The position numbers and the translations under genes are program-made. This document shows, one piece after another, positions 1 to 64,000 of a DNA stretch of 64,000 bases. The DNA is from Candidatus Woesearchaeota archaeon. Lineage in GTDB: Archaea > Nanobdellota > Nanobdellia > Woesearchaeales > UBA12501. How positions within the stretch are numbered: position 1 is the stretch's first letter; each line of letters opens with the position of its first letter. Below the pieces are notes generated by a model. The model ran no database searches. It had not been told where the DNA came from and was given only the letters and a program-made list of their open reading frames with translations. The stretch is from contig JAWOBY010000048.1 of NCBI GenBank assembly GCA_046484055.1, positions 4,596 through 68,595 of the forward strand, in the 5' to 3' direction.

Positions 1-77
1 CACCACGGTTTTTGCCATGTTATTTATTTTCAATATAGCAAGATATATAAAGGTGCTCTGCATACCCCCTATTGAAG

Positions 78-458
78 ATGGCCAAAACAGGAAGGGGGAG
101 GCCTGTCAGATCGCAGATAAGGCAGAACATCATTGAGATTCTTTACTTCCTCGGCTCTGCATCAGGCTATGACATCTATAAGTTATACAAGGCAATATTC
201 CCTAAAGTCACGCTACGCTCCATCTATTACAATCTGAGGAAAGGTACTGATATCGGGGAGTTCAGGGTTGAGAAGACAGAAACAGTTAGGGGGGAGTACA
301 GCTGGGGGCCTGAGGCCGAGAAGACATACTACAAGCTGGGCCCTGAAGCTAACCCCCGGATCGACAGAAGGGTGAAGGAGTACATTGAAAGGCTCAAGAA
401 AGAACAAGAGCCCAAAGAGAAAGAAGACGCTGATAAGAAATCAGAAGCAGAACAATAA
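78..458 (+). CDS. PadR-like winged-helix transcriptional regulator with K/E-rich tail
   Basis: ORF 72-458 has an in-frame ATG at 78. A TATA-like atatataaagg lies about 25-30 nt upstream, suggesting a leaderless start. The segment IRQNIIEILYFLGSASGYDIYKLYK...RSIYYNLRKG looks like a PadR/wHTH helix-wing. Confidence 0.6.
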   Translation: MAKTGRGRPVRSQIRQNIIEILYFLGSASGYDIYKLYKAIFPKVTLRSIYYNLRKGTDIGEFRVEKTETVRGEYSWGPEAEKTYYKLGPEANPRIDRRVKEYIERLKKEQEPKEKEDADKKSEAEQ

Positions 459-526
459 ATTTTTTAAACACTACAGTTTTCATATACCCAGGCTTACATG
501 TTTTTGATAAAAAAAGAGGTGCATTG

Positions 527-1033
527 ATGGTTGACCAGAAGACCCTTGATTATGTTAAGAAGGCAGTGAAGAAAGGGTTCTCCCCTGACGATATCTCTAA
601 AGTTCTTGAGAAGCATGGCCACAGCAGGAGGGACATTGACGAAGCCTTATGGGTGGCCAGAAAAGAGGCCGGCGGTGAGAAGTCCGGCAAGGGAACAGGC
701 GGAAAGACGGGCACCTCAGTGAAGGAAAGCGGGAAAGCGGTCAAAAAAGTAAAGAAAGGGGATAAAAAAGGCAAGAAGCTTGAGAAGCCGGAGCATCCCG
801 GAAGTGCGCCCCCTCCCGAAATGCCTGAGCACATAAAGCCGAAGAAGGAAGGCCTGATAAAAGAGGTTGAGGAGAAGGCAGAGGAGAAGATTCATGAAGA
901 GATGTCCTCAGCGAAGAAGCACAAGCATTTCCTCTGGGTCATTCTTGAGATAATACTGGGAGTGATACTCTTCGCTGTCGTAGGGATACTGATGTATATG
1001 TACATGTGGCCCGCGCTGCTGAATGTGAGATAA
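527..1033 (+). CDS. hypothetical K/G/E-rich protein with C-terminal transmembrane anchor
   Basis: SD GAGGTG sits 7 nt before the ATG at 527. There is a long low-complexity Lys/Gly/Glu region, then a hydrophobic tail FLWVILEIILGVILFAVVGILMYMYMW. Confidence 0.55.
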   Translation: MVDQKTLDYVKKAVKKGFSPDDISKVLEKHGHSRRDIDEALWVARKEAGGEKSGKGTGGKTGTSVKESGKAVKKVKKGDKKGKKLEKPEHPGSAPPPEMPEHIKPKKEGLIKEVEEKAEEKIHEEMSSAKKHKHFLWVILEIILGVILFAVVGILMYMYMWPALLNVR

Positions 1034-1043
1034 GAGATCACAG

Positions 1044-1370
1044 TTAGTGGGTGGCTTCAACCTTTCTCTTCAATGCTTTCCTTGTTTCCTGGGCAAGCAG
1101 CGTATCATATACCTCTATCAGTTTTTTTACAGCAGCATTCTCAGTATTCAGTCTGAAAAGCTTTGCTTTCCCTATGTTCCTTGTGTGTTTCACTATCCCA
1201 ATCCTTACAAGGTTATCCCATATCCTGTGCAGTGTCGTCCAGCCGATGCCTGCGTTTTCCGCGATATCTGTCAGGCTGTAGTCAAGGCCTCTCCCCTCTA
1301 TGAGAAAGTCAAGCACCCTGATAACAGGGGAGTTGCCAAAGGCCTGCCTGAATATTGTTGTTTCTTGCAT
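1044..1370 (-). CDS. winged-helix (MarR/TrmB-like) transcriptional regulator
   Basis: 108-aa ORF. VIRVLDFLIEGRGLDYSLTDIAENAGIGWTTLHRIWDNLVRIGIVK is a typical archaeal wHTH. It is divergent from a promoter region carrying a perfect palindrome. Confidence 0.65.
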   Translation of the reverse strand: MQETTIFRQAFGNSPVIRVLDFLIEGRGLDYSLTDIAENAGIGWTTLHRIWDNLVRIGIVKHTRNIGKAKLFRLNTENAAVKKLIEVYDTLLAQETRKALKRKVEATH

Positions 1371-1408
1371 ACAGGCGGTTAAGCATGACTGATATTTAAA
1401 ACTTTCTA

Positions 1409-1432
1409 TTTTGGTATATTAATATACCAAAA
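1409..1432. promoter_or_regulatory. 24-bp perfect palindrome (candidate operator) in divergent promoter region
   Basis: TTTTGGTATATT|AATATACCAAAA was read directly. It lies between the wHTH gene (1044-1370, minus strand) and the ORF at 1473/1572 (plus strand). Confidence 0.6.
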
Positions 1433-1571
1433 TAATAGTTAGCATGGGTATCTGGAGAGTGTGCAATAGAGTATGCAAAATGCCGGAAACCTTCCGGGAA
1501 CGCCTCAGAAAGACTTATTAAGGCTTTTAATCTTCATATTTTCCGTGCAAAAAAGGGTGATCCAGGAAAAG

Positions 1572-1808
1572 ATGTTAAGAAAGCTTATGGCAATGAAGCC
1601 TCCAAAGTGGGGTGATTCTCACACCGAGGAAAAGAACCTGACAAAGGGCCTCCCTTCACACCTAGCCGGTTCAAAGACCACAAAAAAGGCAATAAAGGAA
1701 TTGTATCAACTAGGTTTTCTGCTCTCAAAGAAATCAACAGGGGAGACTCATGTTTCACTCAATCCAAGAATGATGAAAGAGATTTTTAGATTTTTGGGGC
1801 TTGAGTAA
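1572..1808 (+). CDS. small hypothetical protein (possible wHTH); start uncertain
   Basis: ORF 1473-1808. The internal ATG at 1572 is preceded by GGTGAT. The C-terminal segment KKAIKELYQLGFLLSKKSTGETHVSLNP is wing-like. I recognised no family. Confidence 0.35.
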   Translation: MLRKLMAMKPPKWGDSHTEEKNLTKGLPSHLAGSKTTKKAIKELYQLGFLLSKKSTGETHVSLNPRMMKEIFRFLGLE

Positions 1809-1891
1809 TATCACACCTGCATCCTAGCGGCGAGTTCCTGTTATCTTTCCTTTTTATGCTTCAATGTCTTGTGCTGTTGTTTTCAGTTTTC

Positions 1892-2839
1892 TCACTCCAG
1901 CATTCCTGCGAACCTTTCCGGAGATATCCTGCTTAGCATCCTGTATTGTTGCTGGGTGTTGGAGATGGCTTCTCTTATTTTTCTGATCTGGTCGGTGTGC
2001 TTTGCCTTCTGCATCTCATGCCATATCATCACGCTTATAAGCCTCACCTTGATGAAAGTGAGCATCGCTCTCTTCTCCTCGTCATTCAGTCTTATGATCT
2101 TCTGGTAATGCCTCATGAACAGCCTTATCCTGTCTCTCTTGATGCGCTTATAGCTCATGAACGTGTGCGCGAACAGGACCGCAAGGTCGTGGACAAGGAA
2201 GTCCCTGTGCACATCATCAAAGTCTATGAATGCCTTGAGCCTGTCCTTCTCAACGATAAAATTTATGTAGCCCAGATCGCCGTGTATTATGCTCTTCTTA
2301 AGCCTGCTGTACCTTATGCTTTTGAGCTCTCTCCTCAGCCCGCTGTATTCTCCTTCCACAAAACTGTTGCTGTGCTTTGAGCGCATGTGCGAAACTATCC
2401 TGTTGGCGGGCATCCAGTCCCCTCTGCCTTTGAATCTGAGCTTCCTGAGCTCCCTGTGCATCAGGCCTATATTCCTGGCCAGGCCCATAGTAAGGCCTTC
2501 AGTAAGCCTTTTAGTGTGCCTGCCTTTTATGAATGCATATAATGCGACAGGTTTGCCCTTTAGAGTAAGCAGATCCTTCCCGTTTCCGGAGAGCACGACT
2601 CTCGGAACCCTGATGCCTCTCTTGTGCAGGTATTCCTCAATCTTGAGCATGAATGCCGCGCATCTCATGTTTGAGTTTTCAAATACCTTCACTATGAACT
2701 CTCCCTCTGTTGTCCTGAGCGCGTAATTCGTGTTGCCCAGCGCGTAAGGTATGTGTTTGTGGGACCTGTAACTTCCTATGCTGTAGAGCTGGAGGAGTTC
2801 CCTGAAATCCTTTGCCGAGAATCTTGTCAGGATTGTCAT
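1892..2839 (-). CDS. phosphotransferase-family protein (aminoglycoside/homoserine/choline kinase-like fold)
   Basis: IIHGDLGYINFIV (HGD-x4-N catalytic loop) followed by FIDFDD, which is an APH-type kinase signature. Confidence 0.7.
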   Translation of the reverse strand: MTILTRFSAKDFRELLQLYSIGSYRSHKHIPYALGNTNYALRTTEGEFIVKVFENSNMRCAAFMLKIEEYLHKRGIRVPRVVLSGNGKDLLTLKGKPVALYAFIKGRHTKRLTEGLTMGLARNIGLMHRELRKLRFKGRGDWMPANRIVSHMRSKHSNSFVEGEYSGLRRELKSIRYSRLKKSIIHGDLGYINFIVEKDRLKAFIDFDDVHRDFLVHDLAVLFAHTFMSYKRIKRDRIRLFMRHYQKIIRLNDEEKRAMLTFIKVRLISVMIWHEMQKAKHTDQIRKIREAISNTQQQYRMLSRISPERFAGMLE

Positions 2840-3600
2840 CTATTTCCCCTCTGTCCTGTTCCCACTTTGTCTTTTCCCCCCTTGATCTTCTTCAGGAAAC
2901 CCATGAGCGCGTAGGCCTCTCTTCTTGTCATCATGCTCTTGCCTATCAGCCTTTTCCACAGTTTCTTCTGGGTGTCTCTTTTCTCTTCTGTGGCGAAGTC
3001 CATGCGCTCGAGCACATCATCAAGTATCCTTTCTATCTGTCTCTTCTCCTTCACGCCTATAGGAGCGATACCTTCTGTTATCTTTCCCTTTCCGCTTCCT
3101 GTTCTTGAGTGAATGATGTACATCACCACAGCCGCGGCATGGCTCAGGTTCATCGCGGGATACTTCCTTGTTGTGGGTATTGCTGTTGTGAAATCGCACC
3201 TGCTGAGATCATCATTCGTCAGGCCGTATGATTCATTGCCGAACAATACTGCAATCCTTAATCTTCCTTTGGTCTGTTTTATGCTTCCTATCCATCCGGC
3301 GAGCTCCTCGGGACTGAGGGGGCATCTCGGGAGGTTGTAGTCAGTCCCTAATTTTGAGATCGTGCCGATGACATAATCATGCCTTTCAGCTATACTGCTA
3401 AGACTCTCCACTTCAGCATTTTTGAGAATGTCCTTGGCGTGCGATGCCCGGTCCATGGACTCCTTTGAAAGGTGGTCGCATTCCGGATTTGAGAGTATCA
3501 GGCGGCTGAATCCGAAGTTCTTCATGACCCTTGCCACAGCGCCTATGTTGCCGGGGGTTACCGGCTTGACGAGTACTATCGATATCATGCGCGGAATCAC
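2836..3600 (-). CDS. SpoU-class RNA 2'-O-methyltransferase (TrmJ-like)
   Basis: VLVKPVTPGNIGAVARVMKNFGF ... LFGNESYGL ... IPT..KYPAMNLSHAAAVVMY are SPOUT motifs. The gene overlaps the downstream gene by 4 nt. Confidence 0.8.
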   Translation of the reverse strand: MIPRMISIVLVKPVTPGNIGAVARVMKNFGFSRLILSNPECDHLSKESMDRASHAKDILKNAEVESLSSIAERHDYVIGTISKLGTDYNLPRCPLSPEELAGWIGSIKQTKGRLRIAVLFGNESYGLTNDDLSRCDFTTAIPTTRKYPAMNLSHAAAVVMYIIHSRTGSGKGKITEGIAPIGVKEKRQIERILDDVLERMDFATEEKRDTQKKLWKRLIGKSMMTRREAYALMGFLKKIKGGKDKVGTGQRGNR

Positions 3601-3609
3601 ATGGCCTGC

Positions 3610-4770
3610 CTATATAAAATTTGCCAATTTCCTTATGGCCTTCATCTCATCCTTTTCCCCTATCCTGGCCTGCCGTATTGCATCCCTAAGCATGTCAGTG
3701 CTCCGGTCCATGAGCTCCCTGTCGACAGGGTAGGGCACTGAGTCCTTTCCTCCGTGAGCGAAGCTGAATTTTGCGGGATCCTTCCAGCTCGCCTTCTTCC
3801 CATGGACTATGTCTGATATGAGTGCCAGGCTTCTTATCGCCTTCGGGCCCATGCCTTTTACTGCGGAAAGCCCCTCATAATTCTTCGGCTGGAGCTCGTA
3901 CGCCCTCTCCAGAGTCCTCATGTTTATCTGGTGCATGTCCTTTATGTAATGGCTTCTCTGCATGCTGAATCTTTTTAACCCGCCATCACTGCTGAAATCA
4001 GCGAGTGTCTTCTGCTTCATGTCCCTGAAAAAGCGCCTGAACTCCCCGTCATTCACGACATCGACTGATATCCTGCGCGCATCCCCGCTCTCTCTTGATG
4101 TCATGTCAAGAGTTTCGTTTTCCTGCTTGTCCGCGCATATCGCGCTGTGCGGCTCTTCGACAAAACTCTTCACATTATTTGAGAGCCAGTGGTATCTTCT
4201 GGCATAACTGTTCTCATGGCCCAGGCCCTGCTGCACCACAGACCATTTTCCCTTCTCTGTCAGGAAGAAGCAGTGATGGTAGAGCTGGTAGGAATCCTGC
4301 ACCAGGCTGTTGTCCACCTTCGCTGCCATCCGTGAGGAATAGACAAGCTTTTCAGACTTTGCTGTCGTGATGCCGAAAGATTCTGATGCGGATTCTATCT
4401 GCCCTGGCGCTTTCCTTGATGCAGCTCCTTTCCCCCCTGCTATGAACATCCCCACATCTGCCTTGTTTATGCCTTCTTTCAATGCGCCGCATAAAGTTGT
4501 CGTAAGACCTGAGCTGTGCCAGTCAAAACCGATGACACAGCCGAGGCTCTGGAAGAAATAAGGGTCTGAGATGCGCCGGAGGAATTCGTCATGGCCGTAC
4601 TCATCTATTATCGCCTCTGTTATCGCGCCGCCCATCCTCACCATTCTCTTGAACAGCCAGGGAGGTGCGTTTCCTGTATGAAGGGGTAGATTTGTCATTC
4701 CGGTCCTTTGCATACAGGTTATGCTGTGTGCCTGCCTTATATATCTTTTTGCGGCATGTCCAGTGTCCAA
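3610..4770 (-). CDS. DUF763 family protein
   Basis: LPLHTGNAPPWLFKRMVRMGGAITEAIIDEYGHDEFLRRISDPYFFQSLGCVIGFDWHSSGLTTT matches my recollection of the conserved DUF763 N-terminus. The true start is probably an internal ATG (4713 or 4698). Confidence 0.65.
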   Translation of the reverse strand: MDTGHAAKRYIRQAHSITCMQRTGMTNLPLHTGNAPPWLFKRMVRMGGAITEAIIDEYGHDEFLRRISDPYFFQSLGCVIGFDWHSSGLTTTLCGALKEGINKADVGMFIAGGKGAASRKAPGQIESASESFGITTAKSEKLVYSSRMAAKVDNSLVQDSYQLYHHCFFLTEKGKWSVVQQGLGHENSYARRYHWLSNNVKSFVEEPHSAICADKQENETLDMTSRESGDARRISVDVVNDGEFRRFFRDMKQKTLADFSSDGGLKRFSMQRSHYIKDMHQINMRTLERAYELQPKNYEGLSAVKGMGPKAIRSLALISDIVHGKKASWKDPAKFSFAHGGKDSVPYPVDRELMDRSTDMLRDAIRQARIGEKDEMKAIRKLANFI

Positions 4771-4872
4771 TGGTATTGGCCATTCCTGTTGTGCTTTCCT
4801 GAAAGGGTTATTTTATGCCTTAATTCGTTGCATTATAGGTTTTCCCATACCAAAATCGAAACATTTAAATAG

Positions 4873-4896
4873 TATTATGAATATATATTCATAATA
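4873..4896. promoter_or_regulatory. 24-bp perfect palindrome flanked by 10-nt direct repeats, upstream of the DUF5320 cluster
   Basis: TATTATGAATAT|ATATTCATAATA spans 4873-4896. AAATAGTATT occurs at 4867-4876 and again at 4901-4910. The site is about 50 nt upstream of the ATG at 4946. Confidence 0.55.
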
Positions 4897-4945
4897 GGAA
4901 AAATAGTATTTGATTCAAACAACAACACTTTGGAGGTGGATGAAA

Positions 4946-5332
4946 ATGCCAGCAGGCGATAGAACAGGACCTATAGGGGCAGGACCAAGAACAGGAAGAG
5001 GGATGGGCTTTTGCAGCGGCTTTGACAGGCCGGGATCCATGAGCCCAGGACCCGGCAGAGGAGCAGGATTTGGCAGGGGCCCTGGACGCGGCTTCGGAGG
5101 AGGATTCGGACGCGGATGGAGGGGCTTTGGCCGCGGTTTCAGATGTGGATTCCGGCAGCCGGCCGAGCCTTATTATCCGGAGCCTGCCTATCAGGAGCCA
5201 GCCAAAGAGCAGGAGAAGCAGATGCTTGAGCAGGACGCAAAGGATATCGAGGAAGAGGAAAAGGCTTTGAAGCAGGAGAAGGAAGAGATAGACAAGAGGC
5301 TCAAAGAGCTTGAGAAGAACAAGGGTGAATGA
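4946..5332 (+). CDS. DUF5320 family protein (G/R/F-rich N-terminus, coiled-coil C-terminus)
   Basis: SD GGAGGTG lies upstream. The N-terminus MPAGDRTGPIGAGPRTGRGMGFCSG matches the DUF5320 signature MPRGDGTGP..G.GP.TGRG.G.C.G. The C-terminus is E/K-rich. Confidence 0.75.
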   Translation: MPAGDRTGPIGAGPRTGRGMGFCSGFDRPGSMSPGPGRGAGFGRGPGRGFGGGFGRGWRGFGRGFRCGFRQPAEPYYPEPAYQEPAKEQEKQMLEQDAKDIEEEEKALKQEKEEIDKRLKELEKNKGE

Positions 5333-5347
5333 ATCCGGTAAGGGTGG

Positions 5348-5788
5348 ATGAAGTTGGATGCGCAGAGGATCAAGGGGTCAGCGGCGAAGGCATTGAGGCA
5401 GCTGTATATGGCGCTCCCCATACTTTTGGGAGTCATACTGCTTATAAGTATGGCGAACGCGCTCATACCCAAATCAGCCTATGCAGCCCTCTTCGGGGAG
5501 AGCGAGCTGCTCAACTCTTTCATAGGCGCAGGTATCGGAAGCGTTTTGGCAGGCAATCCAGTCACCAGCTATGTGATAGGGGGCGAATTCCTTGATCAGG
5601 GGATAAGCCTGATGGCAGTGACAGCTTTCCTTATCGCATGGGTGACTGTGGGTATTGTACAGCTTCCGGCCGAATCAATGCTGCTAGGAAAAAGGTTCGC
5701 TATCACAAGGAACATAGCATCTTTCATACTCTCGATCGTCACTGCAGCGCTGGTTGTGATAGTGATAGGGCTGGGTGGTCTCTTATGA
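5348..5788 (+). CDS. permease, first half of a two-component membrane permease
   Basis: Four predicted hydrophobic helices. The stop overlaps the next start (ATGA at 5785-5788). Confidence 0.6.
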   Translation: MKLDAQRIKGSAAKALRQLYMALPILLGVILLISMANALIPKSAYAALFGESELLNSFIGAGIGSVLAGNPVTSYVIGGEFLDQGISLMAVTAFLIAWVTVGIVQLPAESMLLGKRFAITRNIASFILSIVTAALVVIVIGLGGLL

Positions 5789-6450
5789 TATTCTTGATGG
5801 CTTCAGGGAAAAAAGAAAGTAAGGCAGCAAAGAAAAGCCGTAAGAATGGCCATGGGCCCAAACACAAGGGGGCAGGAGAGGATAAAGGAATGGAAACAGG
5901 AAAAAAGGCATCTGGAAAAGCGGGCAGGAAAGGCGGATTCCGCAGGGGATGGTACTTCCTTGCAGCCTGCATTATCATCTACGCCGCTGTCGTGCTCATG
6001 AAGCCGGAGGCAGGGATGCGGGCACTGAGATTCTTCTCCGATATAATACTGAAGATTCTGCCGGTATTCATACTCATATTCGCCCTGCTCACTCTAATAA
6101 ACTATTTCGTTGAGCCAAAGAAGCTCCTCAAATACTTCGGCAAGGAAAGCGGCTTGAAGGGCTATCTCCTGTCACTCACCGCTGGGATCATATCCACAGG
6201 CCCGATATTCATGTGGTACCCCCTCCTTAACGAGATGCAGGGCCACGGAGTGAGCAACGGTTTCCTTGCGACATTCCTTTACGGCAGGTCGATAAAGCCC
6301 GCGCTGCTTCCATTATTGATATTCTATTTCGGGCTTGCATACACGATAATATTGTGCATGGCGCTGGCATTCGCAGCCATAATACAGGGGATAATCATAA
6401 AGTTCATTGATGAAAAAAATTATGGGTTAAATCGGAGGTGGCATACATGA
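5785..6450 (+). CDS. permease, second half of a two-component membrane permease (K/G-rich N-terminal tail)
   Basis: In-frame ATG at 5785 within ORF 5638-6450, coupled to the upstream stop. It is a multi-pass membrane protein (ILKILPVFILIFALLTLINYF ... GIISTGPIFMWYPLL). Confidence 0.65.
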   Translation: MIFLMASGKKESKAAKKSRKNGHGPKHKGAGEDKGMETGKKASGKAGRKGGFRRGWYFLAACIIIYAAVVLMKPEAGMRALRFFSDIILKILPVFILIFALLTLINYFVEPKKLLKYFGKESGLKGYLLSLTAGIISTGPIFMWYPLLNEMQGHGVSNGFLATFLYGRSIKPALLPLLIFYFGLAYTIILCMALAFAAIIQGIIIKFIDEKNYGLNRRWHT

Positions 6451-6767
6451 GGATTGCAGTAGCAGCGGACAGCGAGAGCGAGGAGTCAAGAGTCAGCGGT
6501 GTGGGAGGAAGAGCGCCTTACTACCTCATATTCGAGGACAAAAAGCTCGTCAAGGCAATGGAGAATCCCCACACGACAGGAGGAGGGGCAGGTGTCAGGA
6601 CCGCAGAGATGCTAAAGGGTGAAGGGGTGGCTCTGGTCATCAGCGGAGAGATAGGGCCCAACATGCAGGCTTCGCTTGACAAGGAAGGGATAAAGACAAG
6701 AAAGATTGAAAATGTTGAAGGGAAGACAGTAAAACAGGCGGTGGAAGAGGCAACAGGGGCTGATTGA
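6447..6767 (+). CDS. NifX/NifB-like dinitrogenase FeMo-cofactor biosynthesis domain protein
   Basis: SD GGAGGTG sits 6 nt before the ATG at 6447. MRIAVAA...VSGVGGRAPYYLIFED...GVALVISGEIGPNMQASLDKEGIK is the typical domain pattern. Confidence 0.8.
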   Translation: MRIAVAADSESEESRVSGVGGRAPYYLIFEDKKLVKAMENPHTTGGGAGVRTAEMLKGEGVALVISGEIGPNMQASLDKEGIKTRKIENVEGKTVKQAVEEATGAD

Positions 6768-6853
6768 ACAGCATTCCAACTGCCTTGCAGACCACAAGGA
6801 TGGATATCACAGGGATGAATACCGCATGGATTAATCATTGAGGAGGTAAATCA

Positions 6854-7351
6854 ATGCCGAGACCGCGCATGATGAGAAGAGTTGGATTCAGGCCTGATGT
6901 GACACACTTCAAGCCCGCAGGGGTGAGACTTGCAGCGCTGAGCGAGGTGACCCTGGCATTTGATGAGTTTGAGGCCGTAAGGCTCAAGGATCATGAGCAG
7001 ACAAGCCAGACAGATGCTGCGAAGAAGATGAATGTTTCACAGCCCACATTCCAGCGCATAATATCATCAGCAAGAAAAAAGATCGCGGAAGCGCTGGTCA
7101 ATGGGAAAGCGATAAGGATTGAAGGAGGCAATTTCAGGATGGTCACGCCCGAAAGAAGGAGAATGGCGCGAAGAGGCGGAAGCCCTGTCCTAGGCGCAGG
7201 CAGAGGAGCCGGAAGGAAAGGGGGTAATGCTCTCGGGCCTGAGGGGATATGCGTATGCCCTGAATGCGGCCATAAGGCAACCCATCAGAGGGGGACTCCC
7301 TGTTCCAGGCGGAAATGCCCTGCATGCGGCGGAACGATGACAAGAGGATGA
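6854..7351 (+). CDS. DUF134 (UPF0251) putative DNA-binding protein with C-terminal Cys4 zinc ribbon
   Basis: [33 protein letters not shown]...[37 protein letters not shown] is the DUF134 core. The C-terminal ribbon is CPECGHK...CPACGG. Confidence 0.8.
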
Positions 7352-7476
7352 TGAGAGGAATCTTGCTCCATCCATTAAAACTTGCCAAAGATTTGTAAAG
7401 ATTTGCATTAAATTTTGCAATGCCCATGCAAAAACTATAAAAATCAAGGCTTAAGATGTGGATTTGAGGCATTAAA

Positions 7477-7866
7477 ATGAGGGTGAAACTCACTGAAAAG
7501 CTTAATATTGACGCCAAGAGCGCTGTCATAATCATAATAGCGCTGGGCCTGATAGTGTATTTCGGCTTCTTCTACAACAATGATGGCAGCCAGGGAAGCC
7601 CGATCAATGAAGATGTTGTGCAGTGCATAGCCTCAAACTCAGAGATATACATATCCACAGGCTGCGTCGCATGCCAGGCCCAGGAGGAGATGTTCGGGAA
7701 TCATTTTGAGAGCCTTGACATAATCGATTGCGTCCAGCAGGGCGATAAGTGCAGCGAGGCCAACATCAGTGCGGTCCCCACATGGGTAATCAACGGCGAG
7801 AGATATAGGGGCGTCCAGCCGATAGAAAAATTAATAAACCTCACCGGATGTTCAGGAGAGAAATAA
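7477..7866 (+). CDS. membrane-anchored thioredoxin-fold protein (CxxC)
   Basis: N-terminal TM helix (AVIIIIALGLIVYFGFF). CVAC redox motif. Thioredoxin-like C-terminus (VPTWVINGERYRG). Confidence 0.6.
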   Translation: MRVKLTEKLNIDAKSAVIIIIALGLIVYFGFFYNNDGSQGSPINEDVVQCIASNSEIYISTGCVACQAQEEMFGNHFESLDIIDCVQQGDKCSEANISAVPTWVINGERYRGVQPIEKLINLTGCSGEK

Positions 7867-8007
7867 AATAAGTAAAGACGATTAAAGAAGGACAATAAAG
7901 TTAAAGAAAGACAATAAATGCATATATCAACCTTGTAAGATTGGCCGATTATAAGGATGGTCACAATATGAGGGTTATCATAAAGACAGCACCAAAAGAG
8001 GTATAAA

Positions 8008-8712
8008 ATGGTTTCAGAGCTGACCATCGGCAAGATAACAGCATTGGCGGCCGCAGACGCTGTCAATCCCTGCGCCATTGCTGTGCTGACTCTTGTTCTC
8101 ATAGCTGTCCTGACAGCGCAGCCCAAGAAAAGGAGCAGGGTGCTGCTCACAGGCCTGTCATTCACACTTTCAGTCTATATCCTTTATCTCCTGTATGGGC
8201 TTGTGTTCATACAGATATTCAAGACATTTGTTGAGGGGATCTCATCCATAAGGATTTACCTGTATAACATACTCGCCGCCCTTGCTATACTTCTCGGAGC
8301 GCTGAACATAAGGGATTTCATAAACTACAAGCCGGGCGGCGCCGGCACTGAGATGCCTTTGTTCATGAGGCCTAAGATGAAGAAGGTGGTTTCAAGGATA
8401 ACATCTCCCGGAGGAGCTTTTGTCCTGGGCGCTTTCGTCACTGTGTTCCTTCTTCCATGCACTGTTGGGCCTTACATAATCGCTTCGGGCATACTCTCAT
8501 ATCTTGGGTTCCTCAAGGTGCTTCCCTGGCTCTTCTATTACAACCTGATCTTTGTCCTGCCCATGATAGCCATAACAATAATCGTCTATATCGGCTACAC
8601 GACAGTGGAGAGGGTCAGCAGCTGGAAGGACAAGAACATAAGATACCTCCACCTCATAGCAGGAATCATACTCGTGCTGCTGGGTGTTGCCATGCTCGCA
8701 GGATGGCTCTGA
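8008..8712 (+). CDS. ccdA: CcdA/DsbD-family thiol:disulfide transmembrane electron transporter
   Basis: SD AGAGGT. AAADAVNPCAIAVLTLVL and FLLPCTVGPY are conserved Cys-containing TM motifs. About six TM helices. Confidence 0.75.
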   Translation: MVSELTIGKITALAAADAVNPCAIAVLTLVLIAVLTAQPKKRSRVLLTGLSFTLSVYILYLLYGLVFIQIFKTFVEGISSIRIYLYNILAALAILLGALNIRDFINYKPGGAGTEMPLFMRPKMKKVVSRITSPGGAFVLGAFVTVFLLPCTVGPYIIASGILSYLGFLKVLPWLFYYNLIFVLPMIAITIIVYIGYTTVERVSSWKDKNIRYLHLIAGIILVLLGVAMLAGWL

Positions 8713-8827
8713 TTCTTTTCTTGTTAGATTATTGTGTGATCAGAATATCCTACAACCAGAACACTGGGCGAGAACTTATATGCTTATTCATGCGGTTATG
8801 ATGGTTTGTGCGGTCATGATAGATCAA

Positions 8828-9505
8828 TCATGCTGTCTGGGCCCTGCCCTCTGCATGAGAATCCTGCCCCTGCACGCCCTCCTTCTTCATGAGAACCTTT
8901 TTTCTCTTGTTGGAATACCTGTGCGCTAGATGCAGCGGCTCGGGAAGCTTGTGGGGGTGGATTATGAACCTCTTGACAAGGTCTTCCGCGGTCCTTACGC
9001 TTATCCTGTGGCCGGGTGATACATAGAGGGGCTTTGCATAATCCCTTGTCTTGACCTCCGCAGCCCGTATCTCCTTGTCCACTTCCACTTTGCCTTCCAT
9101 AACTTTGCCCATCATCAGGTTTTTTGCGATGCCTATGGTTGGTACATCCAGGGCTATGCCCAGCTGGGATGCCATCCCTATCCTTCTCGGGTGCAGTATG
9201 CCGTTCGCATCAACCATGAGCACATCCGGCCTTGTCCTGAGCTTGCTGAACGCCTCTACCACAGCGGGCCCTTCCCTGTAGAACATGTAGCCTGGTATGT
9301 ATGGCATCCTGCATTCAGCCACTTCATGGGCCGAATCAACAATCTTCATGTTCCTGTCCATCACCACAACATATGATATTATCCTGTTGTCATCGGTATA
9401 TGCCTGATCGCAGCCCCCTATGTACTCGATATCCTCAAACATGTCATTTGTTATAACATTCTCCGCGAGTCTCTGCTGCTCTGACTTGAGCTTTAGCTTG
9501 TGCAT
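8828..9505 (-). CDS. nfi: endonuclease V
   Basis: YIGGCDQAY ... RMPYIPGYMFYREGPAVVEAF ... VLMVDANGILHPRRIGMASQLGIALDVPTIGIAK are canonical Nfi motifs. Confidence 0.85.
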   Translation of the reverse strand: MHKLKLKSEQQRLAENVITNDMFEDIEYIGGCDQAYTDDNRIISYVVVMDRNMKIVDSAHEVAECRMPYIPGYMFYREGPAVVEAFSKLRTRPDVLMVDANGILHPRRIGMASQLGIALDVPTIGIAKNLMMGKVMEGKVEVDKEIRAAEVKTRDYAKPLYVSPGHRISVRTAEDLVKRFIIHPHKLPEPLHLAHRYSNKRKKVLMKKEGVQGQDSHAEGRAQTA

Positions 9506-10545
9506 TCTTTGGCACCTCCTCCATTCTCCATCTCAGGGGAATATTCCACCACAATATTCCTATTCTTTGTATTCTTGGCTGCGTAAAGCGCCTTGTCCGC
9601 CCGGCGGTATATTGTATCATATATTTCTCTGGGCCTCATACCTTCAAAGTCTGAGGGATTGAATACTGTATATCCCATGCTTATGGTGATGCTTGTGCTG
9701 TCCTTGCCGGGGGTTTTTCCGTCCGGGGAAGTCATCAGTGAGTAGGTGTCCTTCTCATCAATCTTAGGGTATTCAGGCAGTCTTGTGTCCTCGACATTCT
9801 TCCTCATCCTCTCAACAACATCAAATGCACTTTCCTTTGGGACTCCGTAGAGAAGGAACATGAATTCCTCTCCCCCCATCCTTCCTCCCTGGTTCTCGTA
9901 ATCCCCTCCTCTCTCGCCTATATCCTCATCCCTCAATGAGCTGTTTAGAGATTCTGCCACTCTCTTGAGCGCTTCGTCGCCTGCGGGATAATGGCCATAA
10001 GTATTATTGTATTCCCCGAAATGGTCTATATCACCTATTGCTATAGTGAACTCTTCTCCTGTCCTGAGAGATCTCGCGATCTCCTGCTTTACCCTGTTCA
10101 TGAATGCTTCTCTCTTGTAGAGGCCTGTAAGCCCGTCAAAATTCACAAGATTGTCGACCTCATCTGCAAGCTCATCCCTATTGGTTTCAAGTCTCTTGTG
10201 TTCTTTCTGCATCTCGTTTATCATATTCTTGTAGGTATCTATCTTCTCCCTGATAAGGTTGGGGCTCTTGAGCGCTTCAGTGAAAGGGATTCTCTTGTCA
10301 AGGTCATATGACTGCGGTTTCCCCTCCTCCTTTCTCATCCCCAGCCTCTCGTAGTTCCTGTCAATCATGACCTCATACAATCCTATGGATTCTAGTAATG
10401 AGGTGATCTCTTCTCTCCGCTCAGAATAATAGTCGTAAAGGTCTGAAATCTGCTTAAGTGTCCTGAGATTCTCTTTTTCCCTGTCTGAAAGGCCGGCATT
10501 CGCGATCTCTTCCAGCTGGTTCTTCGGGTCTTCAGGCATTTCCAT
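9493..10545 (-). CDS. GGDEF-domain nucleotide cyclase (diguanylate cyclase-like) with N-terminal coiled coil
   Basis: DIDHFGEYNNTYGHYPAGDEALK ... GGRMGGEEFMFLLYG ... RADKALYAAKNTKNR. The maximal ORF reaches 10635 (GTG). The ATGs at 10545/10539 are preceded by AGGTGA, so I prefer them. The 3' end overlaps the nfi start by 13 nt. Confidence 0.8.
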   Translation of the reverse strand: MEMPEDPKNQLEEIANAGLSDREKENLRTLKQISDLYDYYSERREEITSLLESIGLYEVMIDRNYERLGMRKEEGKPQSYDLDKRIPFTEALKSPNLIREKIDTYKNMINEMQKEHKRLETNRDELADEVDNLVNFDGLTGLYKREAFMNRVKQEIARSLRTGEEFTIAIGDIDHFGEYNNTYGHYPAGDEALKRVAESLNSSLRDEDIGERGGDYENQGGRMGGEEFMFLLYGVPKESAFDVVERMRKNVEDTRLPEYPKIDEKDTYSLMTSPDGKTPGKDSTSITISMGYTVFNPSDFEGMRPREIYDTIYRRADKALYAAKNTKNRNIVVEYSPEMENGGGAKECTS

Positions 10546-10780
10546 TTTCACCTTTTTGGACTGTACTGTGGGTTTTTCATGCGGTCCTTTTCGCAGGCAT
10601 GTTGAACCCTGCACCCCATACAAACTTTTTACCACTGATTAAGAATAACTAATATATAAAGTTTTCTGTTTTTTACCACTTAATAGTTAATATTATTTGG
10701 TGCTGTTGGCAGTCACAACCCATAATTCTGATCCCCTCTTGTTGGTGATGCAGGCTGTCAGGATACAAAAGCCAGAATAA

Positions 10781-11180
10781 TAAAAATTTGACCATTATCT
10801 TGTCAAAACCTAGCGGTTTTTCCCCTTTGTGTTCAACTGAAATCATTTAAACAGTTGAACACAACGTATAAGCAAGCCCTAACCACACCTTAAAAGGTGA
10901 GGTATTAACGGATTTGTACTTTACATGGTCAAATTTTTAGTCTTGAAAATTTCTCCCCTAAGTCGAAATTTTCAATAAGCTTTATTTGGGGTAATGCCTT
11001 TATAATGCCTCCAGAGAAGGTCAGGAGCGTCTGCAGTGGGTTGTGCTGGAGGATTAGGAAGGCCCCCCGTGGAAAGGATTTGTTGGGGGTGGTTGAGAAA
11101 ACAGAACCAATCAGGGGGGCCTTTGAAAATGAATATTCTGCCATTGCAGGACATTCGGTCTTGCATGGCATTGTTTTTTT
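10781..11180 (+). ncRNA. candidate structured non-coding RNA (family unknown)
   Basis: The region has no convincing ORF.
- A 15-bp long-range helix (10781-10795 / 10925-10939) encloses hairpins at 10827-10864 (13 bp) and 10805-10820 (6 bp).
- An 11-bp hairpin sits at 10943-10975.
- A 7-bp helix pairs 11008-11014 with 11046-11052.
- A 10-bp GC helix pairs 11059-11068 with 11114-11123.
- A terminal hairpin at 11140-11169 is followed by T7.
- Two G-U pairs are valid only on the + strand. Confidence 0.35.
11140..11180 (+). terminator. hairpin plus T7 run (terminator-like)
   Basis: GCCATTGCAGGAC attcg GTCTTGCATGGC forms 12 bp with one bulged T and one G-U pair. It is followed by attgTTTTTTT. Further T runs lie downstream (11201-11208). 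Confidence 0.45.
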
Positions 11181-11250
11181 GGGTTTCTAAAGGTCCTGTT
11201 CTTTTTTTTGTGGCTTTTCTGTGCTGATTTTGCGCTTTTACGGCCTTTTC

Positions 11251-11658
11251 CTACGGTTTTGGCTGGCCGTGCACCTCGCGGCTCCACATCACCCCTATTT
11301 TTGTCAATGCCTTGTTGAAACTGTCTGATATGCGGTACTTCTTCTGGTATAGATCATAATCTATCAAACCCATGCCTTTCATCGGCGTCAGGATGCGATC
11401 GTAAAACTGCCTTTTGTTGTATGATATCCTTTCCCTCTTTTTCCCCATTCTGCCCATAGGCCCTTTCTCCTCTACTTCCACAAGAGTGCCGTCATGCAGT
11501 TTGTTGGCGAAGACAGACATCTCTGTCTTCCCCATCTCGCCGTTTCTGGCTTTCATCTCGTTTATGAGCATCTTTGCCACGAGGGCCTGTTGCTCTGTTG
11601 CAAATATGACCTCATACACATTATCAGGCAGGTTGAACCTGTCAAATAACATGACCAT
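11251..11658 (-). CDS. hypothetical protein (possible C-terminal wHTH)
   Basis: 135-aa ORF with coding-like composition. FYDRILTPMKGMGLIDYDLYQKKYRIS resembles a helix-wing. I recognised no family. Confidence 0.5.
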   Translation of the reverse strand: MVMLFDRFNLPDNVYEVIFATEQQALVAKMLINEMKARNGEMGKTEMSVFANKLHDGTLVEVEEKGPMGRMGKKRERISYNKRQFYDRILTPMKGMGLIDYDLYQKKYRISDSFNKALTKIGVMWSREVHGQPKP

Positions 11659-11994
11659 TTCAAACGTGTAAATATAAACTAGTATATAAATGTTACGCTT
11701 TTGAGTATTAGTATAGCTTTTTGTATACTGGATAATTCTCTACCGTATGGTCCTCATGCAAGGTAGTTTTGCCAATTTATTCACTACTTAAAAGAAATAA
11801 AAAAAAGAAAAATTTATAAAATCGGCTCCGCACCCACAAGACACCTCCCCTCCATATCACCCATCATGAACTGCATACAAAACCGCATCATGCCTGAATG
11901 CATACAAGGCCCCACATAAAATACGCTTAAAATGCCCCCACACCTTCTTCTGAAGGACGGACAGAAAATGAACAGAGAGTGAAACAAACAGAAA

Positions 11995-12738
11995 ATGAGA
12001 CACACAGGATTCAGCACAGGATGCCTGCACGGTTCAGGCATGAGCATGGAAGAGATTGTTGAGCTTTACTTATCCGCAGGAGCGGACGCTATAGAGCTCA
12101 GCTTCGCTACCCCTCAGGAGATGGAAGATTTCCAGCTCTCTGACAATCTTTCCGGAAAGATCAACAAGTTCGATTATGTGACAGTCCATGCCCCATGGAA
12201 AAGAAACTATCACTTCCACGACGAGGAGGCAAGGATGGTGGTTGATAAAATCGGAGAGATATCCGCGAAGGCAGACATAAGGGGGGTCGTGGTGCATCCG
12301 GATCCTTTGCCCCCTCTCAACATTCTGATGGAATCAGGCATTCCATTCCTCATAGAGAATATGGACCACATGAAGTATTTCGGGACAGAACCAAAACACT
12401 TCCGCCAGTTCAAGAGATATTACAATCTTGATTTTGTCTTTGACATCCAGCACGCGTACGAGCATGACCCGTCCATGAAACTCGCCGAAGAGCTTATGAT
12501 ATGTATAGGCCCCCGGCTGAAGCACATGCACGCCAGCGGGCAGGCGGGAGGTCTTAACCATTCGCTTATACACGCTGCAGAGAACAGGGACGCGATCACA
12601 GGCATACTTCAGAAAGCGGCAGGGTTGGGGATTGAAAAACCTGTAATAATTGAGGGGGTCATGTCCGGCAGTAGGGAAAATTTCTATAATTCAGCAAGGA
12701 AAGAGATGGAGCTTGTGAAGGAGTATTACAGAAAATAA
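11995..12738 (+). CDS. xylose isomerase-like TIM-barrel protein (sugar phosphate isomerase/epimerase or AP-endonuclease 2 fold)
   Basis: GFSTGCLHG ... GADAIELSF ... VTVHAPW ... VVVHPD ... IENM ... MHASG follows the pattern of this TIM-barrel family. Confidence 0.65.
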   Translation: MRHTGFSTGCLHGSGMSMEEIVELYLSAGADAIELSFATPQEMEDFQLSDNLSGKINKFDYVTVHAPWKRNYHFHDEEARMVVDKIGEISAKADIRGVVVHPDPLPPLNILMESGIPFLIENMDHMKYFGTEPKHFRQFKRYYNLDFVFDIQHAYEHDPSMKLAEELMICIGPRLKHMHASGQAGGLNHSLIHAAENRDAITGILQKAAGLGIEKPVIIEGVMSGSRENFYNSARKEMELVKEYYRK

Positions 12739-12767
12739 AACCTCTGCATGAATTATGCATTAAAATA

Positions 12768-14651
12768 TCATGCGAGCCTCCTCTGGGTGGGCTCGAAGAA
12801 CTCCTCTATCATCTCCCTGTAGTGCCTTGTCACGTTGATGTCCCACCCCTTCGGGAAGCACCTCTTGTAATTGGGCCAGATGTATCTCTGGTCCAGAAAG
12901 ACTACGACGCCGCGGTCATTCTCCGACCTTATGCACCTTCCCGCATTCTGCAGTGTCCTGTTGAACGCTGGGAAGATATAGCCGTAATCCCATCCCTTGG
13001 CGAACTTCCTGTCATAATAATTTATCAGCTCTTTTGTCTCAAGGTCCGGCTGCTGGAGGGGAAGGCCCGCCACCACCACGCACTTCAGAAGATCGCCGGG
13101 CAGGTCTATCCCCTCCCCAAATGAGCCGGTGGTGACTCCCAGCATGACTGCCCCTGTCTTCTGATAACTCTTGAATTTCTCCAGTATCTCTGACTTATCG
13201 CTCTTGCTGAGTTTCTGCTGCTCGAGCATGACTGTCTTCCTGCACAGAGGGTCAAAGAACCTGTACACCTGATCCCTCAGGGAATAGCTGGGGAAGAATA
13301 TCGCGCTGTTGCCCGGCACTTCATTGATGATCTCTGAGCATATCTCGGCTATCCTTTTGAACTGCGAATCATTCCTCATGGAATATTTTGTCGTGGTCTC
13401 GGGCACTATTATGCTGAGCTTGTTGTCATCCATGAACGGGCTCTCGTATGTCCTCTCAATTGTGCCTGCGGGGAATCCCAGCAGGTCGCGGTACATACGT
13501 GTGGGGTTGAGCGTCCCGCTCATTATTATTGTGGAGTAAGACTGCTCTATTATTTCTTTAGTGACTGTGGAAGGATCAAGGCACCGGTAGGACAGGGTCA
13601 GGACAGGCTGCCTTCCATAATTATGCACAGAGAATATCCTCGCGAATGACTCGTCCGCCCCTTTCCAGCTGTCCAGGAACTTGGCCACACCCGCTACCTG
13701 GGATTTCTGCTGCTGTTCCCTTATGTCATCGCCCGCGAAGTCGAGGTCTGCTGTGAGCTCCTCATAATCCTTTATCCTGTTGATCCTCTTCATGAAATCC
13801 TCCTTTGTTATCAGCCTTTCATTCCCGCTTGTGTCATTGGCGTATTCATTGAGTATGTCCTGTATGAGTGAGAGATGGTTCACCAGCTCATCATAACCGT
13901 ATTTCTTGGCCTCATTTATCGCCCTTCTCAGCGCCATGTTGGATATCCTCTCTGTGGCAAGATCCCTTGTCCTGACCGGCAGGTTATGGCCCTCATCGAT
14001 TATTATTATCGATTTTCCCAGCTCCTTGTTGGTCTTGGCCAGGAAGCTGTCCCTTATCATTGAATTGAATATGTAGAAGTAATCCGCAACAACAACCCTT
14101 GAATCCGCAGCCAGGGCTGTCGCCATCTCATAAGGGCAGAGCTTGTTATGCTTTGCGATCTCAACCAATCTTTCAGTATGGCAGCAGCCATTGCTCTTTA
14201 TCTCCTCCAGGATCTTTGCCGCTTCAGGTGTGAGCTTGCTGTTCTTCTTTGTACGTGTGAAGAACTCGCACTTGTTGTCCTCCCTCACAGACTTGCAGTA
14301 TTCCGCGAAATCCTTTGAGTAGAGGGCTTCCACTCCCGGCATGGAGCACATCCATCTCTTGCCGATTATGTCCGCCACATTGAAATTTATGCTGTGCTTC
14401 TTCCTTATCTCTTCAAGTGTCTGGACAGCGATCTGGTGCTGTGTATGCCTTGAGGTGAGGAAAAAGACAGTGAGATTCTCGTCTATCGCGTGCCTCAATG
14501 CCGGGCCGAGGGTTGCGGCAGTCTTGCCAAGTCCTGTTGGCGCGTGCGCTATGAGGTGCTTCCTGTTCCTTATGGCCTCATCCGCATCCTTCACCAGGTC
14601 CTCCTGTATCTCCCTCACCCTCTCATGCGGAAAAAGAAATTTTTTGTCCAT
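12768..14651 (-). CDS. xpd: XPD/Rad3-type FeS DNA helicase (DinG family)
   Basis: Walker A AHAPTGLGKT. DEGHNL box. Four-Cys cluster region (CSMPG...C..C...CPYE). C-terminal helicase motifs (GSFGEGIDLPG, QNAGRCIR). Confidence 0.85.
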   Translation of the reverse strand: MDKKFLFPHERVREIQEDLVKDADEAIRNRKHLIAHAPTGLGKTAATLGPALRHAIDENLTVFFLTSRHTQHQIAVQTLEEIRKKHSINFNVADIIGKRWMCSMPGVEALYSKDFAEYCKSVREDNKCEFFTRTKKNSKLTPEAAKILEEIKSNGCCHTERLVEIAKHNKLCPYEMATALAADSRVVVADYFYIFNSMIRDSFLAKTNKELGKSIIIIDEGHNLPVRTRDLATERISNMALRRAINEAKKYGYDELVNHLSLIQDILNEYANDTSGNERLITKEDFMKRINRIKDYEELTADLDFAGDDIREQQQKSQVAGVAKFLDSWKGADESFARIFSVHNYGRQPVLTLSYRCLDPSTVTKEIIEQSYSTIIMSGTLNPTRMYRDLLGFPAGTIERTYESPFMDDNKLSIIVPETTTKYSMRNDSQFKRIAEICSEIINEVPGNSAIFFPSYSLRDQVYRFFDPLCRKTVMLEQQKLSKSDKSEILEKFKSYQKTGAVMLGVTTGSFGEGIDLPGDLLKCVVVAGLPLQQPDLETKELINYYDRKFAKGWDYGYIFPAFNRTLQNAGRCIRSENDRGVVVFLDQRYIWPNYKRCFPKGWDINVTRHYREMIEEFFEPTQRRLA

Positions 14652-14969
14652 TATTCGTCAAAGCCCCCAATATAGATATACTGTTTATTATTATCTACTG
14701 TGTGTTATTAGTCTGTTATTATTGTTCGGGATTTTTTTGGTTTTTTCCGGCTTTTATATATTTTGTTATGCAGGACATGGTCTGCTGTGGCCATGAGGAA
14801 AACTCCTGTTTTATGCCGCTTTTATCCTGTTACTTATGCGAACATATCATGCATAACCGTGGAGGCTGAGCATGCATGATCTCATATTCTCTGCATCAAG
14901 CAAAAACTTTATAAATAAGTACTTTGAACTATACTTTATAATCTTTATAATGTGTTCAGGGGGTTGGAG

Positions 14970-15239
14970 ATGAAGACTAGTCCGATATTCGGTGTATTTT
15001 TCAGGGAAAAGCCGGCCATGATGCTGGTCAATCTTAGGAACGCGAAAGGGGAAGTATATGCTTCTAATCTCGCCAAGCAGATAGACTGCACTTATTCTCA
15101 TGTTGTCAAGATTCTTCAGCAGATGGAGAAAGCAGGCCTTGTGAATTTTGACAAGCAGGGCAGGCTCAAGATTCTCACGCTAACCAAGAAAGGAGGGGAG
15201 GTTGCGGACAGCATCGATAAGATAAGGAATCTTATTTGA
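14970..15239 (+). CDS. small winged-helix transcriptional regulator
   Basis: The ATG at 14970 follows GGAG. MLVNLRNAKGEVYASNLAKQIDCTYSHVVKILQQMEKAGLVNFDKQGR is a MarR/ArsR-like wHTH. Three CTTTATAA boxes lie upstream (14900-14950). Confidence 0.6.
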   Translation: MKTSPIFGVFFREKPAMMLVNLRNAKGEVYASNLAKQIDCTYSHVVKILQQMEKAGLVNFDKQGRLKILTLTKKGGEVADSIDKIRNLI

Positions 15240-15298
15240 AGGGCCCATCTGAAGTAGTTATAATAAAATAATAATAGATGATATGAGATGATAATAAA

Positions 15299-15742
15299 AT
15301 GATAACAGACATTTCTCAGGGCACGCAATTTGCTTCTGTCGTCGTGCTTGTGGCGGCATTAATATTCCAGATAATCATATTGATCCCATTGACCGCTTTC
15401 ACACTCTGGCTCAGCGGAAAGGTGCTTGGGGAGGGATTCACTTTCCTGCGCTCGCTTCTTCCTGCTGCAGTAGGCGCGGTCATAGGCTACGCGCTTTCAG
15501 TGCCGGGCATGCTGGTGGAAAATCCTGTTTTCACATTAGGGATGAGCCTGGCCTCATTTTTAGTGGGGGTGACGCTTCATCTTGTCCTCCCAAAGATATT
15601 CTTCGGGCTTGATTGGAAGAGGGGCCTCCTCACCGGCCTTTTATGGTTCGCATTCAACATGGCGGCAGGGATGCTTTTTGCCATAATTGTGATAGTCATT
15701 GCGGTAGTGATAGGGATATCATTAGGCATAGCAGCTATGTGA
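15299..15742 (+). CDS. hypothetical integral membrane protein
   Basis: 147-aa ORF with four hydrophobic segments. No recognised family. Confidence 0.5.
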   Translation: MITDISQGTQFASVVVLVAALIFQIIILIPLTAFTLWLSGKVLGEGFTFLRSLLPAAVGAVIGYALSVPGMLVENPVFTLGMSLASFLVGVTLHLVLPKIFFGLDWKRGLLTGLLWFAFNMAAGMLFAIIVIVIAVVIGISLGIAAM

Positions 15743-15826
15743 CCTCGCTTTGACTCAAATCAGCTCATCAAATCGGTTTGGCCCGGATTGAACGCATGCA
15801 GACACCCTTCCACCCGCTTCTTGCGC

Positions 15827-16102
15827 TTATCCCACAGCCCTTCTCACATCAATCACTTCAACAGAATTCACTCCTTCAATCTGGCCCACATCATTCTCCA
15901 GGCTTTCTGTGGATCCGAGATCCTCGTTCATCACGAACATCAGCTTCAGGGACTTCAGTCCGAAAGCGATGGGCTCCTGCTCTGACTTCCCTATCTCACC
16001 ACCGAACTCGTTTATTAGCTTTGATGCCTTCTCCTCAAGAGCCCCTAAATCAGTCTCAGGGCTTGTAGGCATTATCTTCATCGTGACTATTACCTGTGCC
16101 AT
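15827..16102 (-). CDS. ef1b: translation elongation factor aEF-1 beta
   Basis: MAQVIVTMKIMPTSPETDL ... PIAFGLKSLKLMFVMNED ... VEVIDVRR is typical aEF-1beta in length and sequence. Confidence 0.85.
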   Translation of the reverse strand: MAQVIVTMKIMPTSPETDLGALEEKASKLINEFGGEIGKSEQEPIAFGLKSLKLMFVMNEDLGSTESLENDVGQIEGVNSVEVIDVRRAVG

Positions 16103-16177
16103 ACCATGGGCCTCCTCTTGTTCTTTGGTTGTTATTGTTACTTGATTTTCTGTATTGATATTCTGCCCGGCTGAAGA

Positions 16178-16372
16178 TTAATTCGGACCTTCAAAACCGC
16201 ATCCGGGGCATCTGTACCTTGCTACCGTCTCCCTGCAATGGCCGCACCTTATTATCTCATGCTTTCCGCATTTCGGGCACATGAATCTGGTGTTGTTCTT
16301 CAGGTTCGTCACCCTTCTCTTGCATGAGTTGCACACTGCCTGTTCTGTTTGTTGTGTCTGGTTTTCTGTCAT
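16178..16372 (-). CDS. double zinc-ribbon small protein (DUF1610 / HVO_2753-like)
   Basis: CNSCKRR...CPKCGK...CGHCR...CPGCGF gives four CxxC pairs. It has the conserved position next to aEF-1beta. Confidence 0.75.
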   Translation of the reverse strand: MTENQTQQTEQAVCNSCKRRVTNLKNNTRFMCPKCGKHEIIRCGHCRETVARYRCPGCGFEGPN

Positions 16373-16491
16373 ACTATCCGTGGTTAATGGCTCATTTATA
16401 AATCTTTTTGTTCCTATCTTGGGATTACAACAAAAATATATAAATCAATCTATAATCTTAACTGCAGGATAGGAAAATTTGGGGGTATTAA

Positions 16492-18726
16492 ATGGCTGGA
16501 GCTGATACAGACAAGATAGAAGAGGTGTTAGGTCCGCCTCCATCACCAGAGGAAGAGGAGAAGAAGGGATTATTCTCAAGCCTTTTCGGAAAGAAAAAAG
16601 ACAAGGAGAAATCCGAGAAGTCCGGCGACGAGGCCGAAGGGATTGATAAAGGGCTGAGTGACAAGGGCCTTCCTGAAAAAGGTGAAAAAGGACTGCCCGA
16701 AAAGCCGGCCGGGAAGAAGAGCAGTAAAGAGGATGAAGAAAAGGCAAAAGCAGCTTCTAAAGGGGCTTCTGTGAAAGATGATAGCGGAGCACGCGGCGGA
16801 CTGCGCGGCGCATCCCGAAGGAAAGCTATGGATATCAAGGATGATGAAGGAGCAGATGAGGATATAATCAAAAAGACAGGTAAAGGGCGGGACAAGGACA
16901 GGTCCGCCCTCATGCCGAAAGCCCCTGAAAGCAAGGAAGAGGACAAAGGGAGTGATGATAAGGACAAAGGCAGTGATAATAAAAATGTAAAAGAGCTGAA
17001 GAAAAAGGAAGAGTTCCTCGCCAGGAAGAAAGAGGACCTGGACAGGTGGGAGAAAGAGCTGAAAGCGAAGGGGGCTGCCGCCGCCAAACAGGAGAAAGTG
17101 GAGAAGAGGATAAAAGATCTGCAGGAGAAATATGACCGGCTAAGCCACGACGTTTCCAGAAAGGAAGAGGAGCTCAATGACCTTGAGCAGCAGATAAAAT
17201 CAAAACAGAAAGATGCATCCGGAAAAGGGAATGCCCTGAAAGAGAAACAAAACATACTCCTTGACCTCTCTGATAAGATAACCCGGCGTAAGAAGGAGCT
17301 GGATGAGAAAGAGAAAGCCCTTGCTGAGAGGGAGAAATCAGCAGAAGAGGCCCACAAGGAAGCGGGCAGGAAAGAGGCGGACGTCAAGAAACTGGTCAAT
17401 GAAAGCAGGAAAGAGCTCTCATCACTGGAAAAAAGGAAGGATTCGCTCAACAAGGACATAGAACTCCTCAAGAAAGACAAGGAGAACCTTCAGTCCGAGC
17501 TTGAAAAGGCCCAAAACAAGCTGAAAGAGACGATCAACACGAACAAGAAAGAGAGAAAATACCTCAACAAGAAGCACGACGAGATACTCGGGAGGGAGGA
17601 GAAGGCGGCCAAAGAAGAGGAGAAGCTGAAGAAGCTCCAGGACCGCATAAAGATGAGGCAGGATGAGCTGGCTGAGAAGGAAAACGAGCTCAGTGAAAAA
17701 GAGAAGAACCTTCAGGACAAGGAGAAACAGCTTGATTCCAGAGAGAAATCACTCCGGAAAAAGGCAGAAAAGATAGAGAATGATATCACCGGCCTCATGA
17801 AACAGAAAGAGAAGATATCCGAAGATATAGAATCAAAGAAAGCATACATAAAGGATCTTGACAAGAAGTCAAAAATCCTTGAGGATAAGGAGAAAGAGGT
17901 CACCAAAAGCGTGAAGGACATTGAGAAAAGCAACCGGCTCCTGAAAGAGAGGGAGGATGAGGTCTTGAATCTCATTGATGAGATGGAGAAGACCAAGAAG
18001 AACCTTGAAAGCAAGGAGGATGATGTCAAGAAGAAAGTCGGGGAGCTAGAGAACAGGATGAAGGAGCTGAATGAGACTGAAGCTGAGCTTGAGAACAGGG
18101 AGAACAGCATAGGCAGGATCGAGAAGCAGCTCCAGAAGCAGAAGGCAGAGCTCAAGGAAAAACTGGACAGGATAAACAAGGCCAAGGAACTCCAGACCAG
18201 CATAGACTCACTGAAGAAATCCAAGCAGGAGATGGAAAACCAGATGCAGAAGAAGATCAGGGACCTGGAGAACAAGATAGAGAAAAAATCACAGAAACTG
18301 ATGAACATGGACGAGATAAAGAAGAAGCAGGAAGAGATGAAGGAAAAAGAGAAAGAACTCAACAAGAGATCCGAACTGATCAGCAGGAAAGAGAAGAGCG
18401 TCAAGGATATGCTGGAAAGGTCCGAACAGGATCTTAAGAAGGAGAAGTTCGGCGCTTATGTGGCGAGCGAGTTCATGGAGAGGCCCGCAAGGGAAGAGGT
18501 GGCAGAGGACATCGTTGAAAGCAAGGAAGAGAAGACGATGAGGATACTGTCCATGATACAGGAGGCCAGAGAGGCCCTGGAGATGGAGGACGCGCACAGG
18601 GCCAGGGACATATACCACAAGATAAAGCCGATGTATGACCAGCTCCCCAGCGTGGAGCACAAGAAAAAGGTATATTATGACATCATGGAGCTGAAGACTG
18701 ATATTGAGCTCAACTCTATTGAGTGA
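16492..18726 (+). CDS. 744-aa K/E-rich coiled-coil protein with a short non-repetitive C-terminal domain
   Basis: The long ORF is dominated by heptad-like E/K/L repeats (KELDEKEKALAEREK...). The last ~100 aa are non-repetitive (RILSMIQEAREALEMEDAHRARDIYHKIKPMYDQLP). Confidence 0.7.
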   Translation: MAGADTDKIEEVLGPPPSPEEEEKKGLFSSLFGKKKDKEKSEKSGDEAEGIDKGLSDKGLPEKGEKGLPEKPAGKKSSKEDEEKAKAASKGASVKDDSGARGGLRGASRRKAMDIKDDEGADEDIIKKTGKGRDKDRSALMPKAPESKEEDKGSDDKDKGSDNKNVKELKKKEEFLARKKEDLDRWEKELKAKGAAAAKQEKVEKRIKDLQEKYDRLSHDVSRKEEELNDLEQQIKSKQKDASGKGNALKEKQNILLDLSDKITRRKKELDEKEKALAEREKSAEEAHKEAGRKEADVKKLVNESRKELSSLEKRKDSLNKDIELLKKDKENLQSELEKAQNKLKETINTNKKERKYLNKKHDEILGREEKAAKEEEKLKKLQDRIKMRQDELAEKENELSEKEKNLQDKEKQLDSREKSLRKKAEKIENDITGLMKQKEKISEDIESKKAYIKDLDKKSKILEDKEKEVTKSVKDIEKSNRLLKEREDEVLNLIDEMEKTKKNLESKEDDVKKKVGELENRMKELNETEAELENRENSIGRIEKQLQKQKAELKEKLDRINKAKELQTSIDSLKKSKQEMENQMQKKIRDLENKIEKKSQKLMNMDEIKKKQEEMKEKEKELNKRSELISRKEKSVKDMLERSEQDLKKEKFGAYVASEFMERPAREEVAEDIVESKEEKTMRILSMIQEAREALEMEDAHRARDIYHKIKPMYDQLPSVEHKKKVYYDIMELKTDIELNSIE

Positions 18727-18792
18727 ATCTTTTTAATGGTTCTTATGACTATTATTGCAGGTTATTGTTGTAACTTATCCAGTTTAAGATAA

Positions 18793-19926
18793 TCACTGCT
18801 TCTTCCCCACAGACACAACCCTCTCATCCTCATCAATCTCAAACTTAACATCAAGGAACTGCTCCACAGTGTAGATATTCGTCCTGGTATGGTCGCTTAT
18901 CCTGCTCACCTTCATCCTTCCGCCCTGGCCGAACAATGCCATGTATGGTATGAGGTTGTCAGCAAGATGCTCATCAACAGGGGCTTCAAGGCTTATCTCG
19001 TCAAGAAGCTTTTCCGCGGCTTCACGCCCCACAAGTTCGGCCTTCTTGCCCCTCTCACCCAGAGCGTCAGCCCCGAGCCTTATGTGGTTTATCATGTCAA
19101 AATCCTTCTCTCTCGAGAATATGGCCCACAATGTTATCCCTGAACCCGGCGAAAGAGTGTCATAATACTGGTTCTGGATATCAACAGGATAACCAAGCTT
19201 TCTCAGCGTGGATTCAGCGGACATGCTCTGCCTCTCCGCGACCTTGCTGTCCTGGAGTCCTGATGACGCATTGCTGAGCCCTTTTATGTGTACGAGCTGG
19301 CCCTGCTCAACAAGCTCTATGCTGTTCGCCTGGCCCCTCTCGATGAAGCTGTACTTGGGTTTTATGTTTAGCTCCGCTCTGCCTCCCCCTTTTGGGTAAT
19401 AGCCCCTTTTCTCAACCCTCAGATCTATATCAGCATACCTGTTGAGCTGGGGCATGATTATCTCCCTCACATAGTCTATAGGCATGCTCCACTTCACATC
19501 GGTGCCCCCTGTGAGATGGATCCTTGTCCTCCCCCCAGCGAAAAGGCAGGGCGGCAGCAATGACTGCATGATCAGGGTCATGGAGCCGGCTGTCTCGACA
19601 TCAATGTTAATTGTCTTCGGCTTGACCTCTCCCGGAACAAATCTCAGCTTTTCAGAGCCGATATGAGCATCCTCCACCTTGCCGCTGCACAGCTCCTTCA
19701 CTGCTTCCACGCAGTAGAGGTGCTGGTGCTTGAGGCCGGGCTTGGGCCTGCCCTTCCTTATATCCCTGATCTCAAACGGCTTTTGTGTTATGGCGGACAA
19801 GGCGAGCGCAGTCCTGAGTATCTGTCCTCCTCCCTCAAGGTAATTCCCGTCAATACTTATGATTTCACTCGCATTGTTCTTGTCTGACGGGCCATTGTTC
19901 TTGTCTGGTGCGTTATCTGCCATCAT
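18793..19926 (-). CDS. rtcA: RNA 3'-terminal phosphate cyclase
   Basis: IDGNYLEGGGQILRTALALSAITQKPFEIRDIRKGRPKPGLKHQHL is the canonical RtcA N-terminus. Length is right for RtcA. Confidence 0.85.
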   Translation of the reverse strand: MMADNAPDKNNGPSDKNNASEIISIDGNYLEGGGQILRTALALSAITQKPFEIRDIRKGRPKPGLKHQHLYCVEAVKELCSGKVEDAHIGSEKLRFVPGEVKPKTINIDVETAGSMTLIMQSLLPPCLFAGGRTRIHLTGGTDVKWSMPIDYVREIIMPQLNRYADIDLRVEKRGYYPKGGGRAELNIKPKYSFIERGQANSIELVEQGQLVHIKGLSNASSGLQDSKVAERQSMSAESTLRKLGYPVDIQNQYYDTLSPGSGITLWAIFSREKDFDMINHIRLGADALGERGKKAELVGREAAEKLLDEISLEAPVDEHLADNLIPYMALFGQGGRMKVSRISDHTRTNIYTVEQFLDVKFEIDEDERVVSVGKKQ

Positions 19927-19975
19927 TTTCCATATGAACGATAGATTTATATATTTTACTCACAGCGTACAGGCC

Positions 19976-21058
19976 ATGAAAATTTCCCGGCTGTTAACCC
20001 GCAGGATAGTGATCCTTCTGGCATGCGCCATTATATTCTCAATGATGGCTCATATTTCAGCAGCCCAGACACTTGAAAACTATGAAGTGGATTTCCATAT
20101 CTCATATGGCAAGGTTGTGGTGCAGGAGGAGATGATATTTGACAACCCTGCAAGCGGGAACCTGATTCTTGAGCTTCCGGATGATGCTGAAGGCATCTCC
20201 CTCAAGGCAGATAACACCTCAAAGGATATGATGGAAGAGGATAACAGGATTGACCTGCTCCTGAACTCGACGGAAAGGGTCGAATTGAGTTATATAACAG
20301 AAGAACTTCTCGGTAATTCGGAATTCATAGTCAGTATGAGGATGCCTTATGATACCAAAAACTTCAGGGTGAGCCTGCTATTGCCTGAGAATGCGGTGCT
20401 ATCAAAACCTCTCCCTGAGAAATCAACAGCGCCCAGCCCTGCTTACCCCCTGCCGAATCAGGCCACCACAGACGGCAGGCGGATAAAGCTGATATGGCAG
20501 TTCTCAGACCTTGAGAAAGGCGAGGAGAACAGCTTTTTTGTAAGATATGAGGGGGAAAAGACTGCAGGACTTACTATGACAGGACTGCTGATCGCCGCCG
20601 CCCTTGCTGTGATCATCTCGTACCTCATAATCAGGAAGCGTAAAGTAACAGCAAAAGAGACAGCAGAAACAAGAAGGGAGGGCAGCTCAAAAAAGGGAAA
20701 AGACGGTGCGGATGATGGGGGAGGCAAGGAAGAGGACAAGGAAGAGGACAAAAAAGAGGACAAGAAAGAGAACAAGAAAGAGGAGGGGGATGAGATTCAT
20801 GATACAGGTGGTATCCCCCCTCAAAAGCCTGTGGAAACAGAAAAGGGCTCGTTTGAGGGCCACCTCAAGGAGGATGAGGAGCAGGTAGTCAATATACTGA
20901 AGCAGAGGGAAGGCCGTGTTGAGCAGGGAACTCTCCGTATAATCACCGGATTCTCCAAAGCAAAGCTTTCAGGCCTTCTTAAGGAGCTTGAAGACCGTAA
21001 AATAGTCCATAAGGAAAAAAGAGGAAAGAAAAACCTTGTTTTCCTGAAAAAGCAGTAG
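19976..21058 (+). CDS. single-pass membrane protein: extracellular domain + TM + acidic/K-rich linker + cytoplasmic wHTH
   Basis: The internal ATG at 19976 gives the signal-like N-terminus MKISRLLTRRIVILLACAIIFSMMAHISAAQ. The TM segment is GLLIAAALAVIISYLII. The C-terminus VVNILKQREGRVEQGTLRIITGFSKAKLSGLLKELEDRKIVHKEKRGKKNLVF is a wHTH. Confidence 0.6.
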   Translation: MKISRLLTRRIVILLACAIIFSMMAHISAAQTLENYEVDFHISYGKVVVQEEMIFDNPASGNLILELPDDAEGISLKADNTSKDMMEEDNRIDLLLNSTERVELSYITEELLGNSEFIVSMRMPYDTKNFRVSLLLPENAVLSKPLPEKSTAPSPAYPLPNQATTDGRRIKLIWQFSDLEKGEENSFFVRYEGEKTAGLTMTGLLIAAALAVIISYLIIRKRKVTAKETAETRREGSSKKGKDGADDGGGKEEDKEEDKKEDKKENKKEEGDEIHDTGGIPPQKPVETEKGSFEGHLKEDEEQVVNILKQREGRVEQGTLRIITGFSKAKLSGLLKELEDRKIVHKEKRGKKNLVFLKKQ

Positions 21059-21354
21059 ATGAACATAATTGAACTTTCTGAAACCTTTTTTCCCCTTCAA
21101 AATGCCCAAAAAGTGTATGTTCTGCAGATAAAAATTAAGTAGATTCCCGATACATTACAACATATGAGTAAAAAAAGGTCCGGGCCGTGCTGAAAAAGTA
21201 TCACCTCACAACCTTTTGGGTTACAACCCCTTGGACAACATGGCCCGGACTGCTCATTATTGCTGTTTGTGATCATGTGGTCAATTGCAGGACGGGGCCA
21301 GATGATAAGAACAATTGAGGATCAGAGGATAAGGATAAACCTTGGAGGGCAAGA

Positions 21355-21834
21355 ATGAATCAGGAAGCAAGGCAGGAGAAGGACAAGGAAATGTTTCAGG
21401 AGAAATACGCCCATTACTTTCTCAACAAGGTGGGGGTGTGTGAACATCAGCCGCTCGGCAAACTGAATGGCGAGCATAGCGCATATGTCGCGGGGATAGG
21501 ATTCCTCATATCATATCTGGACAAGGCAGAAGACATTTACAAGACATCCGGCTCCCACAGGGCTGTGCAGAAGATACTGGACAGGGTGTCACTGTACCAT
21601 CCTGATGTTGAGGAAGCCATGCCACGTCACGAAGGCGGTGTTAAGCTGAGGACAAAGAACGGGGATGAGGATATCTCAACACTGGCCAAAACGGCCATGA
21701 ATGATGTGCATAAGAGAATGGATGATATTGAGGAACTGCTGGCTTCAGGGGGCAAGATTAATAAAAAGAGAATCAATGGATACCCTGCAGGACAGGATGG
21801 AGGGCAGGAATCCCCAGGTGTGATATACAGTTAG
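21355..21834 (+). CDS. hypothetical protein
   Basis: 159-aa ORF with coding-like composition. No recognised motif. Confidence 0.45.
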   Translation: MNQEARQEKDKEMFQEKYAHYFLNKVGVCEHQPLGKLNGEHSAYVAGIGFLISYLDKAEDIYKTSGSHRAVQKILDRVSLYHPDVEEAMPRHEGGVKLRTKNGDEDISTLAKTAMNDVHKRMDDIEELLASGGKINKKRINGYPAGQDGGQESPGVIYS

Positions 21835-22030
21835 AAAGGGAAGATAAAGAGAGTGATAGGATGGTGACAGGGGAGTGATATCACTTGATGTGAAGGAACA
21901 GGCACTCAAAGAGATTGGGTTGATGAGGAGAACACACTATAATGGAATCTAAAAACTGCAACAGGAATGTAAAAATAAGAAACATAAAACGATACATGAA
22001 TATAAAACAAGAACACAAGGAGGTAAAAAA

Positions 22031-23212
22031 ATGAAACGACTGATGGCTGTATTCGTCGCTGCGCTTATGCTTTTAAGCGTATTTCCGGTGGCATTCGCGC
22101 AGGACGAGGGGAACAATGTGTCTGAAAACATGACAGACATGGATGAAGGCACAGAGACAGACGAGACCGCAGACCAGGAAGATGATACGGATGAAGAGGA
22201 TGAGTCTGATGAAGAGACAGAAGAGGAAACTGATGAAGATGAATTAGACGAGGACGATTCTGACGGAGAGACAGATGAAGAAGCGGAAGACGAATCAGAT
22301 GAAGAGCTTGAAGGTGAGGAAGATCTGGATGAGTCTGCAGAAGGAAACGAGACCTCAGAGGAGGATGAAGAGAAAGCAGAAGACGAAGCAGGAATCACCC
22401 CTGACAATGGATTCATGTGGGGGCTTGAGAGAGCCATGGAGAGGATAAGCCTCGCTCTTACGTTTGACAAGTCTGAGAAAGCAAAGAAAGGGCTTTCCCA
22501 TGCGAAGGAGAGGCTTGCTGAAGTACAGACCATGATCCAGGAGAATAAGTTTGAAGACGCCGAGAAGGCAAAGGAGCAGCACGGCAAAGCGCTCGGCAAG
22601 GTAAAGCAGGCGGTGGAAGGCATTGACGGCGAGTCAGAGCCCGAAGAACAGCTTGAGGATCAGGTCGAGATAGAGGGCGAGCTTGAGGACCAGGAGCAGG
22701 AGATGGAGAAAATAGGAGAGAGAGCCCGGAAAATGCTGAACCTCACTGAAGACCAGCAGCAGAGGATACAGAACATGGTAGAAGAGCTCAAGCAGGGGGT
22801 TTCAGAGACCAAGGCAAAAGCCAAGGCCAAGGGAAACAAGGTCAAGATAGCTGTCCAGGCCAAGACAGGAAAATCTGCTGAAGAGGTAGATGATCTTGTC
22901 GAGGATATGAAGGAAGCCAGGAAGGAAAGGATTCAACAGATGAAAGAGAAAGCCAAGGAAGCCAGGGAGAAGGCGAAAGAGATGAGGGAAGAGAGAAAGG
23001 AAGAAGCGAAAGGGATGGCCGAGGACAGAAAAAAAGCTCCCGGAAGGATGAGAGAATCCGCTGAAGAAGATGAGGCAGAGAACGAGACTCTGGAGGAGGA
23101 TGAGCCCTCTGAGGGGGATAACTCCTCAGAATCCGGCGAAACTGACGAGGATGGAGTGGATATCGGCGGCGCAGTAGGCATAGGGAAACCCAAGAGCAAA
23201 GCGGGTGAATGA
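22031..23212 (+). CDS. secreted acidic protein with DUF5667-like helical domain
   Basis: SD AAGGAGGT. Signal peptide MKRLMAVFVAALMLLSVFPVAFA. A ~100-aa D/E-rich stretch. PDNGFMWGLERAMERISLALTFDKSEKAKKGLSHAKERLAE resembles DUF5667. Confidence 0.6.
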   Translation: MKRLMAVFVAALMLLSVFPVAFAQDEGNNVSENMTDMDEGTETDETADQEDDTDEEDESDEETEEETDEDELDEDDSDGETDEEAEDESDEELEGEEDLDESAEGNETSEEDEEKAEDEAGITPDNGFMWGLERAMERISLALTFDKSEKAKKGLSHAKERLAEVQTMIQENKFEDAEKAKEQHGKALGKVKQAVEGIDGESEPEEQLEDQVEIEGELEDQEQEMEKIGERARKMLNLTEDQQQRIQNMVEELKQGVSETKAKAKAKGNKVKIAVQAKTGKSAEEVDDLVEDMKEARKERIQQMKEKAKEAREKAKEMREERKEEAKGMAEDRKKAPGRMRESAEEDEAENETLEEDEPSEGDNSSESGETDEDGVDIGGAVGIGKPKSKAGE

Positions 23213-23230
23213 GCACTTCAATAACTCTCT

Positions 23231-23246
23231 CTTTTTCTTTTTTTTA
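23231..23246 (+). terminator. oligo-T tract (archaeal terminator-like)
   Basis: cTTTTTcTTTTTTTTa lies about 20 nt after the stop at 23212. Confidence 0.45.
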
Positions 23247-23292
23247 TTTAATTATCCTCTTTGATTATGCTCTGTTACTGTTCTGCTATGGT

Positions 23293-23454
23293 TCAAAGTT
23301 TCCTGAATTTCCTGAGAAGTCTTGTTATTATGAATCCTGATTCTTTCCTGAACTCGGCATCCGATTTCACAAGCTCGTCCTCGCTCATCAGCTTTTTGTC
23401 CTCCTCTTTAAGCTTGCTGTAATCAGGCTTTTCCCTCTTATTGAACGGCCACAT
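23293..23454 (-). CDS. possible small protein (53 aa)
   Basis: ATG at 23454 is preceded by GGAGGGAG 5 nt upstream. It translates to MWPFNKREKPDYSKLKEEDKKLMSEDELVKSDAEFRKESGFIITRLLRKFRKL. It is below the ORF-track cutoff and is on the same strand as, and downstream of, NMD3. Confidence 0.3.
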   Translation of the reverse strand: MWPFNKREKPDYSKLKEEDKKLMSEDELVKSDAEFRKESGFIITRLLRKFRKL

Positions 23455-23559
23455 ATACACTCCCTCCGCTCTCCCTTCCGGATCAGGATGTGCCCTGCTT
23501 ATTTAAATGTTTTTCCGGTAAATGTTTTTCCGGCTGAGGCAGCGATACTGGGTGCAGGT

Positions 23560-24528
23560 TCAGATGATGTAAGCTCCATCATCGGCTATCACTGCTTCCA
23601 CCTCATCATCCGCTTTCAGATCCTTCAATGTCTTTCTGGAGTTCAGCACTCTGATGTCCTGATATGTCTCGGGATGAAGGACTTCCATATGAGGGTACAT
23701 CTTGACGATTCTTGTCTTTATCCTGTCCAGCACATTATAATCCTGTTTCCTGTAATCAAAGCTTGTCTTCTTGCCTGTCCTGAGATCATGGCCTGTTGCT
23801 GATTTCCTCCCTATCTCTGTTATCCTGATCATCTTGCTGCCTGTGCTGACCGCATCGCCGACCTTGAAATCCAGCATCTCAAAGAGGACGTTTATCCTGT
23901 GTATCTCCCTGCTGGTCTGCCTGTCCCTTGAGTAAAGCTCCGGATTGATCTTAAGCGCTCCTCCGAATCTGTCCTGAAGCCTCTTTCCGAGGTTCTGGAG
24001 GTGTTTCTGGGATGTGAGGTAGAAATCGATACCGTTCTCCCTCTTTATTTCATTGGTTATATGCACTCCCTTATCATTCTGCTTCCTGACTTCATTCCTT
24101 ATGAAATCTACAGCCTCCTGCGAAGGATTCCTCAGCTGCAGTACCCCCTCAAAATATTCCGTGCCTTTCTTTCCGCACTTGGGGCAGAGAGTCATCTCTA
24201 TCCTTGCGGGGAGATAATACCTCTCATTTGGGGAGAATTCAACCTCCACCTCAAAATCATAGGAAAGGCCCGGCTTCCATTCCATCTCAGGAAGAAAAGG
24301 CCGGACCTTCACGCTGGCTCTGCTCTTGAGCGACTTCTCCACGACCTTCCTCACAGCATCATCCAGACTGCTGAATCTGGTCCACTTGTTCCTGAACAGG
24401 CAGGACCTGCAGTTTATGCATGCCTTCAATTTTATGTCTTTGAACTGCACAAAAGCCTCCTTGAGGGCGCATTCGCTGCACAGGACACCCTTTATCCCTT
24501 TCTTTCCGCATTTCGGACAGAAGCTCAT
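23560..24528 (-). CDS. NMD3-family protein (archaeal ribosome-associated NMD3 homologue)
   Basis: N-terminal Cys clusters FCPKCG...CSEC...CINC and a second CPKCG. The ATG at 24528 is preferred because an AATAATATAAAGG TATA-like box lies about 27 nt upstream. The maximal ORF reaches 24570. Confidence 0.7.
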   Translation of the reverse strand: MSFCPKCGKKGIKGVLCSECALKEAFVQFKDIKLKACINCRSCLFRNKWTRFSSLDDAVRKVVEKSLKSRASVKVRPFLPEMEWKPGLSYDFEVEVEFSPNERYYLPARIEMTLCPKCGKKGTEYFEGVLQLRNPSQEAVDFIRNEVRKQNDKGVHITNEIKRENGIDFYLTSQKHLQNLGKRLQDRFGGALKINPELYSRDRQTSREIHRINVLFEMLDFKVGDAVSTGSKMIRITEIGRKSATGHDLRTGKKTSFDYRKQDYNVLDRIKTRIVKMYPHMEVLHPETYQDIRVLNSRKTLKDLKADDEVEAVIADDGAYII

Positions 24529-24659
24529 GCGCCTGTTATGGGTGCAGGCCTTTATATTATTTTTGTACAATAACCCTCATTCTGGTCACGACCGCATCCG
24601 AAAATCATTGAGCAGAGACCACCAAAACCTTTATAATATACCCGCTTACTGCAATCCTG

Positions 24660-25358
24660 ATGAAAAGAAAGAGAGCAGGAAACGCCCGCAGAGGACCTGA
24701 GAAGGCGGGAAACAACGGCTCAACAGGCAGTCTCCCAAAAAGACTCAGGAGGATCTGGGGCAGGTTCTGGCACTTCTTCTGGGAAGAAGACACACTGCTT
24801 AGCTGGATTGTCAACATAATTGTTGCTTTTATACTCATAAAGTGGATAGTATACCCCGGTCTGGGGCTGGTACTCCAGACAGATTATCCTGTCGTGGCGG
24901 TCATATCGAACAGCATGGAGCATGATAACGGCTTCGGGGAATGGTGGAGCACTCAGGGGGAATGGTATGAAGAGAGAGGGATATCAGAGGAGGATTTCAC
25001 GGACTATATCTTCAGCAACGGCTTCAACAGGGGGGATATAATGATACTGCAGGGTGCTGAGGAGGATGAGATCAAGGTAGGTGATGTGATAGTATACAAG
25101 AGCTACATAAGGGAAGAGCCCATAATCCACCGTGTCGTCAGGGTGAACAAGACTGCGGGAGGCAGTCATTTTTACGTCACAAAAGGCGACCATAACGACA
25201 GGCCCTACCCTTTTGAGATAAGGATAAATCCTGATGATGTCTTAGGTAAAGCGCTGTTCAGGATACCCTACATGGGGTGGATAAAGATAACTTTCGTATG
25301 CGCTGTGGAGAACATCATTGGCCACGGCAATTTCATAACCTGTATGGGGGGTGCATAG
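24660..25358 (+). CDS. signal peptidase I (archaeal/ER Sec11 type, S26B)
   Basis: A TM anchor followed by VISNSMEH (catalytic Ser), GDIMILQG, GDVIVYK, IIHRVV and TKGDHN. Confidence 0.8.
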   Translation: MKRKRAGNARRGPEKAGNNGSTGSLPKRLRRIWGRFWHFFWEEDTLLSWIVNIIVAFILIKWIVYPGLGLVLQTDYPVVAVISNSMEHDNGFGEWWSTQGEWYEERGISEEDFTDYIFSNGFNRGDIMILQGAEEDEIKVGDVIVYKSYIREEPIIHRVVRVNKTAGGSHFYVTKGDHNDRPYPFEIRINPDDVLGKALFRIPYMGWIKITFVCAVENIIGHGNFITCMGGA

Positions 25359-25674
25359 AATGTTTTGTCCGAAATGCGGCGGAATACTGATGCCGAAGAA
25401 AGAAGACAACAAGAAAGTTCTCGCCTGTTCCTGCGGCTACAAGAGCAAGGACATATCCCAGGCGAAGCTCAAGGAGAACATGAGCAGGGACAAGGAAGTG
25501 GAAGTGGTGGAGAAAGAGGATGTTGAATCGATGCCTGTAGTGAACATCGAATGCCCCAAATGCCATAACACAAAGGCATACTTCTGGATGACCCAGACAA
25601 GGGCCAGCGACGAGCCCGAAACCAAGTTCTACCGCTGCACGAAGTGCAGGCATACCTGGAGGGATTACGGATAA
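25351..25674 (+). CDS. tfs: transcription factor S (TFS / RpoM-like)
   Basis: N-terminal zinc ribbon CPKCGG...CSCG. C-terminal CPKC...YFWMTQTRASDEPETKFYRCTKCRHTW carries the acidic loop. Confidence 0.9.
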   Translation: MHRMFCPKCGGILMPKKEDNKKVLACSCGYKSKDISQAKLKENMSRDKEVEVVEKEDVESMPVVNIECPKCHNTKAYFWMTQTRASDEPETKFYRCTKCRHTWRDYG

Positions 25675-25979
25675 ACAGCCAGTCAGGACAGGAAGAATCC
25701 GGCCGAAAAGAGGCCGGCCGGAAAGAAAGCGGCGAGGGAAACGATAAGATACCGCAGGAGAAGAGTTTCAGGATAATAGTGAGGCCGAACGCGCCCGTCA
25801 CAGAGGTAAAGGCAGTGGATGAGGCGAGGAACGCGCTGAGGGTTGATGTTGCCGCGCCTCCTGACAAGGACAAGGCAAACAATGAGGTGATCAAATTCTT
25901 CTCAAAGCTCCTCAAGAAGAAGGTCGGGATAATCCACGGAAAGAAGTCAAGGGAGAAGGTTCTTAGTGTGAAGGGATAG
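25644..25979 (+). CDS. DUF167 (YggU-like) protein
   Basis: FRIIVRPNAPVTEVKAV...LRVDVAAPPDKDKANNEVIKFFSKLLKKKVGIIHGKKSREKVLSV matches the DUF167 core. The only canonical start overlaps tfs by 31 nt, so the start is uncertain. Confidence 0.7.
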   Translation: MQAYLEGLRINSQSGQEESGRKEAGRKESGEGNDKIPQEKSFRIIVRPNAPVTEVKAVDEARNALRVDVAAPPDKDKANNEVIKFFSKLLKKKVGIIHGKKSREKVLSVKG

Positions 25980-26024
25980 GGTTCTCTGATAAAACTCCCT
26001 GCTTCAGCAGATTTTCAGGAATAA

Positions 26025-27629
26025 TTATCCCTCTTGATCCCCTCTCAATGCCCCCACATAATCCGAGACACGCCTGAAACCTCTCTTTCTGGCGAGCTTC
26101 CTCATTACCTTGTGAGAGTTCGATCCGTACTGCGCGGCCCTCTTCTTCCTCATGGCCGTCTCCCTGTCCAGGCCTTCTCTCAGAGCGGCTTCCCTTAGTA
26201 TCATTTTCGTCTGGCCATGGCTTATCTTGTATCTTCCGGGAATCTTTAATGCGTATTTTACAAGATCTCTGTCAAGGAAAGGGAGCCTCAGTTCAAGGTT
26301 ATTATGCATGGCGACAGTATCATCCCTGTATGTGTCCCTCTCATGCATCTTCAAAAGGCCTTTCAGGCATTCCTCATTCACACTGTCAGTTCCGTTTTTC
26401 TCCCCCTTATCCTTCCCGCTCTTTTCCCCTCCTCTTTTTCCGCTTTTCTTTTCAGCTGCCATAGCATGCCTCTCATAACCGCCGAATATCTCCTCCGATC
26501 CGAGGCCTGAGAATATGGCCCTGCAGCCGTCTTTTTTCGCCTCCCTGCAGGCCAGATAGAACGGCAGGGCCACGCCGATCTTCATGACATCATCATCCTC
26601 AATGATGTCCATCACTCTCTTTAGATGCTTCTCAATATCTCTTTCTTTTATCTTTACTATCCTGAGTTTGAGTCCGAGCAGTTTTGCGGCTCTCTTTGCA
26701 TAACGCAGGTCCTCCGCTTCTTTCATCCCTCCGCTGCCGAAAGCTGCAGTGTAGCAGGTAAAGCTTCTGCCAGCACCGCGCATACCCTCTGCATATGCTT
26801 TTTCTGATTGCCTTTTCAGCAGCAGCGCAAGAAATCCTGAATCCACCCCTCCTGAGAAAAGAAGCCCGAACTTTTTTTCAGGCAGGCGTTTCATTACAGC
26901 TTCTGAAGCGAGTTCTGCAGTTTTTGTTTCTATGCGCTTCCTTGATGACCTCAAAACGGGCCTTGCGCTGAAGAATGCTCTTCTCCTGAAACTTATCTTC
27001 CCTTTGCTGACGTCATAAGTGAGCATTTTTCTCGGGTCCAGCTCTTTTATGTCCGTGAATCCCATCCTCTTCAGGGCCTTGCCTTCTGATGCGAACGCGA
27101 AAACACTCACTTGTCCTTTATTGCCTGATTCATCGTCAGTCTTATCATTAGTTTTATAATCAGTGAGATATGAACACCATAATGGCTTCACACCTATGAT
27201 ATCCCTTGCAAGGACAAGCTTTCCTCTGGTCATGTAAGCGAAGGCATACACTCCGTCAAGCAGCTCAAGGGTTTTATTGATGCGGCCGGCGCCGCTCTTC
27301 TGCAGGAGCCTGAACAGAGCTTCTGAGTCATTCCTTGCCTTCAGGCTGTGCTTCCTGTCAAGCTCTTTCCAGTTGTATATCTCGCAGTTGGATGTGAAAA
27401 TGGAGGGGCTGCTTCTATTGTCCTCCCCTTCCTTGTCATCTCTCCTGAGAGGCTGCCTGACATCGCCGTCCATGGAATGCAGGCAATGGCCCAATGCATA
27501 ATCATTGCCCTGTATGCTGCCTGTTTCATAAGAAGAGCCGTCCATCCCGCGATGCTCTATCTCTTTCATCCCTCTCCTTACCAAATGGAGGGCTTCCCCG
27601 CTTCCCGCAACGCCTATGATCCCGCACAT
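26025..27629 (-). CDS. asnB: asparagine synthase (glutamine-hydrolysing)-like amidotransferase
   Basis: MCGIIGV is the N-terminal nucleophile Cys. The PP-loop is LLFSGGVDSG. There is a K/G/E-rich insertion (EKKSGKRGGEKSGKDKGEKNG). Confidence 0.8.
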   Translation of the reverse strand: MCGIIGVAGSGEALHLVRRGMKEIEHRGMDGSSYETGSIQGNDYALGHCLHSMDGDVRQPLRRDDKEGEDNRSSPSIFTSNCEIYNWKELDRKHSLKARNDSEALFRLLQKSGAGRINKTLELLDGVYAFAYMTRGKLVLARDIIGVKPLWCSYLTDYKTNDKTDDESGNKGQVSVFAFASEGKALKRMGFTDIKELDPRKMLTYDVSKGKISFRRRAFFSARPVLRSSRKRIETKTAELASEAVMKRLPEKKFGLLFSGGVDSGFLALLLKRQSEKAYAEGMRGAGRSFTCYTAAFGSGGMKEAEDLRYAKRAAKLLGLKLRIVKIKERDIEKHLKRVMDIIEDDDVMKIGVALPFYLACREAKKDGCRAIFSGLGSEEIFGGYERHAMAAEKKSGKRGGEKSGKDKGEKNGTDSVNEECLKGLLKMHERDTYRDDTVAMHNNLELRLPFLDRDLVKYALKIPGRYKISHGQTKMILREAALREGLDRETAMRKKRAAQYGSNSHKVMRKLARKRGFRRVSDYVGALRGDQEG

Positions 27630-27769
27630 GATAATGATTCCCGAACAATCCTTTAAAAACCTTTTGAAGCGCCCGATGATTTATTATTCGTCAGCAATCC
27701 GTCAGCGTATGGCGCAGAACCATATGAAAAACTATATAAATCAACCAGCCTTCGGCTTCCAAGGGGGCA

Positions 27770-28471
27770 ATGGCAGAAATGGAAAAACAAAAAGGAAAAC
27801 TCATAGTCATAGAAGGTACTGACGGGAGCGGCAAGGCCACCCAGTCAGCACTGCTCGCCGAGAGGCTGAAGAAAGAAGGGTATGGGGTGGAGATGATAGA
27901 CTTCCCCCAGTACGGAAAGCCGTCCGCAAAACTGGTTGAGGATTATCTCAACGGCAAGCTCGGCGAGCTGGACAAGATCAGCCCTTATGAGGCAGCCAAA
28001 TTCTATGCTCTCGACCGCAAGGAGGCGGCGCCCAGGATAAGAGAATGGCTCAGTGAAGGCAAGATAGTCATAGCAAACAGGTATCAGCAGTCCAACAAGG
28101 GCCACCAGGCCGGCAGGATAAAATCAAATAAGGAGAGAAAGGAGTTCATGGAATGGATAGACAGCCTTGAATATACAGAGTTCGGGATACCCAGGCCTGA
28201 TAGAGTAATATTCCTTCATGTGCCCCCTCATGTATCCGAAGAGCTCATCACTGGCAGGGGCAACAAGAAGGACATTCATGAATCAGACATCCAGCACATG
28301 AGGGACACCGAGAGGGCATACATGGAGATAGCCCGGGATGAGGGGTGGGCAGTCATAGAATGCGCAGAGGATGACAGGAAGGCTGATAGCAGAATAATGC
28401 CTAAGGAGAAGATACACGAGATGGTATGGGAGGAAGTGGTAAGACTTCTAAAGGATTCGGGAGAAAATTGA
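27770..28471 (+). CDS. tmk: thymidylate kinase
   Basis: IVIEGTDGSGKATQ P-loop. DRY-like NRYQQSN. Length and lid region are consistent with Tmk. Confidence 0.85.
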   Translation: MAEMEKQKGKLIVIEGTDGSGKATQSALLAERLKKEGYGVEMIDFPQYGKPSAKLVEDYLNGKLGELDKISPYEAAKFYALDRKEAAPRIREWLSEGKIVIANRYQQSNKGHQAGRIKSNKERKEFMEWIDSLEYTEFGIPRPDRVIFLHVPPHVSEELITGRGNKKDIHESDIQHMRDTERAYMEIARDEGWAVIECAEDDRKADSRIMPKEKIHEMVWEEVVRLLKDSGEN

Positions 28472-28480
28472 TGATCCAGA

Positions 28481-29956
28481 ATGGCAGGGAAAGAAAAACA
28501 AGGGGAACAGGAAAAGCCAGGCGATGAAGAGCGGGGGAAGCAATGGCCTGTGTGTTTTTCTGAGCAGATGATAATCGGCAGCAGGGAAAGCAATGTGAGC
28601 ATAATAACACTATGGACGCAGAAAGAGCCAATAGCAGAAAAACTGGACAGGGAGAGCTATGCGACGATAGGCCAGCTATACTCCAAGGCGGGAATCAATG
28701 CAGTGCTGCGCAATGTTCTTGCGAACCCATCCATAAGATATATCATTGTCTGCGGCGCTGACAAGTCCGGAAGCGGTGAAGCGCTGTTGAGTCTTGCAAT
28801 GAACGGAATTGATGATAACCACAATATCTCAGGTGTTGAGAACGCGCACATAGAGAAAGAGATTCCCGCAGAAGCGGTGGAGGAATTCCGACGTAATGTT
28901 GAGGTCATTGACATGAGGGGGGTAACTGATCCTGCAGGGATCAGTCGCAGGATAAACAGCCTTGAGAGCAGAGGGCCATTTGCAGAGCCCAAGTTCTTTC
29001 CTGCGGCGAAGCCTGACCTTCCTGAAAGATACCCCACAGACCCCTCAGTCTTCAAGGTGCGCGCCGGCACGATAGGCATCGCATGGCTGACCGTCCTGAG
29101 CAAGATAATGAAGTTCGGCCATAACAAGAGGAGCCATCACAGCTCAGGCCAGAAGGAGCTCCTGAATATTGTGGCAGTGATAACAGGAGAGGATCCCGAA
29201 AACATAGCATGGTATGAATTCTTCAACTTCACAAGGAAAGAGCTGGAGGAGTATTACCCTCAGGTTCTGACTTCCAGGAGCATAAAAGGCATAAATTACA
29301 CGTACGGCCAGCGCCTGATGGATTACAACGGCATTGACCAGATAAAGAGCGTGATAGAAAAGCTGAAGAAAGAGCCTTTCACCAGGAGAGCGATAGCAGT
29401 CACATGGGAGGCTGACAAGGATGTGTATAACAAGAACGCGCCCTGCCTCGACCTTGTCAATTTCATAGTGCAGGACAACAAGCTTTTCATGAACGCATAT
29501 TTCAGGAGCCATGACATGTACAGGGGGTGGCCGCAGAACTGCTTCGCCCTGAGAAAGCTCCAGAAGCACGTTTCGGATGAGACAGGCATCCCTATGGGTG
29601 ACATGACAATATTCAGCGCTTCAGCGCACATATATGAAGAGAACATCAATGAGGTCCAGGAGATCATTGACATGTATTATGAAGGGCCTGAGCATGAATG
29701 GGACCCAAGAGGGAATATGGTGATAGGCATTGACAGGGAGAACATGGAGATTGTCATATCCCATCAAAGCCATGACGGCCGGAAACTCGAAGAATTAAGG
29801 GGCAGCAGTGTGAAGGAGCTGGCGGGAAAGCTTGAGAAGCACCATACGATATCCCAGACAGCGCATGCGCTTGATATAGGATCGGAACTCCAAAAAGCGT
29901 ATATTGCGATGAGAAACGGCCTTGAATACGTGCAGGATAACGATATCAAGATTTGA
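28481..29956 (+). CDS. thyA: thymidylate synthase (ThyA family) fused to an N-terminal MtrA-like domain
   Basis: C-terminal half: RRAIAVTWE, NAPCLDLVNFIVQDNKL (catalytic Cys), FRSHDMYRGWPQN, SAHIYEEN. N-terminal half: AVLRNVLANPSIRYIIVCGADKSGSGEAL resembles the methyltransferase subunit A-like fold. Confidence 0.75.
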   Translation: MAGKEKQGEQEKPGDEERGKQWPVCFSEQMIIGSRESNVSIITLWTQKEPIAEKLDRESYATIGQLYSKAGINAVLRNVLANPSIRYIIVCGADKSGSGEALLSLAMNGIDDNHNISGVENAHIEKEIPAEAVEEFRRNVEVIDMRGVTDPAGISRRINSLESRGPFAEPKFFPAAKPDLPERYPTDPSVFKVRAGTIGIAWLTVLSKIMKFGHNKRSHHSSGQKELLNIVAVITGEDPENIAWYEFFNFTRKELEEYYPQVLTSRSIKGINYTYGQRLMDYNGIDQIKSVIEKLKKEPFTRRAIAVTWEADKDVYNKNAPCLDLVNFIVQDNKLFMNAYFRSHDMYRGWPQNCFALRKLQKHVSDETGIPMGDMTIFSASAHIYEENINEVQEIIDMYYEGPEHEWDPRGNMVIGIDRENMEIVISHQSHDGRKLEELRGSSVKELAGKLEKHHTISQTAHALDIGSELQKAYIAMRNGLEYVQDNDIKI

Positions 29957-30022
29957 CGATTAACCAATCATGATCTTAAATCAATCACACTTAAGACTCG
30001 GCCCATATGGCTGCAGGGCAGG

Positions 30023-30130
30023 TCATTCCTCCTCCCCGCTCCTGTCCTCGTCTTCCTCCTCCTCTTCATCAGAATTGAAGAACTTGTCCAGTTTCCTGCA
30101 CTCCCTCTGCGCGTTGTAACTAACTGCCAT
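30023..30130 (-). CDS. possible 35-aa acidic micro-protein
   Basis: ATG at 30130 is preceded by AGAGGTGAT with 4-nt spacing. It translates to MAVSYNAQRECRKLDKFFNSDEEEEEDEDRSGEEE. Confidence 0.25.
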   Translation of the reverse strand: MAVSYNAQRECRKLDKFFNSDEEEEEDEDRSGEEE

Positions 30131-30243
30131 TCATATCACCTCTTTACAGGCCTTAATGCATTGCCCTTTTTATTGTTTTTGCCGAGGGGGATGATGGTTC
30201 CAACATAACACGCTTTCAGCGCTTTTGGGCCGCGAATTCTGAT

Positions 30244-30666
30244 TCATTTCCCCGTGCTGCCGAAGCCGTTGTGAGCCCTATCAGTGTCATCCAGAGAGTC
30301 CGATTCCTCAATTATAGGGGATGCCACGGGCTGTATCGCCATCTGAGCTATCCTCATCCCTTCCTCAATCCTGAAGTCCTCTTTGCCGAGGTTTATCATG
30401 ACCACTTTTATCTCGCCCCTGTAGCCTGAATCAACCACTCCTGCCATAGTATGGACAGATTCCTTGGCCGCGATGCCGCTCCTGTCCCATACAAAACCTG
30501 CATGGCCCTCAGGTATCGCCATGCTTATCCCTGTGCTTATGACTTTCTTTTCCATTGGCTTGAGGACAGCGCACTCACAAGAGACCAGATCTACGGCCGC
30601 ATCGCCTTGTTTGGAGTATGCGGGAAGAACTGCTTTGTCATTGAGCCGCTTGACTTTTAATTTCAT
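30244..30666 (-). CDS. dut: dUTP diphosphatase (trimeric dUTPase)
   Basis: AVDLVS, GVVDSGYRGEI, RIAQM and the C-terminal GFGSTGK are the five dUTPase motifs. Confidence 0.9.
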   Translation of the reverse strand: MKLKVKRLNDKAVLPAYSKQGDAAVDLVSCECAVLKPMEKKVISTGISMAIPEGHAGFVWDRSGIAAKESVHTMAGVVDSGYRGEIKVVMINLGKEDFRIEEGMRIAQMAIQPVASPIIEESDSLDDTDRAHNGFGSTGK

Positions 30667-30784
30667 ATTATCAGAAGGGTGTGGGAATTTGTTTTTAAAT
30701 TAGATTGAGATAAATAATATATGCTTGAGATGCTATTATAGGGTAAGATATCAGATATGGCGCGCAGAAGCCCGCATCCATTCA

Positions 30785-31312
30785 TCATTCCTTCTGTTGG
30801 CTGCTTGGGAACTGTATGAGGGACACAAGGTGGTCCTCCACTATATCACCTGTCCCTGCATCGACTTTTATGTTGAGGGTCTTGAATGTCTTTGTGACAT
30901 ATGTTATATTGTATATCTGGCCGTAAGGGCTGAGCTTCTGAAGTATCACTATGACCTTGATAGGGATCTCGGCAGGGTACTTCTCCTTCTGGAGCTTGTC
31001 TGCTGTGGACAGCGCATCACCCACTTCTATATCCACGCTTTCCAGGTCAAGCCTATTGACTTCCATATCAGGCCTTTTGAAGACCTCCTCTTCAGACCTG
31101 ATATCCACTTTCCTCTCGTCCTTCCCTGAGATATCAAAGGTCGTGGCCTTCTCATTCTCCTTGTTGTAATATCCTACCTGGAGCTTGTCCTCTTCATCCC
31201 CTGTCATGAAGAGTATGTATGAAAGGAAATTATCTTTGTTCTCACTCTTGCCCTTCCACTCCCTGAACTTATCATTCTTTTGCAGGGCCTCCACTTCTCT
31301 CTTCAGTTCCAT
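30785..31312 (-). CDS. hypothetical protein with PepSY-like repeats
   Basis: 175-aa ORF. The C-terminal YNITYVTKTFKTLNIKVDAGTGDIVE resembles a PepSY beta-hairpin motif. Confidence 0.45.
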   Translation of the reverse strand: MELKREVEALQKNDKFREWKGKSENKDNFLSYILFMTGDEEDKLQVGYYNKENEKATTFDISGKDERKVDIRSEEEVFKRPDMEVNRLDLESVDIEVGDALSTADKLQKEKYPAEIPIKVIVILQKLSPYGQIYNITYVTKTFKTLNIKVDAGTGDIVEDHLVSLIQFPSSQQKE

Positions 31313-31369
31313 GCATATGAGGTTTATCTGTTCATTTAAAACTTTTTTGCTGTGTTTTTTCAGAACATT

Positions 31370-31939
31370 TCAGAACAGCCAGACTATCATCCCGCTCATG
31401 AGCAGCATGCTGCCGAGATCAGCCACTGAGGTTGTAAGGGGGATGAGGAAATTGTCGGGATTCTTGTCCTTTTTGAATATGTAGACCCCTGCGGTCGCTG
31501 AAAGCCAGAAGATGAAGACAGCCAGGATGGCGGTTATCATGACTGTCACGACCAAAAGCTTGGCCACAAATACCAGTGTCAGGTCGAACCCTTTCAGCAC
31601 TGAAGCTATGCTGGCCAGCGCGCTTATGTATACCGCGCTTATGAACGAGATTATGGAGAACAATATGAACAGGTTTCCTGCCTTGTGGGACTTGAATATG
31701 TTGCTCCCTTTCAGCTCGCCCATGTAAAGCATGGTTGAGATCCTTGAGGATATGACTGTACCGAAACCGCCCACCATGTTGTTCATTGCAGGCACCAGTA
31801 TAAGGAAGGGTATCAGGACAACAAGCTTCTCGTTTATACTCTCCAGACCGACTCCACCTATGGAGCTTATGACAGAGGTCACTATCAGCAGTTTCCCGCT
31901 CTCATTCATTATCTTCCAGAATGCTTTCATATCCATCAT
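31370..31939 (-). CDS. MgtE-like divalent cation transporter membrane domain protein
   Basis: Five TM segments. PAMNNMVGGFGTVISSRIST and TSVADLGSMLL resemble the MgtE C-terminal domain. It overlaps the upstream paralogue by 4 nt. Confidence 0.7.
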   Translation of the reverse strand: MMDMKAFWKIMNESGKLLIVTSVISSIGGVGLESINEKLVVLIPFLILVPAMNNMVGGFGTVISSRISTMLYMGELKGSNIFKSHKAGNLFILFSIISFISAVYISALASIASVLKGFDLTLVFVAKLLVVTVMITAILAVFIFWLSATAGVYIFKKDKNPDNFLIPLTTSVADLGSMLLMSGMIVWLF

Positions 31940-32481
31940 GCTATCACCATCACAGCAATGAATAATGAGAGCATGCTTATCAGGTCGCCTGTGGTCGTAA
32001 CGTAAGGCCCCATCATGTTATCAGGGTCATAACCTTTCCTGAAAAGCAGGAAGCCCATGGATACTGTTGAGGGTATCATCACTATGTTTGATATGATCCC
32101 CCCAGCCAGCGCTATCGCCACTATCCTGAAGTATATGACATCAAAATAGATGTATGTTGCAAGCAGGGATACAAGGCCGAGAACAAGGCTTATGAGCAGA
32201 ACGAGCGAGAATGCCGCAAGGACGTTCTGCATGAGGAATGCGGAGCCGGAGCCTCTTATCCTCGGCTTTATGTGCCCCATATGCAGGGCAGAGCTCAATC
32301 TTGAGGAGAGCGATCCCGATATGCTGCCTCTCATCTCCAGGAAGCCGGGGATGAGTATGAGGAGGCCGGGTATGACAAGAAGATCCTCCTTGAGATATGC
32401 AAGAAGAACTCCCGCGAGTATCCCTCCTGTTATGGACAGCAGCTGTCCTGCGGATATCTCCCTGAAGTCAGAGTGAGCCAT
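31936..32481 (-). CDS. MgtE-like divalent cation transporter membrane domain protein (paralogue)
   Basis: PGFLEMRGSISGSLSSRLSS and TTTGDLISMLSL are paralogous to 31370-31939. Confidence 0.7.
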   Translation of the reverse strand: MAHSDFREISAGQLLSITGGILAGVLLAYLKEDLLVIPGLLILIPGFLEMRGSISGSLSSRLSSALHMGHIKPRIRGSGSAFLMQNVLAAFSLVLLISLVLGLVSLLATYIYFDVIYFRIVAIALAGGIISNIVMIPSTVSMGFLLFRKGYDPDNMMGPYVTTTGDLISMLSLFIAVMVIA

Positions 32482-32512
32482 CGGTCAACCTCTTAAATTG
32501 CAGGCCCATCTA

Positions 32513-33070
32513 TCAATCCTTTCGGCCTTTCTTTTCCTGGGCGCGTTTCTTGAACGTCCTGTCTCCATTGTAGGTCCCTACAGCGATAACCTCATCACCG
32601 GGCATCATCTTTGTGTCCTTATCGATGTTGAATATCCATGAATCCTTCCTCTTTATGCCTATGATGGTGGCGCCGGTGTCTGTCCTTATTGCGTTCTCTC
32701 CTATGGTCTTTTTGGCGTAGGGGGATCCTGCGGAGATCTTGGCTGTTATGACCTTCTCGTTGCTTTCCCTGAATATGTCCTTTATTATGTCCGGCCTTTT
32801 CCCTTCTGAAAGTTCCGCGATGTGGAGGGAAGCGTTGGCCATGTCTTTTATTGAGTCGAGGAGGTCCACTATGAACATCCTCTCGTCCTCCGGCTCTTTC
32901 ACCCTGAAGAGCATCTTCAGGGTGCTTTCCTCAAGCATGGATACTTCCTTGTGCATCTCTTTCACCTTGTCCGCTATCTCCCTGTCCCTGAGAAATACAG
33001 CAGAGTAAGCGAGATCCTGCATCAGTTCTGTAAGGTCTTTCATCCTCAGAAGATTCTCTTTTATGTTCAT
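32513..33070 (-). CDS. PhoU-like helical domain + TrkA-C (RCK_C) regulatory protein
   Basis: The N-terminus has PhoU/DUF47-like helices. The C-terminus is KKTIGENAIRTDTGATIIGIKRKD...MMPGDEVIAVGT (TrkA-C). It is the first gene of the MgtE-like operon. Confidence 0.65.
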   Translation of the reverse strand: MNIKENLLRMKDLTELMQDLAYSAVFLRDREIADKVKEMHKEVSMLEESTLKMLFRVKEPEDERMFIVDLLDSIKDMANASLHIAELSEGKRPDIIKDIFRESNEKVITAKISAGSPYAKKTIGENAIRTDTGATIIGIKRKDSWIFNIDKDTKMMPGDEVIAVGTYNGDRTFKKRAQEKKGRKD

Positions 33071-33189
33071 TGGATCACCTCATACCTCATCTTGCGTTTT
33101 ACAGCAATTTAATGATGCTGCCTGTATTTTAATGATATTGCATGTATTCTGGAGGGAGGATTAATAAAGGTTTTGATGATAGGGGTATC

Positions 33190-33927
33190 TTATGGAGGGC
33201 TCTTCAGAAACTCGACCATGCTTTGAATGCTCTTGTCCCTTCTGAGGATGAGATTGGGATGCCTGCCGTACCTGTTCTCTATCGCATTGAATATCCTGTT
33301 CTCTATCATTGCAGCCCTCAGGGAGTCGTAGCTGCTCATGTGCCTCCTGTTCTCGTCGGGTCCGTACACTATCAATCTTGTACCCTTTCCTTCGCACTCG
33401 GCGAGCATTGGTTCGATCACATCAGGGAGTGACTTTTCTATTGCTCCCTTCGAAAGCAGTTTCTGCACCCTCTCCTCTTCAGGCAGCTCGATGAACCACC
33501 TGCTTGGCTGGTAAAGTTTCATCGCGCCTATAGCTGCGTAATTGAAATGATCTAATGCTGTCCTGAGCTCATCAAACTCTGTTGATACGTGGTAATCAAT
33601 CCCAGAATTGTACAATGTGCTGTAGAGCCTGAGGAACTTCCTTGCCTTCATCGGATCCTGGAACAGGGCAGGGAATACGCTGTATAGTGCATCAGGCGGC
33701 ATGCCGAGGTACTGGTCTTCCCTTCTGCCTAGAAGCATGGATACCTTTCCGGGTGTGTTGTCCCCTCCATTGCCCCTCGGCTTCCCTCTCATCTGCTCAA
33801 GGACCTTCATGCAGTGTTCCATCATGACACGGCTGTCTGCTTCATGACTGTTATTGTCAATGCCATCATCAGCGTTATCATCAGCATGGAGTTCGGGGCA
33901 GACAGTCAGTAGGCTGTCAGGTTCCAT
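33190..33927 (-). CDS. hypothetical protein
   Basis: 245-aa ORF with an acidic N-terminus. No recognised family. The start is uncertain (alternative MMEHCMK). Confidence 0.4.
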   Translation of the reverse strand: MEPDSLLTVCPELHADDNADDGIDNNSHEADSRVMMEHCMKVLEQMRGKPRGNGGDNTPGKVSMLLGRREDQYLGMPPDALYSVFPALFQDPMKARKFLRLYSTLYNSGIDYHVSTEFDELRTALDHFNYAAIGAMKLYQPSRWFIELPEEERVQKLLSKGAIEKSLPDVIEPMLAECEGKGTRLIVYGPDENRRHMSSYDSLRAAMIENRIFNAIENRYGRHPNLILRRDKSIQSMVEFLKSPP

Positions 33928-34125
33928 ACATGATACAGGGGTTTCAGGATATTTAAATGTTTGGGGTTATGCTGATGTTCCAGGCCACCCATGTTCAGCC
34001 CCAGCTTCGGCCCATCGATTGCGGAATCGTTCCATAACCTTTTTATACATGGAAACCAATAATATAGGTGTAAACGTTATGTCAGGGATAAACAGTCAGG
34101 GGATAAACAGTAAACAGGATGATGT

Positions 34126-35397
34126 TTGATGGGAATGATAGCGGACCTGCACGTCCACAGCAGATTTTCAAGGGGGACCAGCAATAGCCTCAACATAGAC
34201 AATCTTGAGAAATATGCCCTCATCAAGGGTGTTGATCTTCTCGGCACAGGGGATTTTACGCATCCCGAGTGGATTAAAGAGCTGAAGCAGAAGCTTGAAG
34301 AGGACGGCACAGGCATATTGAGGACAAAGAATGGATATCCTTTCATGCTCCAGACAGAGATATCCTTAATCTACTCCCAGGGCGGCGCTGGCAGGAAGGT
34401 CCATATGGTTGTCCTTGCGAAGGATTTTGGTATAGTGGACCAGATAACCTCCGCCCTGAAAAAGCGCGGCAGGGTGGATTATGATGGCAGGCCCATATTC
34501 GGGATTCCATGCCCTGAATTCGTCGAGATGATGAAGGGTATTGACAGAAGCATAGAGCTGATACCTGCGCATGTGTGGACTCCATGGTTCAGCCTTTTCG
34601 GCTCCCGCTCAGGATTCAATTCTGTGAAGGAATGCTTCCAGGACCAGACAAAACATATCCATGCGCTGGAGACCGGGCTCAGCTCTGACCCTGAGATGAA
34701 CTGGCGCCTCAGCCAGCTTGATCCTTATGCCCTTGTTTCTTTCTCTGACCTGCACAGCTACTGGCCGTGGCGCATAGGCAGGGAGGCCACTGTATTCGAC
34801 ACAAAACCCTCATATGACAGTATCATGAAAGCGATAAGGACAAAAAAGGGTTTGAAGGAGACGATAGAGGTCGATCCCGGTTATGGCAAGTATCATTACA
34901 CCGGCCACAGGAACTGCAATGTCTGCCTTGACCCCAAAAAATCATTGGATAGTGAGGGTATCTGCCCGAAGTGCGGGGGGAAGCTCACAGTAGGTGTTCT
35001 GGAGAGGGTTGAGGAACTTGCGGACAGGCCTCCCGGCTACAGGCCGAAGGATGCGAAGCCTTTCAGGAAGCTGATCCCCCTCTCAGAGATAATCGCCCAT
35101 ATTCTTGGGAAATCCATAGCGACACAGGCGGTCTGGAAGGAGTACAATAACCTGATAAACAATCTAGGCTCAGAATTGAGCGTCCTGCTTGAGGCAGGGA
35201 AGGATGAATTAATGAGATTCACCGGCCAGAGGATAGCTGACGCGGTGATGAAGAACAGGGAAGGGAAGATCAGGATAAAGCCGGGTTATGACGGCGAATA
35301 TGGTGCGCCTCTGTTCAATGAGGGGCGGCATAAGCCTTTCTCTGGACCTGTAAAAGGATTTAAGGGACAGAAACAGACATCATTGGGAGAGTTCTGA
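34126..35397 (+). CDS. endoQ: endonuclease Q (PHP-domain, zinc-ribbon; TIGR00375-like)
   Basis: IADLHVHSRFSRG ... LLGTGDFTHPEW ... IPAHVWTPWFSLFG ... LETGLSSD ... SFSDLHS ... CPKCGGKLTVGVLERVEELAD ... GYDGEYG closely parallels the Pyrococcus EndoQ architecture as I recall it. Confidence 0.75.
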   Translation: MMGMIADLHVHSRFSRGTSNSLNIDNLEKYALIKGVDLLGTGDFTHPEWIKELKQKLEEDGTGILRTKNGYPFMLQTEISLIYSQGGAGRKVHMVVLAKDFGIVDQITSALKKRGRVDYDGRPIFGIPCPEFVEMMKGIDRSIELIPAHVWTPWFSLFGSRSGFNSVKECFQDQTKHIHALETGLSSDPEMNWRLSQLDPYALVSFSDLHSYWPWRIGREATVFDTKPSYDSIMKAIRTKKGLKETIEVDPGYGKYHYTGHRNCNVCLDPKKSLDSEGICPKCGGKLTVGVLERVEELADRPPGYRPKDAKPFRKLIPLSEIIAHILGKSIATQAVWKEYNNLINNLGSELSVLLEAGKDELMRFTGQRIADAVMKNREGKIRIKPGYDGEYGAPLFNEGRHKPFSGPVKGFKGQKQTSLGEF

Positions 35398-35481
35398 TAT
35401 AATATCCTGATACTGCTCTCTTATGCCCATTTCTGATATCATGATGATATATGCTGTTGTGATAAACTGCCCCCTCCCGGC

Positions 35482-35508
35482 CCTCCAGAGAGCTGGAGGA
35501 AAGTTTTT
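35482..35508 (+). terminator. hairpin plus T5 (terminator-like) downstream of endoQ
   Basis: CCTCCAG agag CTGGAGG (7 bp) followed by aaagTTTTT. Confidence 0.45.
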
Positions 35509-35984
35509 CTTATGTCCTTCGGCTTTTTATTGTATCCTCTGGCCATATCAACAATAATATAATAATAGAAAAAACAGAATGCCCCCTCCACCTTTTGCAA
35601 GGGGCACTGAGAGAACTTTACTTCTTTTTCTTTGTGGCCTTTTTCTTGGTTGTCTTCTTCTTTGTTGTTTTCTTAGCTTTCTTCATTGCCAAGTTTTTCA
35701 CCTCTGTTTTCAAAAAATATTTTTAATTGCCTTTAATGTATTTTTTCTTTATAAATATTTCGATTTTTTGTCATGCAATGCTCTTGTTGGTTTTTTTCAG
35801 CCGCTTTTGTCATTCGCAGTCAGGGCCATGTTGTAATCCTCTGATGAAAAATGATGAGAGGGTTTAGAGGACACAATCCATAACATCACTCGCCGCATCA
35901 CCCCCCGTCTCAGCAGCAGGTACTCAAAAATGAGTAACAAATCTTAAATAAAAAGATTGGATATCATCGGCAGAGGGGGAAACA

Positions 35985-36452
35985 ATGAGGAAGATAGGGA
36001 TCGCAGACACCATGTTCGCGCGCCATGACATGGCCAAAACAGCGGAAAGGGCGGTTTTTGACAGCGAAGAGAACATAAGGACAGAGCGCTATACCGTGCC
36101 GGGCGTGAAGGATCTCCCTTTGGCGTGCAAGAGGCTCATCGAAGAGTACGGCTGCGATATCGTGATGGCCTTAGGAATGCCGGGACCTGAACCCATAGAC
36201 AAGACCTGCAGCCATGAGGCATCACAGGGGCTCATACAGGTCCAGCTTATGACCAACAACCACATAATTGAGGTGTTCGTGCATCTTGATGAAGGTAAGG
36301 ATGACAAGGCCCTCTCCAGGATTGCAGAGGACAGGGTAAGGAAGCACACCTTCAATGCAATAGCGATGATGAAAGGAAGGGACAGTCTGGCACGATATGC
36401 CGGGAAAGGGTTGAGGCAGGGGCATGAAGACGCGGGCCCTCTCAAGCCATAA
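35985..36452 (+). CDS. ribC: riboflavin synthase, archaeal type
   Basis: MRKIGIADTMFARHDMAKTAERA ... YTVPGVKDLPLACKRLIEEYGCDIVMALGMPG is the MJ1184-type riboflavin synthase pattern. Confidence 0.85.
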   Translation: MRKIGIADTMFARHDMAKTAERAVFDSEENIRTERYTVPGVKDLPLACKRLIEEYGCDIVMALGMPGPEPIDKTCSHEASQGLIQVQLMTNNHIIEVFVHLDEGKDDKALSRIAEDRVRKHTFNAIAMMKGRDSLARYAGKGLRQGHEDAGPLKP

Positions 36453-36507
36453 AATCAATGATTGATAAATCAAGAATCAGGAAATGGAGGGGTGATGGAG
36501 GGAAAAA

Positions 36508-36915
36508 ATGAACGAGAGAATAGGGATAATTGTTTCGGATTTCAATGCGGATATAACCCACCTGATGGTCAAGATAGCGGAAGAGCACGTCAAGTTCATG
36601 GGAGCGAAGAATGTCCGCACTGTGAGAGTTCCGGGAGCATTTGACATGCCGCTCGCGATAAAGAGGCTGCTGGAGACCAATGTTATCGACGGCGTTGTTA
36701 CGCTCGGAGCCGTGATTGAAGGTGACACTGATCATGACAATATAGTTGCGCAGAATTCTGCCAGGAAGATGGCGGACCTGGCGGTGCAGTATGACAAGCC
36801 GGTCTCGCTAGGGGTTACAGGCCCTAAGATAACGCACGCGGGAGCGGTGGAGAGGATCGAGGAGTACGCGAAGAGATCCGTGGAATCCTGCCTGAAGATG
36901 ATCAGAAATTCCTGA
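36508..36915 (+). CDS. ribH: 6,7-dimethyl-8-ribityllumazine synthase
   Basis: RIGIIVSDFNADIT ... VPGAFDMPLAIKRLLET..IDGVVTLGAVIEGDTDH are lumazine synthase motifs. Confidence 0.85.
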   Translation: MNERIGIIVSDFNADITHLMVKIAEEHVKFMGAKNVRTVRVPGAFDMPLAIKRLLETNVIDGVVTLGAVIEGDTDHDNIVAQNSARKMADLAVQYDKPVSLGVTGPKITHAGAVERIEEYAKRSVESCLKMIRNS

Positions 36916-36947
36916 ATGGGTGCAGAAACTTCTGGGAATGAAACAGG

Positions 36948-38099
36948 ATGGTAAAGAGGATGAAGAGCATGAAAAAAGAGGCCGGGAAGCGTAAACAAAA
37001 GCATGATCAGAAGGACTGCAGGCAGGACCATCATTTCATGGGCCTTGCTCTTGAACTCGCAGCAAAAGGCAAAGGCAGGACATCACCCAATCCCTCTGTG
37101 GGTGCTGTCATAGTAAGGGACGGAGAGGTGGTAGGCAAGGGCTACCACAAGAAAGCCGGCAAAGCCCATGCCGAAATAAGCGCGATAAGATCTGTCAAGG
37201 ACAAAAGGCTTCTGAAAGGATCCACATTATACATAACCATGGAGCCCTGCAGCCATTACGGCAGGACAGGGCCCTGCACTGATGCTGCAATAAAAGCCGG
37301 CATCTCAAGAGTGGTCGCGGCGATGATAGACCCCAATCCTATATCAAATGGAAGGGGATTCCAGCTGCTCAGGAATGCTGGGATTAAAGTCAGGTCAGGG
37401 GTGAGGGAGGATGAAGCGAGAAGGCTGAATGAGGCATACATCAGTTTCATAACCACAAAAAAACCTTTTGTTCTGCTCAAGGCCGCCATGAGCATGGACG
37501 GCAAGATAGCCACAAGGACAGGCAGCTCTAAATGGATAAGCTCAAAGGAGAGCAGAAGATATGCCCATAAGCTGAGGAATGATGCTGATGCTGTGATGGT
37601 GGGAATAAACACAGCGCTCCATGACAATCCCAGGCTCACATGCAGGATAAGAGGGGGCAAGGACCCGCTCAGACTGATACTCGACAGCAGGCTCAGGATA
37701 CCCCTTGACTCCAACATACTCTCCGACGGCAACGCGATGATGGCCACCACAAACCAGTGCGACAAGGAAAAGAAAAAGAAGCTTGAGGAGATGGGCATAG
37801 GAGTGATTGTGGTGAACAAGAGGGGGAAGGTGAGGCTGAAGAAGCTCATGAAAGAGCTCAGCGTAAGGGGGATAATCAATGTGATGATCGAAGGGGGTTC
37901 GGAAGTGGCTGCCTCGGCTGTGAAAGAGGGCATAGTGGATAAAGTTGTGTATTTTGTCGCTCCGAAGATAATAGGGGGCAGCAGGGCAAAGACCCCCATA
38001 GGGGGAAGGGGTGCTGGCGCGATGGAGGAGGTTCTCACCCTGAGGGATGTAGAGCTGAGGAAAACAGGTTGTGATGTGATAATTGAGGGATACCTATGA
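36948..38099 (+). CDS. ribD: bifunctional pyrimidine deaminase / uracil reductase
   Basis: HFMGLALELAAKGKGRTSPNPSVGAVIV, HAEI and TMEPCSHYGRTGPC form the deaminase zinc site. The C-terminus is a reductase domain. The N-terminal K-rich extension makes the start uncertain. Confidence 0.85.
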   Translation: MVKRMKSMKKEAGKRKQKHDQKDCRQDHHFMGLALELAAKGKGRTSPNPSVGAVIVRDGEVVGKGYHKKAGKAHAEISAIRSVKDKRLLKGSTLYITMEPCSHYGRTGPCTDAAIKAGISRVVAAMIDPNPISNGRGFQLLRNAGIKVRSGVREDEARRLNEAYISFITTKKPFVLLKAAMSMDGKIATRTGSSKWISSKESRRYAHKLRNDADAVMVGINTALHDNPRLTCRIRGGKDPLRLILDSRLRIPLDSNILSDGNAMMATTNQCDKEKKKKLEEMGIGVIVVNKRGKVRLKKLMKELSVRGIINVMIEGGSEVAASAVKEGIVDKVVYFVAPKIIGGSRAKTPIGGRGAGAMEEVLTLRDVELRKTGCDVIIEGYL

Positions 38100-38686
38100 A
38101 GGGACTGCCTGTCAATATAGAGAGAGGAGAAGGAGTGAGATTCCCTTCAGAGCACGGCGAATTCACCCTCATCCCCTACATTGAGAGGCTCAGCGAAAGA
38201 TGCCACCTCGCGCTTGTCATGGGACAGCAGGTAGACAATGCTTTAGTCAGGATACACTCTGAATGCCTGACAGGAGATACGCTATGCTCTTCAAGGTGCG
38301 ACTGCGGCAGCCAGTTGAGAAAGGCAATGGAGATGGTAGGCAAGGAGGGTTCAGGAGTCATAATATATCTGAGGCAGGAGGGAAGGGGCATCGGACTGTG
38401 GAACAAGCTCAAGGCATACGCGCTGCAGGACCGCGGTTTGGATACTGTGGAGGCCAACCACCAGCTGGGCTTCAGGGATGATGAGAGAAGTTATGAGATA
38501 GCAGTTCATATACTGAAGGACCTCGGCCTGAAAAGGATAAGGTTATTGACGAACAATCCTGACAAGATAAAGGGCCTTAACGGAAGCATTGAGGTTGCTG
38601 AGAGGATACCCCTTACAGTAAGGCCGAACAGGCACAATGAGGCCTATCTCAGGGCAAAGAAAGAGAGGATGGGGCATGAGGTTTAG
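38096..38686 (+). CDS. ribA: GTP cyclohydrolase II
   Basis: VRIHSECLTGDTLCSSRCDCGSQL, YLRQEGRGIGLWNKLKAY and DTVEAN are present. The start overlaps the ribD stop (ATGA). Confidence 0.85.
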   Translation: MKGLPVNIERGEGVRFPSEHGEFTLIPYIERLSERCHLALVMGQQVDNALVRIHSECLTGDTLCSSRCDCGSQLRKAMEMVGKEGSGVIIYLRQEGRGIGLWNKLKAYALQDRGLDTVEANHQLGFRDDERSYEIAVHILKDLGLKRIRLLTNNPDKIKGLNGSIEVAERIPLTVRPNRHNEAYLRAKKERMGHEV

Positions 38687-38721
38687 GAATATTTAAAAAC
38701 GATAATGCTGTTCTTCTGATT

Positions 38722-39135
38722 ATGGGAATCACTCCAAAAGTAATAGCTGTTTTCGGCACCTTCGACACAATCCACAAGGGCCATCTTCATTTCTTCAGGC
38801 AGGCCAGGGATGCAGCAGGTCAGGATTCAAGACTGGTTGTTGTCATCGCCCGCGATTCCAATGTTGAGAAAGAGAAAGGAAAGGCCCCAAAACACAATGA
38901 AAAGGAAAGACTGGCCAAGGTGAAAGAGCTTGACATTGTTGATGACGCAGTTCTGGGCTCTCAGGTTATTGACTTCAGCATAATAGATGAGATAAGGCCT
39001 GACATCATAGCGCTGGGGTATGATCAGAAGAAGCCCGAGGGATTTGATGCTCATATAAAAGACAAGGATGTAGAGGTTGTAAGGCTGAAGCCTCACATGC
39101 CTGAGGAGTTCAAGAGTTCTAAGATGAAAAAGTAG
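38722..39135 (+). CDS. ribL: cytidylyltransferase-fold nucleotidyltransferase, probably archaeal FAD synthetase
   Basis: VFGTFDTIHKGHLHFF (the GxFDxxHxGH motif). About 137 aa. It is the last gene of the riboflavin operon. Confidence 0.65.
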   Translation: MGITPKVIAVFGTFDTIHKGHLHFFRQARDAAGQDSRLVVVIARDSNVEKEKGKAPKHNEKERLAKVKELDIVDDAVLGSQVIDFSIIDEIRPDIIALGYDQKKPEGFDAHIKDKDVEVVRLKPHMPEEFKSSKMKK

Positions 39136-39150
39136 GTATATTATTTCCAC

Positions 39151-39239
39151 AAAGCCGAAAACTGAAACATTTATGTAGCGAAAATCAGGGATTTTCTGGG
39201 TTTGTTAGACAAGCTAACAAACTTTCAGATGAAGGCTTT
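39151..39239. other. structured module M1
   Basis: The outer helix pairs AAAGCC 39151-56 with GGCTTT 39234-39, and CTGAAA 39162-67 with TTTCAG 39223-28. It encloses hairpin GAAAATC-agg-GATTTTC (39180-96) and hairpin TTTGTTAG-acaag-CTAACAAA (39201-21). Confidence 0.5.
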
Positions 39240-39249
39240 TGGAAAGCTT

Positions 39250-39427
39250 AAAAATCCGCTGTCAATACAATCGCCGTCAAACTGAAACAACAGAAAATAT
39301 TTCATATTTTCTTAGTTCCAAAACCTTCGGTTTTGAAACCTCATAAAAATGCAAAGCATTTTTAGGACGCCAAAAATCTATGATTTTTGAGCGTTTAGGT
39401 TTCAGTCAGGCGATTGTGCGGATTTTT
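39250..39427. other. structured module M2
   Basis: The composite outer helix has three segments:
- 10 bp: 39250-59 / 39418-27.
- 9 bp: 39267-75 / 39409-17.
- 8 bp: 39281-88 / 39399-406.
It encloses four perfect hairpins with 3-nt loops:
- 39292-312 (9 bp).
- 39319-35 (7 bp).
- 39345-63 (8 bp).
- 39371-89 (8 bp). Confidence 0.55.
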
Positions 39428-39449
39428 TTGATTTTATCTCTCTTATTCA

Positions 39450-39571
39450 GGCAGCAACAACAATGGATTCATACACGGTCAAAGCCTTCGGCTTTGCCCT
39501 ATTCGTAAAGGAAAAAACCACACTGCGTATGGTTTTTTCCTCTACACTCAGTATTCATCCTTGTTGCTGCC
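39450..39571. other. structured module M3
   Basis: The outer helix is 11 bp (39450-60 / 39561-71), then 4+4 bp (39465-74 / 39551-60). It encloses CAAAGCC-ttc-GGCTTTG (39480-96) and an 11-bp hairpin GGAAAAAACCA / TGGTTTTTTCC (39510-40). Confidence 0.5.
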
Positions 39572-39576
39572 AACGG

Positions 39577-39730
39577 GGCGGTGATGATGGCGCTGGCGAG
39601 GCGGGGGATGGTTGCCGAGCGTAGTGAGCGCAACTAAGGAAATCTCTGATTTCCTGTTCCCCCCTACGGGGTGGCGAGTAGGGCTCCGAACATAGTGAGG
39701 AGACCGTCAGCCGCCATAATCATCACCGCC
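39577..39730. other. structured GC-rich module M4
   Basis: The outer helix is 12 bp (39577-88 / 39719-30), then 4 bp (39589-92 / 39712-15), then 5 bp including one G-U (39593-97 / 39706-10). Inside are hairpin AGGAAATC-tct-GATTTCCT (39637-55) and two paralogous hairpins (39611-34 and 39682-705) with 11-nt loops GAGCGTAGTGA and GAACATAGTGA. Confidence 0.5.
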
Positions 39731-39800
39731 AAAAACATTAAGAAATAATTACAGACCAATGTTGTTGCTGCCTGCAAAAGACTATTAGAGAACTACTTAT

Positions 39801-41648
39801 TCAATAAAGTTCATTCACCATCTCAATATACATGGCATTTGACCACGCCTGCATGAGGCATCCCTTGCTCTGCATCTCACTGCTGGAGCTTATCTCAGCA
39901 TGATGGCCTACCGCCCCTCCGAAAAGTATCTCTTGAGTGCTGGCCCTTAGTATCCTGTCTATCTCTTCCCTGAACTTCCTCTTGTTGAGCCTGTGCATGC
40001 ATATCGCTGCGAGGTTGTTGAGCCAGTACCATGAATCACCGCGATGATAACTCCGGTCATTCTCTCCAGTGTGCGCACCGAAAAAGAGCGGATTCTCCTT
40101 GTCTATTGTTGATATTCCCCCCCACTCATTCCAGAGCTTCGGAAGGACTGTCCTGAAGCATTTTATCCACTGCTGTTTCGTCAGCAGTTCGGGATAGACA
40201 TAGTATGCGATGAACACATTTGGCCTTATTGTATCGTCATTCGCTCCGTCCTTGAGGTATTTTCCGTTCCAGAATGTCTCCCTGACTTTCTTCATGAGGT
40301 CATTCTCGAGATGCACTGCCATGTTATGGCCTATATCATCATTGAGTGTCCTGCAAAGGAGTTTCATGAGCCGGTACATGCAGAGCCTCAGTGCCTGTAT
40401 CTCGATCCTTATCCCCTCCCTGTCATCATCCTTGTAGGCGGTGTCCATCCAGGTCTCCAGCCTGCCGTTCACCGCGAAATCCTGCGCGGTGTGGTTGTTC
40501 CTCAGCTCATAGACCGTGTCCTCCACTTTCTTCTTCATGAACTCCAGATCCTCCTCAGAGAGGTATTCTGTTATCAGCTCTTTCCTGTAGAGCTCCTCAA
40601 AGAAGTCGTAGCATCGCTTCATCAGCCAGCCTATGGCATCAGCAGAGTCGAGATCAGAGCCTGGATATCTGTTGGGTATCCTTCCGTCATCCCTTATCTG
40701 TCTCAGCTGCCTGAAAAGTATCTCTTTCACTAAGTCATATTTCTCCTGGATCATCAGCGCTTTCAGGCTCACAGCCTCATCCCTTGTCCAGTACTGGAAG
40801 AACCACCACAGGCCTGCGTAGATCCCTTTCTTGTCCCTTATGGTGCTGACCAGATGGTCCAGTGATGAGCAGGCGGCCCTGTATGCCATGGTCGCCTTCG
40901 GGTCGTCGAACCCCCTGTTGAACTTCACATATGCCTGCTGCTTCTCCTTGACCTTCTTCAGGTCCTTTATCAGCTTATCGTTCTCTTTTATCGCTTTCTG
41001 CTTGTTCTTTGAGAATGATATGACCATGCGCCTGGCCCTTATCACTATTGCATTGTACACATGCCTCTCCCATGGCCAGGAGCCTCGTTCCTTGTCAAAA
41101 GGATATTGTACAGGAGAGAACTCATCTTTCTTACTGCACTCCTTGCCGTTGTCTATGACCACATAGACTATGTATTCCTTCTTCCCGTGGCTCTGGTCCT
41201 CCTGCTTGTCTGTCTTCTTGGTGAACTCAACTATTATCTTTCCTTTCTCGTTGTAGATCCTGTAATACCTGCCGAACTGCCTGCTGTCATACGCCTTCCT
41301 GACATCAAGGTCTATCTGTATATCAGCCTCCCTGCTCAGCTGATAGCCGATGGAGTTATGCATCAGCGGCATGAAAAGCGTTTCTTTCAGGCCGTCATCG
41401 CGCTCCCTCTCGATACAATAGAACCTGTTGATCATTCTCTTAACATCCCCTGAACTGAGAGGTGTTATGTTCTCCACCACCTTGAACATCTCGAAGTTGT
41501 CATTGAAGAATGCGCCCTGGTATCTTGAGGCAGGGAAATCGCTCAGGGAGAAGTAGCCGCCTATCTTGTTGGTCAGGATGAAGCTGGGGTTATGAGCCTT
41601 TCCTTCCACTTTTGACTTATCAATCTCATGGATAACATCAGTCATCAA
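39801..41648 (-). CDS. glycogen debranching enzyme (amylo-alpha-1,6-glucosidase, archaeal GDE type)
   Basis: GIYAGLWWFFQYWTRDEAVSLKAL. The C-terminal (alpha/alpha)6-barrel-like region has SYHRGDSWYWLNN and the CLMQAWS motif. Confidence 0.8.
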   Translation of the reverse strand: MMTDVIHEIDKSKVEGKAHNPSFILTNKIGGYFSLSDFPASRYQGAFFNDNFEMFKVVENITPLSSGDVKRMINRFYCIERERDDGLKETLFMPLMHNSIGYQLSREADIQIDLDVRKAYDSRQFGRYYRIYNEKGKIIVEFTKKTDKQEDQSHGKKEYIVYVVIDNGKECSKKDEFSPVQYPFDKERGSWPWERHVYNAIVIRARRMVISFSKNKQKAIKENDKLIKDLKKVKEKQQAYVKFNRGFDDPKATMAYRAACSSLDHLVSTIRDKKGIYAGLWWFFQYWTRDEAVSLKALMIQEKYDLVKEILFRQLRQIRDDGRIPNRYPGSDLDSADAIGWLMKRCYDFFEELYRKELITEYLSEEDLEFMKKKVEDTVYELRNNHTAQDFAVNGRLETWMDTAYKDDDREGIRIEIQALRLCMYRLMKLLCRTLNDDIGHNMAVHLENDLMKKVRETFWNGKYLKDGANDDTIRPNVFIAYYVYPELLTKQQWIKCFRTVLPKLWNEWGGISTIDKENPLFFGAHTGENDRSYHRGDSWYWLNNLAAICMHRLNKRKFREEIDRILRASTQEILFGGAVGHHAEISSSSEMQSKGCLMQAWSNAMYIEMVNELY

Positions 41649-41745
41649 GATACCCCCTTTTTTCCGGAAAAATCCGCATCAGCATACAAAGATGAGTCAT
41701 AAAATAAAAATGCTTATTTATATAGTTTGCGATTCAGGGGGCAGG

Positions 41746-42726
41746 TCACTTTCCCATGCTTCCTTCCCTGTAGAATTTTGCCGCTTCTTCAGGAGGCATA
41801 GTGTTTATTATGGTGCCGTTGAACTCGAAGCCCGCCCATGTTGATAGCCTCGGAAGCACCTCTATGTGGAAATGGAGATCCTCTCCTGCGGGCGATTCAT
41901 GGAGGACGTAATTGAAAGGCGCGTTGAGCTTCCTTAACCTGGACAGCACTCTCTTCATCATGCCCGCAAGGTCATTGAGTTTCGTTTCCCTCATCGATGT
42001 GATGCTCTTTATGTGCTGTTTAGGCAGGACCCATACCTCAAAAGGGAATCTCGGGGCGTAGGGTGCTATGGCTATGAAGCTGCGGTTCTCGAAACAGAGC
42101 CTTTCAGAGTCCTTCTCTATGTTGATCATGCAGCAGTAAGGGCAGACTCCCATCCTCTCCTTGTACGTCCGTGAGGCCTCTGCTTCATCCTCCACCACTG
42201 AGGGGATGTTGTTGTATGCTATCACCTGCGAGTGCGAGTGCACAAGGGATGTTCCCGCCTCTTTCCCCGAGTTCTTGAACACCTGCACATACCTTATCCC
42301 TTCAGACTTATGGAGCTCTTTTATCCTTAAAGAGTACACCTTCAATACCTCTGCAAGATCTTTAGGCGGAAGGTCCCATAGTTGTTTCCTGTGGTCGGGT
42401 GTCTCAACTATGACCTCATGCCTGCCGTAATTTGAGGAGGATGTGAAGAACTCATTCTCGGTATGCATCTCAGGGCTGCCTTCCTCGCTCACAGCAGCGA
42501 ACTTGTTGGGGAAGACCCGTATCTTCCAGTCCTTTTTCCCCCTCTTTTTCCCTTTCGGCACCCTCATTATCTCAGGGGGAGTCTCATCCTCATTGCCGGG
42601 GCAGAAAAAGCATTTCTTCACGGGCTGTTTTGTGTTCTCCTGCCTGAACTCGTGGGGCCTTTTGCCTCTTTCAGTGGCTATTATCACCCACCTGTCCAGT
42701 ATATAATCCTTCCTCATCTCCCCCAT
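41746..42726 (-). CDS. galT: galactose-1-phosphate uridylyltransferase-like HIT-family nucleotidyltransferase (GalT / ADP-glucose phosphorylase type)
   Basis: Zinc motif CFFCPGNE. Active-site SLVHSHSQVIAY (HxHxQ). Duplicated HIT-like halves. Confidence 0.8.
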   Translation of the reverse strand: MGEMRKDYILDRWVIIATERGKRPHEFRQENTKQPVKKCFFCPGNEDETPPEIMRVPKGKKRGKKDWKIRVFPNKFAAVSEEGSPEMHTENEFFTSSSNYGRHEVIVETPDHRKQLWDLPPKDLAEVLKVYSLRIKELHKSEGIRYVQVFKNSGKEAGTSLVHSHSQVIAYNNIPSVVEDEAEASRTYKERMGVCPYCCMINIEKDSERLCFENRSFIAIAPYAPRFPFEVWVLPKQHIKSITSMRETKLNDLAGMMKRVLSRLRKLNAPFNYVLHESPAGEDLHFHIEVLPRLSTWAGFEFNGTIINTMPPEEAAKFYREGSMGK

Positions 42727-42792
42727 ATGATCAATCCCTCCTCACTCTGCTGCCGGACCGGCATCCGATCTGCTGAAGTTATACTGCCTTCC

Positions 42793-44634
42793 TCATCTCC
42801 CCCAGACCGACTTGACAGAAAGGTCATGCGCCTTGTAATAATTGCTTATGAGGTCCTTCCAGTCTGCAAGGTTGGACGCTTCCTTGGCATGTATCTTCTG
42901 GTTGACCCTGCCTTTCTCATCAAGTTGCGTGTAGTTGTGCAGTATCTTTGTGAAATTCCTGATAATCTCTTCATAGGATTTGTGGAACCTCTTGAGTATG
43001 TAGACTCCGTTGTTCACGACCCCTTTCTGCATCAGGAACCTTCCGAACCCTCCCAGATCGGTTGTCAGTGAAGGGACGCCGAGCGCGGCGGATTCCAGAG
43101 GGGTGTAGCCCCAAGGCTCATAATAGCTCGGGAAGACTCCCAGATGGCATCCTGTTATCGCGTCGTAATAAGGGAGGTCTATGAGCCCGTCCACACCCGT
43201 GAGATATACAGGATAATGTATCACCTTGACCTTGTCATCCTCCTTGTTGTCCAGGCCTGTTTCCTCCAGCGTCCTCATTATGGCATCGTTCCCCTCATCA
43301 GGAAGGTTGTGGGTGACCATGAGGGGGTTGCCCTTCTTCATGAAATTCAGCCTTATCTTCTTGGCCTCAAGCAGGAAATCCTTGCTGAACAGTTTCTCCT
43401 GATGGAATCTCTTGAGGTCGTCCAGGGCCTCTGATTCGCAGGTCATGATGTTGTTGATCATCTTTTCCTTGATATCATCGATGTTCTCCTCAACGAAATC
43501 CTTTATCTGGTAATAATTGTTCTTGTTCAGGCTCAGTTCTGTCTTCGCTCCGTGGACCTCCCTCGGTATCCAGAAGAAAGCGACTATAGTCTTCCTGCTC
43601 TTCTCTTTCTTCATGATCTCATTGAGCTTTGCGAGGGCCTGGATGAATATATCTATCCCCTTGTTCTTGAATTCGTACCTGCCGACTATGAAGAACAGAA
43701 GGGTCTCGTTCAGGTCGAACCTGTAATGGGGGAAAAAGTAGTATGATATGAACTCCCTTATTATCTCCCTGTTCCTCCTGTGTTTTATCGCGCAGTCCTC
43801 ATATGTGGGGAACTTGGAGATGCCCAGGCCGTTGAGCAGAAGTACGTCAGGTTTCCTGCCCAGGATTTTCTCCGCTTCGATGCCTGTTATCTCGCTTACT
43901 GTGGTGAATGCATCAGCGTTCAGTGCGCACGCCTTCTCTGTGAGGTGTTTTGCCTCCACCCCCAGCTTGTAGGCCTCTTGCTGGGGGTCCATCTTTTCTA
44001 TCATCCCGTAAAGCGGCTTGCCGCTGCCCGCTATGCTCCTTCCCAGCATTGTCGCGTGCGTCGTGAACACATTGCCTGTCTTTATGCCCTTCTCCTTCCT
44101 CATCTTTTTGAGATGGAGCAGCATGAATCCTGTCATCCATTCATGCGCGTGGGCGACCACCTTCTTCTTGTTGTCCTTGTTGTTCCTGGAGCAGAACTCT
44201 TCCACCAGCTTTCCTGCTGCTGTGGACCATATCATCGGCTCTTCAAAGTCCCATCCTGCATTAATGCTGTCAATCTTATAATCATCCCAGTAATCGCTTT
44301 TGAGCTCGTCCTTTTTTGCAGCGAAACCGCTGAATTCAATCAGTATAACATTGGGCTCCCCTTTTATCTGCCATATCCCATAGTGGCATTTTATGCCTTC
44401 CTTGGCCAGGGCAGAGAACACTTTCCTGAATTCTGCAGGGGGTTTCTTCTCCATGAACACCTCCCTCGCTTTCTCCTCAATATAAGGGCCTATAAGGAAA
44501 TAGTTGGAGTACTTCTCTTTCAGAAGGGCGGCCTTTGACGTTATCACAGTGTAGATGCCCCCTACCTTGTTGCAGACCTCCCATGAGGCTTCGAAGAGAT
44601 AGTCAGCCTTTGTTTGCTTTGGTTTGCCGGCCAT
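42793..44634 (-). CDS. glycogen synthase, GT3 (eukaryote-type) family
   Basis: YLFEASWEVCNKVGGIYTVITSKAALLKEKYSNYFLIGPY is near-identical in pattern to the animal/fungal glycogen synthase N-terminus (FE.AWEVANKVGGIYTV). At 613 aa the length fits GT3. Confidence 0.8.
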   Translation of the reverse strand: MAGKPKQTKADYLFEASWEVCNKVGGIYTVITSKAALLKEKYSNYFLIGPYIEEKAREVFMEKKPPAEFRKVFSALAKEGIKCHYGIWQIKGEPNVILIEFSGFAAKKDELKSDYWDDYKIDSINAGWDFEEPMIWSTAAGKLVEEFCSRNNKDNKKKVVAHAHEWMTGFMLLHLKKMRKEKGIKTGNVFTTHATMLGRSIAGSGKPLYGMIEKMDPQQEAYKLGVEAKHLTEKACALNADAFTTVSEITGIEAEKILGRKPDVLLLNGLGISKFPTYEDCAIKHRRNREIIREFISYYFFPHYRFDLNETLLFFIVGRYEFKNKGIDIFIQALAKLNEIMKKEKSRKTIVAFFWIPREVHGAKTELSLNKNNYYQIKDFVEENIDDIKEKMINNIMTCESEALDDLKRFHQEKLFSKDFLLEAKKIRLNFMKKGNPLMVTHNLPDEGNDAIMRTLEETGLDNKEDDKVKVIHYPVYLTGVDGLIDLPYYDAITGCHLGVFPSYYEPWGYTPLESAALGVPSLTTDLGGFGRFLMQKGVVNNGVYILKRFHKSYEEIIRNFTKILHNYTQLDEKGRVNQKIHAKEASNLADWKDLISNYYKAHDLSVKSVWGR

Positions 44635-44883
44635 ACTCCTCTGGATTAATCCTCTGCTTTAAATATTTTTGACATTACTATCCGATACTCATTCCTCTCT
44701 GCACCCTGTACGGGGGTTTCCTATTCCTCCTGCCAGATGTTATACTCTTTCTCCATGTTCTATACTCTTTGTTTATCCTTTCTGCCGCAGGATCACTCAA
44801 ACAGCATCTGTCGGATTCTTATCCTTCCTCCTTGCCTCGCCCTCTCATATTTATAACCGCATCATTATAAACACATCATATAT

Positions 44884-44971
44884 TTAAAATAGAATTACCA
44901 TAAAATTAAAATGGCCATATAGAAACATTAAAATAATACCTACTTATGTTTAAAATAATTACATGGTGGGC
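44884..44971. repeat. four TTAAAAT boxes phased exactly 22 bp apart
   Basis: TTAAAAT starts at 44884, 44906, 44928 and 44950, read directly. Each unit also carries a (T)ACC(A)T-like element downstream. Confidence 0.55.
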
Positions 44972-45000
44972 CTATAATCTGGGCCAATTAGCCGCAATGT

Positions 45001-45043
45001 ATCCAGATCATATATCCAGATCATTCATCAAAGTAAATCCAGA
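45001..45043. repeat. three direct ATCCAGA repeats (first two as ATCCAGATCAT)
   Basis: ATCCAGATCAT occurs at 45001-11 and 45014-24. ATCCAGA occurs at 45037-43. Confidence 0.5.
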
Positions 45044-45313
45044 ACAAATTTAAGCCCTACCATATGGCTAAAATAAACCTAACATAATTATGTTATGGGC
45101 TTATAGTAATATTTTTGTAGTATTATAGTATTATCAAAATAGACACACCATAAGGCCAAAAATAAAAAAATTTATAAATGAATGTAGTTTTTTGTATATT
45201 GGTCTATGATTATGTCAACAAGGGAATTGGCATTGTACGCATAAGCCGGCCACAGCTATTAACCTCTGAAATATTGGGGCATAGAAGATATTGAGGCACA
45301 AAAAAGGATAAGC

Positions 45314-45595
45314 ATGAGTCCGAACAAGAGGAGATTCAGAGACATAAGGAATATTATCCTTGATAATCTTTCTACAGGACAGAAGACAATAAACCAGATA
45401 GCTTCTGAAACAGACATAAACTGGAAGACCGTGGACAACCATATCACCTACCTGATAGGGAAAGGGCTGGCAAGGGAGGTGTTCAGCAGCAAGTACGTAA
45501 GGATAATCGAGATAACAGAAAGGGGCTCCGAACGCCTCCACAAAGGGGAGACAGGCTCAATGTTCGAGAAGAAAGGCGAGGTGAGGATAGGGTGA
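45314..45595 (+). CDS. winged-helix transcriptional regulator heading the plus-strand glucan operon
   Basis: IRNIILDNLSTGQKTINQIASETDINWKTVDNHITYLIGKGLAREV is an ArsR/TrmB-like wHTH. The stop overlaps the next start (GTGA). Confidence 0.6.
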   Translation: MSPNKRRFRDIRNIILDNLSTGQKTINQIASETDINWKTVDNHITYLIGKGLAREVFSSKYVRIIEITERGSERLHKGETGSMFEKKGEVRIG

Positions 45596-46833
45596 GGGTG
45601 CTGATGTTCGGATGGGAATTCCCTCCTTACAACTCAGGGGGGCTGGGCACCGCATGCGAAGGGCTGGTCAAAGGCCTCTCAGAGAATGACACCCAAGTGA
45701 TATTCGTCGCGCCCAAGACACCTGAAAGCCCGAAGGGAGGGAACAGCAACGTTAAGCTCATATCGGCGATGGGCAGCATAAAGATCAGGCAGATAGATTC
45801 TATCGTTACACCTTACATGGGGGCTAATGAGTATTCCAGGGAGATCGATTCCCTTCCTCCTGAGAAGATGGACCTGTACGGCAGGGACCTCCACCATGCG
45901 GTATATCTGTTCTCAAAGAGAGGAGGTATAATAGCGAAGAATGAGCTGGGCAACTATGACATAATCCACTGCCATGACTGGCTGACATACAGGGCGGGGA
46001 TAGAGGCGAAGCGCATAAGCGGAAAACCGCTGGTTGTCCATGTGCATGCCACAGAATTCGACAGGACAGGAGGCAACGGCGTCAATGATTATGTGTACAG
46101 GCTTGAGAAGGAGGGCATGGCGAATGCGGACAGGGTGATAGCGGTGAGCAATTACACCAAGAACCTGGTTGTCCAGAATTACGGCATAGACCCCCGCAAG
46201 ATAGATGTGGTGCACAACGCAGTAGAGTTCAATGATTACAGATTCAAAGACGCAAGGATAATCGACGGGATGAAGACAGTACTCTTTCTGGGAAGGCTGA
46301 CGCTCCAGAAAGGGCCTGATTATTTTATCTACACCGCAAAGAGGGTGCTGGATGTGTTCCCTGATGTGAGGTTCATAATGGCCGGAAGCGGTGACATGAG
46401 CCCTTTTGTGGTGCAGAAGGCCGCGGACATGGGCATAGCTGATAAGGTCCTTTTCACCGGATTCCTCAAGGGGGCTGATGTGGACAGGGCTTTCCAGATG
46501 GCTGACCTGTATGTGATGCCCTCTGTCAGCGAGCCTTTCGGAATAACACCCCTCGAGTCGCTGAGGAACAATGTGCCTGTCATAGTGTCAAATCAGAGCG
46601 GCATATCAGAAGTGCTCAGGAACGCGCTCAAGGTCGATTTTTGGGACATCGACGAGACAGCCAACAAGATAATATCCGTCCTGAGGTACAGCGAGCTGCA
46701 CGATGAATTGAGGGATAACGGGAGCGAAGAGATAAAAAGATTCAACTGGGGGCATCCCGCCAGGAAATGCATAAGAGTCTATAACTCCCTCGCAGGCAAA
46801 GCAGGGCCCCTCCCGAAAACACTGGCTTCATGA
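45592..46833 (+). CDS. GT4/GT5-type glycosyltransferase (archaeal glycogen synthase-like)
   Basis: MRVLMFGWEFPPYNSGGLGTACEGL resembles the archaeal GlgA N-terminus. The C-terminal SVSEPFGITPLESL is a GT-B motif. Confidence 0.75.
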   Translation: MRVLMFGWEFPPYNSGGLGTACEGLVKGLSENDTQVIFVAPKTPESPKGGNSNVKLISAMGSIKIRQIDSIVTPYMGANEYSREIDSLPPEKMDLYGRDLHHAVYLFSKRGGIIAKNELGNYDIIHCHDWLTYRAGIEAKRISGKPLVVHVHATEFDRTGGNGVNDYVYRLEKEGMANADRVIAVSNYTKNLVVQNYGIDPRKIDVVHNAVEFNDYRFKDARIIDGMKTVLFLGRLTLQKGPDYFIYTAKRVLDVFPDVRFIMAGSGDMSPFVVQKAADMGIADKVLFTGFLKGADVDRAFQMADLYVMPSVSEPFGITPLESLRNNVPVIVSNQSGISEVLRNALKVDFWDIDETANKIISVLRYSELHDELRDNGSEEIKRFNWGHPARKCIRVYNSLAGKAGPLPKTLAS

Positions 46834-46901
46834 TTGAGGTGAATATATCAGGTTTTGAAGAAAATGACTGAAAAGGATAACAAAAAACGGGGTGGAGAAT
46901 A

Positions 46902-48152
46902 ATGGTGAGCGTCTGTTTCTATTTCCAGGTGCATCAGCCTTACAGGCTCAGGAACTATTCGGTCTTTGATATAGGGAGGGACATGGAGAAGAAGAACAGC
47001 TATTTCGATAACAAGAAAAACATAGAAGTGATGCACAAGATAGGGAAAAAATGCTATCTTCCGATGAACCAGCTCCTCCTTGACGCCATAGAACAGCATA
47101 AGGGCGATGAGAAGGAGTTCAAGGTCTCATTCTCGCTGACAGGCACCGCGATGGAGCAGTTCGAGCAGTATTATCCTGATGTCCTGCAGAGCTTCAGGGA
47201 TCTGGCGAAGACCAAAAGGGTGGAGTTCCTTTCCGAAACATACCACCACAGCCTCTCATTCCTCCACTCAAAAGATGAGTTCAGGGAGCAGGTGGACATG
47301 CACAGGAAGCACATAAAGAAGACATTCGGATTCAGGCCCTCGATCTTCAGGAACACAGAGCTGATATACAACAATGAGATGGCAAGGTTCGTGGAGGGCA
47401 TGGGGTACAAGGGCATGCTCGCCGAAGGGTGGGACAACTGCCTCGGCTGGAGGAGCCCGAACTTCATCTACAGGCCTGCCGGATGCAGCAGCATGAAGCT
47501 GCTCCTCAAGAACTACAGGCTCAGCGATGACATAGCATTCAGGTTCTCCAACAAGGGATGGAATGAATGGCCGCTTACAGTGGAGAAATACATGGACTGG
47601 ATAAATTCGGTAAATGGCAACGGGACAAACATAAACCTCTTCATGGACTATGAGACCTTCGGGGAGCACCAATGGAAGGACACAGGGATATTCGATTTCA
47701 TGAGAAAACTGCCTGAAGCAGTGCTCAATCACAATGACAATGACTTCAGGCTCCCTTCAGAGATTATCAGGAAGCACAAGCCGGTGGGGGAGCTGGACGT
47801 GCCTTTCACCCTCTCATGGGCTGATGTCGAGAGGGACCTGTCCGCGTGGCTCGGCAACAGCATGCAGCAATCCGCCATACAGAAGCTTTACCAGCTGGAG
47901 AGGGACATCAAGAGACTGGGTGACAAAGAGCTCCTTGACGCGTGGAGGAAGATGCAGACCAGCGACCACTTCTATTACATGTGCACTAAATACTTCTCGG
48001 ATGGTGATGTCCATAAATATTTTAATCCTTACGATAACCCTTATGACGGTTTTATAACCTTCATGAACATAATCAACGATCTCATACTCAGGATGAAAAA
48101 GAAGGACGGGAGCCTCTACCTCAATGAGAAAAAGCCATTGCTCAGTGTTTGA
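46902..48152 (+). CDS. glycoside hydrolase family 57 protein (alpha-amylase / glucanotransferase / branching type)
   Basis: SD GGTGGAG. VCFYFQVHQPYRLRNY and ETFGEHQW are GH57 signatures. Confidence 0.8.
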   Translation: MVSVCFYFQVHQPYRLRNYSVFDIGRDMEKKNSYFDNKKNIEVMHKIGKKCYLPMNQLLLDAIEQHKGDEKEFKVSFSLTGTAMEQFEQYYPDVLQSFRDLAKTKRVEFLSETYHHSLSFLHSKDEFREQVDMHRKHIKKTFGFRPSIFRNTELIYNNEMARFVEGMGYKGMLAEGWDNCLGWRSPNFIYRPAGCSSMKLLLKNYRLSDDIAFRFSNKGWNEWPLTVEKYMDWINSVNGNGTNINLFMDYETFGEHQWKDTGIFDFMRKLPEAVLNHNDNDFRLPSEIIRKHKPVGELDVPFTLSWADVERDLSAWLGNSMQQSAIQKLYQLERDIKRLGDKELLDAWRKMQTSDHFYYMCTKYFSDGDVHKYFNPYDNPYDGFITFMNIINDLILRMKKKDGSLYLNEKKPLLSV

Positions 48153-48243
48153 GAGGGGATGATTGAGGAGGGATGATAAAGGCCATTCATCAACAAAATA
48201 TATAAAGCAGGCCGTCATTGGCATACAAAAGAGGGGTGTTAGA

Positions 48244-48711
48244 TTGCCGAAAAAGAGAGCGAAAGCTAAAACCGCTTCAAAAAAAGGGGCGAAAAAAGGA
48301 AGGGCCGCAGGCAGAACAATGGCGGCAGGTAAAAGGCTTAAGGCCGGCAAGGGGGCAGGGAGTAAGACGGCCAAAAAAGCCGGAGCCGGAAGCTCTGCCA
48401 GAGAGCCGTCCACAAGGGCCCCTGCAAAAAAGAAGCTTTTCTACTGGGAGAACACTGTGCCTGAGCAGTTCTCATTCCATGCGCATGACGGAAGGACATT
48501 AAGGACACTCAAGGATCTTGCTGAAGCCCTTGACGACATGAGCGACGGGACATTCGCCCATCACGCGAACAGGGAAAAGAACGATTTCAGCAGCTGGATA
48601 AAGGATATAATGAACTATCATGATCTTGCCCATAATATGCTCGGGAAAAACAGGCCTGAAACAAAGAGAGCGATAATCGCGTACCTGAAAAAGCAGTCAG
48701 GCAGGAAATGA
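48244..48711 (+). CDS. K/A/G-rich protein with conserved unknown domain (paralogue 1)
   Basis: A TTG at 48244 is preceded by GAGGGGTG, with a TATATAAAG box further upstream. The domain is FSFHAHDGRTLRTLKDLAEALDDMSDGTFAHHANREKNDFSSWIKD. The maximal ORF starts at 48163. Confidence 0.55.
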   Translation: MPKKRAKAKTASKKGAKKGRAAGRTMAAGKRLKAGKGAGSKTAKKAGAGSSAREPSTRAPAKKKLFYWENTVPEQFSFHAHDGRTLRTLKDLAEALDDMSDGTFAHHANREKNDFSSWIKDIMNYHDLAHNMLGKNRPETKRAIIAYLKKQSGRK

Positions 48712-48772
48712 ACTGGATTCCCGGCTGTATAGAAACAGTCATATCAAGTTTGCAAAAAAAAGAGGTGTGAAA

Positions 48773-49177
48773 ATGGTAATGCCGGAAAAAGCAGAAGCCC
48801 TGCTGGAGGACACGAAGGGAGGGGATGATTTCAAGCTGCACATGGGATCTGACATAAAGAACCTGAAGCAGCTTGCAGAAGCCCTTGACATAATGGCAGA
48901 GGACACCTTCAGGCACCACGTCAGCGGGAAGAAGAACGACTTCGCCTCATGGATAAGGCACTCCATCGGCGACGAGGAACTCGCCAGGAGCATAGAGAAG
49001 CTGAAAAGCAGGAAGAAGATCGCGGAAAAGGTCAGGAGGAGGGTCAGCTTCCTCGAGAGGAAGAGAGGCCAGAAAGTGTCATGCCACAAGGACTTCCTGA
49101 CATGCGGCGTGACTGATTTTGCGCTCGGAGTGGTTGTGGGCTTCATAATCGGGATGATAATAGCAGTGGTGATATGA
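48773..49177 (+). CDS. unknown-domain protein (paralogue 2) with C-terminal TM anchor
   Basis: SD AGAGGTG. The domain is FKLHMGSDIKNLKQLAEALDIMAEDTFRHHVSGKKNDFASWIRH. The C-terminal TM segment is FALGVVVGFIIGMIIAVVI. Confidence 0.55.
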   Translation: MVMPEKAEALLEDTKGGDDFKLHMGSDIKNLKQLAEALDIMAEDTFRHHVSGKKNDFASWIRHSIGDEELARSIEKLKSRKKIAEKVRRRVSFLERKRGQKVSCHKDFLTCGVTDFALGVVVGFIIGMIIAVVI

Positions 49178-49181
49178 GGCG

Positions 49182-49766
49182 ATGATGCAATCCACAGGTA
49201 TCAGCAGGGAAATGATGGGAAAATCAGCAGTATTTGCGGTGTCACTGCTCGTACTGGCATGCATCACCGCATGCACGAGCACGGAGGTGGTAGATCTCAA
49301 TATGACATCCAACAACACAGTCAATACTACGAAGTTCACACCTTCTAACACGTCGTCTGACAGGACAGGGGAGGGCACCAACCGCACAGGTGAAAAAAGC
49401 ATTCCTGTGGCGGATGACAGGGAAATAATAGAGGGCCTATGCACAGAGAAAGTGCTTCTGGCCATCCGCGGCTGCAGGTGGAGCAGTGATTCTGATAACC
49501 TCGAGATAAGCATAAAGAACAACGGATTCAGGAATGTGACCATGGCCTTCTATTTTTACGCCGATGGCCGGCAGGTAGGCAGCATGTTCAGCGAGAACAT
49601 CTTCACCCCCAAGGAGGAAAAGACATACAATCTCCCCATGAAAGACCTGCAGGAGCAGTACGGGAGCATAAAGAAGATACACGCGACACCCATACTTGAT
49701 GAGGGGGGGAAGATCACATCATGCTCCAACAAGAAGCTTCCGATTCTTGTTCAGGGATGCAGTTGA
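49182..49766 (+). CDS. putative secreted protein or lipoprotein
   Basis: Signal-like AVFAVSLLVLACITACTS with Cys after the hydrophobic core. The C-terminus is beta-rich. No recognised family. Confidence 0.5.
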   Translation: MMQSTGISREMMGKSAVFAVSLLVLACITACTSTEVVDLNMTSNNTVNTTKFTPSNTSSDRTGEGTNRTGEKSIPVADDREIIEGLCTEKVLLAIRGCRWSSDSDNLEISIKNNGFRNVTMAFYFYADGRQVGSMFSENIFTPKEEKTYNLPMKDLQEQYGSIKKIHATPILDEGGKITSCSNKKLPILVQGCS

Positions 49767-49834
49767 AAAAGCTTATGCCATTAGGGTGCAGGGCGAGGGC
49801 ATCTAATGGGAAAGCATCAGGATAAAGGGATACA

Positions 49835-50272
49835 TTGGGCAGGCCATTTATACTCGCGGACATCATGGATTTCAGTTCTGATGAGGGGGATGATTCTTCA
49901 GATGACCCTCTCAAGAACTTGATGCATCGCAGGAGATACGGGCTGGGGGATGAGGCTGAGCGCAACTTCCTGGCATACAATCCTTCAGGGTATGGCGGAA
50001 ACGGCAGTTACATAATGAGAGATTTTATGGGGCAGTTAAGCGAATGCAGCAGCGGGCAGATAGAGGGTTTCATTGAGCTTATGTTCCCCGGCCATGGCGA
50101 TGGCTGCGCTGACGGGAAGGGATTTGAGGATGATCTTGAGGGAATGATGAAGTTAAGGTCCATGGATGGGGTTGTCTTCTACAGCCCGCTGCTGAGGGAC
50201 GGGAACCGCAGGGCCCCTCTGGATGAGGATGATATGAGGTTTCTTGAGGATAATTATATCCGCGAGGTCTGA
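49835..50272 (+). CDS. hypothetical acidic protein
   Basis: 145-aa ORF. No recognised motif. Start uncertain. Confidence 0.4.
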   Translation: MGRPFILADIMDFSSDEGDDSSDDPLKNLMHRRRYGLGDEAERNFLAYNPSGYGGNGSYIMRDFMGQLSECSSGQIEGFIELMFPGHGDGCADGKGFEDDLEGMMKLRSMDGVVFYSPLLRDGNRRAPLDEDDMRFLEDNYIREV

Positions 50273-50342
50273 TATGAAACTATCTCAATGATAGGTGAAT
50301 CGGAACGCTCATACAAAGAAACATTTTAGGATTCTGCCGGGC

Positions 50343-51701
50343 TTATTTGATTCCCTGCATGCCTCCCATCCCCTGCATCTTCTTCATCATCTTATCCATG
50401 CCTTTCTCGCCTTTCATCATCTTCATCATCTTCTTGCCTGACTTGTACTGCTTCAGAAGCTCCCTAACATCAGAGGTGTTGAGGCCCGAGCCTTTGGCGA
50501 TGCGGTCAATCCTGCTGCCTGATATCTTGTCAGGCTCCTCCAGCTCCTCCTTTGTCATGGAATCCATTGCGAACTTCCATCTCTTCATCTTGTCCTCCTG
50601 CACATTGAGCATGTCCTGCGGGATGTTCATCTTGCCCATGCCTGGCACCATGTCCATGATTTTCGAAAGCGGCCCCATCTTCTTCATGGCCTGCATCTGC
50701 TCGTAAAGGTCGATGAGATTGAACTCTCCCTTGAGGAATTTCTTCCCCATATCTGCCGCTTCTTCCTCGCTCACGGCTTCCTTCGCCTTCTCGAGCAGGG
50801 CCTCGAGGTCCCCCATTCCCAGAAGCCGGCCCACAAAATTCTTTGGCCTGAACTCCTCGATGTCATCAGGTTTCTCCCCTGTGCCGATGAACTTGACCTT
50901 CGCGCCTGTGACTGCACAGGCAGCCAGCGCTCCGCCTCCTTTTGCAGTGCCGTCCAGTTTTGTTATGATGACTCCTGTGACTCCGCAGGCCTCATGGAAT
51001 TTCTCTGCCTGTGTCTGCGCTGCCTGCCCCACATCAGCGCCTATGACGAGCAGTCTCTCCTCGGGGTTCACCCTCTTGTTGAGGCTGTTCAGCTCCTCTA
51101 TCAGGTCGTCAGACAGGGCATCCCTTCCTGCAGTGTCTATCAGCACGATATCGAACTTTGAAAGCTCATGCTCATGCTTCTCATATATCTTTTCGGGGTC
51201 CTTCTCTTTCTTGTCAACGAAACAAGGCACATTCACGTCCTTTGAGACCTGCGCGAGCTGGTCAGGCGCTGCGGGCCTGTGCACATCAAGACCGAGCGTG
51301 GCTACCTTGTACCCCCTCTTGGAGTAGAACCTTGCCAGCTTACCTATCGTGGTAGTCTTTCCGTTGCCGAATAGCCCTACCATCATTATCCTGAATGGCT
51401 TTTTCTTTGAGTCAACCTCAATCTTTTCCTGCTCGCCTCCCAGGAAGCTGGAGAGCTCCTCATATACTATCTTCACCAGCCATTCCTTCTTGCTTATGGC
51501 TCCGGGAGCCTCCTCATTCATGAAGCGGTCCTTTATGCCCTTGGTAAGCTCAAATACCAGCTTGACATTCACATCGGCCTGCAGGAGGGCCTTCTGGATG
51601 TCCTTTACGAGCTCGTTCACCAGCTTTTCATCTACAAAGACCGATTTGGCCACCCTCTGGAGGGTGCCTTTCAATGTTGATCCCAGCTTTTCTAGCACCA
51701 T
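50343..51701 (-). CDS. srp54: signal recognition particle protein SRP54
   Basis: N domain, then a G domain with GLFGNGKTTT, DTAGR and TKLDG, then a Met-rich M domain (MKKMGPLSKIMDMVPGMGKM). Confidence 0.9.
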   Translation of the reverse strand: MVLEKLGSTLKGTLQRVAKSVFVDEKLVNELVKDIQKALLQADVNVKLVFELTKGIKDRFMNEEAPGAISKKEWLVKIVYEELSSFLGGEQEKIEVDSKKKPFRIMMVGLFGNGKTTTIGKLARFYSKRGYKVATLGLDVHRPAAPDQLAQVSKDVNVPCFVDKKEKDPEKIYEKHEHELSKFDIVLIDTAGRDALSDDLIEELNSLNKRVNPEERLLVIGADVGQAAQTQAEKFHEACGVTGVIITKLDGTAKGGGALAACAVTGAKVKFIGTGEKPDDIEEFRPKNFVGRLLGMGDLEALLEKAKEAVSEEEAADMGKKFLKGEFNLIDLYEQMQAMKKMGPLSKIMDMVPGMGKMNIPQDMLNVQEDKMKRWKFAMDSMTKEELEEPDKISGSRIDRIAKGSGLNTSDVRELLKQYKSGKKMMKMMKGEKGMDKMMKKMQGMGGMQGIK

Positions 51702-51875
51702 TCTGTCCCTATGTGGAGGGGTTTATAAGGGGATTTTAAGGCCCTATTCCTCCAACAGAGGTATTCAGAAGGAGTATTTATAAATGTTGCTTCCACTCCA
51801 GCAAAAGAAAGCTTTTTATAATAGTTATATCTAAATCCCTTCAATTAACAGATTTGATTATTTGGGGGAATAATA

Positions 51876-52166
51876 ATGACCAAGAGGATAGGCGGACCGA
51901 GAAGGGGCACAAGAAGCACCCTGAAGAAGAACATCAGGAACAGGGGCAAGTTCAGCATCAGGAGCTACCTGCAGGAATTTCATGCTGGTGACAGGGTGGT
52001 CCTGGCTGCAGAGCCCGCTGTACATGAAGGGCTGTATCACAGGAGGCACCATGGAAGGATGGGCACAGTGCAGAACAAGAAGGGATCATGCTATGAGGTC
52101 ATGGTGAAGGATCTCAACAAGCAGAAGACTCTCATAGTCCATCCGGTCCATCTCAAGAAACTCTGA
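51876..52166 (+). CDS. rpl21e: 50S ribosomal protein L21e
   Basis: GPRRGTRSTLKK...FHAGDRVVLAAEPAVHEGLYHRRHHGRMGTV is the L21e pattern. 96 aa. Confidence 0.9.
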   Translation: MTKRIGGPRRGTRSTLKKNIRNRGKFSIRSYLQEFHAGDRVVLAAEPAVHEGLYHRRHHGRMGTVQNKKGSCYEVMVKDLNKQKTLIVHPVHLKKL

Positions 52167-52182
52167 TTCCGGAGGTAAGAAA

Positions 52183-52527
52183 ATGAAAGTGATTTCTGAA
52201 ACACCTATAACAATGGCAGAGCTGAAGGAAGACCTCTCCAAGATAAAGGAGAGGGACGGAGAGGTCAATTTCCGGGCAAACAAGACAGATGAGTACATCA
52301 ATATGTTCTCTACACTGGACATGAAAAAGGCCGAGGAGCTAAAATCCAAGATACAGGCTCTGGAGGTCCCCAGGCTGAAGGATGAGCACATACTGAAGAT
52401 AGTGGATATTCTTCCCGGCTCAGCTGATGAGGTCAAGTCAGTGCTCCAGGGATTCACTATTACCATCAATCAGGATAACCTGAAAAAGATAGCTGATGCT
52501 GTCAGCGAATACAAAAACAATAAATGA
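52183..52527 (+). CDS. rpoF: DNA-directed RNA polymerase subunit F (Rpo4)
   Basis: ITMAELKEDLSKIKERDGEVNFRANKTDEYINMF ... ILKIVDILPGSADEVKSVL. It has the conserved position after L21e. Confidence 0.8.
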   Translation: MKVISETPITMAELKEDLSKIKERDGEVNFRANKTDEYINMFSTLDMKKAEELKSKIQALEVPRLKDEHILKIVDILPGSADEVKSVLQGFTITINQDNLKKIADAVSEYKNNK

Positions 52528-52547
52528 ATGGGTAAAATGGGGTCCTT

Positions 52548-53111
52548 ATGGCAGACGAAAAGGTTAAAGAGGAGTATGCAGTCGTGCTTGACTTCCTTCA
52601 GCATGGATATCCTTTTGACAAGAGGCCGTCCCATAAGAAGACACCCATAGTCCAGGCAGTGGGCAAGAACCATTTCACGCTTCTTGAGCTCGTCCCGAAA
52701 CAGGGAGTGTTCCTCCAGCCTTATGAGGAGGTCTACATAGGAGAGGACAAAAGGGATAAGGTCCATCACATCTCAGGCAAGCTTGAGATAAACAAGCTTA
52801 CAGCGACAGCGAACTCAGAGCTTGAGCATGTGATACATGAGATGATCACGAAGAACGAGAAAAGATTCGTGGATTTCTTCAACAATGCATCGCCCATAAC
52901 CATAAGGATGCACCAGATAGAGCTCCTGCCGGGCTTCGGGAAGAAGCACATGGTGGAGATACTTGAGGAGCGGAAAGAGAAGCCATTCGAGAGCTTTGAG
53001 GACCTCAAGAAGAGGGTCAAGCTGCTTCCGGACCCCAAGAAGGCGGTTGTGAAAAGGATACTCCAGGAGATAAAAGGCCAGGAGAAGCACAAGCTGTTTG
53101 TCGGGAGATGA
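52548..53111 (+). CDS. DUF655 family putative RNA-binding protein
   Basis: EEYAVVLDFLQHGYP ... VQAVGKNHFTLLELVPK and a C-terminal HhH-like region. It follows the conserved L21e-RpoF-DUF655 gene order. Confidence 0.8.
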   Translation: MADEKVKEEYAVVLDFLQHGYPFDKRPSHKKTPIVQAVGKNHFTLLELVPKQGVFLQPYEEVYIGEDKRDKVHHISGKLEINKLTATANSELEHVIHEMITKNEKRFVDFFNNASPITIRMHQIELLPGFGKKHMVEILEERKEKPFESFEDLKKRVKLLPDPKKAVVKRILQEIKGQEKHKLFVGR

Positions 53112-53168
53112 GCAGGGTTCTTATTAGGCAAGCTCACTTATCAGAAATAATTATTGGTGACCGGAGGT

Positions 53169-54485
53169 TCATCCCCTTATTATCCCATACCCTATGAGCC
53201 TGAACCTGTTGGATATCCTTCTTGATATGGCCACCTTGGACCCTTCCTCAGCGCAGACCGCGAGCTTGAGGCTGCAGGTGCATGAGTTCTTGCCCAGATC
53301 CGTCACCGTTCCCACTGTGGCTGCGGAGTTCACATTGAGCATGAGCAGCTCTCCTTTCTTTACGGGCTCGACATCAAGGTCATGCCTGGCTCCGACGACC
53401 CTCTCCAGGAGCTTTGTCTCGAGCTTTATGCTCTCCCATACAGGGGGCAGCTCCCCTTTGTGGCCTGCCACAGAACCCACCAACGCGTCGGATTTCACTG
53501 TGGCTGGATCAAGTGTGGTGAGGACGCCTATCGAACCGCCTGCAAGGGCCTCCTTGACATCGCCCCCTCCTGTCTTTATGGCTGTGATCCGTGTGTTGAT
53601 GGGGTGGTAAGTGACCTTATTCTCCTTCTCCAGCCTCCTGCCGGGTTTCAACTCGATCTCGTCGCCTACAGAAAGCTTCCCTCTCACTATGGCGCCGCCT
53701 ATCACCCCTCCTGTCATAGTGGTGGGGTCTGAGCCCGGCTTGTTTATATCAAAACTTCTGGCTATGAGCATCAGAGGGCTCTTGCTCTCATCCCTCTTCG
53801 GAGTGGGTATGTATTTCTCTATAGCTTCGATGAGCACGTCAATGTTCACTCCGTGCTGGGCGGATATTGGTATTACGGGCGCATCCTTGTATGCTGTTCC
53901 TGAGAGGAAATCCTTTATCTCCTTGTGGTTCTTCATGGCCTCTTCCCTGCTCACCAGGTCTATCTTGTTCTGGATCACGATGACATTCCTGACACCCATT
54001 ATCTCGAGCGCCATGAGGTGCTCTCTTGTCTGGGGCTGAGGGCATGATTCGTTCGCAGCCACCATCAGCAATGCTCCGTCTATTATGGTGGCTCCTGAGA
54101 GCATTGTCGCCATGAGGCTCTCGTGGCCCGGCGCGTCTATGAAGCTTACCTTTCTTGCAAGCTCGGTCGGAGCGCCGCAATTGGCGCACTTTGTTTCCGC
54201 TGTATAAGGGCTGCCGTCCTTGCACTTGGTGCATTTCCTGAAATCAGCATCAGCATAACCCAGCCTTATTGTGATCCCCCTCTTCATCTCCTCGCTGTGA
54301 GTGTCAGTCCATTTCCCGCTGAACCTCTCGGTGAGGGTGGTCTTTCCGTGATCCACATGGCCTATGAGGCCTATATTGACCTCCGGCTGGCCGCTGTCCC
54401 CTGCTTTTGCGGCCTTTTTACTGCCTGCCGGCTTATCCTTTTTCTTTCCGGCCTCATTTCCATCAGATTTCTTTGGCATGGGCAT
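53169..54485 (-). CDS. eif2g: translation initiation factor aIF2 gamma subunit
   Basis: NIGLIGHVDHGKTTL, DAPGHE, QNKIDL and the zinc knuckle CTKC...CANC. The ATG at 54485 is preferred because a TTTATAAA box within the longer ORF lies about 20-25 nt upstream (leaderless). There is a K-rich N-terminal tail. Confidence 0.9.
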   Translation of the reverse strand: MPMPKKSDGNEAGKKKDKPAGSKKAAKAGDSGQPEVNIGLIGHVDHGKTTLTERFSGKWTDTHSEEMKRGITIRLGYADADFRKCTKCKDGSPYTAETKCANCGAPTELARKVSFIDAPGHESLMATMLSGATIIDGALLMVAANESCPQPQTREHLMALEIMGVRNVIVIQNKIDLVSREEAMKNHKEIKDFLSGTAYKDAPVIPISAQHGVNIDVLIEAIEKYIPTPKRDESKSPLMLIARSFDINKPGSDPTTMTGGVIGGAIVRGKLSVGDEIELKPGRRLEKENKVTYHPINTRITAIKTGGGDVKEALAGGSIGVLTTLDPATVKSDALVGSVAGHKGELPPVWESIKLETKLLERVVGARHDLDVEPVKKGELLMLNVNSAATVGTVTDLGKNSCTCSLKLAVCAEEGSKVAISRRISNRFRLIGYGIIRG

Positions 54486-54631
54486 TACGGAAGGTGTGTC
54501 ATTTATAAATTTATTCGTCTGTGCTTCCCGGCCCGTCAATATTCATGCAGTTTCAGGCCCTGTGATAGAAAAACTATTTAAATGCCTGTTCTGAACAGTT
54601 TTTAAACATCTGAAAGAGAGGTAGTCCCATA

Positions 54632-56107
54632 ATGGATGATGATCTGAAGAATAGGGTGGGCATGGGTGTAGAGGAACTGATCCTTATCCTGCTTGTCATC
54701 GCTTCTGTCGCTGAATTCCTCGGTGTGCTGCCTGCTGATTTTGATTATATGAAGAAGATCCTCTCATGGGCAGCCCTCGGATACCTCCTGTACAAGGCGA
54801 ATCTCACAGAGGTATTCTTCGGATACAAGGACAAGATGATAGATCTGGGGCTCATAATAGCTTATTTCATGCTGGTCATGAAAAATCTCATATCCTACTC
54901 AAGGTTCGCTATGGGGGAGCTCTCGGAAGCAGGGAGTTCATTCCTCATACCCTTATACTCGTTCATAATCGAGAATGCATCCTCCTTTGAGATGGTTACT
55001 TTCTGCATAGGCGGAGGCATCATCCTCCTGCTCGCGGCGCTCAACATCTTCCTTAATGTAGAGATAAAGGAACCAAGCGTGATGGCAATACTGTTCAGGG
55101 AAGGGCCATCACCTTCAGCAGGCGGCAGGATACTCAGGGCGCTGGCATCTTTTGCGATATACTCCTCTTTCTTCGTGGTGGTGTTCAACCTGCTCATGGA
55201 ATGGCTTGGCTGGGCTGTGGATTCCACCATAATAGTGGTGGCGATATTTGTCTATCTTTTCCTCTTCATGAAACACTACCGGAAGTTCGACACCCAGTCC
55301 TTCCTCTTCAGGGTGGGGGATGTGTGTGAGGACCTTTATGCAAGATTCATCGACCTCTTCCATTCGAGGAGAACACTCATGATGGGTGTCAGCGGGCTTC
55401 TTGTGCTCCACCTCCTGACTGACATAGGCAATTTCATAATACCTTACATGATAGGGAAGGAGATAAATTATTTCTCCACACTGGGGGCCGGCCATAATGT
55501 GATACCCTACCTGCTTTCCATAGATATGGGCATAGCAGGCAGCGCAGCATACAAGCTGGCAGTGCTTCTTGTCTATGCGCTCAACATTGCAGCAATAATA
55601 CTCCTGCTCGCAGGGCCCGCTTTCATATGGTACGAGATGTACATGGAGAAGAGAGTGAGGATTCCGGCGCCTGTATACGGCCTCTTTTTCGCCTCTTTCT
55701 TCACATTCCTTGTTTCGCCCCTTTTCAGGCTGCAGAGGATAGGGATTGAGGGGGTTTACGGGGTTGATATCATGACCAGGACCATAAGCGTTTCAAACTC
55801 AATGATGGTGATGGCAAGCGCCCTTGTCATTGGGGTGACGATCTGGATACTGGGCTATAACCACATAATCCGGACCATGATGAGGTATATCACCCTTTTT
55901 GCAGTGGAGATATTCTTCGCTTTCTACATCTACCTTTTCTTCACGGACCTTGCGGGGTTCTACATGGATAAGATCTCCTCTGTAGAGGGATATTTCATAT
56001 TGTTCTATCTCTTCGTGTTCCTTGCCATAACATCCCTCTTCTATGTAGGGGGCATAGCCCATTTCATATACAGCACCATAAGGAGCGTGACCAAAAACTT
56101 TATATAG
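54632..56107 (+). CDS. hypothetical polytopic membrane protein
   Basis: 491-aa ORF with about 11-12 hydrophobic segments. No recognised family. Confidence 0.55.
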   Translation: MDDDLKNRVGMGVEELILILLVIASVAEFLGVLPADFDYMKKILSWAALGYLLYKANLTEVFFGYKDKMIDLGLIIAYFMLVMKNLISYSRFAMGELSEAGSSFLIPLYSFIIENASSFEMVTFCIGGGIILLLAALNIFLNVEIKEPSVMAILFREGPSPSAGGRILRALASFAIYSSFFVVVFNLLMEWLGWAVDSTIIVVAIFVYLFLFMKHYRKFDTQSFLFRVGDVCEDLYARFIDLFHSRRTLMMGVSGLLVLHLLTDIGNFIIPYMIGKEINYFSTLGAGHNVIPYLLSIDMGIAGSAAYKLAVLLVYALNIAAIILLLAGPAFIWYEMYMEKRVRIPAPVYGLFFASFFTFLVSPLFRLQRIGIEGVYGVDIMTRTISVSNSMMVMASALVIGVTIWILGYNHIIRTMMRYITLFAVEIFFAFYIYLFFTDLAGFYMDKISSVEGYFILFYLFVFLAITSLFYVGGIAHFIYSTIRSVTKNFI

Positions 56108-56145
56108 GCTTAAAGCTATTTCAGCTTCAAAAAGAAGGTGATAGA

Positions 56146-56478
56146 TTGTTCAAATTCGTCTGGGACAAGTTCAGTAAGACCACCCTGTTTGAGAAGATGC
56201 TTCTCTTTGTGGGTCTTGCGATCAGCATCCTTGGTTTCTATCTCATAAACAATATGTACCTGCAGGAGGCAAGAGTCACATGGTCGCTCATACAGGCCGC
56301 TTTCCTCTACCTGCTGCTAATCTTCATCGTCATACTCACTGACAGCAATGAGAGCATAAAGGAAGAGCTGAAGATTGTCATAAAGGAGCAGTCAGAGGAG
56401 ACGAAATACCTGAGGGAAGTCGCCAATGACCAGCTTGAGGAGATAAAACTGCTCAGGAAGCAGATGAAAAAGAAATGA
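56146..56478 (+). CDS. small membrane protein with C-terminal charged helix
   Basis: Two TM segments, then EELKIVIKEQSEETKYLREVANDQLEEIKLLRKQMKKK. Confidence 0.45.
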   Translation: MFKFVWDKFSKTTLFEKMLLFVGLAISILGFYLINNMYLQEARVTWSLIQAAFLYLLLIFIVILTDSNESIKEELKIVIKEQSEETKYLREVANDQLEEIKLLRKQMKKK

Positions 56479-56479
56479 A

Positions 56480-56947
56480 TCATTTTGTGACTGGCAACCC
56501 CTCCCCGCTCATGAATCCCTCTTTCTTTATCTCATCCACTATGTAGTAAATGTCCTTGGATTCTATGTCAAACTTCTCGTCCATCCTCTCCATAAACTCC
56601 TCGAGCTCCTTTATATGCATAAATATGCCCTCCACAAGGAAGTCGAAGTTGTTGTTTATCTTGTACACTGAATTGACACTCTCCTGCTTCGAGAGGAAGG
56701 ACTTCAGCTCATCCCTCTGCTCCTTCTTCACCTTCAGCATGAGGTTGGCCCTTGTGGTATAGCCGAGCCTGCTGAAGTCTATGATGGCTGCGTGCTTCTT
56801 TATCAGGCCGTTCTCATGCAGCTTTATCCTGTCAAACAGTGTGGAGACAGGAATGCCGGTCTCACGGCTCATTGTGGTGAGATTCTTCCTGGCGTTGCTC
56901 CTCAACTGGGTTATTATGACCATATCCCGGTCTTTCATGGCGTACAC
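56480..56947 (-). CDS. Lrp/AsnC-family transcriptional regulator
   Basis: DMVIITQLRSNARKNLTTMSRETGIPVSTLFDRIKLHENGLIKK is the HTH. The C-terminus has the RAM-like fold pattern. Confidence 0.8.
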   Translation of the reverse strand: MYAMKDRDMVIITQLRSNARKNLTTMSRETGIPVSTLFDRIKLHENGLIKKHAAIIDFSRLGYTTRANLMLKVKKEQRDELKSFLSKQESVNSVYKINNNFDFLVEGIFMHIKELEEFMERMDEKFDIESKDIYYIVDEIKKEGFMSGEGLPVTK

Positions 56948-57008
56948 CTCTTTGTGGTTTTTTTTGGTTTTTTGGGATGTTTTTTGCGTGATGGTATTGT
57001 GGTAAGGG

Positions 57009-57836
57009 TCATATATTATGGGTGTAGCCCATTGTCTTTCCTTCTTCTTCCCTGTGGTAGTCTGTTCCGCAGGTCTTTATCAATCCATACCTGTCTGCGA
57101 GATCATCAAAGTATTTTGTCTGCTCTTCAGTGTGTTTTGTGGAGCGCACCTCTATGCCTTTTAGCCCTGCTTTCATGAGATCGCCCACAAACGAATCTAT
57201 GTCACATTTTTTCATTAGCTTTCCCGGATGTGCAAGCACTGCCACCCCTCCATAAGAGTTTATGAGTGAGACCGCCTCTTCAGGTTTCATCACCCATTCA
57301 TCTGAATAAGGGATGTCATACTCTTTTGTTTCAGTAAGTTTTACCCCTTCCTTATGGCTTGTGATATAACCTTTTTCCATGAGAACCTTTATTGCGTGAT
57401 TCTTTGATGTGAAAACTCCTCTCCTAAAACTTTCGGATTCCTCTATGCTGACATCATACCCTTTTTGGTTCAATATCTCTATCTGCTGGTATGTCCTTTC
57501 TGTCCTCCCTTCCTGGGTCTTTTTGAGGTCATCCTCTATCCCTTCTATATCCTCAAGCGATTTTACGGGGAAACAACCAAGTATATGCACGCTGCTGCCG
57601 TTCCTGGCTGATATCTCAACTCCAGGGACGAGGGTGATACCTAATTTTTCGCTCTCCTGCAATGCCTCTTCAAGCCCTGAAATTGTGTCATGATCTGTTA
57701 TTGCAAGGGTCTCTACGCCCTGCTCATATGCCTTTCTCACGACTTCAGCCGGCGAATAATCACCATCAGACATGTATGTGTGCACATGCAGGTCGATTTT
57801 GCTTTCCATAATCTTTTTTTCTTTGTTTTGGGCCAT
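57009..57836 (-). CDS. PHP-domain metal-dependent phosphoesterase
   Basis: IDLHVHTYMSDGDYSP, LAITDHD, HILG, LAHPG and GTDYH. The ATG at 57836 is preferred over the maximal ORF start at 57938. Confidence 0.75.
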   Translation of the reverse strand: MAQNKEKKIMESKIDLHVHTYMSDGDYSPAEVVRKAYEQGVETLAITDHDTISGLEEALQESEKLGITLVPGVEISARNGSSVHILGCFPVKSLEDIEGIEDDLKKTQEGRTERTYQQIEILNQKGYDVSIEESESFRRGVFTSKNHAIKVLMEKGYITSHKEGVKLTETKEYDIPYSDEWVMKPEEAVSLINSYGGVAVLAHPGKLMKKCDIDSFVGDLMKAGLKGIEVRSTKHTEEQTKYFDDLADRYGLIKTCGTDYHREEEGKTMGYTHNI

Positions 57837-57965
57837 TATAATCACTTCCGCTGTTTTCGGAATAAATACTATAATGTCGAAAGATTTATATATAACTTTC
57901 TTATATTTAATATATAACAGAATATAATTATATAACAAGGCAATTTTAATATAAAAGGTGGATCA

Positions 57966-58874
57966 ATGAGGAGAAAACTCGTGAAACAGGGCAGGAATGC
58001 TTTGACTGTTACTCTGCCTACAGCATGGCTTGAGAAGAATAATCTCATGTCTGGCAGCGAAGTTTTTCTGGAGGAGAGAGATCATGGGCTTTTGGTATCA
58101 GGCAGAGAATCCGCTGGCGGTAACAAAAAAGATGTTAGCATAAAAGGAATGGACCCCATGATAAAAAGGATACTTGGAGCAATATACAAAGCAGGCTATG
58201 ATGAAGTGGATGTGACCTTCGATACAGCTAAAGAGCTTGAAACGGCGCAGGAAGTCATCAGAGAGGAGTTCATAGGTTTCGAGGTAACACAGCATGGCAA
58301 GCATACCCTTAACGTGAAGAAGGTCTCTTCTATTGATATAGAAGAATTCAATACCATGATAAGAAGGATGTTCCTCATAATCAAGTCAATGGCTGATGAC
58401 AGCTTAGATGCAATCAATAATGATGATCCAGATTTTATGAGGATGATTATACTCCGCGACAAGGATGTAAATAAAATAGCCGATTTCTGCAGGAGAGCGC
58501 TAAATACCTCGGGCCACCTTATAGAAGGCAGAACACCTCCATTGTACTTTATATCAGAGCAGCTTGAGAAGATAGGGGATAATTACCGTGACTTATGCAA
58601 GTTTATGATAAAAAAGAGGATAAAACCATCTAAAGAGGTCATGGGCTTTTTTTCAGAAGTGAACAGTTTCTTTGAGATGTTTTACGAGCTCTATTTCAAT
58701 TTCAGCCTTAAGAAGATGGCTGAGTTCGGAAAGAGAAGATATGAGCTAGTCGATGAATCAGAGAAGATGATTGGCTTCGCATCAAAAAATGAGTTGATGT
58801 TCCTTTTCTATATGAAAGAGGTAATCGAGAACACCTTCGACATGAATGGTCCTCTCATGGCTGCTAAACTATAA
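57966..58874 (+). CDS. AbrB/SpoVT-domain + PhoU-like regulator (archaeal phosphate-uptake-regulator type)
   Basis: N-terminal KLVKQGRNALTVTLPTAWLEKNNLMSGSEVFLEE is the AbrB swapped-hairpin. The C-terminus has two PhoU-like helical repeats. Confidence 0.75.
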   Translation: MRRKLVKQGRNALTVTLPTAWLEKNNLMSGSEVFLEERDHGLLVSGRESAGGNKKDVSIKGMDPMIKRILGAIYKAGYDEVDVTFDTAKELETAQEVIREEFIGFEVTQHGKHTLNVKKVSSIDIEEFNTMIRRMFLIIKSMADDSLDAINNDDPDFMRMIILRDKDVNKIADFCRRALNTSGHLIEGRTPPLYFISEQLEKIGDNYRDLCKFMIKKRIKPSKEVMGFFSEVNSFFEMFYELYFNFSLKKMAEFGKRRYELVDESEKMIGFASKNELMFLFYMKEVIENTFDMNGPLMAAKL

Positions 58875-61064
58875 CATTCTACCGATAGACGAGAGGGGGG
58901 TGACCATCTCTTCTATATCTTTTCCGCCTTCAGGTCCGATATACTTCTCATAGAGACTCATATCTTCCAGGATGCTCATTGTCCACCCAATAGCCTTATC
59001 AACATGGAATCTTCTGGCTTTCTCAGCCCACTCAGCTGTCTCTCCTCTTTCTTTTGAAACAGTTAAATCCCTGCTTCTGTATCCTGCCATCTCCATATGC
59101 CTCTGGACAGCACCAAATGGTAGGAAAGGATTTAACAAACTGTAATCATCTCCCCAATATAACTCTTTTATCTCCTCCTTCTGCTCTTCATCAAGGTATT
59201 CACTGCTGAACTCACAAAGATTAACAAAAAAATAGAAAGGAGGCATCATCTCATCATTCTCAAAGTCAATCTTTCTCACTCTGCGGTCTTTCATAAAATT
59301 CATGAGATTGCTGTCTGTGTATGCTTTTTTTGGGAGCGGTGTGATTGTGCGTCCGATAACATCCATCCCTCTCTCAACAGACATTCTCTCTCCATCGCTT
59401 ATCAGGGTTCCGCTCCTTTGGATGAACTCAAGCGATTGACTGGATTTGTCTTTAAAGTAATTTCCAGGGAAGTTTATACAGTCTTCAAGTCTTATACTTC
59501 CATCCCTGTAAGAATCCATCATCCTGTCCTCTATATCCCTGAGGAGCACAACTGCGCTTTTCAACTCCTCAAAAAACCCATCTTCTCCTTCATGAATCAT
59601 CTGGTGGAGGTTTTTTCCCTCTATATATCTTAAGAATATATGATAATGGCCGTCTGAAGTCAGGTCACAAAGGAAATCAGAAATCCTGTCGCCAAAATAA
59701 GGCTTCAATGCTCTTATCTGCTCTTTTTCTACTCTGAGCCTCTTCTCCTGCATGTTCCTCTTTATGGCCACCAGGTTCTGTATGTACTTGTCAAACTTAT
59801 GCAATAACAACTCATTCCGGAATTCACCTGCGATACTGAAATCCTCTACTGATTTTCCCTCCAGAAGAATGGCCCCGCCCTCCGTGTATTTCTTTTCAGC
59901 CTCTTCGTCCCTTCCAGTATGTTCCAGCATCTCACCATGAAGGAAGAATGGTTTTGGGTCATCTTCACAACGCTCCTCAGCATCTTCCATGGCCTGGAAA
60001 GCCATATGCCTGCTTGGAAGGCGCCAGTGCAGTGCTGCAAGACTATAATAATTTGATTGGTCAATAGGATTCTTCCTGATTTCTTTCTTAATCTTTTTAT
60101 ATTCCATGATATGGGGGTTTACTATAAACCTTAATCTATCAAGAAATTTTTTTATCTGTGTTTCATCTCCTTTGATATTGATTCCTTTTGAATAAGCCCT
60201 CAGAACCCAATCCATCTTTTCATTTTTTGCGTAAATATCTCCCAAATCAAAAGCCAAATCTCGCTTAGGATTTATTTTTAATTTATTCTCCAAGATATCT
60301 TCTGCTCTTTTGTAATCTTTTTTCCAGTAAAGATAACTCACTTTTATCTTTTCCCTTGATTCTTCTTTGTATTTGGGGTTTAAGAATAAGTCTGCAAACT
60401 TAACTGAAAAAAGAGTCGCAATATAAATTCCTGCCGTCCCTAATATCATTATTGGAAGGTAGTTTTTGGTATTGTACTCCAGTGTTGCCTCTACTTTTTT
60501 TGTTAATTCGATATAAAAATCAACTCCCATATCTTCAATAGCTTTTTCCTTAAAACCATCATCAAAATGAAGAAGTTTAAAAGGTTTATAATAGTCTTCA
60601 TAAAACTCTTTAATAAGATTAGTGTACAAGAATTTGGATGTGATTAACAATGAAGTTGATTTTGGATGTTTTAGTAACCAGAGCAAAGGGTTTTTTGTTT
60701 TTTTGTAAACATTTGAACTGGGTTCAGTTTCTTCTAGTTTCTCGCCATTTTCTTCAATCAACTTGTCAACACTTCTATGATTCTTATCTTCAGCTTTGTA
60801 AAGGAAGCGATGCATAATATTGTCTAAAACTCTGTAGGATACAAAACCAAGAGCGATTGAGTTAAGGAGATTTAGATAAAACGGGCTTTCAAAAACTTTA
60901 TCACTCCAATCATTAATGAATGTTGCATTCTTAAAAAATATTTCATAACTTATTAATGTGGTCCCAGCGCCTAGTATCTTTGGAATCGTTTCCCTTATCC
61001 TATCCTCTAAATCTTTCTCCTTTGCCTTCTCTTTCACTTTTCCTAACAGTCTGCGTACCCCCAT
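58869..61064 (-). CDS. large membrane-associated protein: N-terminal TM/helical region, TPR-like middle, C-terminal atypical kinase-like domain
   Basis: 731-aa ORF. The hinge-like segment is HYHIFLRYIEGKNLHQMI. The catalytic-loop-like segment is YTDSNLMNFM (D-x4-N), followed by KIDFE. The 5' half of the gene (about 60100-61060) is visibly more AT-rich. Confidence 0.55.
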   Translation of the reverse strand: MGVRRLLGKVKEKAKEKDLEDRIRETIPKILGAGTTLISYEIFFKNATFINDWSDKVFESPFYLNLLNSIALGFVSYRVLDNIMHRFLYKAEDKNHRSVDKLIEENGEKLEETEPSSNVYKKTKNPLLWLLKHPKSTSLLITSKFLYTNLIKEFYEDYYKPFKLLHFDDGFKEKAIEDMGVDFYIELTKKVEATLEYNTKNYLPIMILGTAGIYIATLFSVKFADLFLNPKYKEESREKIKVSYLYWKKDYKRAEDILENKLKINPKRDLAFDLGDIYAKNEKMDWVLRAYSKGINIKGDETQIKKFLDRLRFIVNPHIMEYKKIKKEIRKNPIDQSNYYSLAALHWRLPSRHMAFQAMEDAEERCEDDPKPFFLHGEMLEHTGRDEEAEKKYTEGGAILLEGKSVEDFSIAGEFRNELLLHKFDKYIQNLVAIKRNMQEKRLRVEKEQIRALKPYFGDRISDFLCDLTSDGHYHIFLRYIEGKNLHQMIHEGEDGFFEELKSAVVLLRDIEDRMMDSYRDGSIRLEDCINFPGNYFKDKSSQSLEFIQRSGTLISDGERMSVERGMDVIGRTITPLPKKAYTDSNLMNFMKDRRVRKIDFENDEMMPPFYFFVNLCEFSSEYLDEEQKEEIKELYWGDDYSLLNPFLPFGAVQRHMEMAGYRSRDLTVSKERGETAEWAEKARRFHVDKAIGWTMSILEDMSLYEKYIGPEGGKDIEEMVTPLSSIGRML

Positions 61065-61152
61065 AACAGCTACGGACCATACAACATCCTTATAAACCTT
61101 TTCCAGAAAAAGCGATTATTGTGATCCTTTCGTCACCATACCCTTACAAAAA

Positions 61153-62613
61153 CTAACTCACTTTCTCCTCAATTGCCCTCTTGGCCAGGACTTCCTTGGC
61201 CGCTTCGATGAAGGCCTCTTCGTTCTCGTTCGGTATCACGGCCCCTGCGGCGAACTGGTGGCCTCCGAATTCCCCTCCCGCCCTTGCTGTTATCTCCTTC
61301 ACGATCTCTCTCAGGTCTATGTCCTTTATCGCATTCCTCTGGTTGGCTATCCTGAGGGATACTTTTGTGGTGCCGTCAAGCGCGTTCGCGAGGGCCATGA
61401 CCAGCGTGCCTTCCTCCAGGCTGTTCCCTCTTGTGAGTATGGATGCGGTCGTACCGATGATGGTTGAGGGTATGTTCTCTCCCGCGTTTATTATTATGTA
61501 GCCGTCGCCTTTCATAATCTTTTCGCTGTTGTCCCTGTACCAGTTCATGGCCTTGACTATCGCTTTCTTGTACTCATCAAGCGTCCTCATGGCCCTCTGC
61601 CGCGATTTTTTGTCGCACAGGCAGGCGCCGATGCCTACTGAGGCCTTGTTGAGCCTTCCGCAAGCGTTGAGCAGTGTGGAGAATTCCTTGGCATCCCTGA
61701 AGGGTGTCCCTCTCTCGCCATTCAGCAGGGTGTAGGTGAATCCCAGGACATCCTCCGGCTTTTCCTCACCGTTGCGCTTCATTATTACTGAGGCCACGAG
61801 TCTCTTCATCTCATCCCTTGTCAAATCCCCCAATTTCTTCCAGTCATTGCCTTTCCGCGGGTTGATCCCTATCTCCTGCAGGAACTGGAGCGCCCTGCTC
61901 TCGTTCCCGCTGACTCCCGGTATGTATGGGTCATTGCTGTATTCGAGGACCTTATGCACCGGCCTGGTCTGGGAGCCGAATACCCTCAGGCCTTCCTTGA
62001 CCTCTATCTGGCCGTTGTCTATCGCTTCCTGCAGTATCTCATCATTGAGCTTTCTGAATCCTAATTCCTCCTGAACATCGCCTATGGCGCCCAGAATTCC
62101 GAGATATGCGTTCTCTTTATTTGATTCATTGAGGGCTTTCGCGAACAGGTATACAACTCCCGCGCCGGCTATCTCTTTCCCTCCGTCAATGCCGGACAGG
62201 GCGGGATTCACGAACATGATATTGTCCTTCTCCCTGACCGCCTCTGCTTTCTCCTTGCTCACGTCGTGGTGGTCCAGTATCAGGATTTTCCTGTCACTCA
62301 GCTTTTCAGCGACCTCGTCCGCATATTCTGAGGCCAGATCAGTGAAGATAAAGTATTCATAATCCTCTTTCGCGAGGCTTGATACCAGGTTGCTGTTGAG
62401 CTGCGGGACTATTGATATGGAATATGTGGTGTTCTCCCTGTTCAGAGCATTTATTATTATGGAAGCAGCAGCTATCCCGTCCGCGTCAAGATGGCTTATT
62501 ATCCTCACAGGCCTGCCGTCACACTCTTTTTTGAACTTTCCTGCCGCGGCGGCGACTGATTGTTTGAACCCTTCATAATCCAAAGATATCACCTGGATGC
62601 CGGGGGGAGGCAT
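61153..62613 (-). CDS. recJ: RecJ-like DHH/DHHA1 phosphoesterase (archaeal RecJ/GAN, Cdc45-like)
   Basis: ISHLDADGIAAASI, FTDLAS, ILDHH, and the C-terminal GGHQFAAG (DHHA1). It has the conserved archaeal adjacency to the S15 gene. Confidence 0.8.
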   Translation of the reverse strand: MPPPGIQVISLDYEGFKQSVAAAAGKFKKECDGRPVRIISHLDADGIAAASIIINALNRENTTYSISIVPQLNSNLVSSLAKEDYEYFIFTDLASEYADEVAEKLSDRKILILDHHDVSKEKAEAVREKDNIMFVNPALSGIDGGKEIAGAGVVYLFAKALNESNKENAYLGILGAIGDVQEELGFRKLNDEILQEAIDNGQIEVKEGLRVFGSQTRPVHKVLEYSNDPYIPGVSGNESRALQFLQEIGINPRKGNDWKKLGDLTRDEMKRLVASVIMKRNGEEKPEDVLGFTYTLLNGERGTPFRDAKEFSTLLNACGRLNKASVGIGACLCDKKSRQRAMRTLDEYKKAIVKAMNWYRDNSEKIMKGDGYIIINAGENIPSTIIGTTASILTRGNSLEEGTLVMALANALDGTTKVSLRIANQRNAIKDIDLREIVKEITARAGGEFGGHQFAAGAVIPNENEEAFIEAAKEVLAKRAIEEKVS

Positions 62614-62701
62614 ATTTTTATTATTTGTGGTTTTCCAGACTATGTTTGCTGAAGATAATCAAGAGCTTATCATAATGAATAAAAAAGGAAGGAATGTGGA
62701 A

Positions 62702-63160
62702 TCATTCCACATAGAATTTTATTGATTCCGCGTCGAATTTCCAGTCCGCAGGCAGTACCTTGGCTTTCTTGTAATACTCCGCCATCCTCTTGATCTTTGA
62801 CTGGGTGAGCTGCAGTCCCCTCAGGGCTGTCTTGTCCTGCTTGTTCTCCTCAAGATGCTTCCTTATGTTCACGCTTTTCTTTATGAGGTTCAGGAGGTCC
62901 TCAGGAAGCTCCTTGGCAAGACCTTTCTCCTTGGTTATATCGCTTATCTTCTTCTTGGTCACGGACTTGACATCGGGTATTCCGTAACTGTCCCTCAGGA
63001 AAAGGCCTATCTCTGAAGGCTGCATGCCTTCCTTGGCCAGCTTCGCTATCAGCATCTCGACTTCTTTCGGCTTGTACCTTATCCATGTGGATTCCCTGTT
63101 GACCGGCTTGTTGGATCCGCTCTTGCCTTTGTCCCTTGAATACATCCTTGACATTCTCAA
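62702..63160 (-). CDS. rps15: 30S ribosomal protein S15 (uS15, S13e type)
   Basis: MYSRDKGKSGSNKP ... YKPKEVEMLIAKLAKEGMQPSEIGLFLRDSYGIPDVK ... ALRGLQLTQSKIKRMAEYYK. The start may be one of three nearby ATGs. Confidence 0.9.
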   Translation of the reverse strand: MRMSRMYSRDKGKSGSNKPVNRESTWIRYKPKEVEMLIAKLAKEGMQPSEIGLFLRDSYGIPDVKSVTKKKISDITKEKGLAKELPEDLLNLIKKSVNIRKHLEENKQDKTALRGLQLTQSKIKRMAEYYKKAKVLPADWKFDAESIKFYVE

Positions 63161-63407
63161 AACCTCCTGATATCAATATATTTCCGTTTCATTTCAATCT
63201 TTTTTATGGCTGTATGGTGCCCTCATCCAATCACAGGCCATCATAGGGAAAGTCTGCCAAAACACCTTGAGCCATAGGAAACAGAACGCTGAGCATTCCA
63301 TCTCCAGCATAAGCGAGCCCTTCAGGACCTGCTTATCCATTGATATCTGCTGTATGTGCTGATTCGGACCCCATTTATAAATCTTTCGCTGGTGAATCTT
63401 TCCTTGT

Positions 63408-63887
63408 TCATTCGCCTGCAATACTCTCAAGATCCTGCCCCTTGTGAATGCCCATCCTCCTCTTGGCCATGATGAATACGTCCGCGGCATCGTAGAGGAG
63501 TTCCTCTGCATGTTTGTTCTCAATCCCATCAGTGTAGCAGTGTATCTTTGAACCCTTCTCCTCCAGTATGGCTTTGCCGTCCATGTACACTATCTCGGGT
63601 ATGCTGTCCCTGTCCTTATCAACGATGCGGTATGTGGAGGGGCCGTCATGGAGCCTCACAATCTCCCTTATTCCGCCTTCATGAGGCTCTTTCCTGTAAT
63701 CGATCTCCCTTCCGTCGGGCATCCTCCCTGAAGCATGCGTCCTGCCTTTCATCTCTTTCACAACAGCCTTCTGCCTGCGCGTGTCCTCCTGCGTGTCTGC
63801 GCATCCTGCAAGATGGTTTGCATACGAGGTAATGCAGCATAATCCAGCGGCCAGGACCAATATCTTCAGGTTGGGGTGTCTTGCCAT
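63408..63887 (-). CDS. hypothetical protein with lipoprotein-like signal
   Basis: The internal ATG at 63887 gives MARHPNLKILVLAAGLCCITSYANHLAGC. No recognised family. The maximal ORF reaches 63932. Confidence 0.4.
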   Translation of the reverse strand: MARHPNLKILVLAAGLCCITSYANHLAGCADTQEDTRRQKAVVKEMKGRTHASGRMPDGREIDYRKEPHEGGIREIVRLHDGPSTYRIVDKDRDSIPEIVYMDGKAILEEKGSKIHCYTDGIENKHAEELLYDAADVFIMAKRRMGIHKGQDLESIAGE

Positions 63888-64000
63888 ACCCTCTGCACCT
63901 GAAGTCCTCATATAAATATTTGATGCATACAAGGGGTCTGTCCCAAATCTCGCTTTTCCTGAGGAAAAGCTCGGGTCAGCGGCCGGCTCGCGCCTGCTTC

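What the first reader, a model, noticed from the sequence alone, without database searches (positions are those of the whole stretch)
8828..10635. Catalytically intact GGDEF cyclase in an archaeal context, overlapping endonuclease V by 13 nt
The protein keeps the GGDEF-domain hallmarks: DIDHFGEYNNTYGH (metal and substrate site), GGEEF, and the C-terminal RADKALYAAK. It follows a roughly 150-aa coiled coil with no recognisable sensor domain.

An RGGD element lies upstream of GGEEF, but 8 residues away rather than the usual 5. I-site feedback inhibition may therefore be altered.

From established knowledge, cyclic-di-GMP signalling is regarded as essentially bacterial and GGDEF genes are rare in archaea. 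No EAL, HD-GYP or PilZ gene is visible in this window.

The cyclase stop (9493) overlaps the nfi start (9505), which implies co-transcription and possibly translational coupling of a nucleotide cyclase with a deaminated-base endonuclease. I do not know of this pairing having been described.
Basis: partly seen in the sequence, partly recalled or inferred. Interest (0 to 1): 0.6.

Follow-up and report, generated by a model that had tools for sequence, protein, structure and literature searches.

The report
Archaeal GGDEF cyclase beside endonuclease V
A tiny DPANN archaeon (Woesearchaeota) carries a genuine gene for the enzyme type bacteria use to make the signal c-di-GMP, wedged into a conserved DNA-repair gene block just ahead of endonuclease V; archaeal cyclases of this type were published in 2026, so only the conserved neighbourhood, fast evolution and one missing catalytic lysine are new.

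Summary
A 350-aa protein (window 9493-10545, minus strand) combines an N-terminal helical hairpin with a GGDEF domain (Pfam E 7e-28). Its stop codon overlaps the start of an intact endonuclease V gene by 13 nt.

The contig is archaeal and the lineage is Woesearchaeota. The gene sits in an archaea-only clade, so it is neither contamination nor a recent bacterial import.

- GGDEF is common in this order: 103 of 201 genomes, against EAL 6, PilZ 3 and HD-GYP-type 55. DPANN GGDEF proteins with cyclase activity were published in September 2026.
- "Catalytically intact" is only mostly true. The transition-state lysine (PleD K332) is glycine here. The conserved RxxD is RDED, not RGGD, and is separated from GGEEF by an insertion.
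- The genome does encode a GAF-HD-GYP-like candidate phosphodiesterase, on another contig.

The GGDEF-nfi pairing is not unique: at least 14 related loci share it. It arose by insertion of a GGDEF (with or without an HD gene) module into an older XPD / winged-helix / nfi block. The inserted genes evolve much faster than their neighbours. A functional link to DNA repair is possible but unproven.

The parts
9493..10545 (-). GGDEF gene. It encodes 350 aa: an N-terminal helical hairpin (residues about 21-135) followed by a GGDEF domain (about 136-335). The open frame extends upstream to a GTG at 10635.
   Evidence: - ORF; 350-aa public gene call.
- Pfam GGDEF E 7e-28.
- AlphaFold2 mean pLDDT 92.1, pTM 0.80.
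- The best Foldseek matches are active diguanylate cyclases.
9862..9876 (-). Codons for the A-site GGEEF (residues 224-228).
   Evidence: Sequence read; alignment columns.
10015..10017 (-). Codon for G177, the position of the PleD K332 transition-state lysine, here glycine.
   Evidence: - Column counts: K in 96 of 97 bacterial domains, G in this protein and its two closest orthologues.
- Role of K332 from PMC12943098 and bioRxiv 10.1101/2025.08.22.671821.
9883..9933 (-). Region encoding RDED-IGE-R plus the insertion GGDYENQGG (residues 205-221), just before R-M-GGEEF. This is the displaced I-site region.
   Evidence: R205 and D208 are invariant in the clade, while RGGD is not conserved.
8828..9505 (-). 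nfi, endonuclease V, 225 aa. Its ATG overlaps the GGDEF stop by 13 nt.
   Evidence: - Pfam Endonuclease_5 E 1.8e-54.
- The start is conserved in orthologues.
- Homologues are named Candidatus Woesearchaeota.
9513..9522 (-). Shine-Dalgarno-like GGAGGAGGTG, 7 nt before the nfi ATG. It lies inside the codons for the GGDEF C-terminal tail (ENGGG).
   Evidence: Read directly from the sequence. Inference only.
10653..10660 (-). TTTATATA, a candidate archaeal TATA box about 108 nt upstream of the GGDEF ATG.
   Evidence: Read directly from the sequence. Consensus-level inference only.
11251..11658 (-). 135-aa small protein with no Pfam match. It is the conserved upstream neighbour of the slot.
   Evidence: 72-81% identical in relatives. 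It lies next to XPD and nfi in genomes with and without the GGDEF gene.
12768..14651 (-). XPD/Rad3-type helicase, the outer member of the conserved block.
   Evidence: Pfam DEAD_2, HBB and Helicase_C_2; synteny.
8008..8712 (+). SfLAP-like membrane protein, the conserved downstream neighbour, convergent with nfi.
   Evidence: Pfam PF11139; 71-74% identical in L164, L165 and L166.

Best explanation
The gene encodes a native Woesearchaeal diguanylate-cyclase-type enzyme with a "stalk plus GGDEF" architecture.

**Proposed mechanism**
- An N-terminal helical hairpin probably dimerises into a helical bundle (inferred).
- Dimerisation would bring two GGDEF domains, each holding GTP-Mg, face to face to make c-di-GMP (inferred). 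This is how the stalk cyclases WspR, SiaD and DgcB work.

**Gene neighbourhood**
- The gene belongs to a small, fast-evolving, archaea-only lineage of GGDEF genes.
- Often together with an HD-type (HD-GYP-like) phosphohydrolase gene, this lineage was inserted once into an older DNA-repair block: XPD helicase, small winged-helix protein, endonuclease V (inferred from synteny and the tree test).
- The insertion lies directly upstream of nfi with overlapping stop and start. nfi is therefore now most likely transcribed from the cyclase promoter and translated from its own Shine-Dalgarno sequence, which sits inside the cyclase's last codons (inferred).

**Turnover and receptors**
- The only turnover partner found in this genome is a single GAF-HD-GYP-like protein encoded elsewhere.
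- Receptors are unknown: no PilZ protein and no c-di-GMP riboswitch was found.

**Status of the claims**
- Shown: domain identity, fold, archaeal residence, synteny and relative rates of divergence.
- Inferred: dimerisation, the product, co-transcription and the enzyme's actual activity. Activity may be reduced because the transition-state lysine is a glycine.
For: **Identity and fold**
- Pfam and TIGR GGDEF matches.
- PDB sequence hits to WspR and other cyclases.
- AlphaFold2 mean pLDDT 92.
- Foldseek top hits: GCN4-WspR 3i5c, WspR 3bre, 3ign (TM 0.91), SiaD 7e6g, DgcB 6ttr.

**Catalytic columns**
- D327, D329, N335, D344, R366, GGEEF, K442 and R446 are all canonical.

**Archaeal residence**
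- aIF2-gamma, SRP54, GAN (DHH-CID) and XPD lie on the same contig.
- nfi homologues are named Candidatus Woesearchaeota.
- There is one GGDEF gene in a MAG with 0.97% estimated contamination.
- In the tree, the window protein sits in an archaea-only clade with SH-aLRT 97, 96, 87 and 91.

**Prevalence across 201 genomes of the order**
- GGDEF 103, HD_5 55, EAL 6, PilZ 3.
- GGDEF and HD_5 co-occur: odds ratio 2.5, p 0.007.

**Slot synteny**
- window, G009, L017 and L164: wH-GGDEF-nfi.
- L165, L143 and G196: GGDEF-nfi.
- L140 and L141: GGDEF-HD-nfi.
- G011 and G016: XPD-wH-HD-GGDEF-nfi.
- G014: HD-GGDEF-nfi.
- G003: GGDEF-degenerate GGDEF-nfi.

**Ancestral block without GGDEF**
- G121: XPD-wH-nfi. 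G159: wH-nfi. L168 and L169: XPD-wH-67 aa ORF-nfi. G147: XPD-wH-HD-nfi.

**Single origin**
- Not rejected. The AU test gives p 0.956 and the constrained tree is better by 63 lnL units.

**Own phosphodiesterase candidate**
- GAF plus HD_5, E 1e-20, on contig C47.

**Precedent**
- DPANN MAG GGDEF proteins show cyclase activity in Salmonella and E. coli reporters (PMC13725321).

**Weak expression hint**
- Two metatranscriptomes each hold a contig 100% identical to positions 9699-9872.
Against: - G177 replaces PleD K332, which contacts the beta-phosphate and is described as the transition-state stabiliser. This residue is K in 96 of 97 bacterial comparators.
- D336 is N in this protein.
- A 9-11 residue insertion precedes R-x-GGEEF, and a second insertion of about 25 residues lies in the domain.
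- No product has been measured.
- c-di-GMP has not been detected in any archaeon, according to PMC13725321.
- No PilZ protein, and no credible riboswitch or other known receptor, was found.
- Co-transcription with nfi is inferred from geometry only. The RNA contigs do not cross the junction.
- GGDEF and nfi presence are not associated across the order (odds ratio 1.1, p 0.77).
Confidence: 0.6

Rival explanations
1. The protein is a catalytically weak or inactive GGDEF that works as a nucleotide-binding (GTP or c-di-GMP) sensor or scaffold rather than as a cyclase. Loss of the transition-state lysine and remodelling of the I-site and A-site hairpin region would have shifted its role.
For: - K332->G and D336->N in this protein.
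- Non-lysine residues at the K332 position in 6 of 16 slot GGDEFs and 13 of 45 other Woesearchaeal GGDEFs, against 1 of 97 bacterial ones.
- An insertion lies next to the GGEEF hairpin.
- Divergence is fast: 31-55% identity where neighbouring genes keep 66-81%.
Against: - Every other catalytic and substrate-binding column is canonical and conserved across all 16 slot proteins despite heavy divergence elsewhere. That pattern points to selection on the active site.
- Sister orthologues (L140, L142, L143) keep the lysine.
- An HD-type hydrolase gene often accompanies the GGDEF gene, which makes sense if a product is made.
Confidence: 0.2
2. The GGDEF (with or without HD) module is functionally tied to DNA repair. 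Its nucleotide signal would report or control damage processing by the flanking XPD helicase and endonuclease V. This would be analogous to the c-di-AMP synthase DisA, which scans DNA and is encoded beside radA in bacteria (from general knowledge).
For: - The module sits inside an XPD-wH-nfi block in at least 14 loci across at least 2 GTDB families.
- Stop/start overlaps with nfi are retained (13, 4, 4, 20 and 14 nt) even where the GGDEF protein has diverged to 31% identity.
- In G002 the gene after the GGDEF is a different nuclease-family gene, Exo_endo_phos.
Against: - XPD-wH-nfi exists without any GGDEF, so the adjacency can be explained by one insertion plus vertical descent.
- There is no order-wide association of GGDEF with nfi (p 0.77).
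- nfi has no extra domain that could bind a nucleotide.
- DPANN genomes are compact, so overlaps are common (general knowledge).
Confidence: 0.12
3. The enzyme makes a different product, such as cGAMP, c-di-AMP or a linear or other oligonucleotide, as Hypr GGDEF enzymes do.
For: The active-site periphery is unusual (G177, N181, insertions), and no canonical c-di-GMP receptors are found in the order.
Against: The specificity position D344 is Asp (D190) and N335 is Asn. The Ser signature of cGAMP-making Hypr GGDEFs (described) is absent.
Confidence: 0.06
4. The gene is a bacterial contaminant, a mis-binned contig or a very recent bacterial transfer.
For: The best named hits outside the clade are bacterial GGDEF proteins at about 30-38% identity. 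One relative's contig (L165) is deposited under a bacterial (KSB1) MAG name.
Against: - The 71-kb contig carries archaeal information-processing genes.
- The gene is flanked on both sides by genes 66-81% identical to those of other Woesearchaeota.
- Orthologues occur in the same slot in many genomes.
- Only 5 cluster representatives out of 1.84 billion reach E 1e-30, and none is known to be bacterial.
- GC content is unremarkable.
Confidence: 0.02

Closest known systems
Archaeal GGDEF diguanylate cyclases from DPANN and other MAGs and isolates (Sidorov et al., Mol Microbiol 2026, PMC13725321)
   Same: - It is a GGDEF protein encoded on a contig flanked by unambiguously archaeal genes.
- It is short, with no known sensor domain.
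- The GG(D/E)EF motif and the Asp at the xxGD position are retained.
- That paper also lists one MAG protein with a 12-residue insertion upstream of RxxGGDEF.
   Different: - That work did not survey prevalence and judged GGDEF to be only occasional in archaea, not multi-copy.
- Here, 51% of 201 Woesearchaeales genomes have it, with up to 6 copies.
- That paper's main text has no occurrence of 'endonuclease'; its XPD context and divergence rates were not checked here.
- This protein was not among those I could identify in the paper, and it has not been tested.
Stalk or coiled-coil diguanylate cyclases: WspR (3BRE), GCN4-WspR fusion (3I5C), SiaD (7E6G), Caulobacter DgcB (6TTR)
   Same: - A long helix runs directly into the DxLT wide turn of a canonical GGDEF domain.
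- These are the best sequence and structure matches.
- Dimerisation through the stalk is the expected activation route.
   Different: - The N-terminus is a two-helix hairpin with no receiver domain and no known partner of the SiaC type.
- K332 is Gly.
- The RxxD motif is separated from GGEEF by an insertion, so WspR- or PleD-type product inhibition is uncertain.
HD-GYP c-di-GMP phosphodiesterases (Pfam HD_5, PF13487)
   Same: - The genome's GAF-HD_5 protein scores above the Pfam cut-off.
- The HD genes next to slot GGDEFs keep the H...HD...H...HH...D ligand pattern.
   Different: - The GYP motif is SYP after an insertion in the genome's own protein.
- It is GYE or GYS, or absent, in the slot HD proteins.
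- Two slot HD proteins are too diverged for any Pfam hit.
- The window itself has no HD gene or remnant.
DisA-RadA: a c-di-AMP synthase encoded with and acting on DNA-repair functions in bacteria (from general knowledge, not tested here)
   Same: A cyclic-dinucleotide synthase gene is embedded among DNA-repair genes.
   Different: - It is an unrelated enzyme fold (DAC rather than GGDEF).
- This protein has no DNA-binding domain.
- The resemblance is only one of gene context.

Membership tests
GGDEF domain / diguanylate cyclase (PF00990, TIGR00254) | Profile match above the curated cut-off | tested here: met
   PF00990 scores 97.8 bits against a cut-off of 23.8. TIGR00254 scores 104.8 against 37.4.
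GGDEF domain / diguanylate cyclase (PF00990, TIGR00254) | GG(D/E)EF A-site hairpin preceded by an Arg (RxGGEEF) | tested here: met
   R222-M-G224-G-E-E-F228 is present. These columns are conserved in all 16 slot proteins.
GGDEF domain / diguanylate cyclase (PF00990, TIGR00254) | Metal ligands (PleD D327, E370) and guanine-binding residues (N335, D344) | tested here: met
   D172, E226, N180 and D190 align to these columns.
GGDEF domain / diguanylate cyclase (PF00990, TIGR00254) | Phosphate-binding Lys/Arg in the C-terminal helix (K442, R446) | tested here: met
   K324 and R329 align to these columns.
GGDEF domain / diguanylate cyclase (PF00990, TIGR00254) | Transition-state / beta-phosphate lysine (PleD K332, the FK of DxDxFK) | tested here: not met
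   The residue here is G177. It is K in 96 of 97 bacterial comparators. Role of K332.
GGDEF domain / diguanylate cyclase (PF00990, TIGR00254) | Wide turn DxLT at the start of the domain | tested here: met
   D137-G-L-T140 is present, and D137, L139 and T140 are invariant in A2.
GGDEF domain / diguanylate cyclase (PF00990, TIGR00254) | GGDEF (palm-like) fold | tested here: met
   AlphaFold2 mean pLDDT 92. Foldseek E 1e-13 with target TM up to 0.91 to solved cyclases.
GGDEF domain / diguanylate cyclase (PF00990, TIGR00254) | Synthesis of c-di-GMP from GTP | not testable with these tools
   This needs an enzyme assay.
I-site (product-inhibited) diguanylate cyclases | RxxD five residues upstream of GG(D/E)EF | tested here: inconclusive
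   - The conserved R205-x-x-D208-x-x-x-R212 keeps the canonical RxxDxxxR spacing.
- A 9-residue insertion (GGDYENQGG) separates it from R222-M-GGEEF.
- RGGD (212-215) is not conserved in orthologues.
Endonuclease V (PF04493) | Full-length profile match plus the PYIPG wedge and acidic catalytic motifs | tested here: met
   - PF04493 at E 1.8e-54, covering positions 2-198 of 198.
- GGCDQAY, PYIPGYMFYRE, VDANGILHPRR and SPGH are visible in the translation.
- Assigning these motifs to catalytic residues rests on general knowledge.
HD-GYP phosphodiesterase (PF13487), own-genome partner on contig C47 | HD_5 profile above the cut-off and an HHExxDGxGYP motif | tested here: inconclusive
   HD_5 scores 74.6 bits against a cut-off of 27.2, and a GAF domain is present. 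The motif reads HHQRYDG-AKDAWPP-SYP.

The most novel reading that the evidence does not exclude
In one lineage of Woesearchaeota, a fast-evolving GGDEF / HD-type nucleotide-signalling pair has been built into the XPD / endonuclease V repair operon. It would couple a cyclic-dinucleotide signal to DNA-damage processing, or to genome defence. That would be the first physiological role for GGDEF signalling in Archaea, and one unlike the bacterial motility-biofilm paradigm.
Probability: 0.12. Interest if true: 0.8.

Novelty: new member of a known kind. Interest (0 to 1): 0.4.

Why it matters
Whether any archaeon uses c-di-GMP is still open. The 2026 paper showed activity of archaeal enzymes only in bacterial hosts, and it asked three questions: how widespread the genes are, which phosphodiesterases co-occur with them, and what they control.

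This locus and the surveys done here add concrete answers for one order:
- GGDEF is present in about half of Woesearchaeales genomes.
- HD-GYP-type proteins, not EAL, are the plausible partner.
- PilZ proteins and c-di-GMP riboswitches are essentially absent, so receptors must be new.
- One GGDEF lineage has a fixed address inside a DNA-repair gene block, which gives a testable physiological hypothesis.
- The natural Lys-to-Gly change offers a simple structure-function test.

Tried and rejected
- **Genome-contig scan with the clade alignment.** It returned only bacterial GGDEFs at 29-42% identity, because close relatives are withheld. It gave no help with taxonomy. I inferred the lineage from the names of nfi homologues instead.
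- **Exact look-up of the window's own protein.** Not on record.
- **Search for an HD gene remnant in window 8000-15000 (tblastn).** None found.
- **PADLOC on GGDEF, nfi, the 135-aa protein, SfLAP and the HD proteins.** No defence-system match, apart from weak generic HD hits to Cas3 and Cas10. The defence-module reading therefore has no support.
- **c-di-GMP riboswitches.** c-di-GMP-II was found in 0 of 201 genomes and c-di-GMP-I in 1 of 201 (G151). The giant C39-peptidase protein downstream of that single hit has homologues only in Omnitrophica bacteria. I therefore treat the 9.8-kb contig as probably mis-binned. The window itself has no Rfam match.
- **Order-wide association of GGDEF with nfi.** None: odds ratio 1.1, p 0.77.
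- **RNA evidence for co-transcription.** Only one contig of about 170 nt per metatranscriptome, lying inside the GGDEF gene. Nothing crosses the junction.
- **Folding of that 174-nt piece on either strand.** No unusual structure (z 0.3 and 1.0).
- **RGGD as the I-site.** Rejected in favour of RDED, because only R205 and D208 are conserved.
Full report
**1. The observation**

Two co-directional minus-strand ORFs lie at 9493..10635 and 8828..9505.
- The first matches Pfam GGDEF at E 7.2e-28 and TIGR00254 at 3.9e-30.
- The second matches Endonuclease_5 at E 1.8e-54 over the whole profile.
- The GGDEF stop (TAA, 9495-9493) and the nfi ATG (9505-9503) overlap by 13 nt.
- The public gene call for the first protein is 350 aa, starting at ATG 10545. 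That ATG is preceded by GGTGA. A TTTATATA box lies at 10660-10653.
- nfi has its own GGAGGAGGTG 7 nt before its ATG, inside the codons for the cyclase's C-terminal ENGGG tail.

Residues 1-135 match no family.

An AlphaFold2 model built on a 40-sequence alignment has mean pLDDT 92.1 and pTM 0.80. It shows two long helices (21-68 and 95-135) joined by a loop. The second helix runs into the DGLT wide turn of a standard GGDEF domain.

The best Foldseek matches are solved, active diguanylate cyclases with stalks:
- the GCN4-WspR fusion 3i5c
- WspR 3bre
- 3ign (target TM 0.91)
- SiaD 7e6g
- DgcB 6ttr

**2. Whose gene is it?**

The same contig encodes aIF2-gamma, SRP54, a DHH-CID (GAN-type) nuclease and XPD.

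The nearest nfi homologues that carry names are from Candidatus Woesearchaeota or Nanoarchaeota. Earlier notes on this genome agree.

The MAG is 1.44 Mb, 87.7% complete and 0.97% contaminated, and it has exactly one GGDEF gene. GC content is unremarkable.

Of 1.84 billion cluster representatives, only five reach E 1e-30. The places where those could be looked up have the same neighbours as the window.

In a domain tree with 45 other Woesearchaeal and 45 bacterial GGDEFs, the window protein groups as follows:
- with L017 and G009 (SH-aLRT 97)
- then with L140 and L142 (96)
- then with L143 (87)
- then with G028 (91)

No bacterial sequence falls inside this group. Contamination and recent transfer are therefore excluded for practical purposes.

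**3. Is GGDEF rare here?**

No. I surveyed 201 genomes drawn evenly across the order. They span at least 136 family codes and include single-contig genomes.

| Family | Genomes with a match (of 201) |
|---|---|
| GGDEF PF00990 (above cut-off) | 103, up to 6 copies |
| HD_5 (HD-GYP type) | 55 |
| EAL | 6 |
| PilZ | 3 |
| c-di-GMP-II riboswitch | 0 |
| c-di-GMP-I riboswitch | 1 |

- The GGDEF figure is 75 of 152 among genomes at least 90% complete.
- The single c-di-GMP-I hit lies on a 9.8-kb contig whose giant C39-peptidase protein has homologues only in Omnitrophica bacteria. It is probably mis-binned.
- GGDEF and HD_5 co-occur more often than expected: 37 of 55 against 66 of 146, odds ratio 2.5, p 0.007.
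- The window's own genome has a 424-aa GAF plus HD_5 protein on contig C47 (HD_5 E 1e-20, motif HHQRYDG...SYP), next to a Cdc6-type winged-helix gene.

**4. What is already known**

Sidorov et al. (Mol Microbiol, September 2026, PMC13725321) identified GGDEF proteins in archaeal isolates and in MAG contigs of confirmed archaeal origin, mainly DPANN. They showed cyclase activity for several of them in Salmonella and E. coli reporters. They noted that short GGDEF-only proteins are frequent, and they list one protein with a 12-residue insertion upstream of RxxGGDEF.

They state that prevalence, co-occurring phosphodiesterases, receptors and physiological role are open questions. They judged occurrence to be occasional and not multi-copy.

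Several earlier notes of this scan also report native GGDEF genes in DPANN archaea.

The core claim of a GGDEF cyclase in an archaeon is thus known. This gene is a new member.

**5. Catalytic integrity**

I aligned 16 slot proteins, 45 other Woesearchaeal domains and 97 bacterial domains to one profile.

The window protein is canonical at PleD positions D327, D329, F331, N335, D344, R366, G368, G369, E370, E371, F372, K442 and R446.

It departs at two positions:
- K332 is G177.
- D336 is N181.

K332 contacts the beta-phosphate and is described as the transition-state stabiliser.

| Set | K at the K332 position |
|---|---|
| Bacterial comparators | 96 of 97 |
| Other Woesearchaeal domains | 32 of 45 (G in 6) |
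| Slot proteins | 10 of 16 |

The glycine is shared only by the three closest orthologues. L140, L142 and L143 keep the lysine.

The I-site also needs re-reading:
The equivalent positions read RHGND and RANS in G009 and L017.
- R205-x-x-D208-x-x-x-R212 is conserved and has the canonical RxxDxxxR spacing.
- A 9-11 residue insertion (GGDYENQGG here) then precedes R-x-GGEEF.
- HMMER and MAFFT disagree on which RxxD aligns to that of WspR.
- Without model coordinates I cannot decide whether product inhibition survives.

The specificity residue is Asp, not the Ser of cGAMP-making Hypr GGDEFs, so c-di-GMP is the expected product.

**6. The neighbourhood**

The GGDEF-nfi pairing is not unique. Gene orders found:

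| Locus | Gene order |
|---|---|
| window | XPD, (247-aa gene on the plus strand), wH135, GGDEF, nfi, SfLAP |
| G009 / L166 / L167 and L164 | wH135, GGDEF, nfi, SfLAP |
| L017 | wH135, GGDEF, nfi |
| L165 | GGDEF, nfi, SfLAP |
| L143 | GGDEF, nfi |
| L140 / L141 | GGDEF, HD, nfi |
| L142 | GGDEF, HD |
| G011 and G016 | XPD, wH135, HD, GGDEF, nfi |
| G014 | HD, GGDEF, nfi |
| G015 | XPD, wH135 ... GGDEF (contig end) |
| G003 | GGDEF, degenerate GGDEF, nfi |
| G002 | wH135, GGDEF, Exo_endo_phos nuclease-family gene |
| G196 (another GTDB family) | divergent GGDEF, nfi |

Stop/start overlaps with nfi are 13, 4, 4, 20 and 14 nt in five of these loci.

The block also exists without any GGDEF:
- G121: XPD, wH135, nfi
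- G159: wH135, nfi
- L168 / L169: XPD, wH, 67-aa ORF, nfi
- G147: XPD, wH135, small HD protein, nfi

The simplest history is therefore an insertion of a GGDEF (with or without HD) module between wH135 and nfi. An AU test does not reject a single clade for all 14 slot GGDEFs. The constrained tree is in fact 63 lnL units better than the quick free search (p 0.956).

Across the order, GGDEF presence and nfi presence are independent (p 0.77).

**7. Rates of divergence**

Percent identity to the window's proteins:

| Comparison | wH135 | nfi | SfLAP | GGDEF |
|---|---|---|---|---|
| window vs L164 | 74 | 73 | 74 | 31, over the domain only |
| window vs L165 | not on contig | 71 | 74 | 31, over the domain only |
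| window vs L166 | 72 | 66 | 71 | 49 |
| window vs L017 | 81 | not compared (nfi cut by contig end) | not on contig | 55 |

- L164 and L165 have nfi proteins 76% identical to each other. Their GGDEF proteins are 31% identical, yet homologous over 325 residues.
- The HD genes in the slot are only 22-29% identical to each other.
- The signalling pair therefore evolves far faster than its housekeeping neighbours while keeping the active-site columns.
- I cannot distinguish relaxed selection from diversifying selection with the tools at hand.

**8. Mechanism proposed**

- A stalk-dimerised diguanylate cyclase is made from its own promoter.
- nfi rides on the same transcript and is translated from the internal Shine-Dalgarno sequence.
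- The signal is removed by HD-GYP-like enzymes: in trans in this genome, in cis in relatives.
- Receptors are unknown.

I put about 0.6 on this overall. Within it:
- about 0.95 that the gene is native
- about 0.55-0.6 that the wild-type protein makes c-di-GMP
- about 0.15 that the link to repair genes is functional

**9. Expression**

Two salt-lake metatranscriptomes from different studies each contain one 164-180 nt contig identical to positions 9699-9872, inside the GGDEF gene, and nothing else from the locus. This is a weak hint of transcription, and DNA carry-over is possible. It says nothing about the junction. The fragment has no special fold.

**10. Verdict**

- The gene is a new member of a kind described in 2026.
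- Three features are noteworthy: a fixed address in a DNA-repair block, rapid divergence, and a natural Lys-to-Gly change.
- Interest is moderate.

Noticed in passing
window 11995-12738 (+): A 247-aa gene sits between XPD and the 135-aa gene on the opposite strand. It has no Pfam, NCBIfam or PDB match. It does match the PADLOC candidate defence family PDC-M70B at E 1.1e-27. It is absent from this position in the relatives examined.
   Followed up: partly
G151:C38:8950-9045 (locus L181 5951-6046, minus strand): A strong c-di-GMP-I riboswitch match (60 bits against a gathering score of 35) lies 58 nt upstream of a protein of more than 1964 aa with C39-peptidase domains. The contig is binned as Woesearchaeota. 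The protein's only homologues are from Omnitrophica bacteria, so the contig is probably mis-binned. If it is not, this would be an archaeal c-di-GMP riboswitch.
   Followed up: partly
window 9699-9872: Two metatranscriptome runs from different studies (salt-lake samples) each hold one contig of about 170 nt, 100% identical to exactly this internal piece of the GGDEF gene and to nothing else in 8700-10700. There is no unusual predicted structure on either strand. Unexplained.
   Followed up: partly
G000 contig C47 (locus L139 3870-5144, minus strand): A 424-aa GAF plus HD_5 (HD-GYP-like, motif HHQRYDG...SYP) protein is the genome's only candidate c-di-GMP phosphodiesterase. It lies next to a Cdc6 C-terminal winged-helix gene.
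   Followed up: partly
G002:C9 (locus L173 2406-3386, minus strand): In this same-family genome, the gene after the slot GGDEF is an Exo_endo_phos (PF03372) family protein instead of endonuclease V.
   Followed up: no
loci L005-L009, L012, L099, L100, L102, L103, L106, L114, L117: Thirteen GGDEF proteins of roughly 500-590 aa, from 12 different Woesearchaeal family codes, form one well-supported clade (SH-aLRT 98). This looks like a second, widely and vertically inherited Woesearchaeal GGDEF family.
   Followed up: no
window 28481-29956 (+): A 491-aa ORF combines MtrA-like (PF04208), thymidylate synthase (PF00303) and pterin-binding DUF4346 domains in one protein.
   Followed up: no
window 16492-18726 (+), 54632-56107 (+), 58869-61064 (-): Three long ORFs (744, 491 and 731 aa) have no Pfam match at E 1e-5.
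   Followed up: no
L165 (NCBI GCA_042576465.1, JBHPEW010000441.1): A 3.1-kb contig carries GGDEF-nfi-SfLAP, with nfi and SfLAP 71-74% identical to this Woesearchaeal window. It is deposited in a MAG labelled candidate division KSB1 bacterium, so it is probably mis-binned.
   Followed up: no

Follow-up and report, generated by a model that had tools for sequence, protein, structure and literature searches.

The 705-bp gap between the genes encoding a GGDEF protein and a 135-aa protein of a Candidatus Woesearchaeota archaeon contains a conserved RNA element, encoded on the minus strand at positions 11048-11138 of the window (the whole 64,000-nt stretch of DNA analyzed here). The element consists of a G+C-rich closing stem and a large C-rich loop. 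Comparison of related loci establishes its existence, its conservation, the covariation of its stem, and its linkage to the gene for the 135-aa protein. We read it as an RNA family without annotation in Rfam, which would act as a 3' UTR or as a small RNA. For the locus as a whole, the most probable account in our view is a composite, in which this C-loop element forms the functional core on the minus strand, while the neighboring palindromes are specific to the lineage. A preliminary description of this DNA had already proposed an unannotated structured RNA locus in the gap, correctly so; it had, however, placed this locus on the plus strand and drawn it too large, as only 11048-11138 is conserved, on the minus strand.

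The gap and its surroundings

The genes around the element comprise nfi, the GGDEF gene, the gene for the 135-aa winged-helix-like protein, a 247-aa orphan ORF, and a gene for an XPD helicase. The arrangement XPD-135aa-element-GGDEF-nfi-SfLAP was kept in 2 related loci, L001 and L172. The length of the gap counts from ATG 10545, which is most likely the start codon of the GGDEF gene, and upstream of which an SD-like AAAGGTGA is found. GTG 10635 was ruled out as a start, being too near to the TATA box at 10653-60.

The gap had been described as noncoding, and this was borne out. Its short ORFs had no match among protein families, and coding could be ruled out because indels of 1 nt and 5 nt, neither of which is a multiple of a triplet, occur within the conserved core between close relatives. 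No tRNA or tmRNA was detected in the window, nor near the 135-aa gene in 60 loci.

For the 135-aa protein, 2954 homologs were found, all of them from Woesearchaeota or Nanoarchaeota, and one protein from a Candidatus Woesearchaeota MAG was 100% identical. Look-ups by exact protein sequence gave no other strain of the MAG to which the window belongs. Sequence searches against Pfam, NCBIfam, and the PDB gave no match. The AF2 model (pLDDT 78) predicts a winged-helix-like fold, for which the best matches were weak (E of at least 0.035, TM of approximately 0.4): the winged-helix domain of ORC2, eS19, and the PadR-type regulator LmrR.

A conserved element linked to a single gene family

Searches of the whole gap against related loci with blastn and nhmmer returned 2 conserved blocks, one at 11052-11127 and a promoter-like one at 10640-10675. 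The former, which covers the GC helix and its interior, was approximately 85% identical in L001, L002, and L003, and was always located just downstream of the 135-aa gene. A covariance model built from relatives of the element (CM R1) matched the window on the minus strand with 58.2 bits (E = 3e-14), and this was its sole match across the 64 kb.

The distribution of the element was determined in a sample of 80 loci that carry the 135-aa gene, chosen as representatives of their species. CM R1 matched in 52 of these in addition to the window, in all cases on the gene strand and just downstream of the gene, leaving about one third of the species in this sample with the gene and without the element. 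Confirmed copies were found 19-103 nt (and up to approximately 400 nt) after the gene and on the same strand, and several loci carried a second copy in tandem. In L059, a plain 22-bp hairpin (TAAAAAT...ATTTTTA) was present directly behind the gene, in place of the element.

Metagenomes were also scanned with a DNA pattern alone (GCTCCC..AACCACCCYCC..GGGAGC), which returned 89 contigs. In 39 of these, the pattern was preceded by the 135-aa gene in the same orientation, at a distance of 19-103 nt, and all 39 passed the covariance model. Since these contigs were collected by the DNA pattern alone, the linkage is free of ascertainment bias. L096 and L139 carry too little upstream sequence for the gene to be placed, and L148 has a context of no recognized kind. 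Contigs of high GC content that carried the pattern were chance matches and failed the model; 3 matches on viral contigs were of this kind, and a viral origin of the element was rejected. By this comparison, the element is tied strictly to one gene family, that of the 135-aa winged-helix protein. One variant, L101, has kept the C-terminus of XPD and a typical promoter of the 135-aa gene, behind which the element comes at a distance of approximately 65 nt; the 135-aa gene itself is missing. This is suggestive of an element that can be driven alone from a promoter of this type.

Structure and covariation of the family

Profile and stem searches revealed a common design, in which a G+C stem of 9-15 bp (consensus AAGGCUCCC.../...GGGAGCCUU) encloses a pyrimidine-rich and for the most part unpaired loop of 27-60 nt and is usually followed by a T-rich tail. 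The loop consensus, UUCU..AACCACCC(U)CCCC, was near-invariant among 93 distinct copies. The stem is preceded by an AAUCAYRYUCA motif and an A-rich spacer (46% A in the family).

The stem was supported by covariation in 2 alignments. In the first, with 55 sequences, 92.5% of the cells paired and double changes were present in all 9 pairs, giving a covariation score of 0.657, compared with 0.286 after shuffling and no more than 0.25 after sliding of the partners. In the combined alignment of 93 distinct sequences, 91.5% of the stem cells paired and double changes again occurred in 9 of 9 pairs, with 150 compensatory cells, counts that are not phylogenetically independent; the score was 0.512, versus 0.228 for shuffled alignments (0 of 500 shuffles reached it) and at most 0.22 with slid partners. 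An inner hairpin, P2, had at least 6 bp in 19% of the members, compared with 3% in shuffles. It occurs in a subclade only and was dropped as a universal feature.

In the window, the stem has 10 bp, 8 of which are G-C pairs, and the loop is 45 nt long (Table 1). The invariant core reads GGUUCUGUUUUCUCAACCACCCCC on the gene strand, and the stem has changed between GGCUCCC/GGGAGCC in L001 and GGCCCCCC/GGGGGGCC in the window. The longest T run after the stem of the window copy is 1, and a U-tract is likewise absent behind the stem in L001, L002, L170, and L172; judging from these copies, the clade of the window has lost the U-tract behind the element.

Table 1. Features of the gap and its borders, in window coordinates.
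Feature	Position	Strand	Remark
GGDEF promoter	10626..10702	-	TATA TTTATATA at 10653-60, A-rich BRE side; conserved in L001 and L172
GTGGTAAAAA direct repeats of the GGDEF promoter block	10626-35, 10670-79	-	operator-like ACTATTAAGTGG upstream
Long-range helix	10776..10944		15-bp perfect (10781-95 / 10925-39), or 20 nt at 90%; A5/T5 in both arms
AAAACC-tagc-GGTTTT hairpin	10805-20		inside long-range helix
13-bp hairpin	10827-39 / 10852-64		inside long-range helix
Further hairpin	10882-10903		enclosed by long-range helix
11-bp perfect hairpin, TTGAAAATTTC / GAAATTTTCAA	10943-53 / 10965-75		lineage-specific
TAATGCCT direct repeat	10992-99 and 11003-10		around TTTATAA 10999-11005; not conserved
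CCTCCAG / CTGGAGG hairpin	11008-14 / 11046-52		lineage-specific
C-loop RNA element	11048..11138	-	5' flank, closing stem P1, large pyrimidine/C-rich loop, 3' flank; CM R1
P1 3' arm of the 10-bp GC helix, GGGGGGCCTT	11059..11068	-	family stem covaries
Near-invariant loop core, AACCACCCCC	11085..11094	-	invariant in closest relatives
Optional inner hairpin P2, UGGUU / AACCA	11090..11109	-	5 bp
P1 5' arm of the 10-bp GC helix, AAGGCCCCCC	11114..11123	-	perfect 10-bp complement of 11059-68
5' flank, GAAUAUUCAUUUUCA	11124..11138	-	family motif AAUCAYRYUCA; gapless in CM alignments
A-rich spacer, 135-aa stop codon to element	11139..11250	-	holds hairpin 11140-69 and plus-strand T7 and T8
Hairpin	11140-69		12 pairs, one bulged T, one G-U; then T7 at 11174-80
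135-aa winged-helix-like gene, linked to the C-loop element	11251..11658	-	homologs, AF2 model

Strand of the element

Wobble pairs in the family stem were counted on the gene strand. G-U and U-G pairs outnumbered A-C and C-A pairs by 34 to 13 in the first alignment and by 52 to 27 in the combined alignment; for the 5 best-aligned pairs, the ratio was 14 to 2. Of 55 copies, 34 had a run of at least 5 Ts behind the stem and 23 had a run of at least 5 As before it. With A-tracts upstream nearly as frequent as T-tracts downstream, these flanks resemble those of a bidirectional terminator. In 44 of the 55 copies, the reverse complement had the better minimum free energy, which we attribute to the G-rich loop of the antisense sequence, and a strand call from folding energy was dropped as contradictory and confounded by loop composition. 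The comparison as a whole makes it likely that the element resides on the strand of the gene, which is the minus strand of the window.

Lineage-specific palindromes

The repeats and hairpins listed in the preliminary description were all recovered at their positions, both in the sequence and with a repeat finder, as was a G5 run at 11085-89. The locus is dense in such features: 3 of the 20 longest inverted repeats of the whole 64-kb window lie within 200 bp here. The segment between the 15-bp repeats is itself rich in hairpins, rather than a simple AT tract. A folding z-score had been suggested as a check, and for 10770-11185 it amounted to -5.2 on the plus strand and -6.4 on the minus strand, with none of 100 shuffles equally stable. 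This confirms structure beyond that of shuffled sequence; it gives no strand preference, since both strands fold far beyond shuffles. The 15-, 13-, and 11-bp helices carry no strand information either, as these AT-rich repeats are perfect and without wobble pairs. Besides T7, the plus strand has a T8 run at 11203-10; the best T runs of the window lie on this strand.

A comparison with relatives separated the conserved from the variable parts of this inventory. The AAGGCCCCCC/GGGGGGCCTT helix proved conserved and supported by covariation, while the other helices that had been listed (the 15-, 13-, and 11-bp helices, the CCTCCAG hairpin, and the hairpin 11140-69) were without a counterpart in syntenic relatives. 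In particular, the CCTCCAG/CTGGAGG hairpin had none in L001, L170, L171, or L172, and the block of the long-range helix (10776-10944) was absent from the syntenic loci L172 and L001. The equivalent segment of L001 was unstructured (z = -1.5, compared with -4.7 for the window segment). The gap of L172 measures 177 nt and holds only the element and the GGDEF promoter (GTGGTAAAAAA-AGAAAGATTTATATA), the latter matching window 10626-10702. From this content of a syntenic gap, it follows that window positions 10703-11047 and approximately 85 nt of the spacer 11139-11250 are lineage-specific insertions. The spacer is indeed approximately 85 nt longer than in relatives, and the surplus includes the hairpin 11140-69. 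The perfect palindromes, conspicuous as they are, thus make up the nonconserved part of the locus.

Promoters and a model for the transcription unit

With homologs of its 135-aa protein confined to Woesearchaeota and Nanoarchaeota, the organism is a DPANN archaeon, in which BRE/TATA promoters are used and oligo-U terminates transcription. The 135-aa gene has a conserved promoter, AACATTTATATACTAGTT, approximately 25 nt before its ATG, a distance that implies a leaderless mRNA. This promoter is preceded by AGTATAC-N7-GTATAC palindromes, an apparent DNA operator. The GGDEF promoter is similar to the one that many loci have ahead of the 135-aa gene. Two consensus TTTATATA promoters occur between 10500 and 11800, both of them in minus-strand orientation; the TTTATAA box (10999-11005), which fits the consensus less well, was retained as a candidate promoter only.

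From the stop codon of the 135-aa gene to the next ORF, the median distance was 169 nt. A convergent gene is often found only 75-105 nt past the stop codon, so that in many loci the element has no room for a promoter of its own. The simplest reading is that the element is co-transcribed with the 135-aa gene as its 3' UTR.

From these features, we infer the following model. Transcription from the 135-aa promoter would yield a leaderless mRNA with the element as its 3' UTR, from which the element might be processed into a small RNA of approximately 90 nt. The P1 stem, together with the U-tract, would set and stabilize the 3' end of the transcript. P1 would also present the C-rich loop in single-stranded form, for recognition by a protein (possibly the 135-aa winged-helix protein) or by a G-rich RNA. 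The first T5 that a minus-strand transcript meets after the element (10781-85) lies inside the 15-bp helix, and this A5...T5-clamped helix probably ends the transcript, or insulates it, just before the GGDEF promoter (10626-10702) is reached.

Comparison with known RNAs

The expectation that no known family accounts for the RNA in the gap was confirmed: Rfam 15 gave 0 matches in the whole window, and among 17 related loci the sole match was a 5S rRNA elsewhere. When Rfam was searched in E-value mode, 10500-11400 returned only sub-threshold noise from miRNA and snoRNA models. A literature search likewise found no RNA motif of such kind described for Woesearchaeota or other DPANN archaea. Two specific candidates were rejected. 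An RNase P RNA (GGAAAG...ACAGAACC, on the plus strand) was not supported by any model at E of at most 10; with its 45 nt, the segment is too small for an RNase P core, which takes 200-400 nt, and it lies on the strand opposite to the family. A guide RNA of the box C/D or H/ACA type was dismissed for want of a conserved box D or ACA in the consensus of 93 copies; no more than a few members have UGAUGA in their 5' flank.

The element shares several features with intrinsic terminators, namely a G+C-rich stem, an A-rich 5' flank, and a frequent position between convergent genes. A T-rich 3' flank is found in many family members (at least 5 Ts in 34 of 55 copies) and is absent from the copies of the window, L001, and L002. 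It differs from them in the loop, which measures 27-60 nt (45 nt in the window), compared with approximately 3-8 nt in intrinsic terminators, and the sequence of which is conserved across the order. A scan for intrinsic terminators returned 0 sites here.

Small RNAs derived from 3' UTRs, which share the terminator of the parent mRNA, are known in bacteria, and alternative 3' UTR isoforms occur in archaea. The element resembles such RNAs in following the stop codon directly on the same strand, in its GC hairpin, behind which most members have a U-tract, in a conserved single-stranded segment that could be a seed, and in the L101 variant without the coding gene. Unlike in these RNAs, the part that is conserved and presumably functional is the loop of 35-60 nt within the terminal hairpin and not a segment upstream of it; in addition, the element is strictly bound to a single gene family.

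Regulatory RNAs with C-rich loops can pair with Shine-Dalgarno sequences, as do the UCCC-motif sRNAs of Firmicutes and the anti-SD tail of 16S rRNA. The unpaired CCACCCUCCCC motif of the element, which contains CCUCC in many members, is reminiscent of these, and the genome of the window uses ribosome-binding sites of the GGAGGUG type. However, the window copy itself has no CCUCC, and the element is predicted to pair only weakly with a canonical SD (-10 kcal/mol, compared with -22 kcal/mol for a true anti-SD). Targeting of this kind was rejected for the window, where the loop was no more complementary to ribosome-binding regions than to internal gene segments. The complement of the loop was also sought in a 5S rRNA, with none found there, and pairing with the 5' region of the 135-aa gene itself was discarded, as its leaderless mRNA offers no G-rich segment.

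Winged-helix domains are known to bind RNA hairpins, as in SelB with SECIS, the ROQ domain of Roquin with the CDE, and the La motif with 3' oligo-U. The present locus is similar in that a 3' UTR hairpin with a U-rich tail is coupled to a gene for a winged-helix-like protein. It differs in that neither the element nor the 135-aa protein, with its weak fold matches, has sequence or structure homology to these systems, and in that an apparent DNA operator accompanies the promoter of the 135-aa gene itself.

Alternative explanations

The preliminary description had argued for an independent structured noncoding RNA on the plus strand, covering approximately 10781-11180, transcribed from the TTTATAA box or from further upstream, and ending at the hairpin 11140-69 and its T7. 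The conserved element is always on the strand of the 135-aa gene, and we now consider such a transcript very unlikely. T7 (11174-80) and T8 are on the plus strand, the G-U pair of the hairpin 11140-69 turns into A-C on the minus strand, the minus strand of the window has no run of at least 5 Ts directly after the conserved stem, and the plus strand folds with z = -5.2. However, folding of the minus strand is at least as good (z = -6.4), the sole conserved part keeps to the strand of the gene and its wobble bias opposes the plus strand, the AT-rich helices are not conserved, and the consensus TTTATATA boxes are found on the minus strand only. Nor do the 2 proposed polarity signals hold: T7 and T8 are the complement of the A-rich spacer, a trait of the family (at least 5 As in 23 of 55 copies), and the 2 G-U pairs are single instances, of which 11058:11124 belongs to the outer end of the stem, where conservation is poor. 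This outcome cautions against calling strands from single G-U pairs and T runs. A more modest function for the hairpin, as a mere terminator, possibly bidirectional, or 3'-end stabilizer for the 135-aa gene and its convergent neighbors, would leave the loop without a function of its own. The succession of A-tract, GC hairpin, and T-tract fits this, as do the position directly after the stop codon and often between convergent genes, and the plain 22-bp hairpin at the same site in L059. Against it, termination in archaea is described as relying on U-tracts with aCPSF1/FttA and not on hairpins (Li et al. 2021, as cited in PMC10450193), and a loop of 35-60 nt with a near-invariant sequence of 10-14 nt across the order would be unexpected. 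Tandem copies of the element, its persistence without the gene in L101, and its persistence in the clade of the window, where the U-tract was lost, also speak against this explanation, which we regard as unlikely.

The palindromes, in turn, might act at the level of DNA, as operators of the GGDEF gene, as a MITE-like insertion, or as a replication origin. Their perfection without wobble pairs and their status as lineage-specific insertions would suit such a role, and other short perfect palindromes in the window also occupy promoter gaps. Yet the palindromes of this locus are separated by 100 bp or more from the conserved promoter and operator block of the GGDEF gene, which is located downstream of them. 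A mobile insertion was rejected for 10776-10944: the 15-bp repeat does form a terminal inverted repeat, but it has no target-site duplication, and no further copy was found in the window, in viral contigs, or in phage records. An origin was rejected as well, with no orc1/cdc6 among the 16 window ORFs scanned against Pfam, which include the flanking genes. Altogether, a function of the palindromes as DNA appears highly improbable, and it would not apply to the conserved GC hairpin, for which covariation and wobble bias indicate RNA.

A candidate RNA-protein pair

If the locus is read as a C-loop element made as a 3' UTR or small RNA, a more specific role may be proposed. The hairpin and the 135-aa protein could form a dedicated RNA-protein pair throughout the Woesearchaeota, or the released RNA could serve as a riboregulator similar to an anti-Shine-Dalgarno sequence; we put this forward tentatively, as a possibility with the odds against it. 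DPANN archaea are uncultured or difficult to culture, and to our knowledge, their regulatory RNAs are almost entirely uncharacterized. If either proposal is true, it would give this group its first defined system of lineage-specific regulatory RNA, with the gene and its 3' RNA encoded from one autoregulated leaderless promoter. The element, present in most of the sampled Woesearchaeota species and locked to a winged-helix gene beside XPD, provides a testable candidate for such an RNA-protein pair, and the covariance model is ready to be used for the annotation of MAGs.

Promoter of the 135-aa gene

The gene for the 135-aa winged-helix-like protein has a promoter (see table) in which the TATA box lies only ~25 nt from the ATG, and because of this short distance its mRNA is predicted to be leaderless. 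Many Woesearchaeota loci keep the AACATTTATATACTAGTT block together with AGTATAC-N7-GTATAC repeats at this promoter. These conserved elements probably serve as an operator through which the winged-helix protein would regulate its own gene.

Variants of the C-loop element in relatives

In several species, two tandem copies of the C-loop element, a conserved RNA hairpin with a C-rich loop, are found 3' of the 135-aa gene. Locus L101 (1-383) is a natural variant in which the 135-aa gene is missing: the XPD C-terminus and the usual 135-aa promoter are followed after ~65 nt by the element. In L059 (~4396-4470), a perfect 22-bp hairpin, TAAAAATGCGTGAAACCGCCTC...GAGGCGGTTTCACGCATTTTTA, replaces the element directly 3' of the 135-aa gene, with A5/T5 clamps like those of the 15-bp helix in the window. 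The element is absent from L018, a locus with a 5S rRNA gene. In this one relative, the 5S rRNA gene (2905-3021, minus strand) lies ~1 kb 5' of the 135-aa gene.

Neighboring genes and a second structured gap

Genes for c-di-GMP signaling are uncommon in archaea. The GGDEF gene of this DPANN archaeon shows conserved synteny with endonuclease V in the window and in the relatives L001 and L172. Its 5' UTR is apparently ~85 nt long, for which no riboswitch match was found. Both relatives retain one GTGGTAAAAA copy and a ACTAATTAGTGG palindrome near the GGDEF promoter, candidates for a regulator-binding site.

The 247-aa ORF, which had no family match, is possibly an insertion specific to this lineage. 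Its start is spanned by an inverted repeat of 11 bp (11888-98 / 12033-43). XPD was found in 34 loci in total, and in the two whose spacing was inspected (L002 and L003) it shares the strand of the 135-aa gene and ends ~110-150 nt 5' of it.

Besides the gap between the GGDEF and 135-aa genes, another structured gap without ORFs is present at 39136-39800, for which Rfam gave zero matches at E<=1. Within it, GGCGGTGATGAT/ATCATCACCGCC closes a GC-rich segment of ~155 nt, and CTGAAAC motifs are repeated, which in L002 occur as palindromes 3' of the C-loop element.

Coordinates of features in the window and in related loci
Feature	Position	Strand	Remark
GGDEF (diguanylate cyclase) domain protein gene	9493-10545	minus	
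Same, relatives	L001 4959-6017; L172 647-1774		
GTGGTAAAAA direct repeats	10626-10635, 10670-10679	minus	flank GGDEF TATA box
135-aa gene promoter	11680-11730	minus	
TATA box TTTATATA	11683-90	minus	5' of 135-aa ATG
GTATAC/TATACTA palindromes	11709-28	minus	precede this TATA box
247-aa ORF	11995-12738	plus	between XPD and 135-aa gene, on opposite strand
Long inverted repeats	39450-68 / 39553-71; 39505-23 / 39527-45; 39577-88 / 39719-30		in gap 39136-39800
Tandem C-loop pairs	L045 4430-4636; L056 4410-4849; L044 4412-4589; L039 4409-4593; L080 4510-4749; L123 2039-2230; L156 1678-1869; L158 1350-1559

Follow-up and report, generated by a model that had tools for sequence, protein, structure and literature searches.

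REPs, REPINs, and BIMEs are short repeats that do not code for protein, form hairpins, and act as single strands. REPs are mobilized by RAYTs, Y1 HUH transposases whose cognate single-copy gene has the repeats on its flanks. Classical REPs are present in tens to hundreds of dispersed copies. To our knowledge, repeats of the REP/REPIN type are regarded as a bacterial speciality, and the genomes of DPANN archaea, which are small and dense, are expected to purge DNA of this kind.

The described systems closest to the locus reported here are the GTAG-tagged REPs, REPINs, and BIMEs of bacteria (Di Nocera et al. 2013, PMC3733652; Bertels and Rainey, PMC3116915). GTAG-tagged REPs are extragenic stem-loops of 20-40 nt with a conserved GTAG, or a near variant of it, left unpaired at one end. 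According to the former paper, they combine the GTAG tag with a stem of 6-13 bp, a loop of 2-3 nt, and G-T pairing, occur as inverted dimers that give larger hairpins, cluster at a few loci, and lie preferentially where neighboring ORFs are convergent or unidirectional (PMC3733652). The same paper places Neisseria dRS3 and Rickettsia RPE-4 and RPE-6 among the CGTC-tagged REPs (PMC3733652). No dedicated transposase is known for this second group.

The sequence examined here, referred to as the window, is a 64,000-nt stretch of Candidatus Woesearchaeota archaeon (GCA_046484055.1, contig JAWOBY010000048.1, positions 4,596-68,595 of the forward strand), a member of the DPANN archaea (Archaea; Nanobdellota; Nanobdellia; Woesearchaeales; UBA12501 in GTDB). 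The results presented below lead us to read one of its intergenic gaps as probably a nest of small palindromic REP/REPIN/BIME-like repeats that face both ways, and not as a single large RNA gene.

The gap between ribL and the debranching-enzyme gene

An earlier note on this DNA had singled out an ORF-free, hyper-structured region between convergent genes, for which it proposed either a large non-coding RNA or a hairpin-array element. The gap in question measures 665 bp, making it the longest of the window, and does indeed lack any ORF of at least 60 aa. Domain matches bear out the identity of its convergent neighbors, ribL and a debranching-enzyme gene (GDE; Table 1), and the two sides are two convergent housekeeping operons, for riboflavin synthesis and glycogen metabolism. 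No tRNA or tmRNA is present in the 64-kb window, and in Pfam searches of window ORFs of at least ~100 aa, no integrase and no transposase, Y1/HUH or other, was detected.

Table 1. Features of the gap and its flanking genes, in window coordinates
Feature	Position	Strand	Description
ribL	38722-39135	+	CTP_transf_like/FAD_syn match
Whole gap	39136..39800		ORF-free and hyper-structured, between convergent ribL (+) and GDE (-)
M1	39144..39245	no preference	z -5.0 (+), -5.2 (-)
M2	39250..39427		z -8.9 (+), -9.7 (-)
AT-rich tail and arm of long unit Q	39420..39466	-	Minus-strand reading CCATTGTTGTTGCTGCCTGAATAAGAGAGATAAAATCAAAAAAAT
Unit Q body	39475..39505	-	Degenerate antisense copy of the repeat unit; hairpin 39480-39496
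20-bp hairpin	39504..39546	-	TGTAG-AGGAAAAAACCATAC-GCA-GTGTGGTTTTTTCCT-TTACG
R1	39553..39571	+	Partial third copy of arm ..TTGTTGCTGCC
M4	39577..39730	+	GC-rich, ~60% G+C
Unit A	39588..39636	+	Diverged tandem copy of the repeat unit, TGGCGAGGCGGGG...
AT-rich hairpin in GC-rich M4	39637..39655		AGGAAATC-TCT-GATTTCCT, AAATC-N3-GATTT family
Unit P	39657..39717	+	Best-preserved copy of the repeat unit; GA-loop hairpin 39680-39706
Window-specific segment, ~40 nt	39718..39755	+	Missing from the L005/L024 homologue
Unit P arm and tail	39756..39791	+	CCAATGTTGTTGCTGCCTGCAAAAGACTATTAGAGA; right arm of the 26-nt long-range helix
GDE	39801-41648	-	GDE_C amylo-1,6-glucosidase gene

The strength of the fold is clear on both strands, with a minimum free energy (MFE) of -247.2 kcal/mol for the plus strand and -250.7 kcal/mol for the minus strand against approximately -165 for shuffled sequences (z -9.4 to -16), which confirms the hyper-structured character ascribed to the gap. 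Eleven other gaps of the window gave z-scores of -2.4 to +1.5, its remaining convergent gaps are short and unstructured, and the segment 22835-23030, which lies inside an ORF (22031-23212) and not in a gap, gave -4.2/-2.8. Perfect hairpins are enriched in the gap, as had been claimed: it holds 5 of the window's 17 hairpins with stems of at least 8 bp and 7 of its 11 triloop hairpins with stems of at least 7 bp, in 1% of its length. All four modules that had been delimited, M1 to M4, were found at approximately the proposed positions, each with its long-range closing helix (6+6 bp in M1, 27 bp in M2, 19-nt arms in M3, and 12 bp in M4). The helices are near-perfect and their loops mostly of 3 nt, and runs of A5 or T5 stand beside many hairpins on both strands.

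Such extreme z-scores, together with modular domains closed by long-range helices and no coding potential, are what favor the leading idea of the earlier note, that 39150-39775 is one large multi-domain RNA of an undescribed class. We nevertheless consider this very improbable, as the two strands are equally stable and only 9 of ~225 pairs on either strand (4%) are G-U. Moreover, the adjacent modules M3 and M4 favor opposite strands by ~12 kcal/mol each (-64.5 kcal/mol on the minus strand versus -52.8 on the plus strand for M3; -77.1 on the plus strand versus -64.6 on the minus strand for M4), in agreement with the orientation of their GTAG tags, GNA triloops, and GA loops. The long-range helices are accounted for by inverted copies of a repeat unit, described below. 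A further argument against a single RNA comes from the nearest relative, whose syntenic gap lacks the region. L001 is the only relative that keeps the ribL/GDE order, and its gap, of 324 bp, is unrelated in sequence and unstructured (fold z +1.0 and +0.4); absence from related genomes was a finding that the earlier note itself had named as speaking against its proposal. Its statement that no recognizable RNA family is present does stand: no Rfam model matched at the gathering threshold, and no match was better than E = 1.2. Rfam yielded nothing relevant in a gathering-threshold scan of the window or in E-value scans of the locus, its relatives, and the metagenome matches discussed below. Nor is the locus a CRISPR array, the direct repeats found there being only two-copy, 9-17 nt long, and irregularly spaced. 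As a caution, an extreme fold z-score between convergent genes may stem from inverted repeat units and not from an RNA gene, and a module-wise comparison of strand preference quickly reveals such an inverted-repeat origin of strong folds.

Repeat units in M3 and M4 and their relatives elsewhere

In the repeat unit, which is ~60 nt long, a GTAG tag is followed by a hairpin containing a G.A mismatch and then by CCGTC..GCCGCCA, with a tail in addition. This conserved purine-purine mismatch lies near the base of the hairpin, which carries the mini-loop C-GA-RC-GNA-GY-GA-G. Judged by their sequence, M3 and M4 are inverted and tandem copies of this unit, and the right part of the gap (~39420-39800) is a composite palindromic element, in which Q and a GTAG-tagged 20-bp hairpin on the minus strand stand opposite A and P on the plus strand. 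Unit P reads CCCCTACGGGGTGGCGA-GTAG-GGCTCC-GAACATAGTGA-GGAGACC-GTCAGCCGCCA. Unit A, with the GA-loop hairpin GGTTGC-CGAGCGTAGTGAG-CGCAACT at 39610-39635, scores 15.7 bits with a covariance model (CM) of the GA hairpin, from whose training set it was left out. The body of unit Q reads CGAATAGGGC-AAAGCC-GAA-GGCTTT-GACCGT on the minus strand, its GA mini-loop shrunk to a GAA triloop, and P and Q have in common, in inverted orientation, CGARTAGGG ... CCAWTGTTGTTGCTGCCTG.A.AAGA. GTAG stands 0-3 nt 5' of the stem in unit P, in the minus-strand hairpin 39504-39546, in both L023 copies (a and b), and in L024; it is degraded to ATAG in Q and absent in unit A. The minus-strand hairpin also has a GNA triloop and three G-U pairs, the latter on that strand only.

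This arrangement explains the closing helices, since the inverted flanks of the Q and P units supply the long-range arms. Additional to what had been noted before is a 26-nt inverted repeat around M3 and M4, 39441-39466 with 39756-39781 (88% complementarity), through which minus-strand Q faces plus-strand P; its left arm is provided by the tail and arm of Q, which resemble the right end of the L023 insertion described below, where 2322-2383 (-) likewise faces 2436-2500 (+). R1 pairs alternatively with 39450-39468 and thereby closes M3, as a 19-nt arm pair of 84% complementarity. M4 is closed by GGCGGTGATGAT/ATCATCACCGCC, a perfect 12-bp helix that reaches ~22 bp when extended with bulges, and the 3' arm of this helix lies, together with an A5 run, in the window-specific segment. 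In the arm and tail of unit P, a 17-mer has 94% identity to L005/L024. The arms 39448-39466 and 39553-39571 resemble local copies of 39756-39774, the copy common to L005. An 11-bp target-site duplication, TTGTTGCTGCC, around M4 was considered and rejected, as the three copies are similar beyond the 11-mer on the inner side.

The unit is found at other loci in related genomes. With the unit as query, nhmmer found it in the window, twice in L023, and in L024, at E-values from 1e-15, the value of unit P, to 5e-11. The stretch 39660-39718 aligns with L023 at 2322-2383 (-) with 81% identity (E 7e-10) and at 2436-2478 (+) with 84% (E 9e-9). In L023, the unit lies as an inverted pair within a 267-bp insertion upstream of NMD3, flanked by the direct repeat TCAAAA/TCAAAAA, and L026 and L027, which have the same gene order, have an empty site there, with a gap of 93-97 nt. 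The ends of this insertion and the length of its duplication are ambiguous, the target being an A-rich promoter-like element. The elements in L023 and L024 are the only ones found in ~57 kb of related Woesearchaeota DNA, and the other 63 kb of the window hold no further copy of any module or hairpin family. The earlier note would have reclassified the locus as a repeat upon finding many dispersed copies with target-site duplications. Of this picture, the insertion with its direct repeat, set against the empty sites, is in place, but the window holds no copy outside the locus; dispersed copies of the kind known for REPs are thus missing from a stretch that amounts to ~6% of the genome, assuming ~1 Mb.

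The hairpin at the heart of the unit occurs more widely. The two-loop GA pattern was found on 13 metagenome contigs, where ~0.01 chance hits were estimated, and the hairpins there are clustered, in both orientations, and nested, reading YGTC-AT-NCC...GGN-AT-CYC. Their stems vary while the loop is constant, with a covariation of 0.597 against 0.198 for shuffles (0 of 500 shuffles reached the observed value, and slid controls gave at most 0.153). We therefore regard the hairpin with the GA loop as a genuine motif of wide occurrence, common to the repeats of these 13 contigs, which by the published text description are CGTC-tagged and REP-like. Searches elsewhere were negative: blastn against phages and plasmids gave no match; in viral contigs, the pattern of the M4 termini had 0 matches, the conserved blocks had chance matches only, in GC-rich coding DNA, and the GTAG plus GA-loop pattern matched one conserved phage locus that lacks the hairpin and one further site by chance; and the hairpin sequence strings appear in the literature in unrelated primers only.

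Motifs specific to one strand and stems that covary would be just as compatible with a function at the RNA level, and M4 alone on the plus strand could be a structured small RNA gene of ~155 nt, with two protein-binding hairpins bearing tandem G.A pairs. Its homologues would then be the GC-rich cores of L023 and L005/L024, and the AT-rich hairpins around it would represent terminators or debris. M4 forms a GC-rich island, favors the plus strand by 12.5 kcal/mol, and has ~5 G-U pairs on that strand only. Its 3' domain is kept in two relatives with compensatory stem changes (CTCC/GGAG versus AAAACC/GGTTTT, and GACACAGC/GCTATGTC), a T-run lies downstream of the cores in L023 and L024, and the covariation in the GA-loop hairpin is strong. 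However, the homologous unit is present on both strands of the single L023 element and in antisense in M3 of the window, and the cores lie at differing loci between genomes and are missing at the orthologous sites in L026, L027, and L001. M4 itself has no T-run after it on the plus strand and no match to an Rfam family, and inspection by eye led us to drop C/D-box sRNA, k-turn, hammerhead, tRNA-minihelix, SRP RNA, and RNase P as identities for it, the box spacing and core motifs being unfit and Rfam silent. An RNA gene in M4 is therefore improbable in our judgment. Of the two possibilities offered by the earlier note, the single large RNA is opposed by strand symmetry, Rfam, and L001, and it is the hairpin array that the unit copies uphold; we favor it because copies of the units in M3 and M4 exist in related genomes and because the L023 insertion is matched by empty orthologous sites.

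AT-rich hairpins of M1 and M2

The left part of the gap consists of AT-rich triloop hairpins of two small families that, within the 64-kb window, are multiplied only at this locus. All three window matches to AAATC-N3-GATTT (0.13 expected) lie in it, namely the AT-rich hairpin inside M4 and those at 39182 and 39374, as do both matches to AAARCC-N3-GGYTTT (0.03 expected). A split third copy of the latter forms the outer helix of M1, TTTCCA-C-AAAGCC ... GGCTTT-TGGAAA, which belongs to a family TTCCAAARCC-N3-GGYTTTGGAA and whose triloop position is filled by a ~70-nt insert (39160-39230) with GAA..GAA on its sides. This insert is closed by CTGAAA/TTTCAG and contains the hairpins 39180-39196 and 39199-39223. 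Reading CAAARCC-TTC-GGYTTTG as a cUUCGg tetraloop was rejected, as it would break the stem register. The closing helix of M2 is built in three tiers of 10, 9, and 8 bp (39250-59/39418-27, 39267-75/39409-17, and 39281-88/39399-406), inside which lie four AT-rich triloop hairpins (39292-39312, 39314-39340, 39344-39364, and 39365-39396). The left-part hairpins are nested, and at least one is split by material at its loop. No homologue of M1 or M2 was found in any locus compared, and it is their form that suggests that they, too, may belong to a mobile family.

Confinement to one locus, shown by the two AT-rich families, by AAACTGAAACA, and by the TTGTTGCTGCC repeats within the 64 kb, would also be expected if an ancestral terminator hairpin had given rise to the palindromes in situ, through template switching during replication or through inverted duplication and with no mobile element involved, and if they had been kept as a bidirectional terminator, insulator, or 3'-exonuclease barrier. 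The two arms that look copied locally from 39756-39774 and the A5/T5 runs agree with this, as does the GDE gap of L019, which holds one nested hairpin, AAAGCCGC[..]GCGGCTTT (L019 was rejected as a syntenic comparison, its downstream gene not being ribL). An origin in situ is nevertheless unlikely, given that the GC-rich unit is clearly common to other loci and other genomes and to an insertion/empty-site pair. In addition, a scan for intrinsic terminators (GC-rich stem plus T-tract consensus) found none in the gap and one in the GDE coding region, with 1.2 expected by chance, and the other convergent gaps of the window have no comparable structure.

The ends of M1 also raise the matter of a role in replication, as an origin bearing ORB-like dyads or as a terminus or dif-like site. 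The TTTCCA...TGGAAA dyad presumably resembles ORB elements, and near 39 kb the cumulative GC skew has its peak and the genes change orientation. The skew, however, follows local gene orientation and fluctuates over the whole window, Pfam searches of the window ORFs revealed no Orc1/Cdc6 or Xer gene, and no ORB-like box is repeated outside hairpin stems, leaving this explanation with almost no credibility.

Implications and comparison with known systems

If the locus is a nest of REP-like repeats, the units would have gathered in a permissive gap between convergent operons. An enzyme of the HUH/Y1 type may recognize them as hairpins in single-stranded DNA and copy or move them, as RAYTs do with REPs, or they may have spread by inverted duplication or template switching, and they would be tolerated once present. 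Transcribed from either flanking gene, the hairpins may act as barriers, terminators, or insulators for converging transcripts. A bolder reading, which we offer only as a tentative possibility, is that the GTAG-hairpin unit with its tandem-GA mini-loop represents the first REPIN-like single-strand-hairpin mobile system in archaea, with a recognition module common to it and the bacterial CGTC-type repeats. Were this true, it would imply either an unrecognized archaeal HUH/Y1 (or other) enzyme or cross-domain transfer between episymbiont and bacteria, and the nesting of hairpins within loops would reflect insertion targeted to extruded hairpin loops. A GTAG-tagged, dimer-forming unit with insertion polymorphism in Woesearchaeota would bring a genome parasite or symbiont of this kind to the DPANN archaea, and the presence of the C-GA-RC-GNA-GY-GA-G module in both domains might be a useful starting point toward the factor that recognizes bacterial CGTC-type repeats.

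With the large RNAs OLE, GOLLD, ROOL, and HEARO, the locus shares its size, multi-hairpin domains, and very low folding energy, but it differs from them in that its whole length lacks strand specificity and contains almost no G-U pairs, its syntenic site is not conserved, and Rfam gives no match. MITEs offer another parallel, including nested MITEs and the archaeal MITEs/PATEs derived from IS200/IS605; IS200-type Y1 transposases occur in archaea. Like these, the elements are non-coding, 270-380 bp in size, and bounded by imperfect terminal inverted repeats (39441-66/39756-81), with a polymorphism of filled and empty sites and a flanking direct repeat in L023. Unlike them, their interior consists of repeated hairpin units and not of a deleted transposon, a parent IS was not found, and a target duplication is ambiguous in L023 and not evident at 39420/39800.

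The metagenome GA-loop hairpins match the published text description of the CGTC-tagged REPs in having a CGTC/TGTC tag, A-T as the first two stem pairs, and a short tail. The archaeal unit resembles the same description in ending ..CCGTC..GCCGCCA, with a CCA-like tail, but departs from it in that its CGTC lies 3' of the hairpin, with GTAG 5', and its stems begin with GG.

Compared with the GTAG-tagged REPs, the locus is unusual in belonging to a DPANN archaeon, the literature reporting no REPINs or RAYTs in archaea and RAYT classes only from bacteria. It also differs in forming a single cluster in 64 kb, with no RAYT detected by Pfam in window ORFs of at least ~100 aa, and in the greater length of its unit (~60 nt plus tail), its tandem-GA mini-loop, and its heavy nesting of hairpins. 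Like them, it is made of short extragenic palindromes in which GTAG precedes the stem on its 5' side; the stems measure 6-13 bp and contain conserved mismatches as well as G-T pairs, and the loops have 2-3 nt or a more complex form. These palindromes are arranged as inverted dimers foldable into larger hairpins and in tandem or mixed clusters, at a site between convergent genes.

The convergent gap and its folding

The locus is real and striking, and it is most likely a nest of repeats rather than a large RNA gene. It fills the gap at 39136-39800 between the convergent ribL and amylo-1,6-glucosidase (GDE) genes, which lie at the ends of a riboflavin operon (two DMRL synthase genes, ribD, and GTP cyclohydrolase II) and a glycogen cluster (GalT-like, glycogen synthase, GT4, and GH57 genes), respectively. 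At 665 bp, it exceeds every other gap in the window, and, as the earlier note had claimed for 39150-39775, it holds no ORF of at least 60 aa. The unusually dense structure reported there was likewise borne out: the plus and minus strands have MFEs of -247.2 and -250.7 kcal/mol, respectively, compared to ~-165 for shuffled sequence (z -9.4 to -16), and 11 other gaps in the window gave z between -2.4 and +1.5. The exception among the stretches compared, 22835-23030 (z -4.2/-2.8), lies inside an ORF (22031-23212) and is not a gap. Among perfect hairpins in the window, the locus, with 1% of the sequence, accounts for 7 of the 11 that have a triloop and a stem of at least 7 bp and for 5 of the 17 that have a stem of at least 8 bp. 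The four modules, M1-M4, are present with their closing helices, and an additional long-range inverted repeat (39441-39466/39756-39781; 26 nt, 88%) encloses M3 and M4.

Features of the locus and its flanks (MFE in kcal/mol)
Feature	Position	Strand	Remarks
ribL	38722-39135	+	Pfam CTP_transf_like/FAD_syn match
GDE gene	39801-41648	-	Pfam GDE_C match
M1	39144-39245		MFE plus -32.1, minus -30.1
M2	39250-39427		MFE plus -68.2, minus -71.7
M3	39450-39571		MFE plus -52.8, minus -64.5
M4	39577-39730		MFE plus -77.1, minus -64.6
Unit P	39657-39791	+	Shares CGARTAGGG ... CCAWTGTTGTTGCTGCCTG.A.AAGA with Q
Unit Q	39505-39420	-	Shares CGARTAGGG ... CCAWTGTTGTTGCTGCCTG.A.AAGA with P
Q body (degenerate unit copy)	39475-39505	-	CGAATAGGGC-AAAGCC-GAA-GGCTTT-GACCGT; GA loop shrunk to GAA triloop
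20-bp hairpin adjoining Q body	39504-39546	-	TGTAG-...-GCA-...; three G-U pairs on minus strand only
Unit A	39588-39636	+	Diverged tandem copy of P (direct repeats D4, D8)

The earlier note had proposed either a large ncRNA or a hairpin-array element, and the evidence favors the latter. No Rfam family reached the gathering threshold in the window and nothing in the locus scored better than E = 1.2. The MFE structures contain 9 G-U among ~225 pairs on either strand and mostly 3-nt loops, which, together with the equal folding of both strands, is the signature of DNA palindromes. Moreover, the preferred strand switches between neighbors, from minus in M3 to plus in M4. Conserved structure in the syntenic gap, for which the note had proposed a test, was not seen: in the nearest relative with GDE-ribL synteny (Woesearchaeota CG10; 74% identity for GDE and 53% for RibL), the 324-bp gap is unrelated in sequence and folds with z of +1.0 and +0.4. 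In two other relatives, L004 and L019, the gap after GDE is 27 and 108 bp, and the downstream gene differs from that of the window.

Several observations concern the wider setting. The window (1-64000) has no tRNA gene. A perfect 11-bp triloop hairpin, CACCCTGAAGA-GCA-TCTTCAGGGTG, lies within a PhoU/TrkA-C coding region (32900-32924). A 491-aa ORF (28481-29956, plus strand) combines MtrA-like, thymidylate synthase, and pterin-binding DUF4346 domains, and a 731-aa ORF (58869-61064, minus strand) has no Pfam match; G+C is 0.32 at 60001-61000 versus a window average of 0.48. Despite its label, "candidate division KSB1 bacterium", L004 (GCA_042576465.1, JBHPEW010000114.1) encodes a GDE with 73% identity to that of the Woesearchaeota. 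P0126, an NMD3-related protein, bears the same label. Mis-binning is likely.

The repeat unit of M3 and M4 and its insertion in a relative

A repeat unit accounts for M3 and M4. GC-rich structured cores occur upstream of NMD3 in two related Woesearchaeota contigs, L005/L024 (497-bp gap; z -5.4 and -3.95) and L023 (361-bp gap). Window 39660-39718 matches L023 at 2322-2383 on the minus strand (81%, E 7e-10) and at 2436-2478 on the plus strand (84%, E 9e-9) and, since both strands are matched, the L023 core is an inverted pair of one ~62-nt unit. This unit reads CCCCYNCGGGGTGGCGA-GTAG-GGC[stem-GA loop-stem]GACC-GTC(C)AGCCGCCA, and, used as an nhmmer query, it was recovered once each from the window and L024 and twice from L023, with E-values of 1e-15 to 5e-11. 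Its composition, its inverted and tandem arrangement as copies P, Q, and A, and its strand-specific motifs are evident in the locus. The flank shared by P and Q is exactly the 26-nt long-range helix, and inspection of the sequences places a purine-purine mismatch at the same position, close to the base of the stem, in all well-preserved units.

The unit is also polymorphic for insertion. L023 and two further relatives, L026 and L027, have a common gene order (TFIIS-like, a 219-221-aa gene on the minus strand, and NMD3 on the plus strand). L026 and L027 are empty: only 93-97 nt precede NMD3, with the end ...AAATCAAAAA|G[AC]TATATAAA, whereas L023, in which these flanks recur, is filled by a further 267 bp (2291-2557) bounded by TCAAAA and TCAAAAA. 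Because the insertion targeted an A-rich promoter element of BRE/TATA-like sequence, the exact length of the duplication is uncertain; this element is also found upstream of GDE in L020 and L024. The minus-strand tail of Q, ...GATAAAATCAAAAAAAT, is similar to the L023 insertion at its right end. The promoter-like element itself, AATCAAAAA-[GC][AT]TATATAAA, lies upstream of NMD3 and GDE (L023 2545-2570; L024 2336-2360 and 1949-1967; L020 122-140) and coincides with the insertion junction in L023.

GA-loop hairpins and the AT-rich modules

Two M4 hairpins with different stems have the loop CGARCRTAGTGAG in common (direct repeat D4). A metagenome collection scanned for two CGARCRTAGTGAG-type loops spaced 50-75 nt yielded 13 contigs, with ~0.01 chance matches by our estimate. 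All share the layout stem-C-GA-RC-GNA-GY-GA-G-stem, in which a tandem G.A pair is followed by a mini-stem of 2 bp and a GNA triloop, with freely varying stem sequences. The stems covary: 21 distinct sequences scored 0.597, a value reached by 0 of 500 shuffles, versus 0.198 when shuffled and at most 0.153 when the 3' partners were slid. A covariance model from the GA-loop sequences recovered M4 hairpin 39610-39635, held out of training, at 15.7 bits (rank 3 in the window). Hairpin-within-loop nesting like that of M1 and M2 (below) is seen in the bacterial clusters, for instance in contig L011, GTCATTCC-GA-GG[TGTCC-TGA-GC-GAA-GC-GAG-GGACG]CC-GA-GGAATC.

In the metagenome contigs (L006-L018), YGTC-AT-NCC-GA-RC-GNA-GY-GA-GGN-AT-CYC hairpins form intergenic clusters (e.g., L011 6260-6660 and 400-640), where they are repeated in tandem every 32-100 nt, occur in either orientation, and are nested. 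These clusters had no Rfam match, and their sequence strings were not found in the literature searched; they resemble CGTC-tagged REPs whose loop contains the tandem GA. Within the window, the ORF-poor stretch 10636-11250 contains a hairpin with the tandem-GA mini-loop layout of M4 (10946-10972, minus strand; AAAATTTC-GA-CT-TAG-GG-GA-GAAATTTT), whose 23.6 bits follow by construction from its place in the training set, and an 11-bp hairpin, GTGTTCAACTG...CAGTTGAACAC; 10636-10928 is only mildly structured (z ~-2.4). A GGDEF diguanylate-cyclase domain (E 7e-28), unusual for archaeal genomes and DPANN above all, is present in a 380-aa protein at 9493-10635 (minus strand). The covariance model's weak match at 38618-38648 (plus strand; GUAAGGCCGAA[9]UGAGGCCUAUC) in the GTP cyclohydrolase II gene (14.6 bits, E 0.11) is probably due to chance.

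The AT-rich M1 and M2 had no homologue among the loci compared. Two hairpin families make up these modules, both confined to the locus within the 64 kb, indicating local amplification: AAATC-N3-GATTT, with all three window matches here (39182, 39374, and 39640; 0.13 expected), and AAARCC-N3-GGYTTT, with both of its matches here (39320 and 39481; 0.03 expected). The latter family has a third copy in the outer helix of M1, TTTCCA-C-AAAGCC...GGCTTT-TGGAAA, where ~70 nt bordered by GAA..GAA take the place of the triloop, and the 11-mer AAACTGAAACA starts both the M1 and M2 inserts (direct repeat D5).

Possible origin and comparison with REPs

The repeat units may act as single-strand hairpins, with either template switching or an HUH/Y1-type enzyme producing the copies, and would pile up in the convergent gap because insertions are harmless there. 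If transcribed, they may serve as barriers or terminators for both flanking genes. A Pfam search of window ORFs of at least ~100 aa identified no mobilizing enzyme, and no transposase, integrase, or Orc1/Cdc6. Only IS200-type Y1 transposases have been reported in archaea (PMC6006769).

The novelty of the locus is moderate and has two sources, the archaeal host and a GA-loop module in common with bacterial repeats. According to Di Nocera et al. (PMC3733652), REPs fall into two super-families, tagged GTAG or CGTC, with stems of 6-13 bp, loops that span 2-3 nt or are complex, as well as G-T pairs and conserved mismatches; they form inverted dimers folding as larger hairpins, favor gaps between convergent or unidirectional ORFs, and occasionally build large clusters at few loci. 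The metagenome hairpins (YGTC-AT-NCC...GGN-AT-CYC) fit the text description of CGTC REPs in that paper. Within the 64-kb window, the archaeal unit lacks the high dispersed copy number of GTAG REPs and REPINs (inverted REP dimers), and no cognate RAYT was seen among the ORFs searched; it has the structure of a GTAG REP arranged as a REPIN-like dimer.
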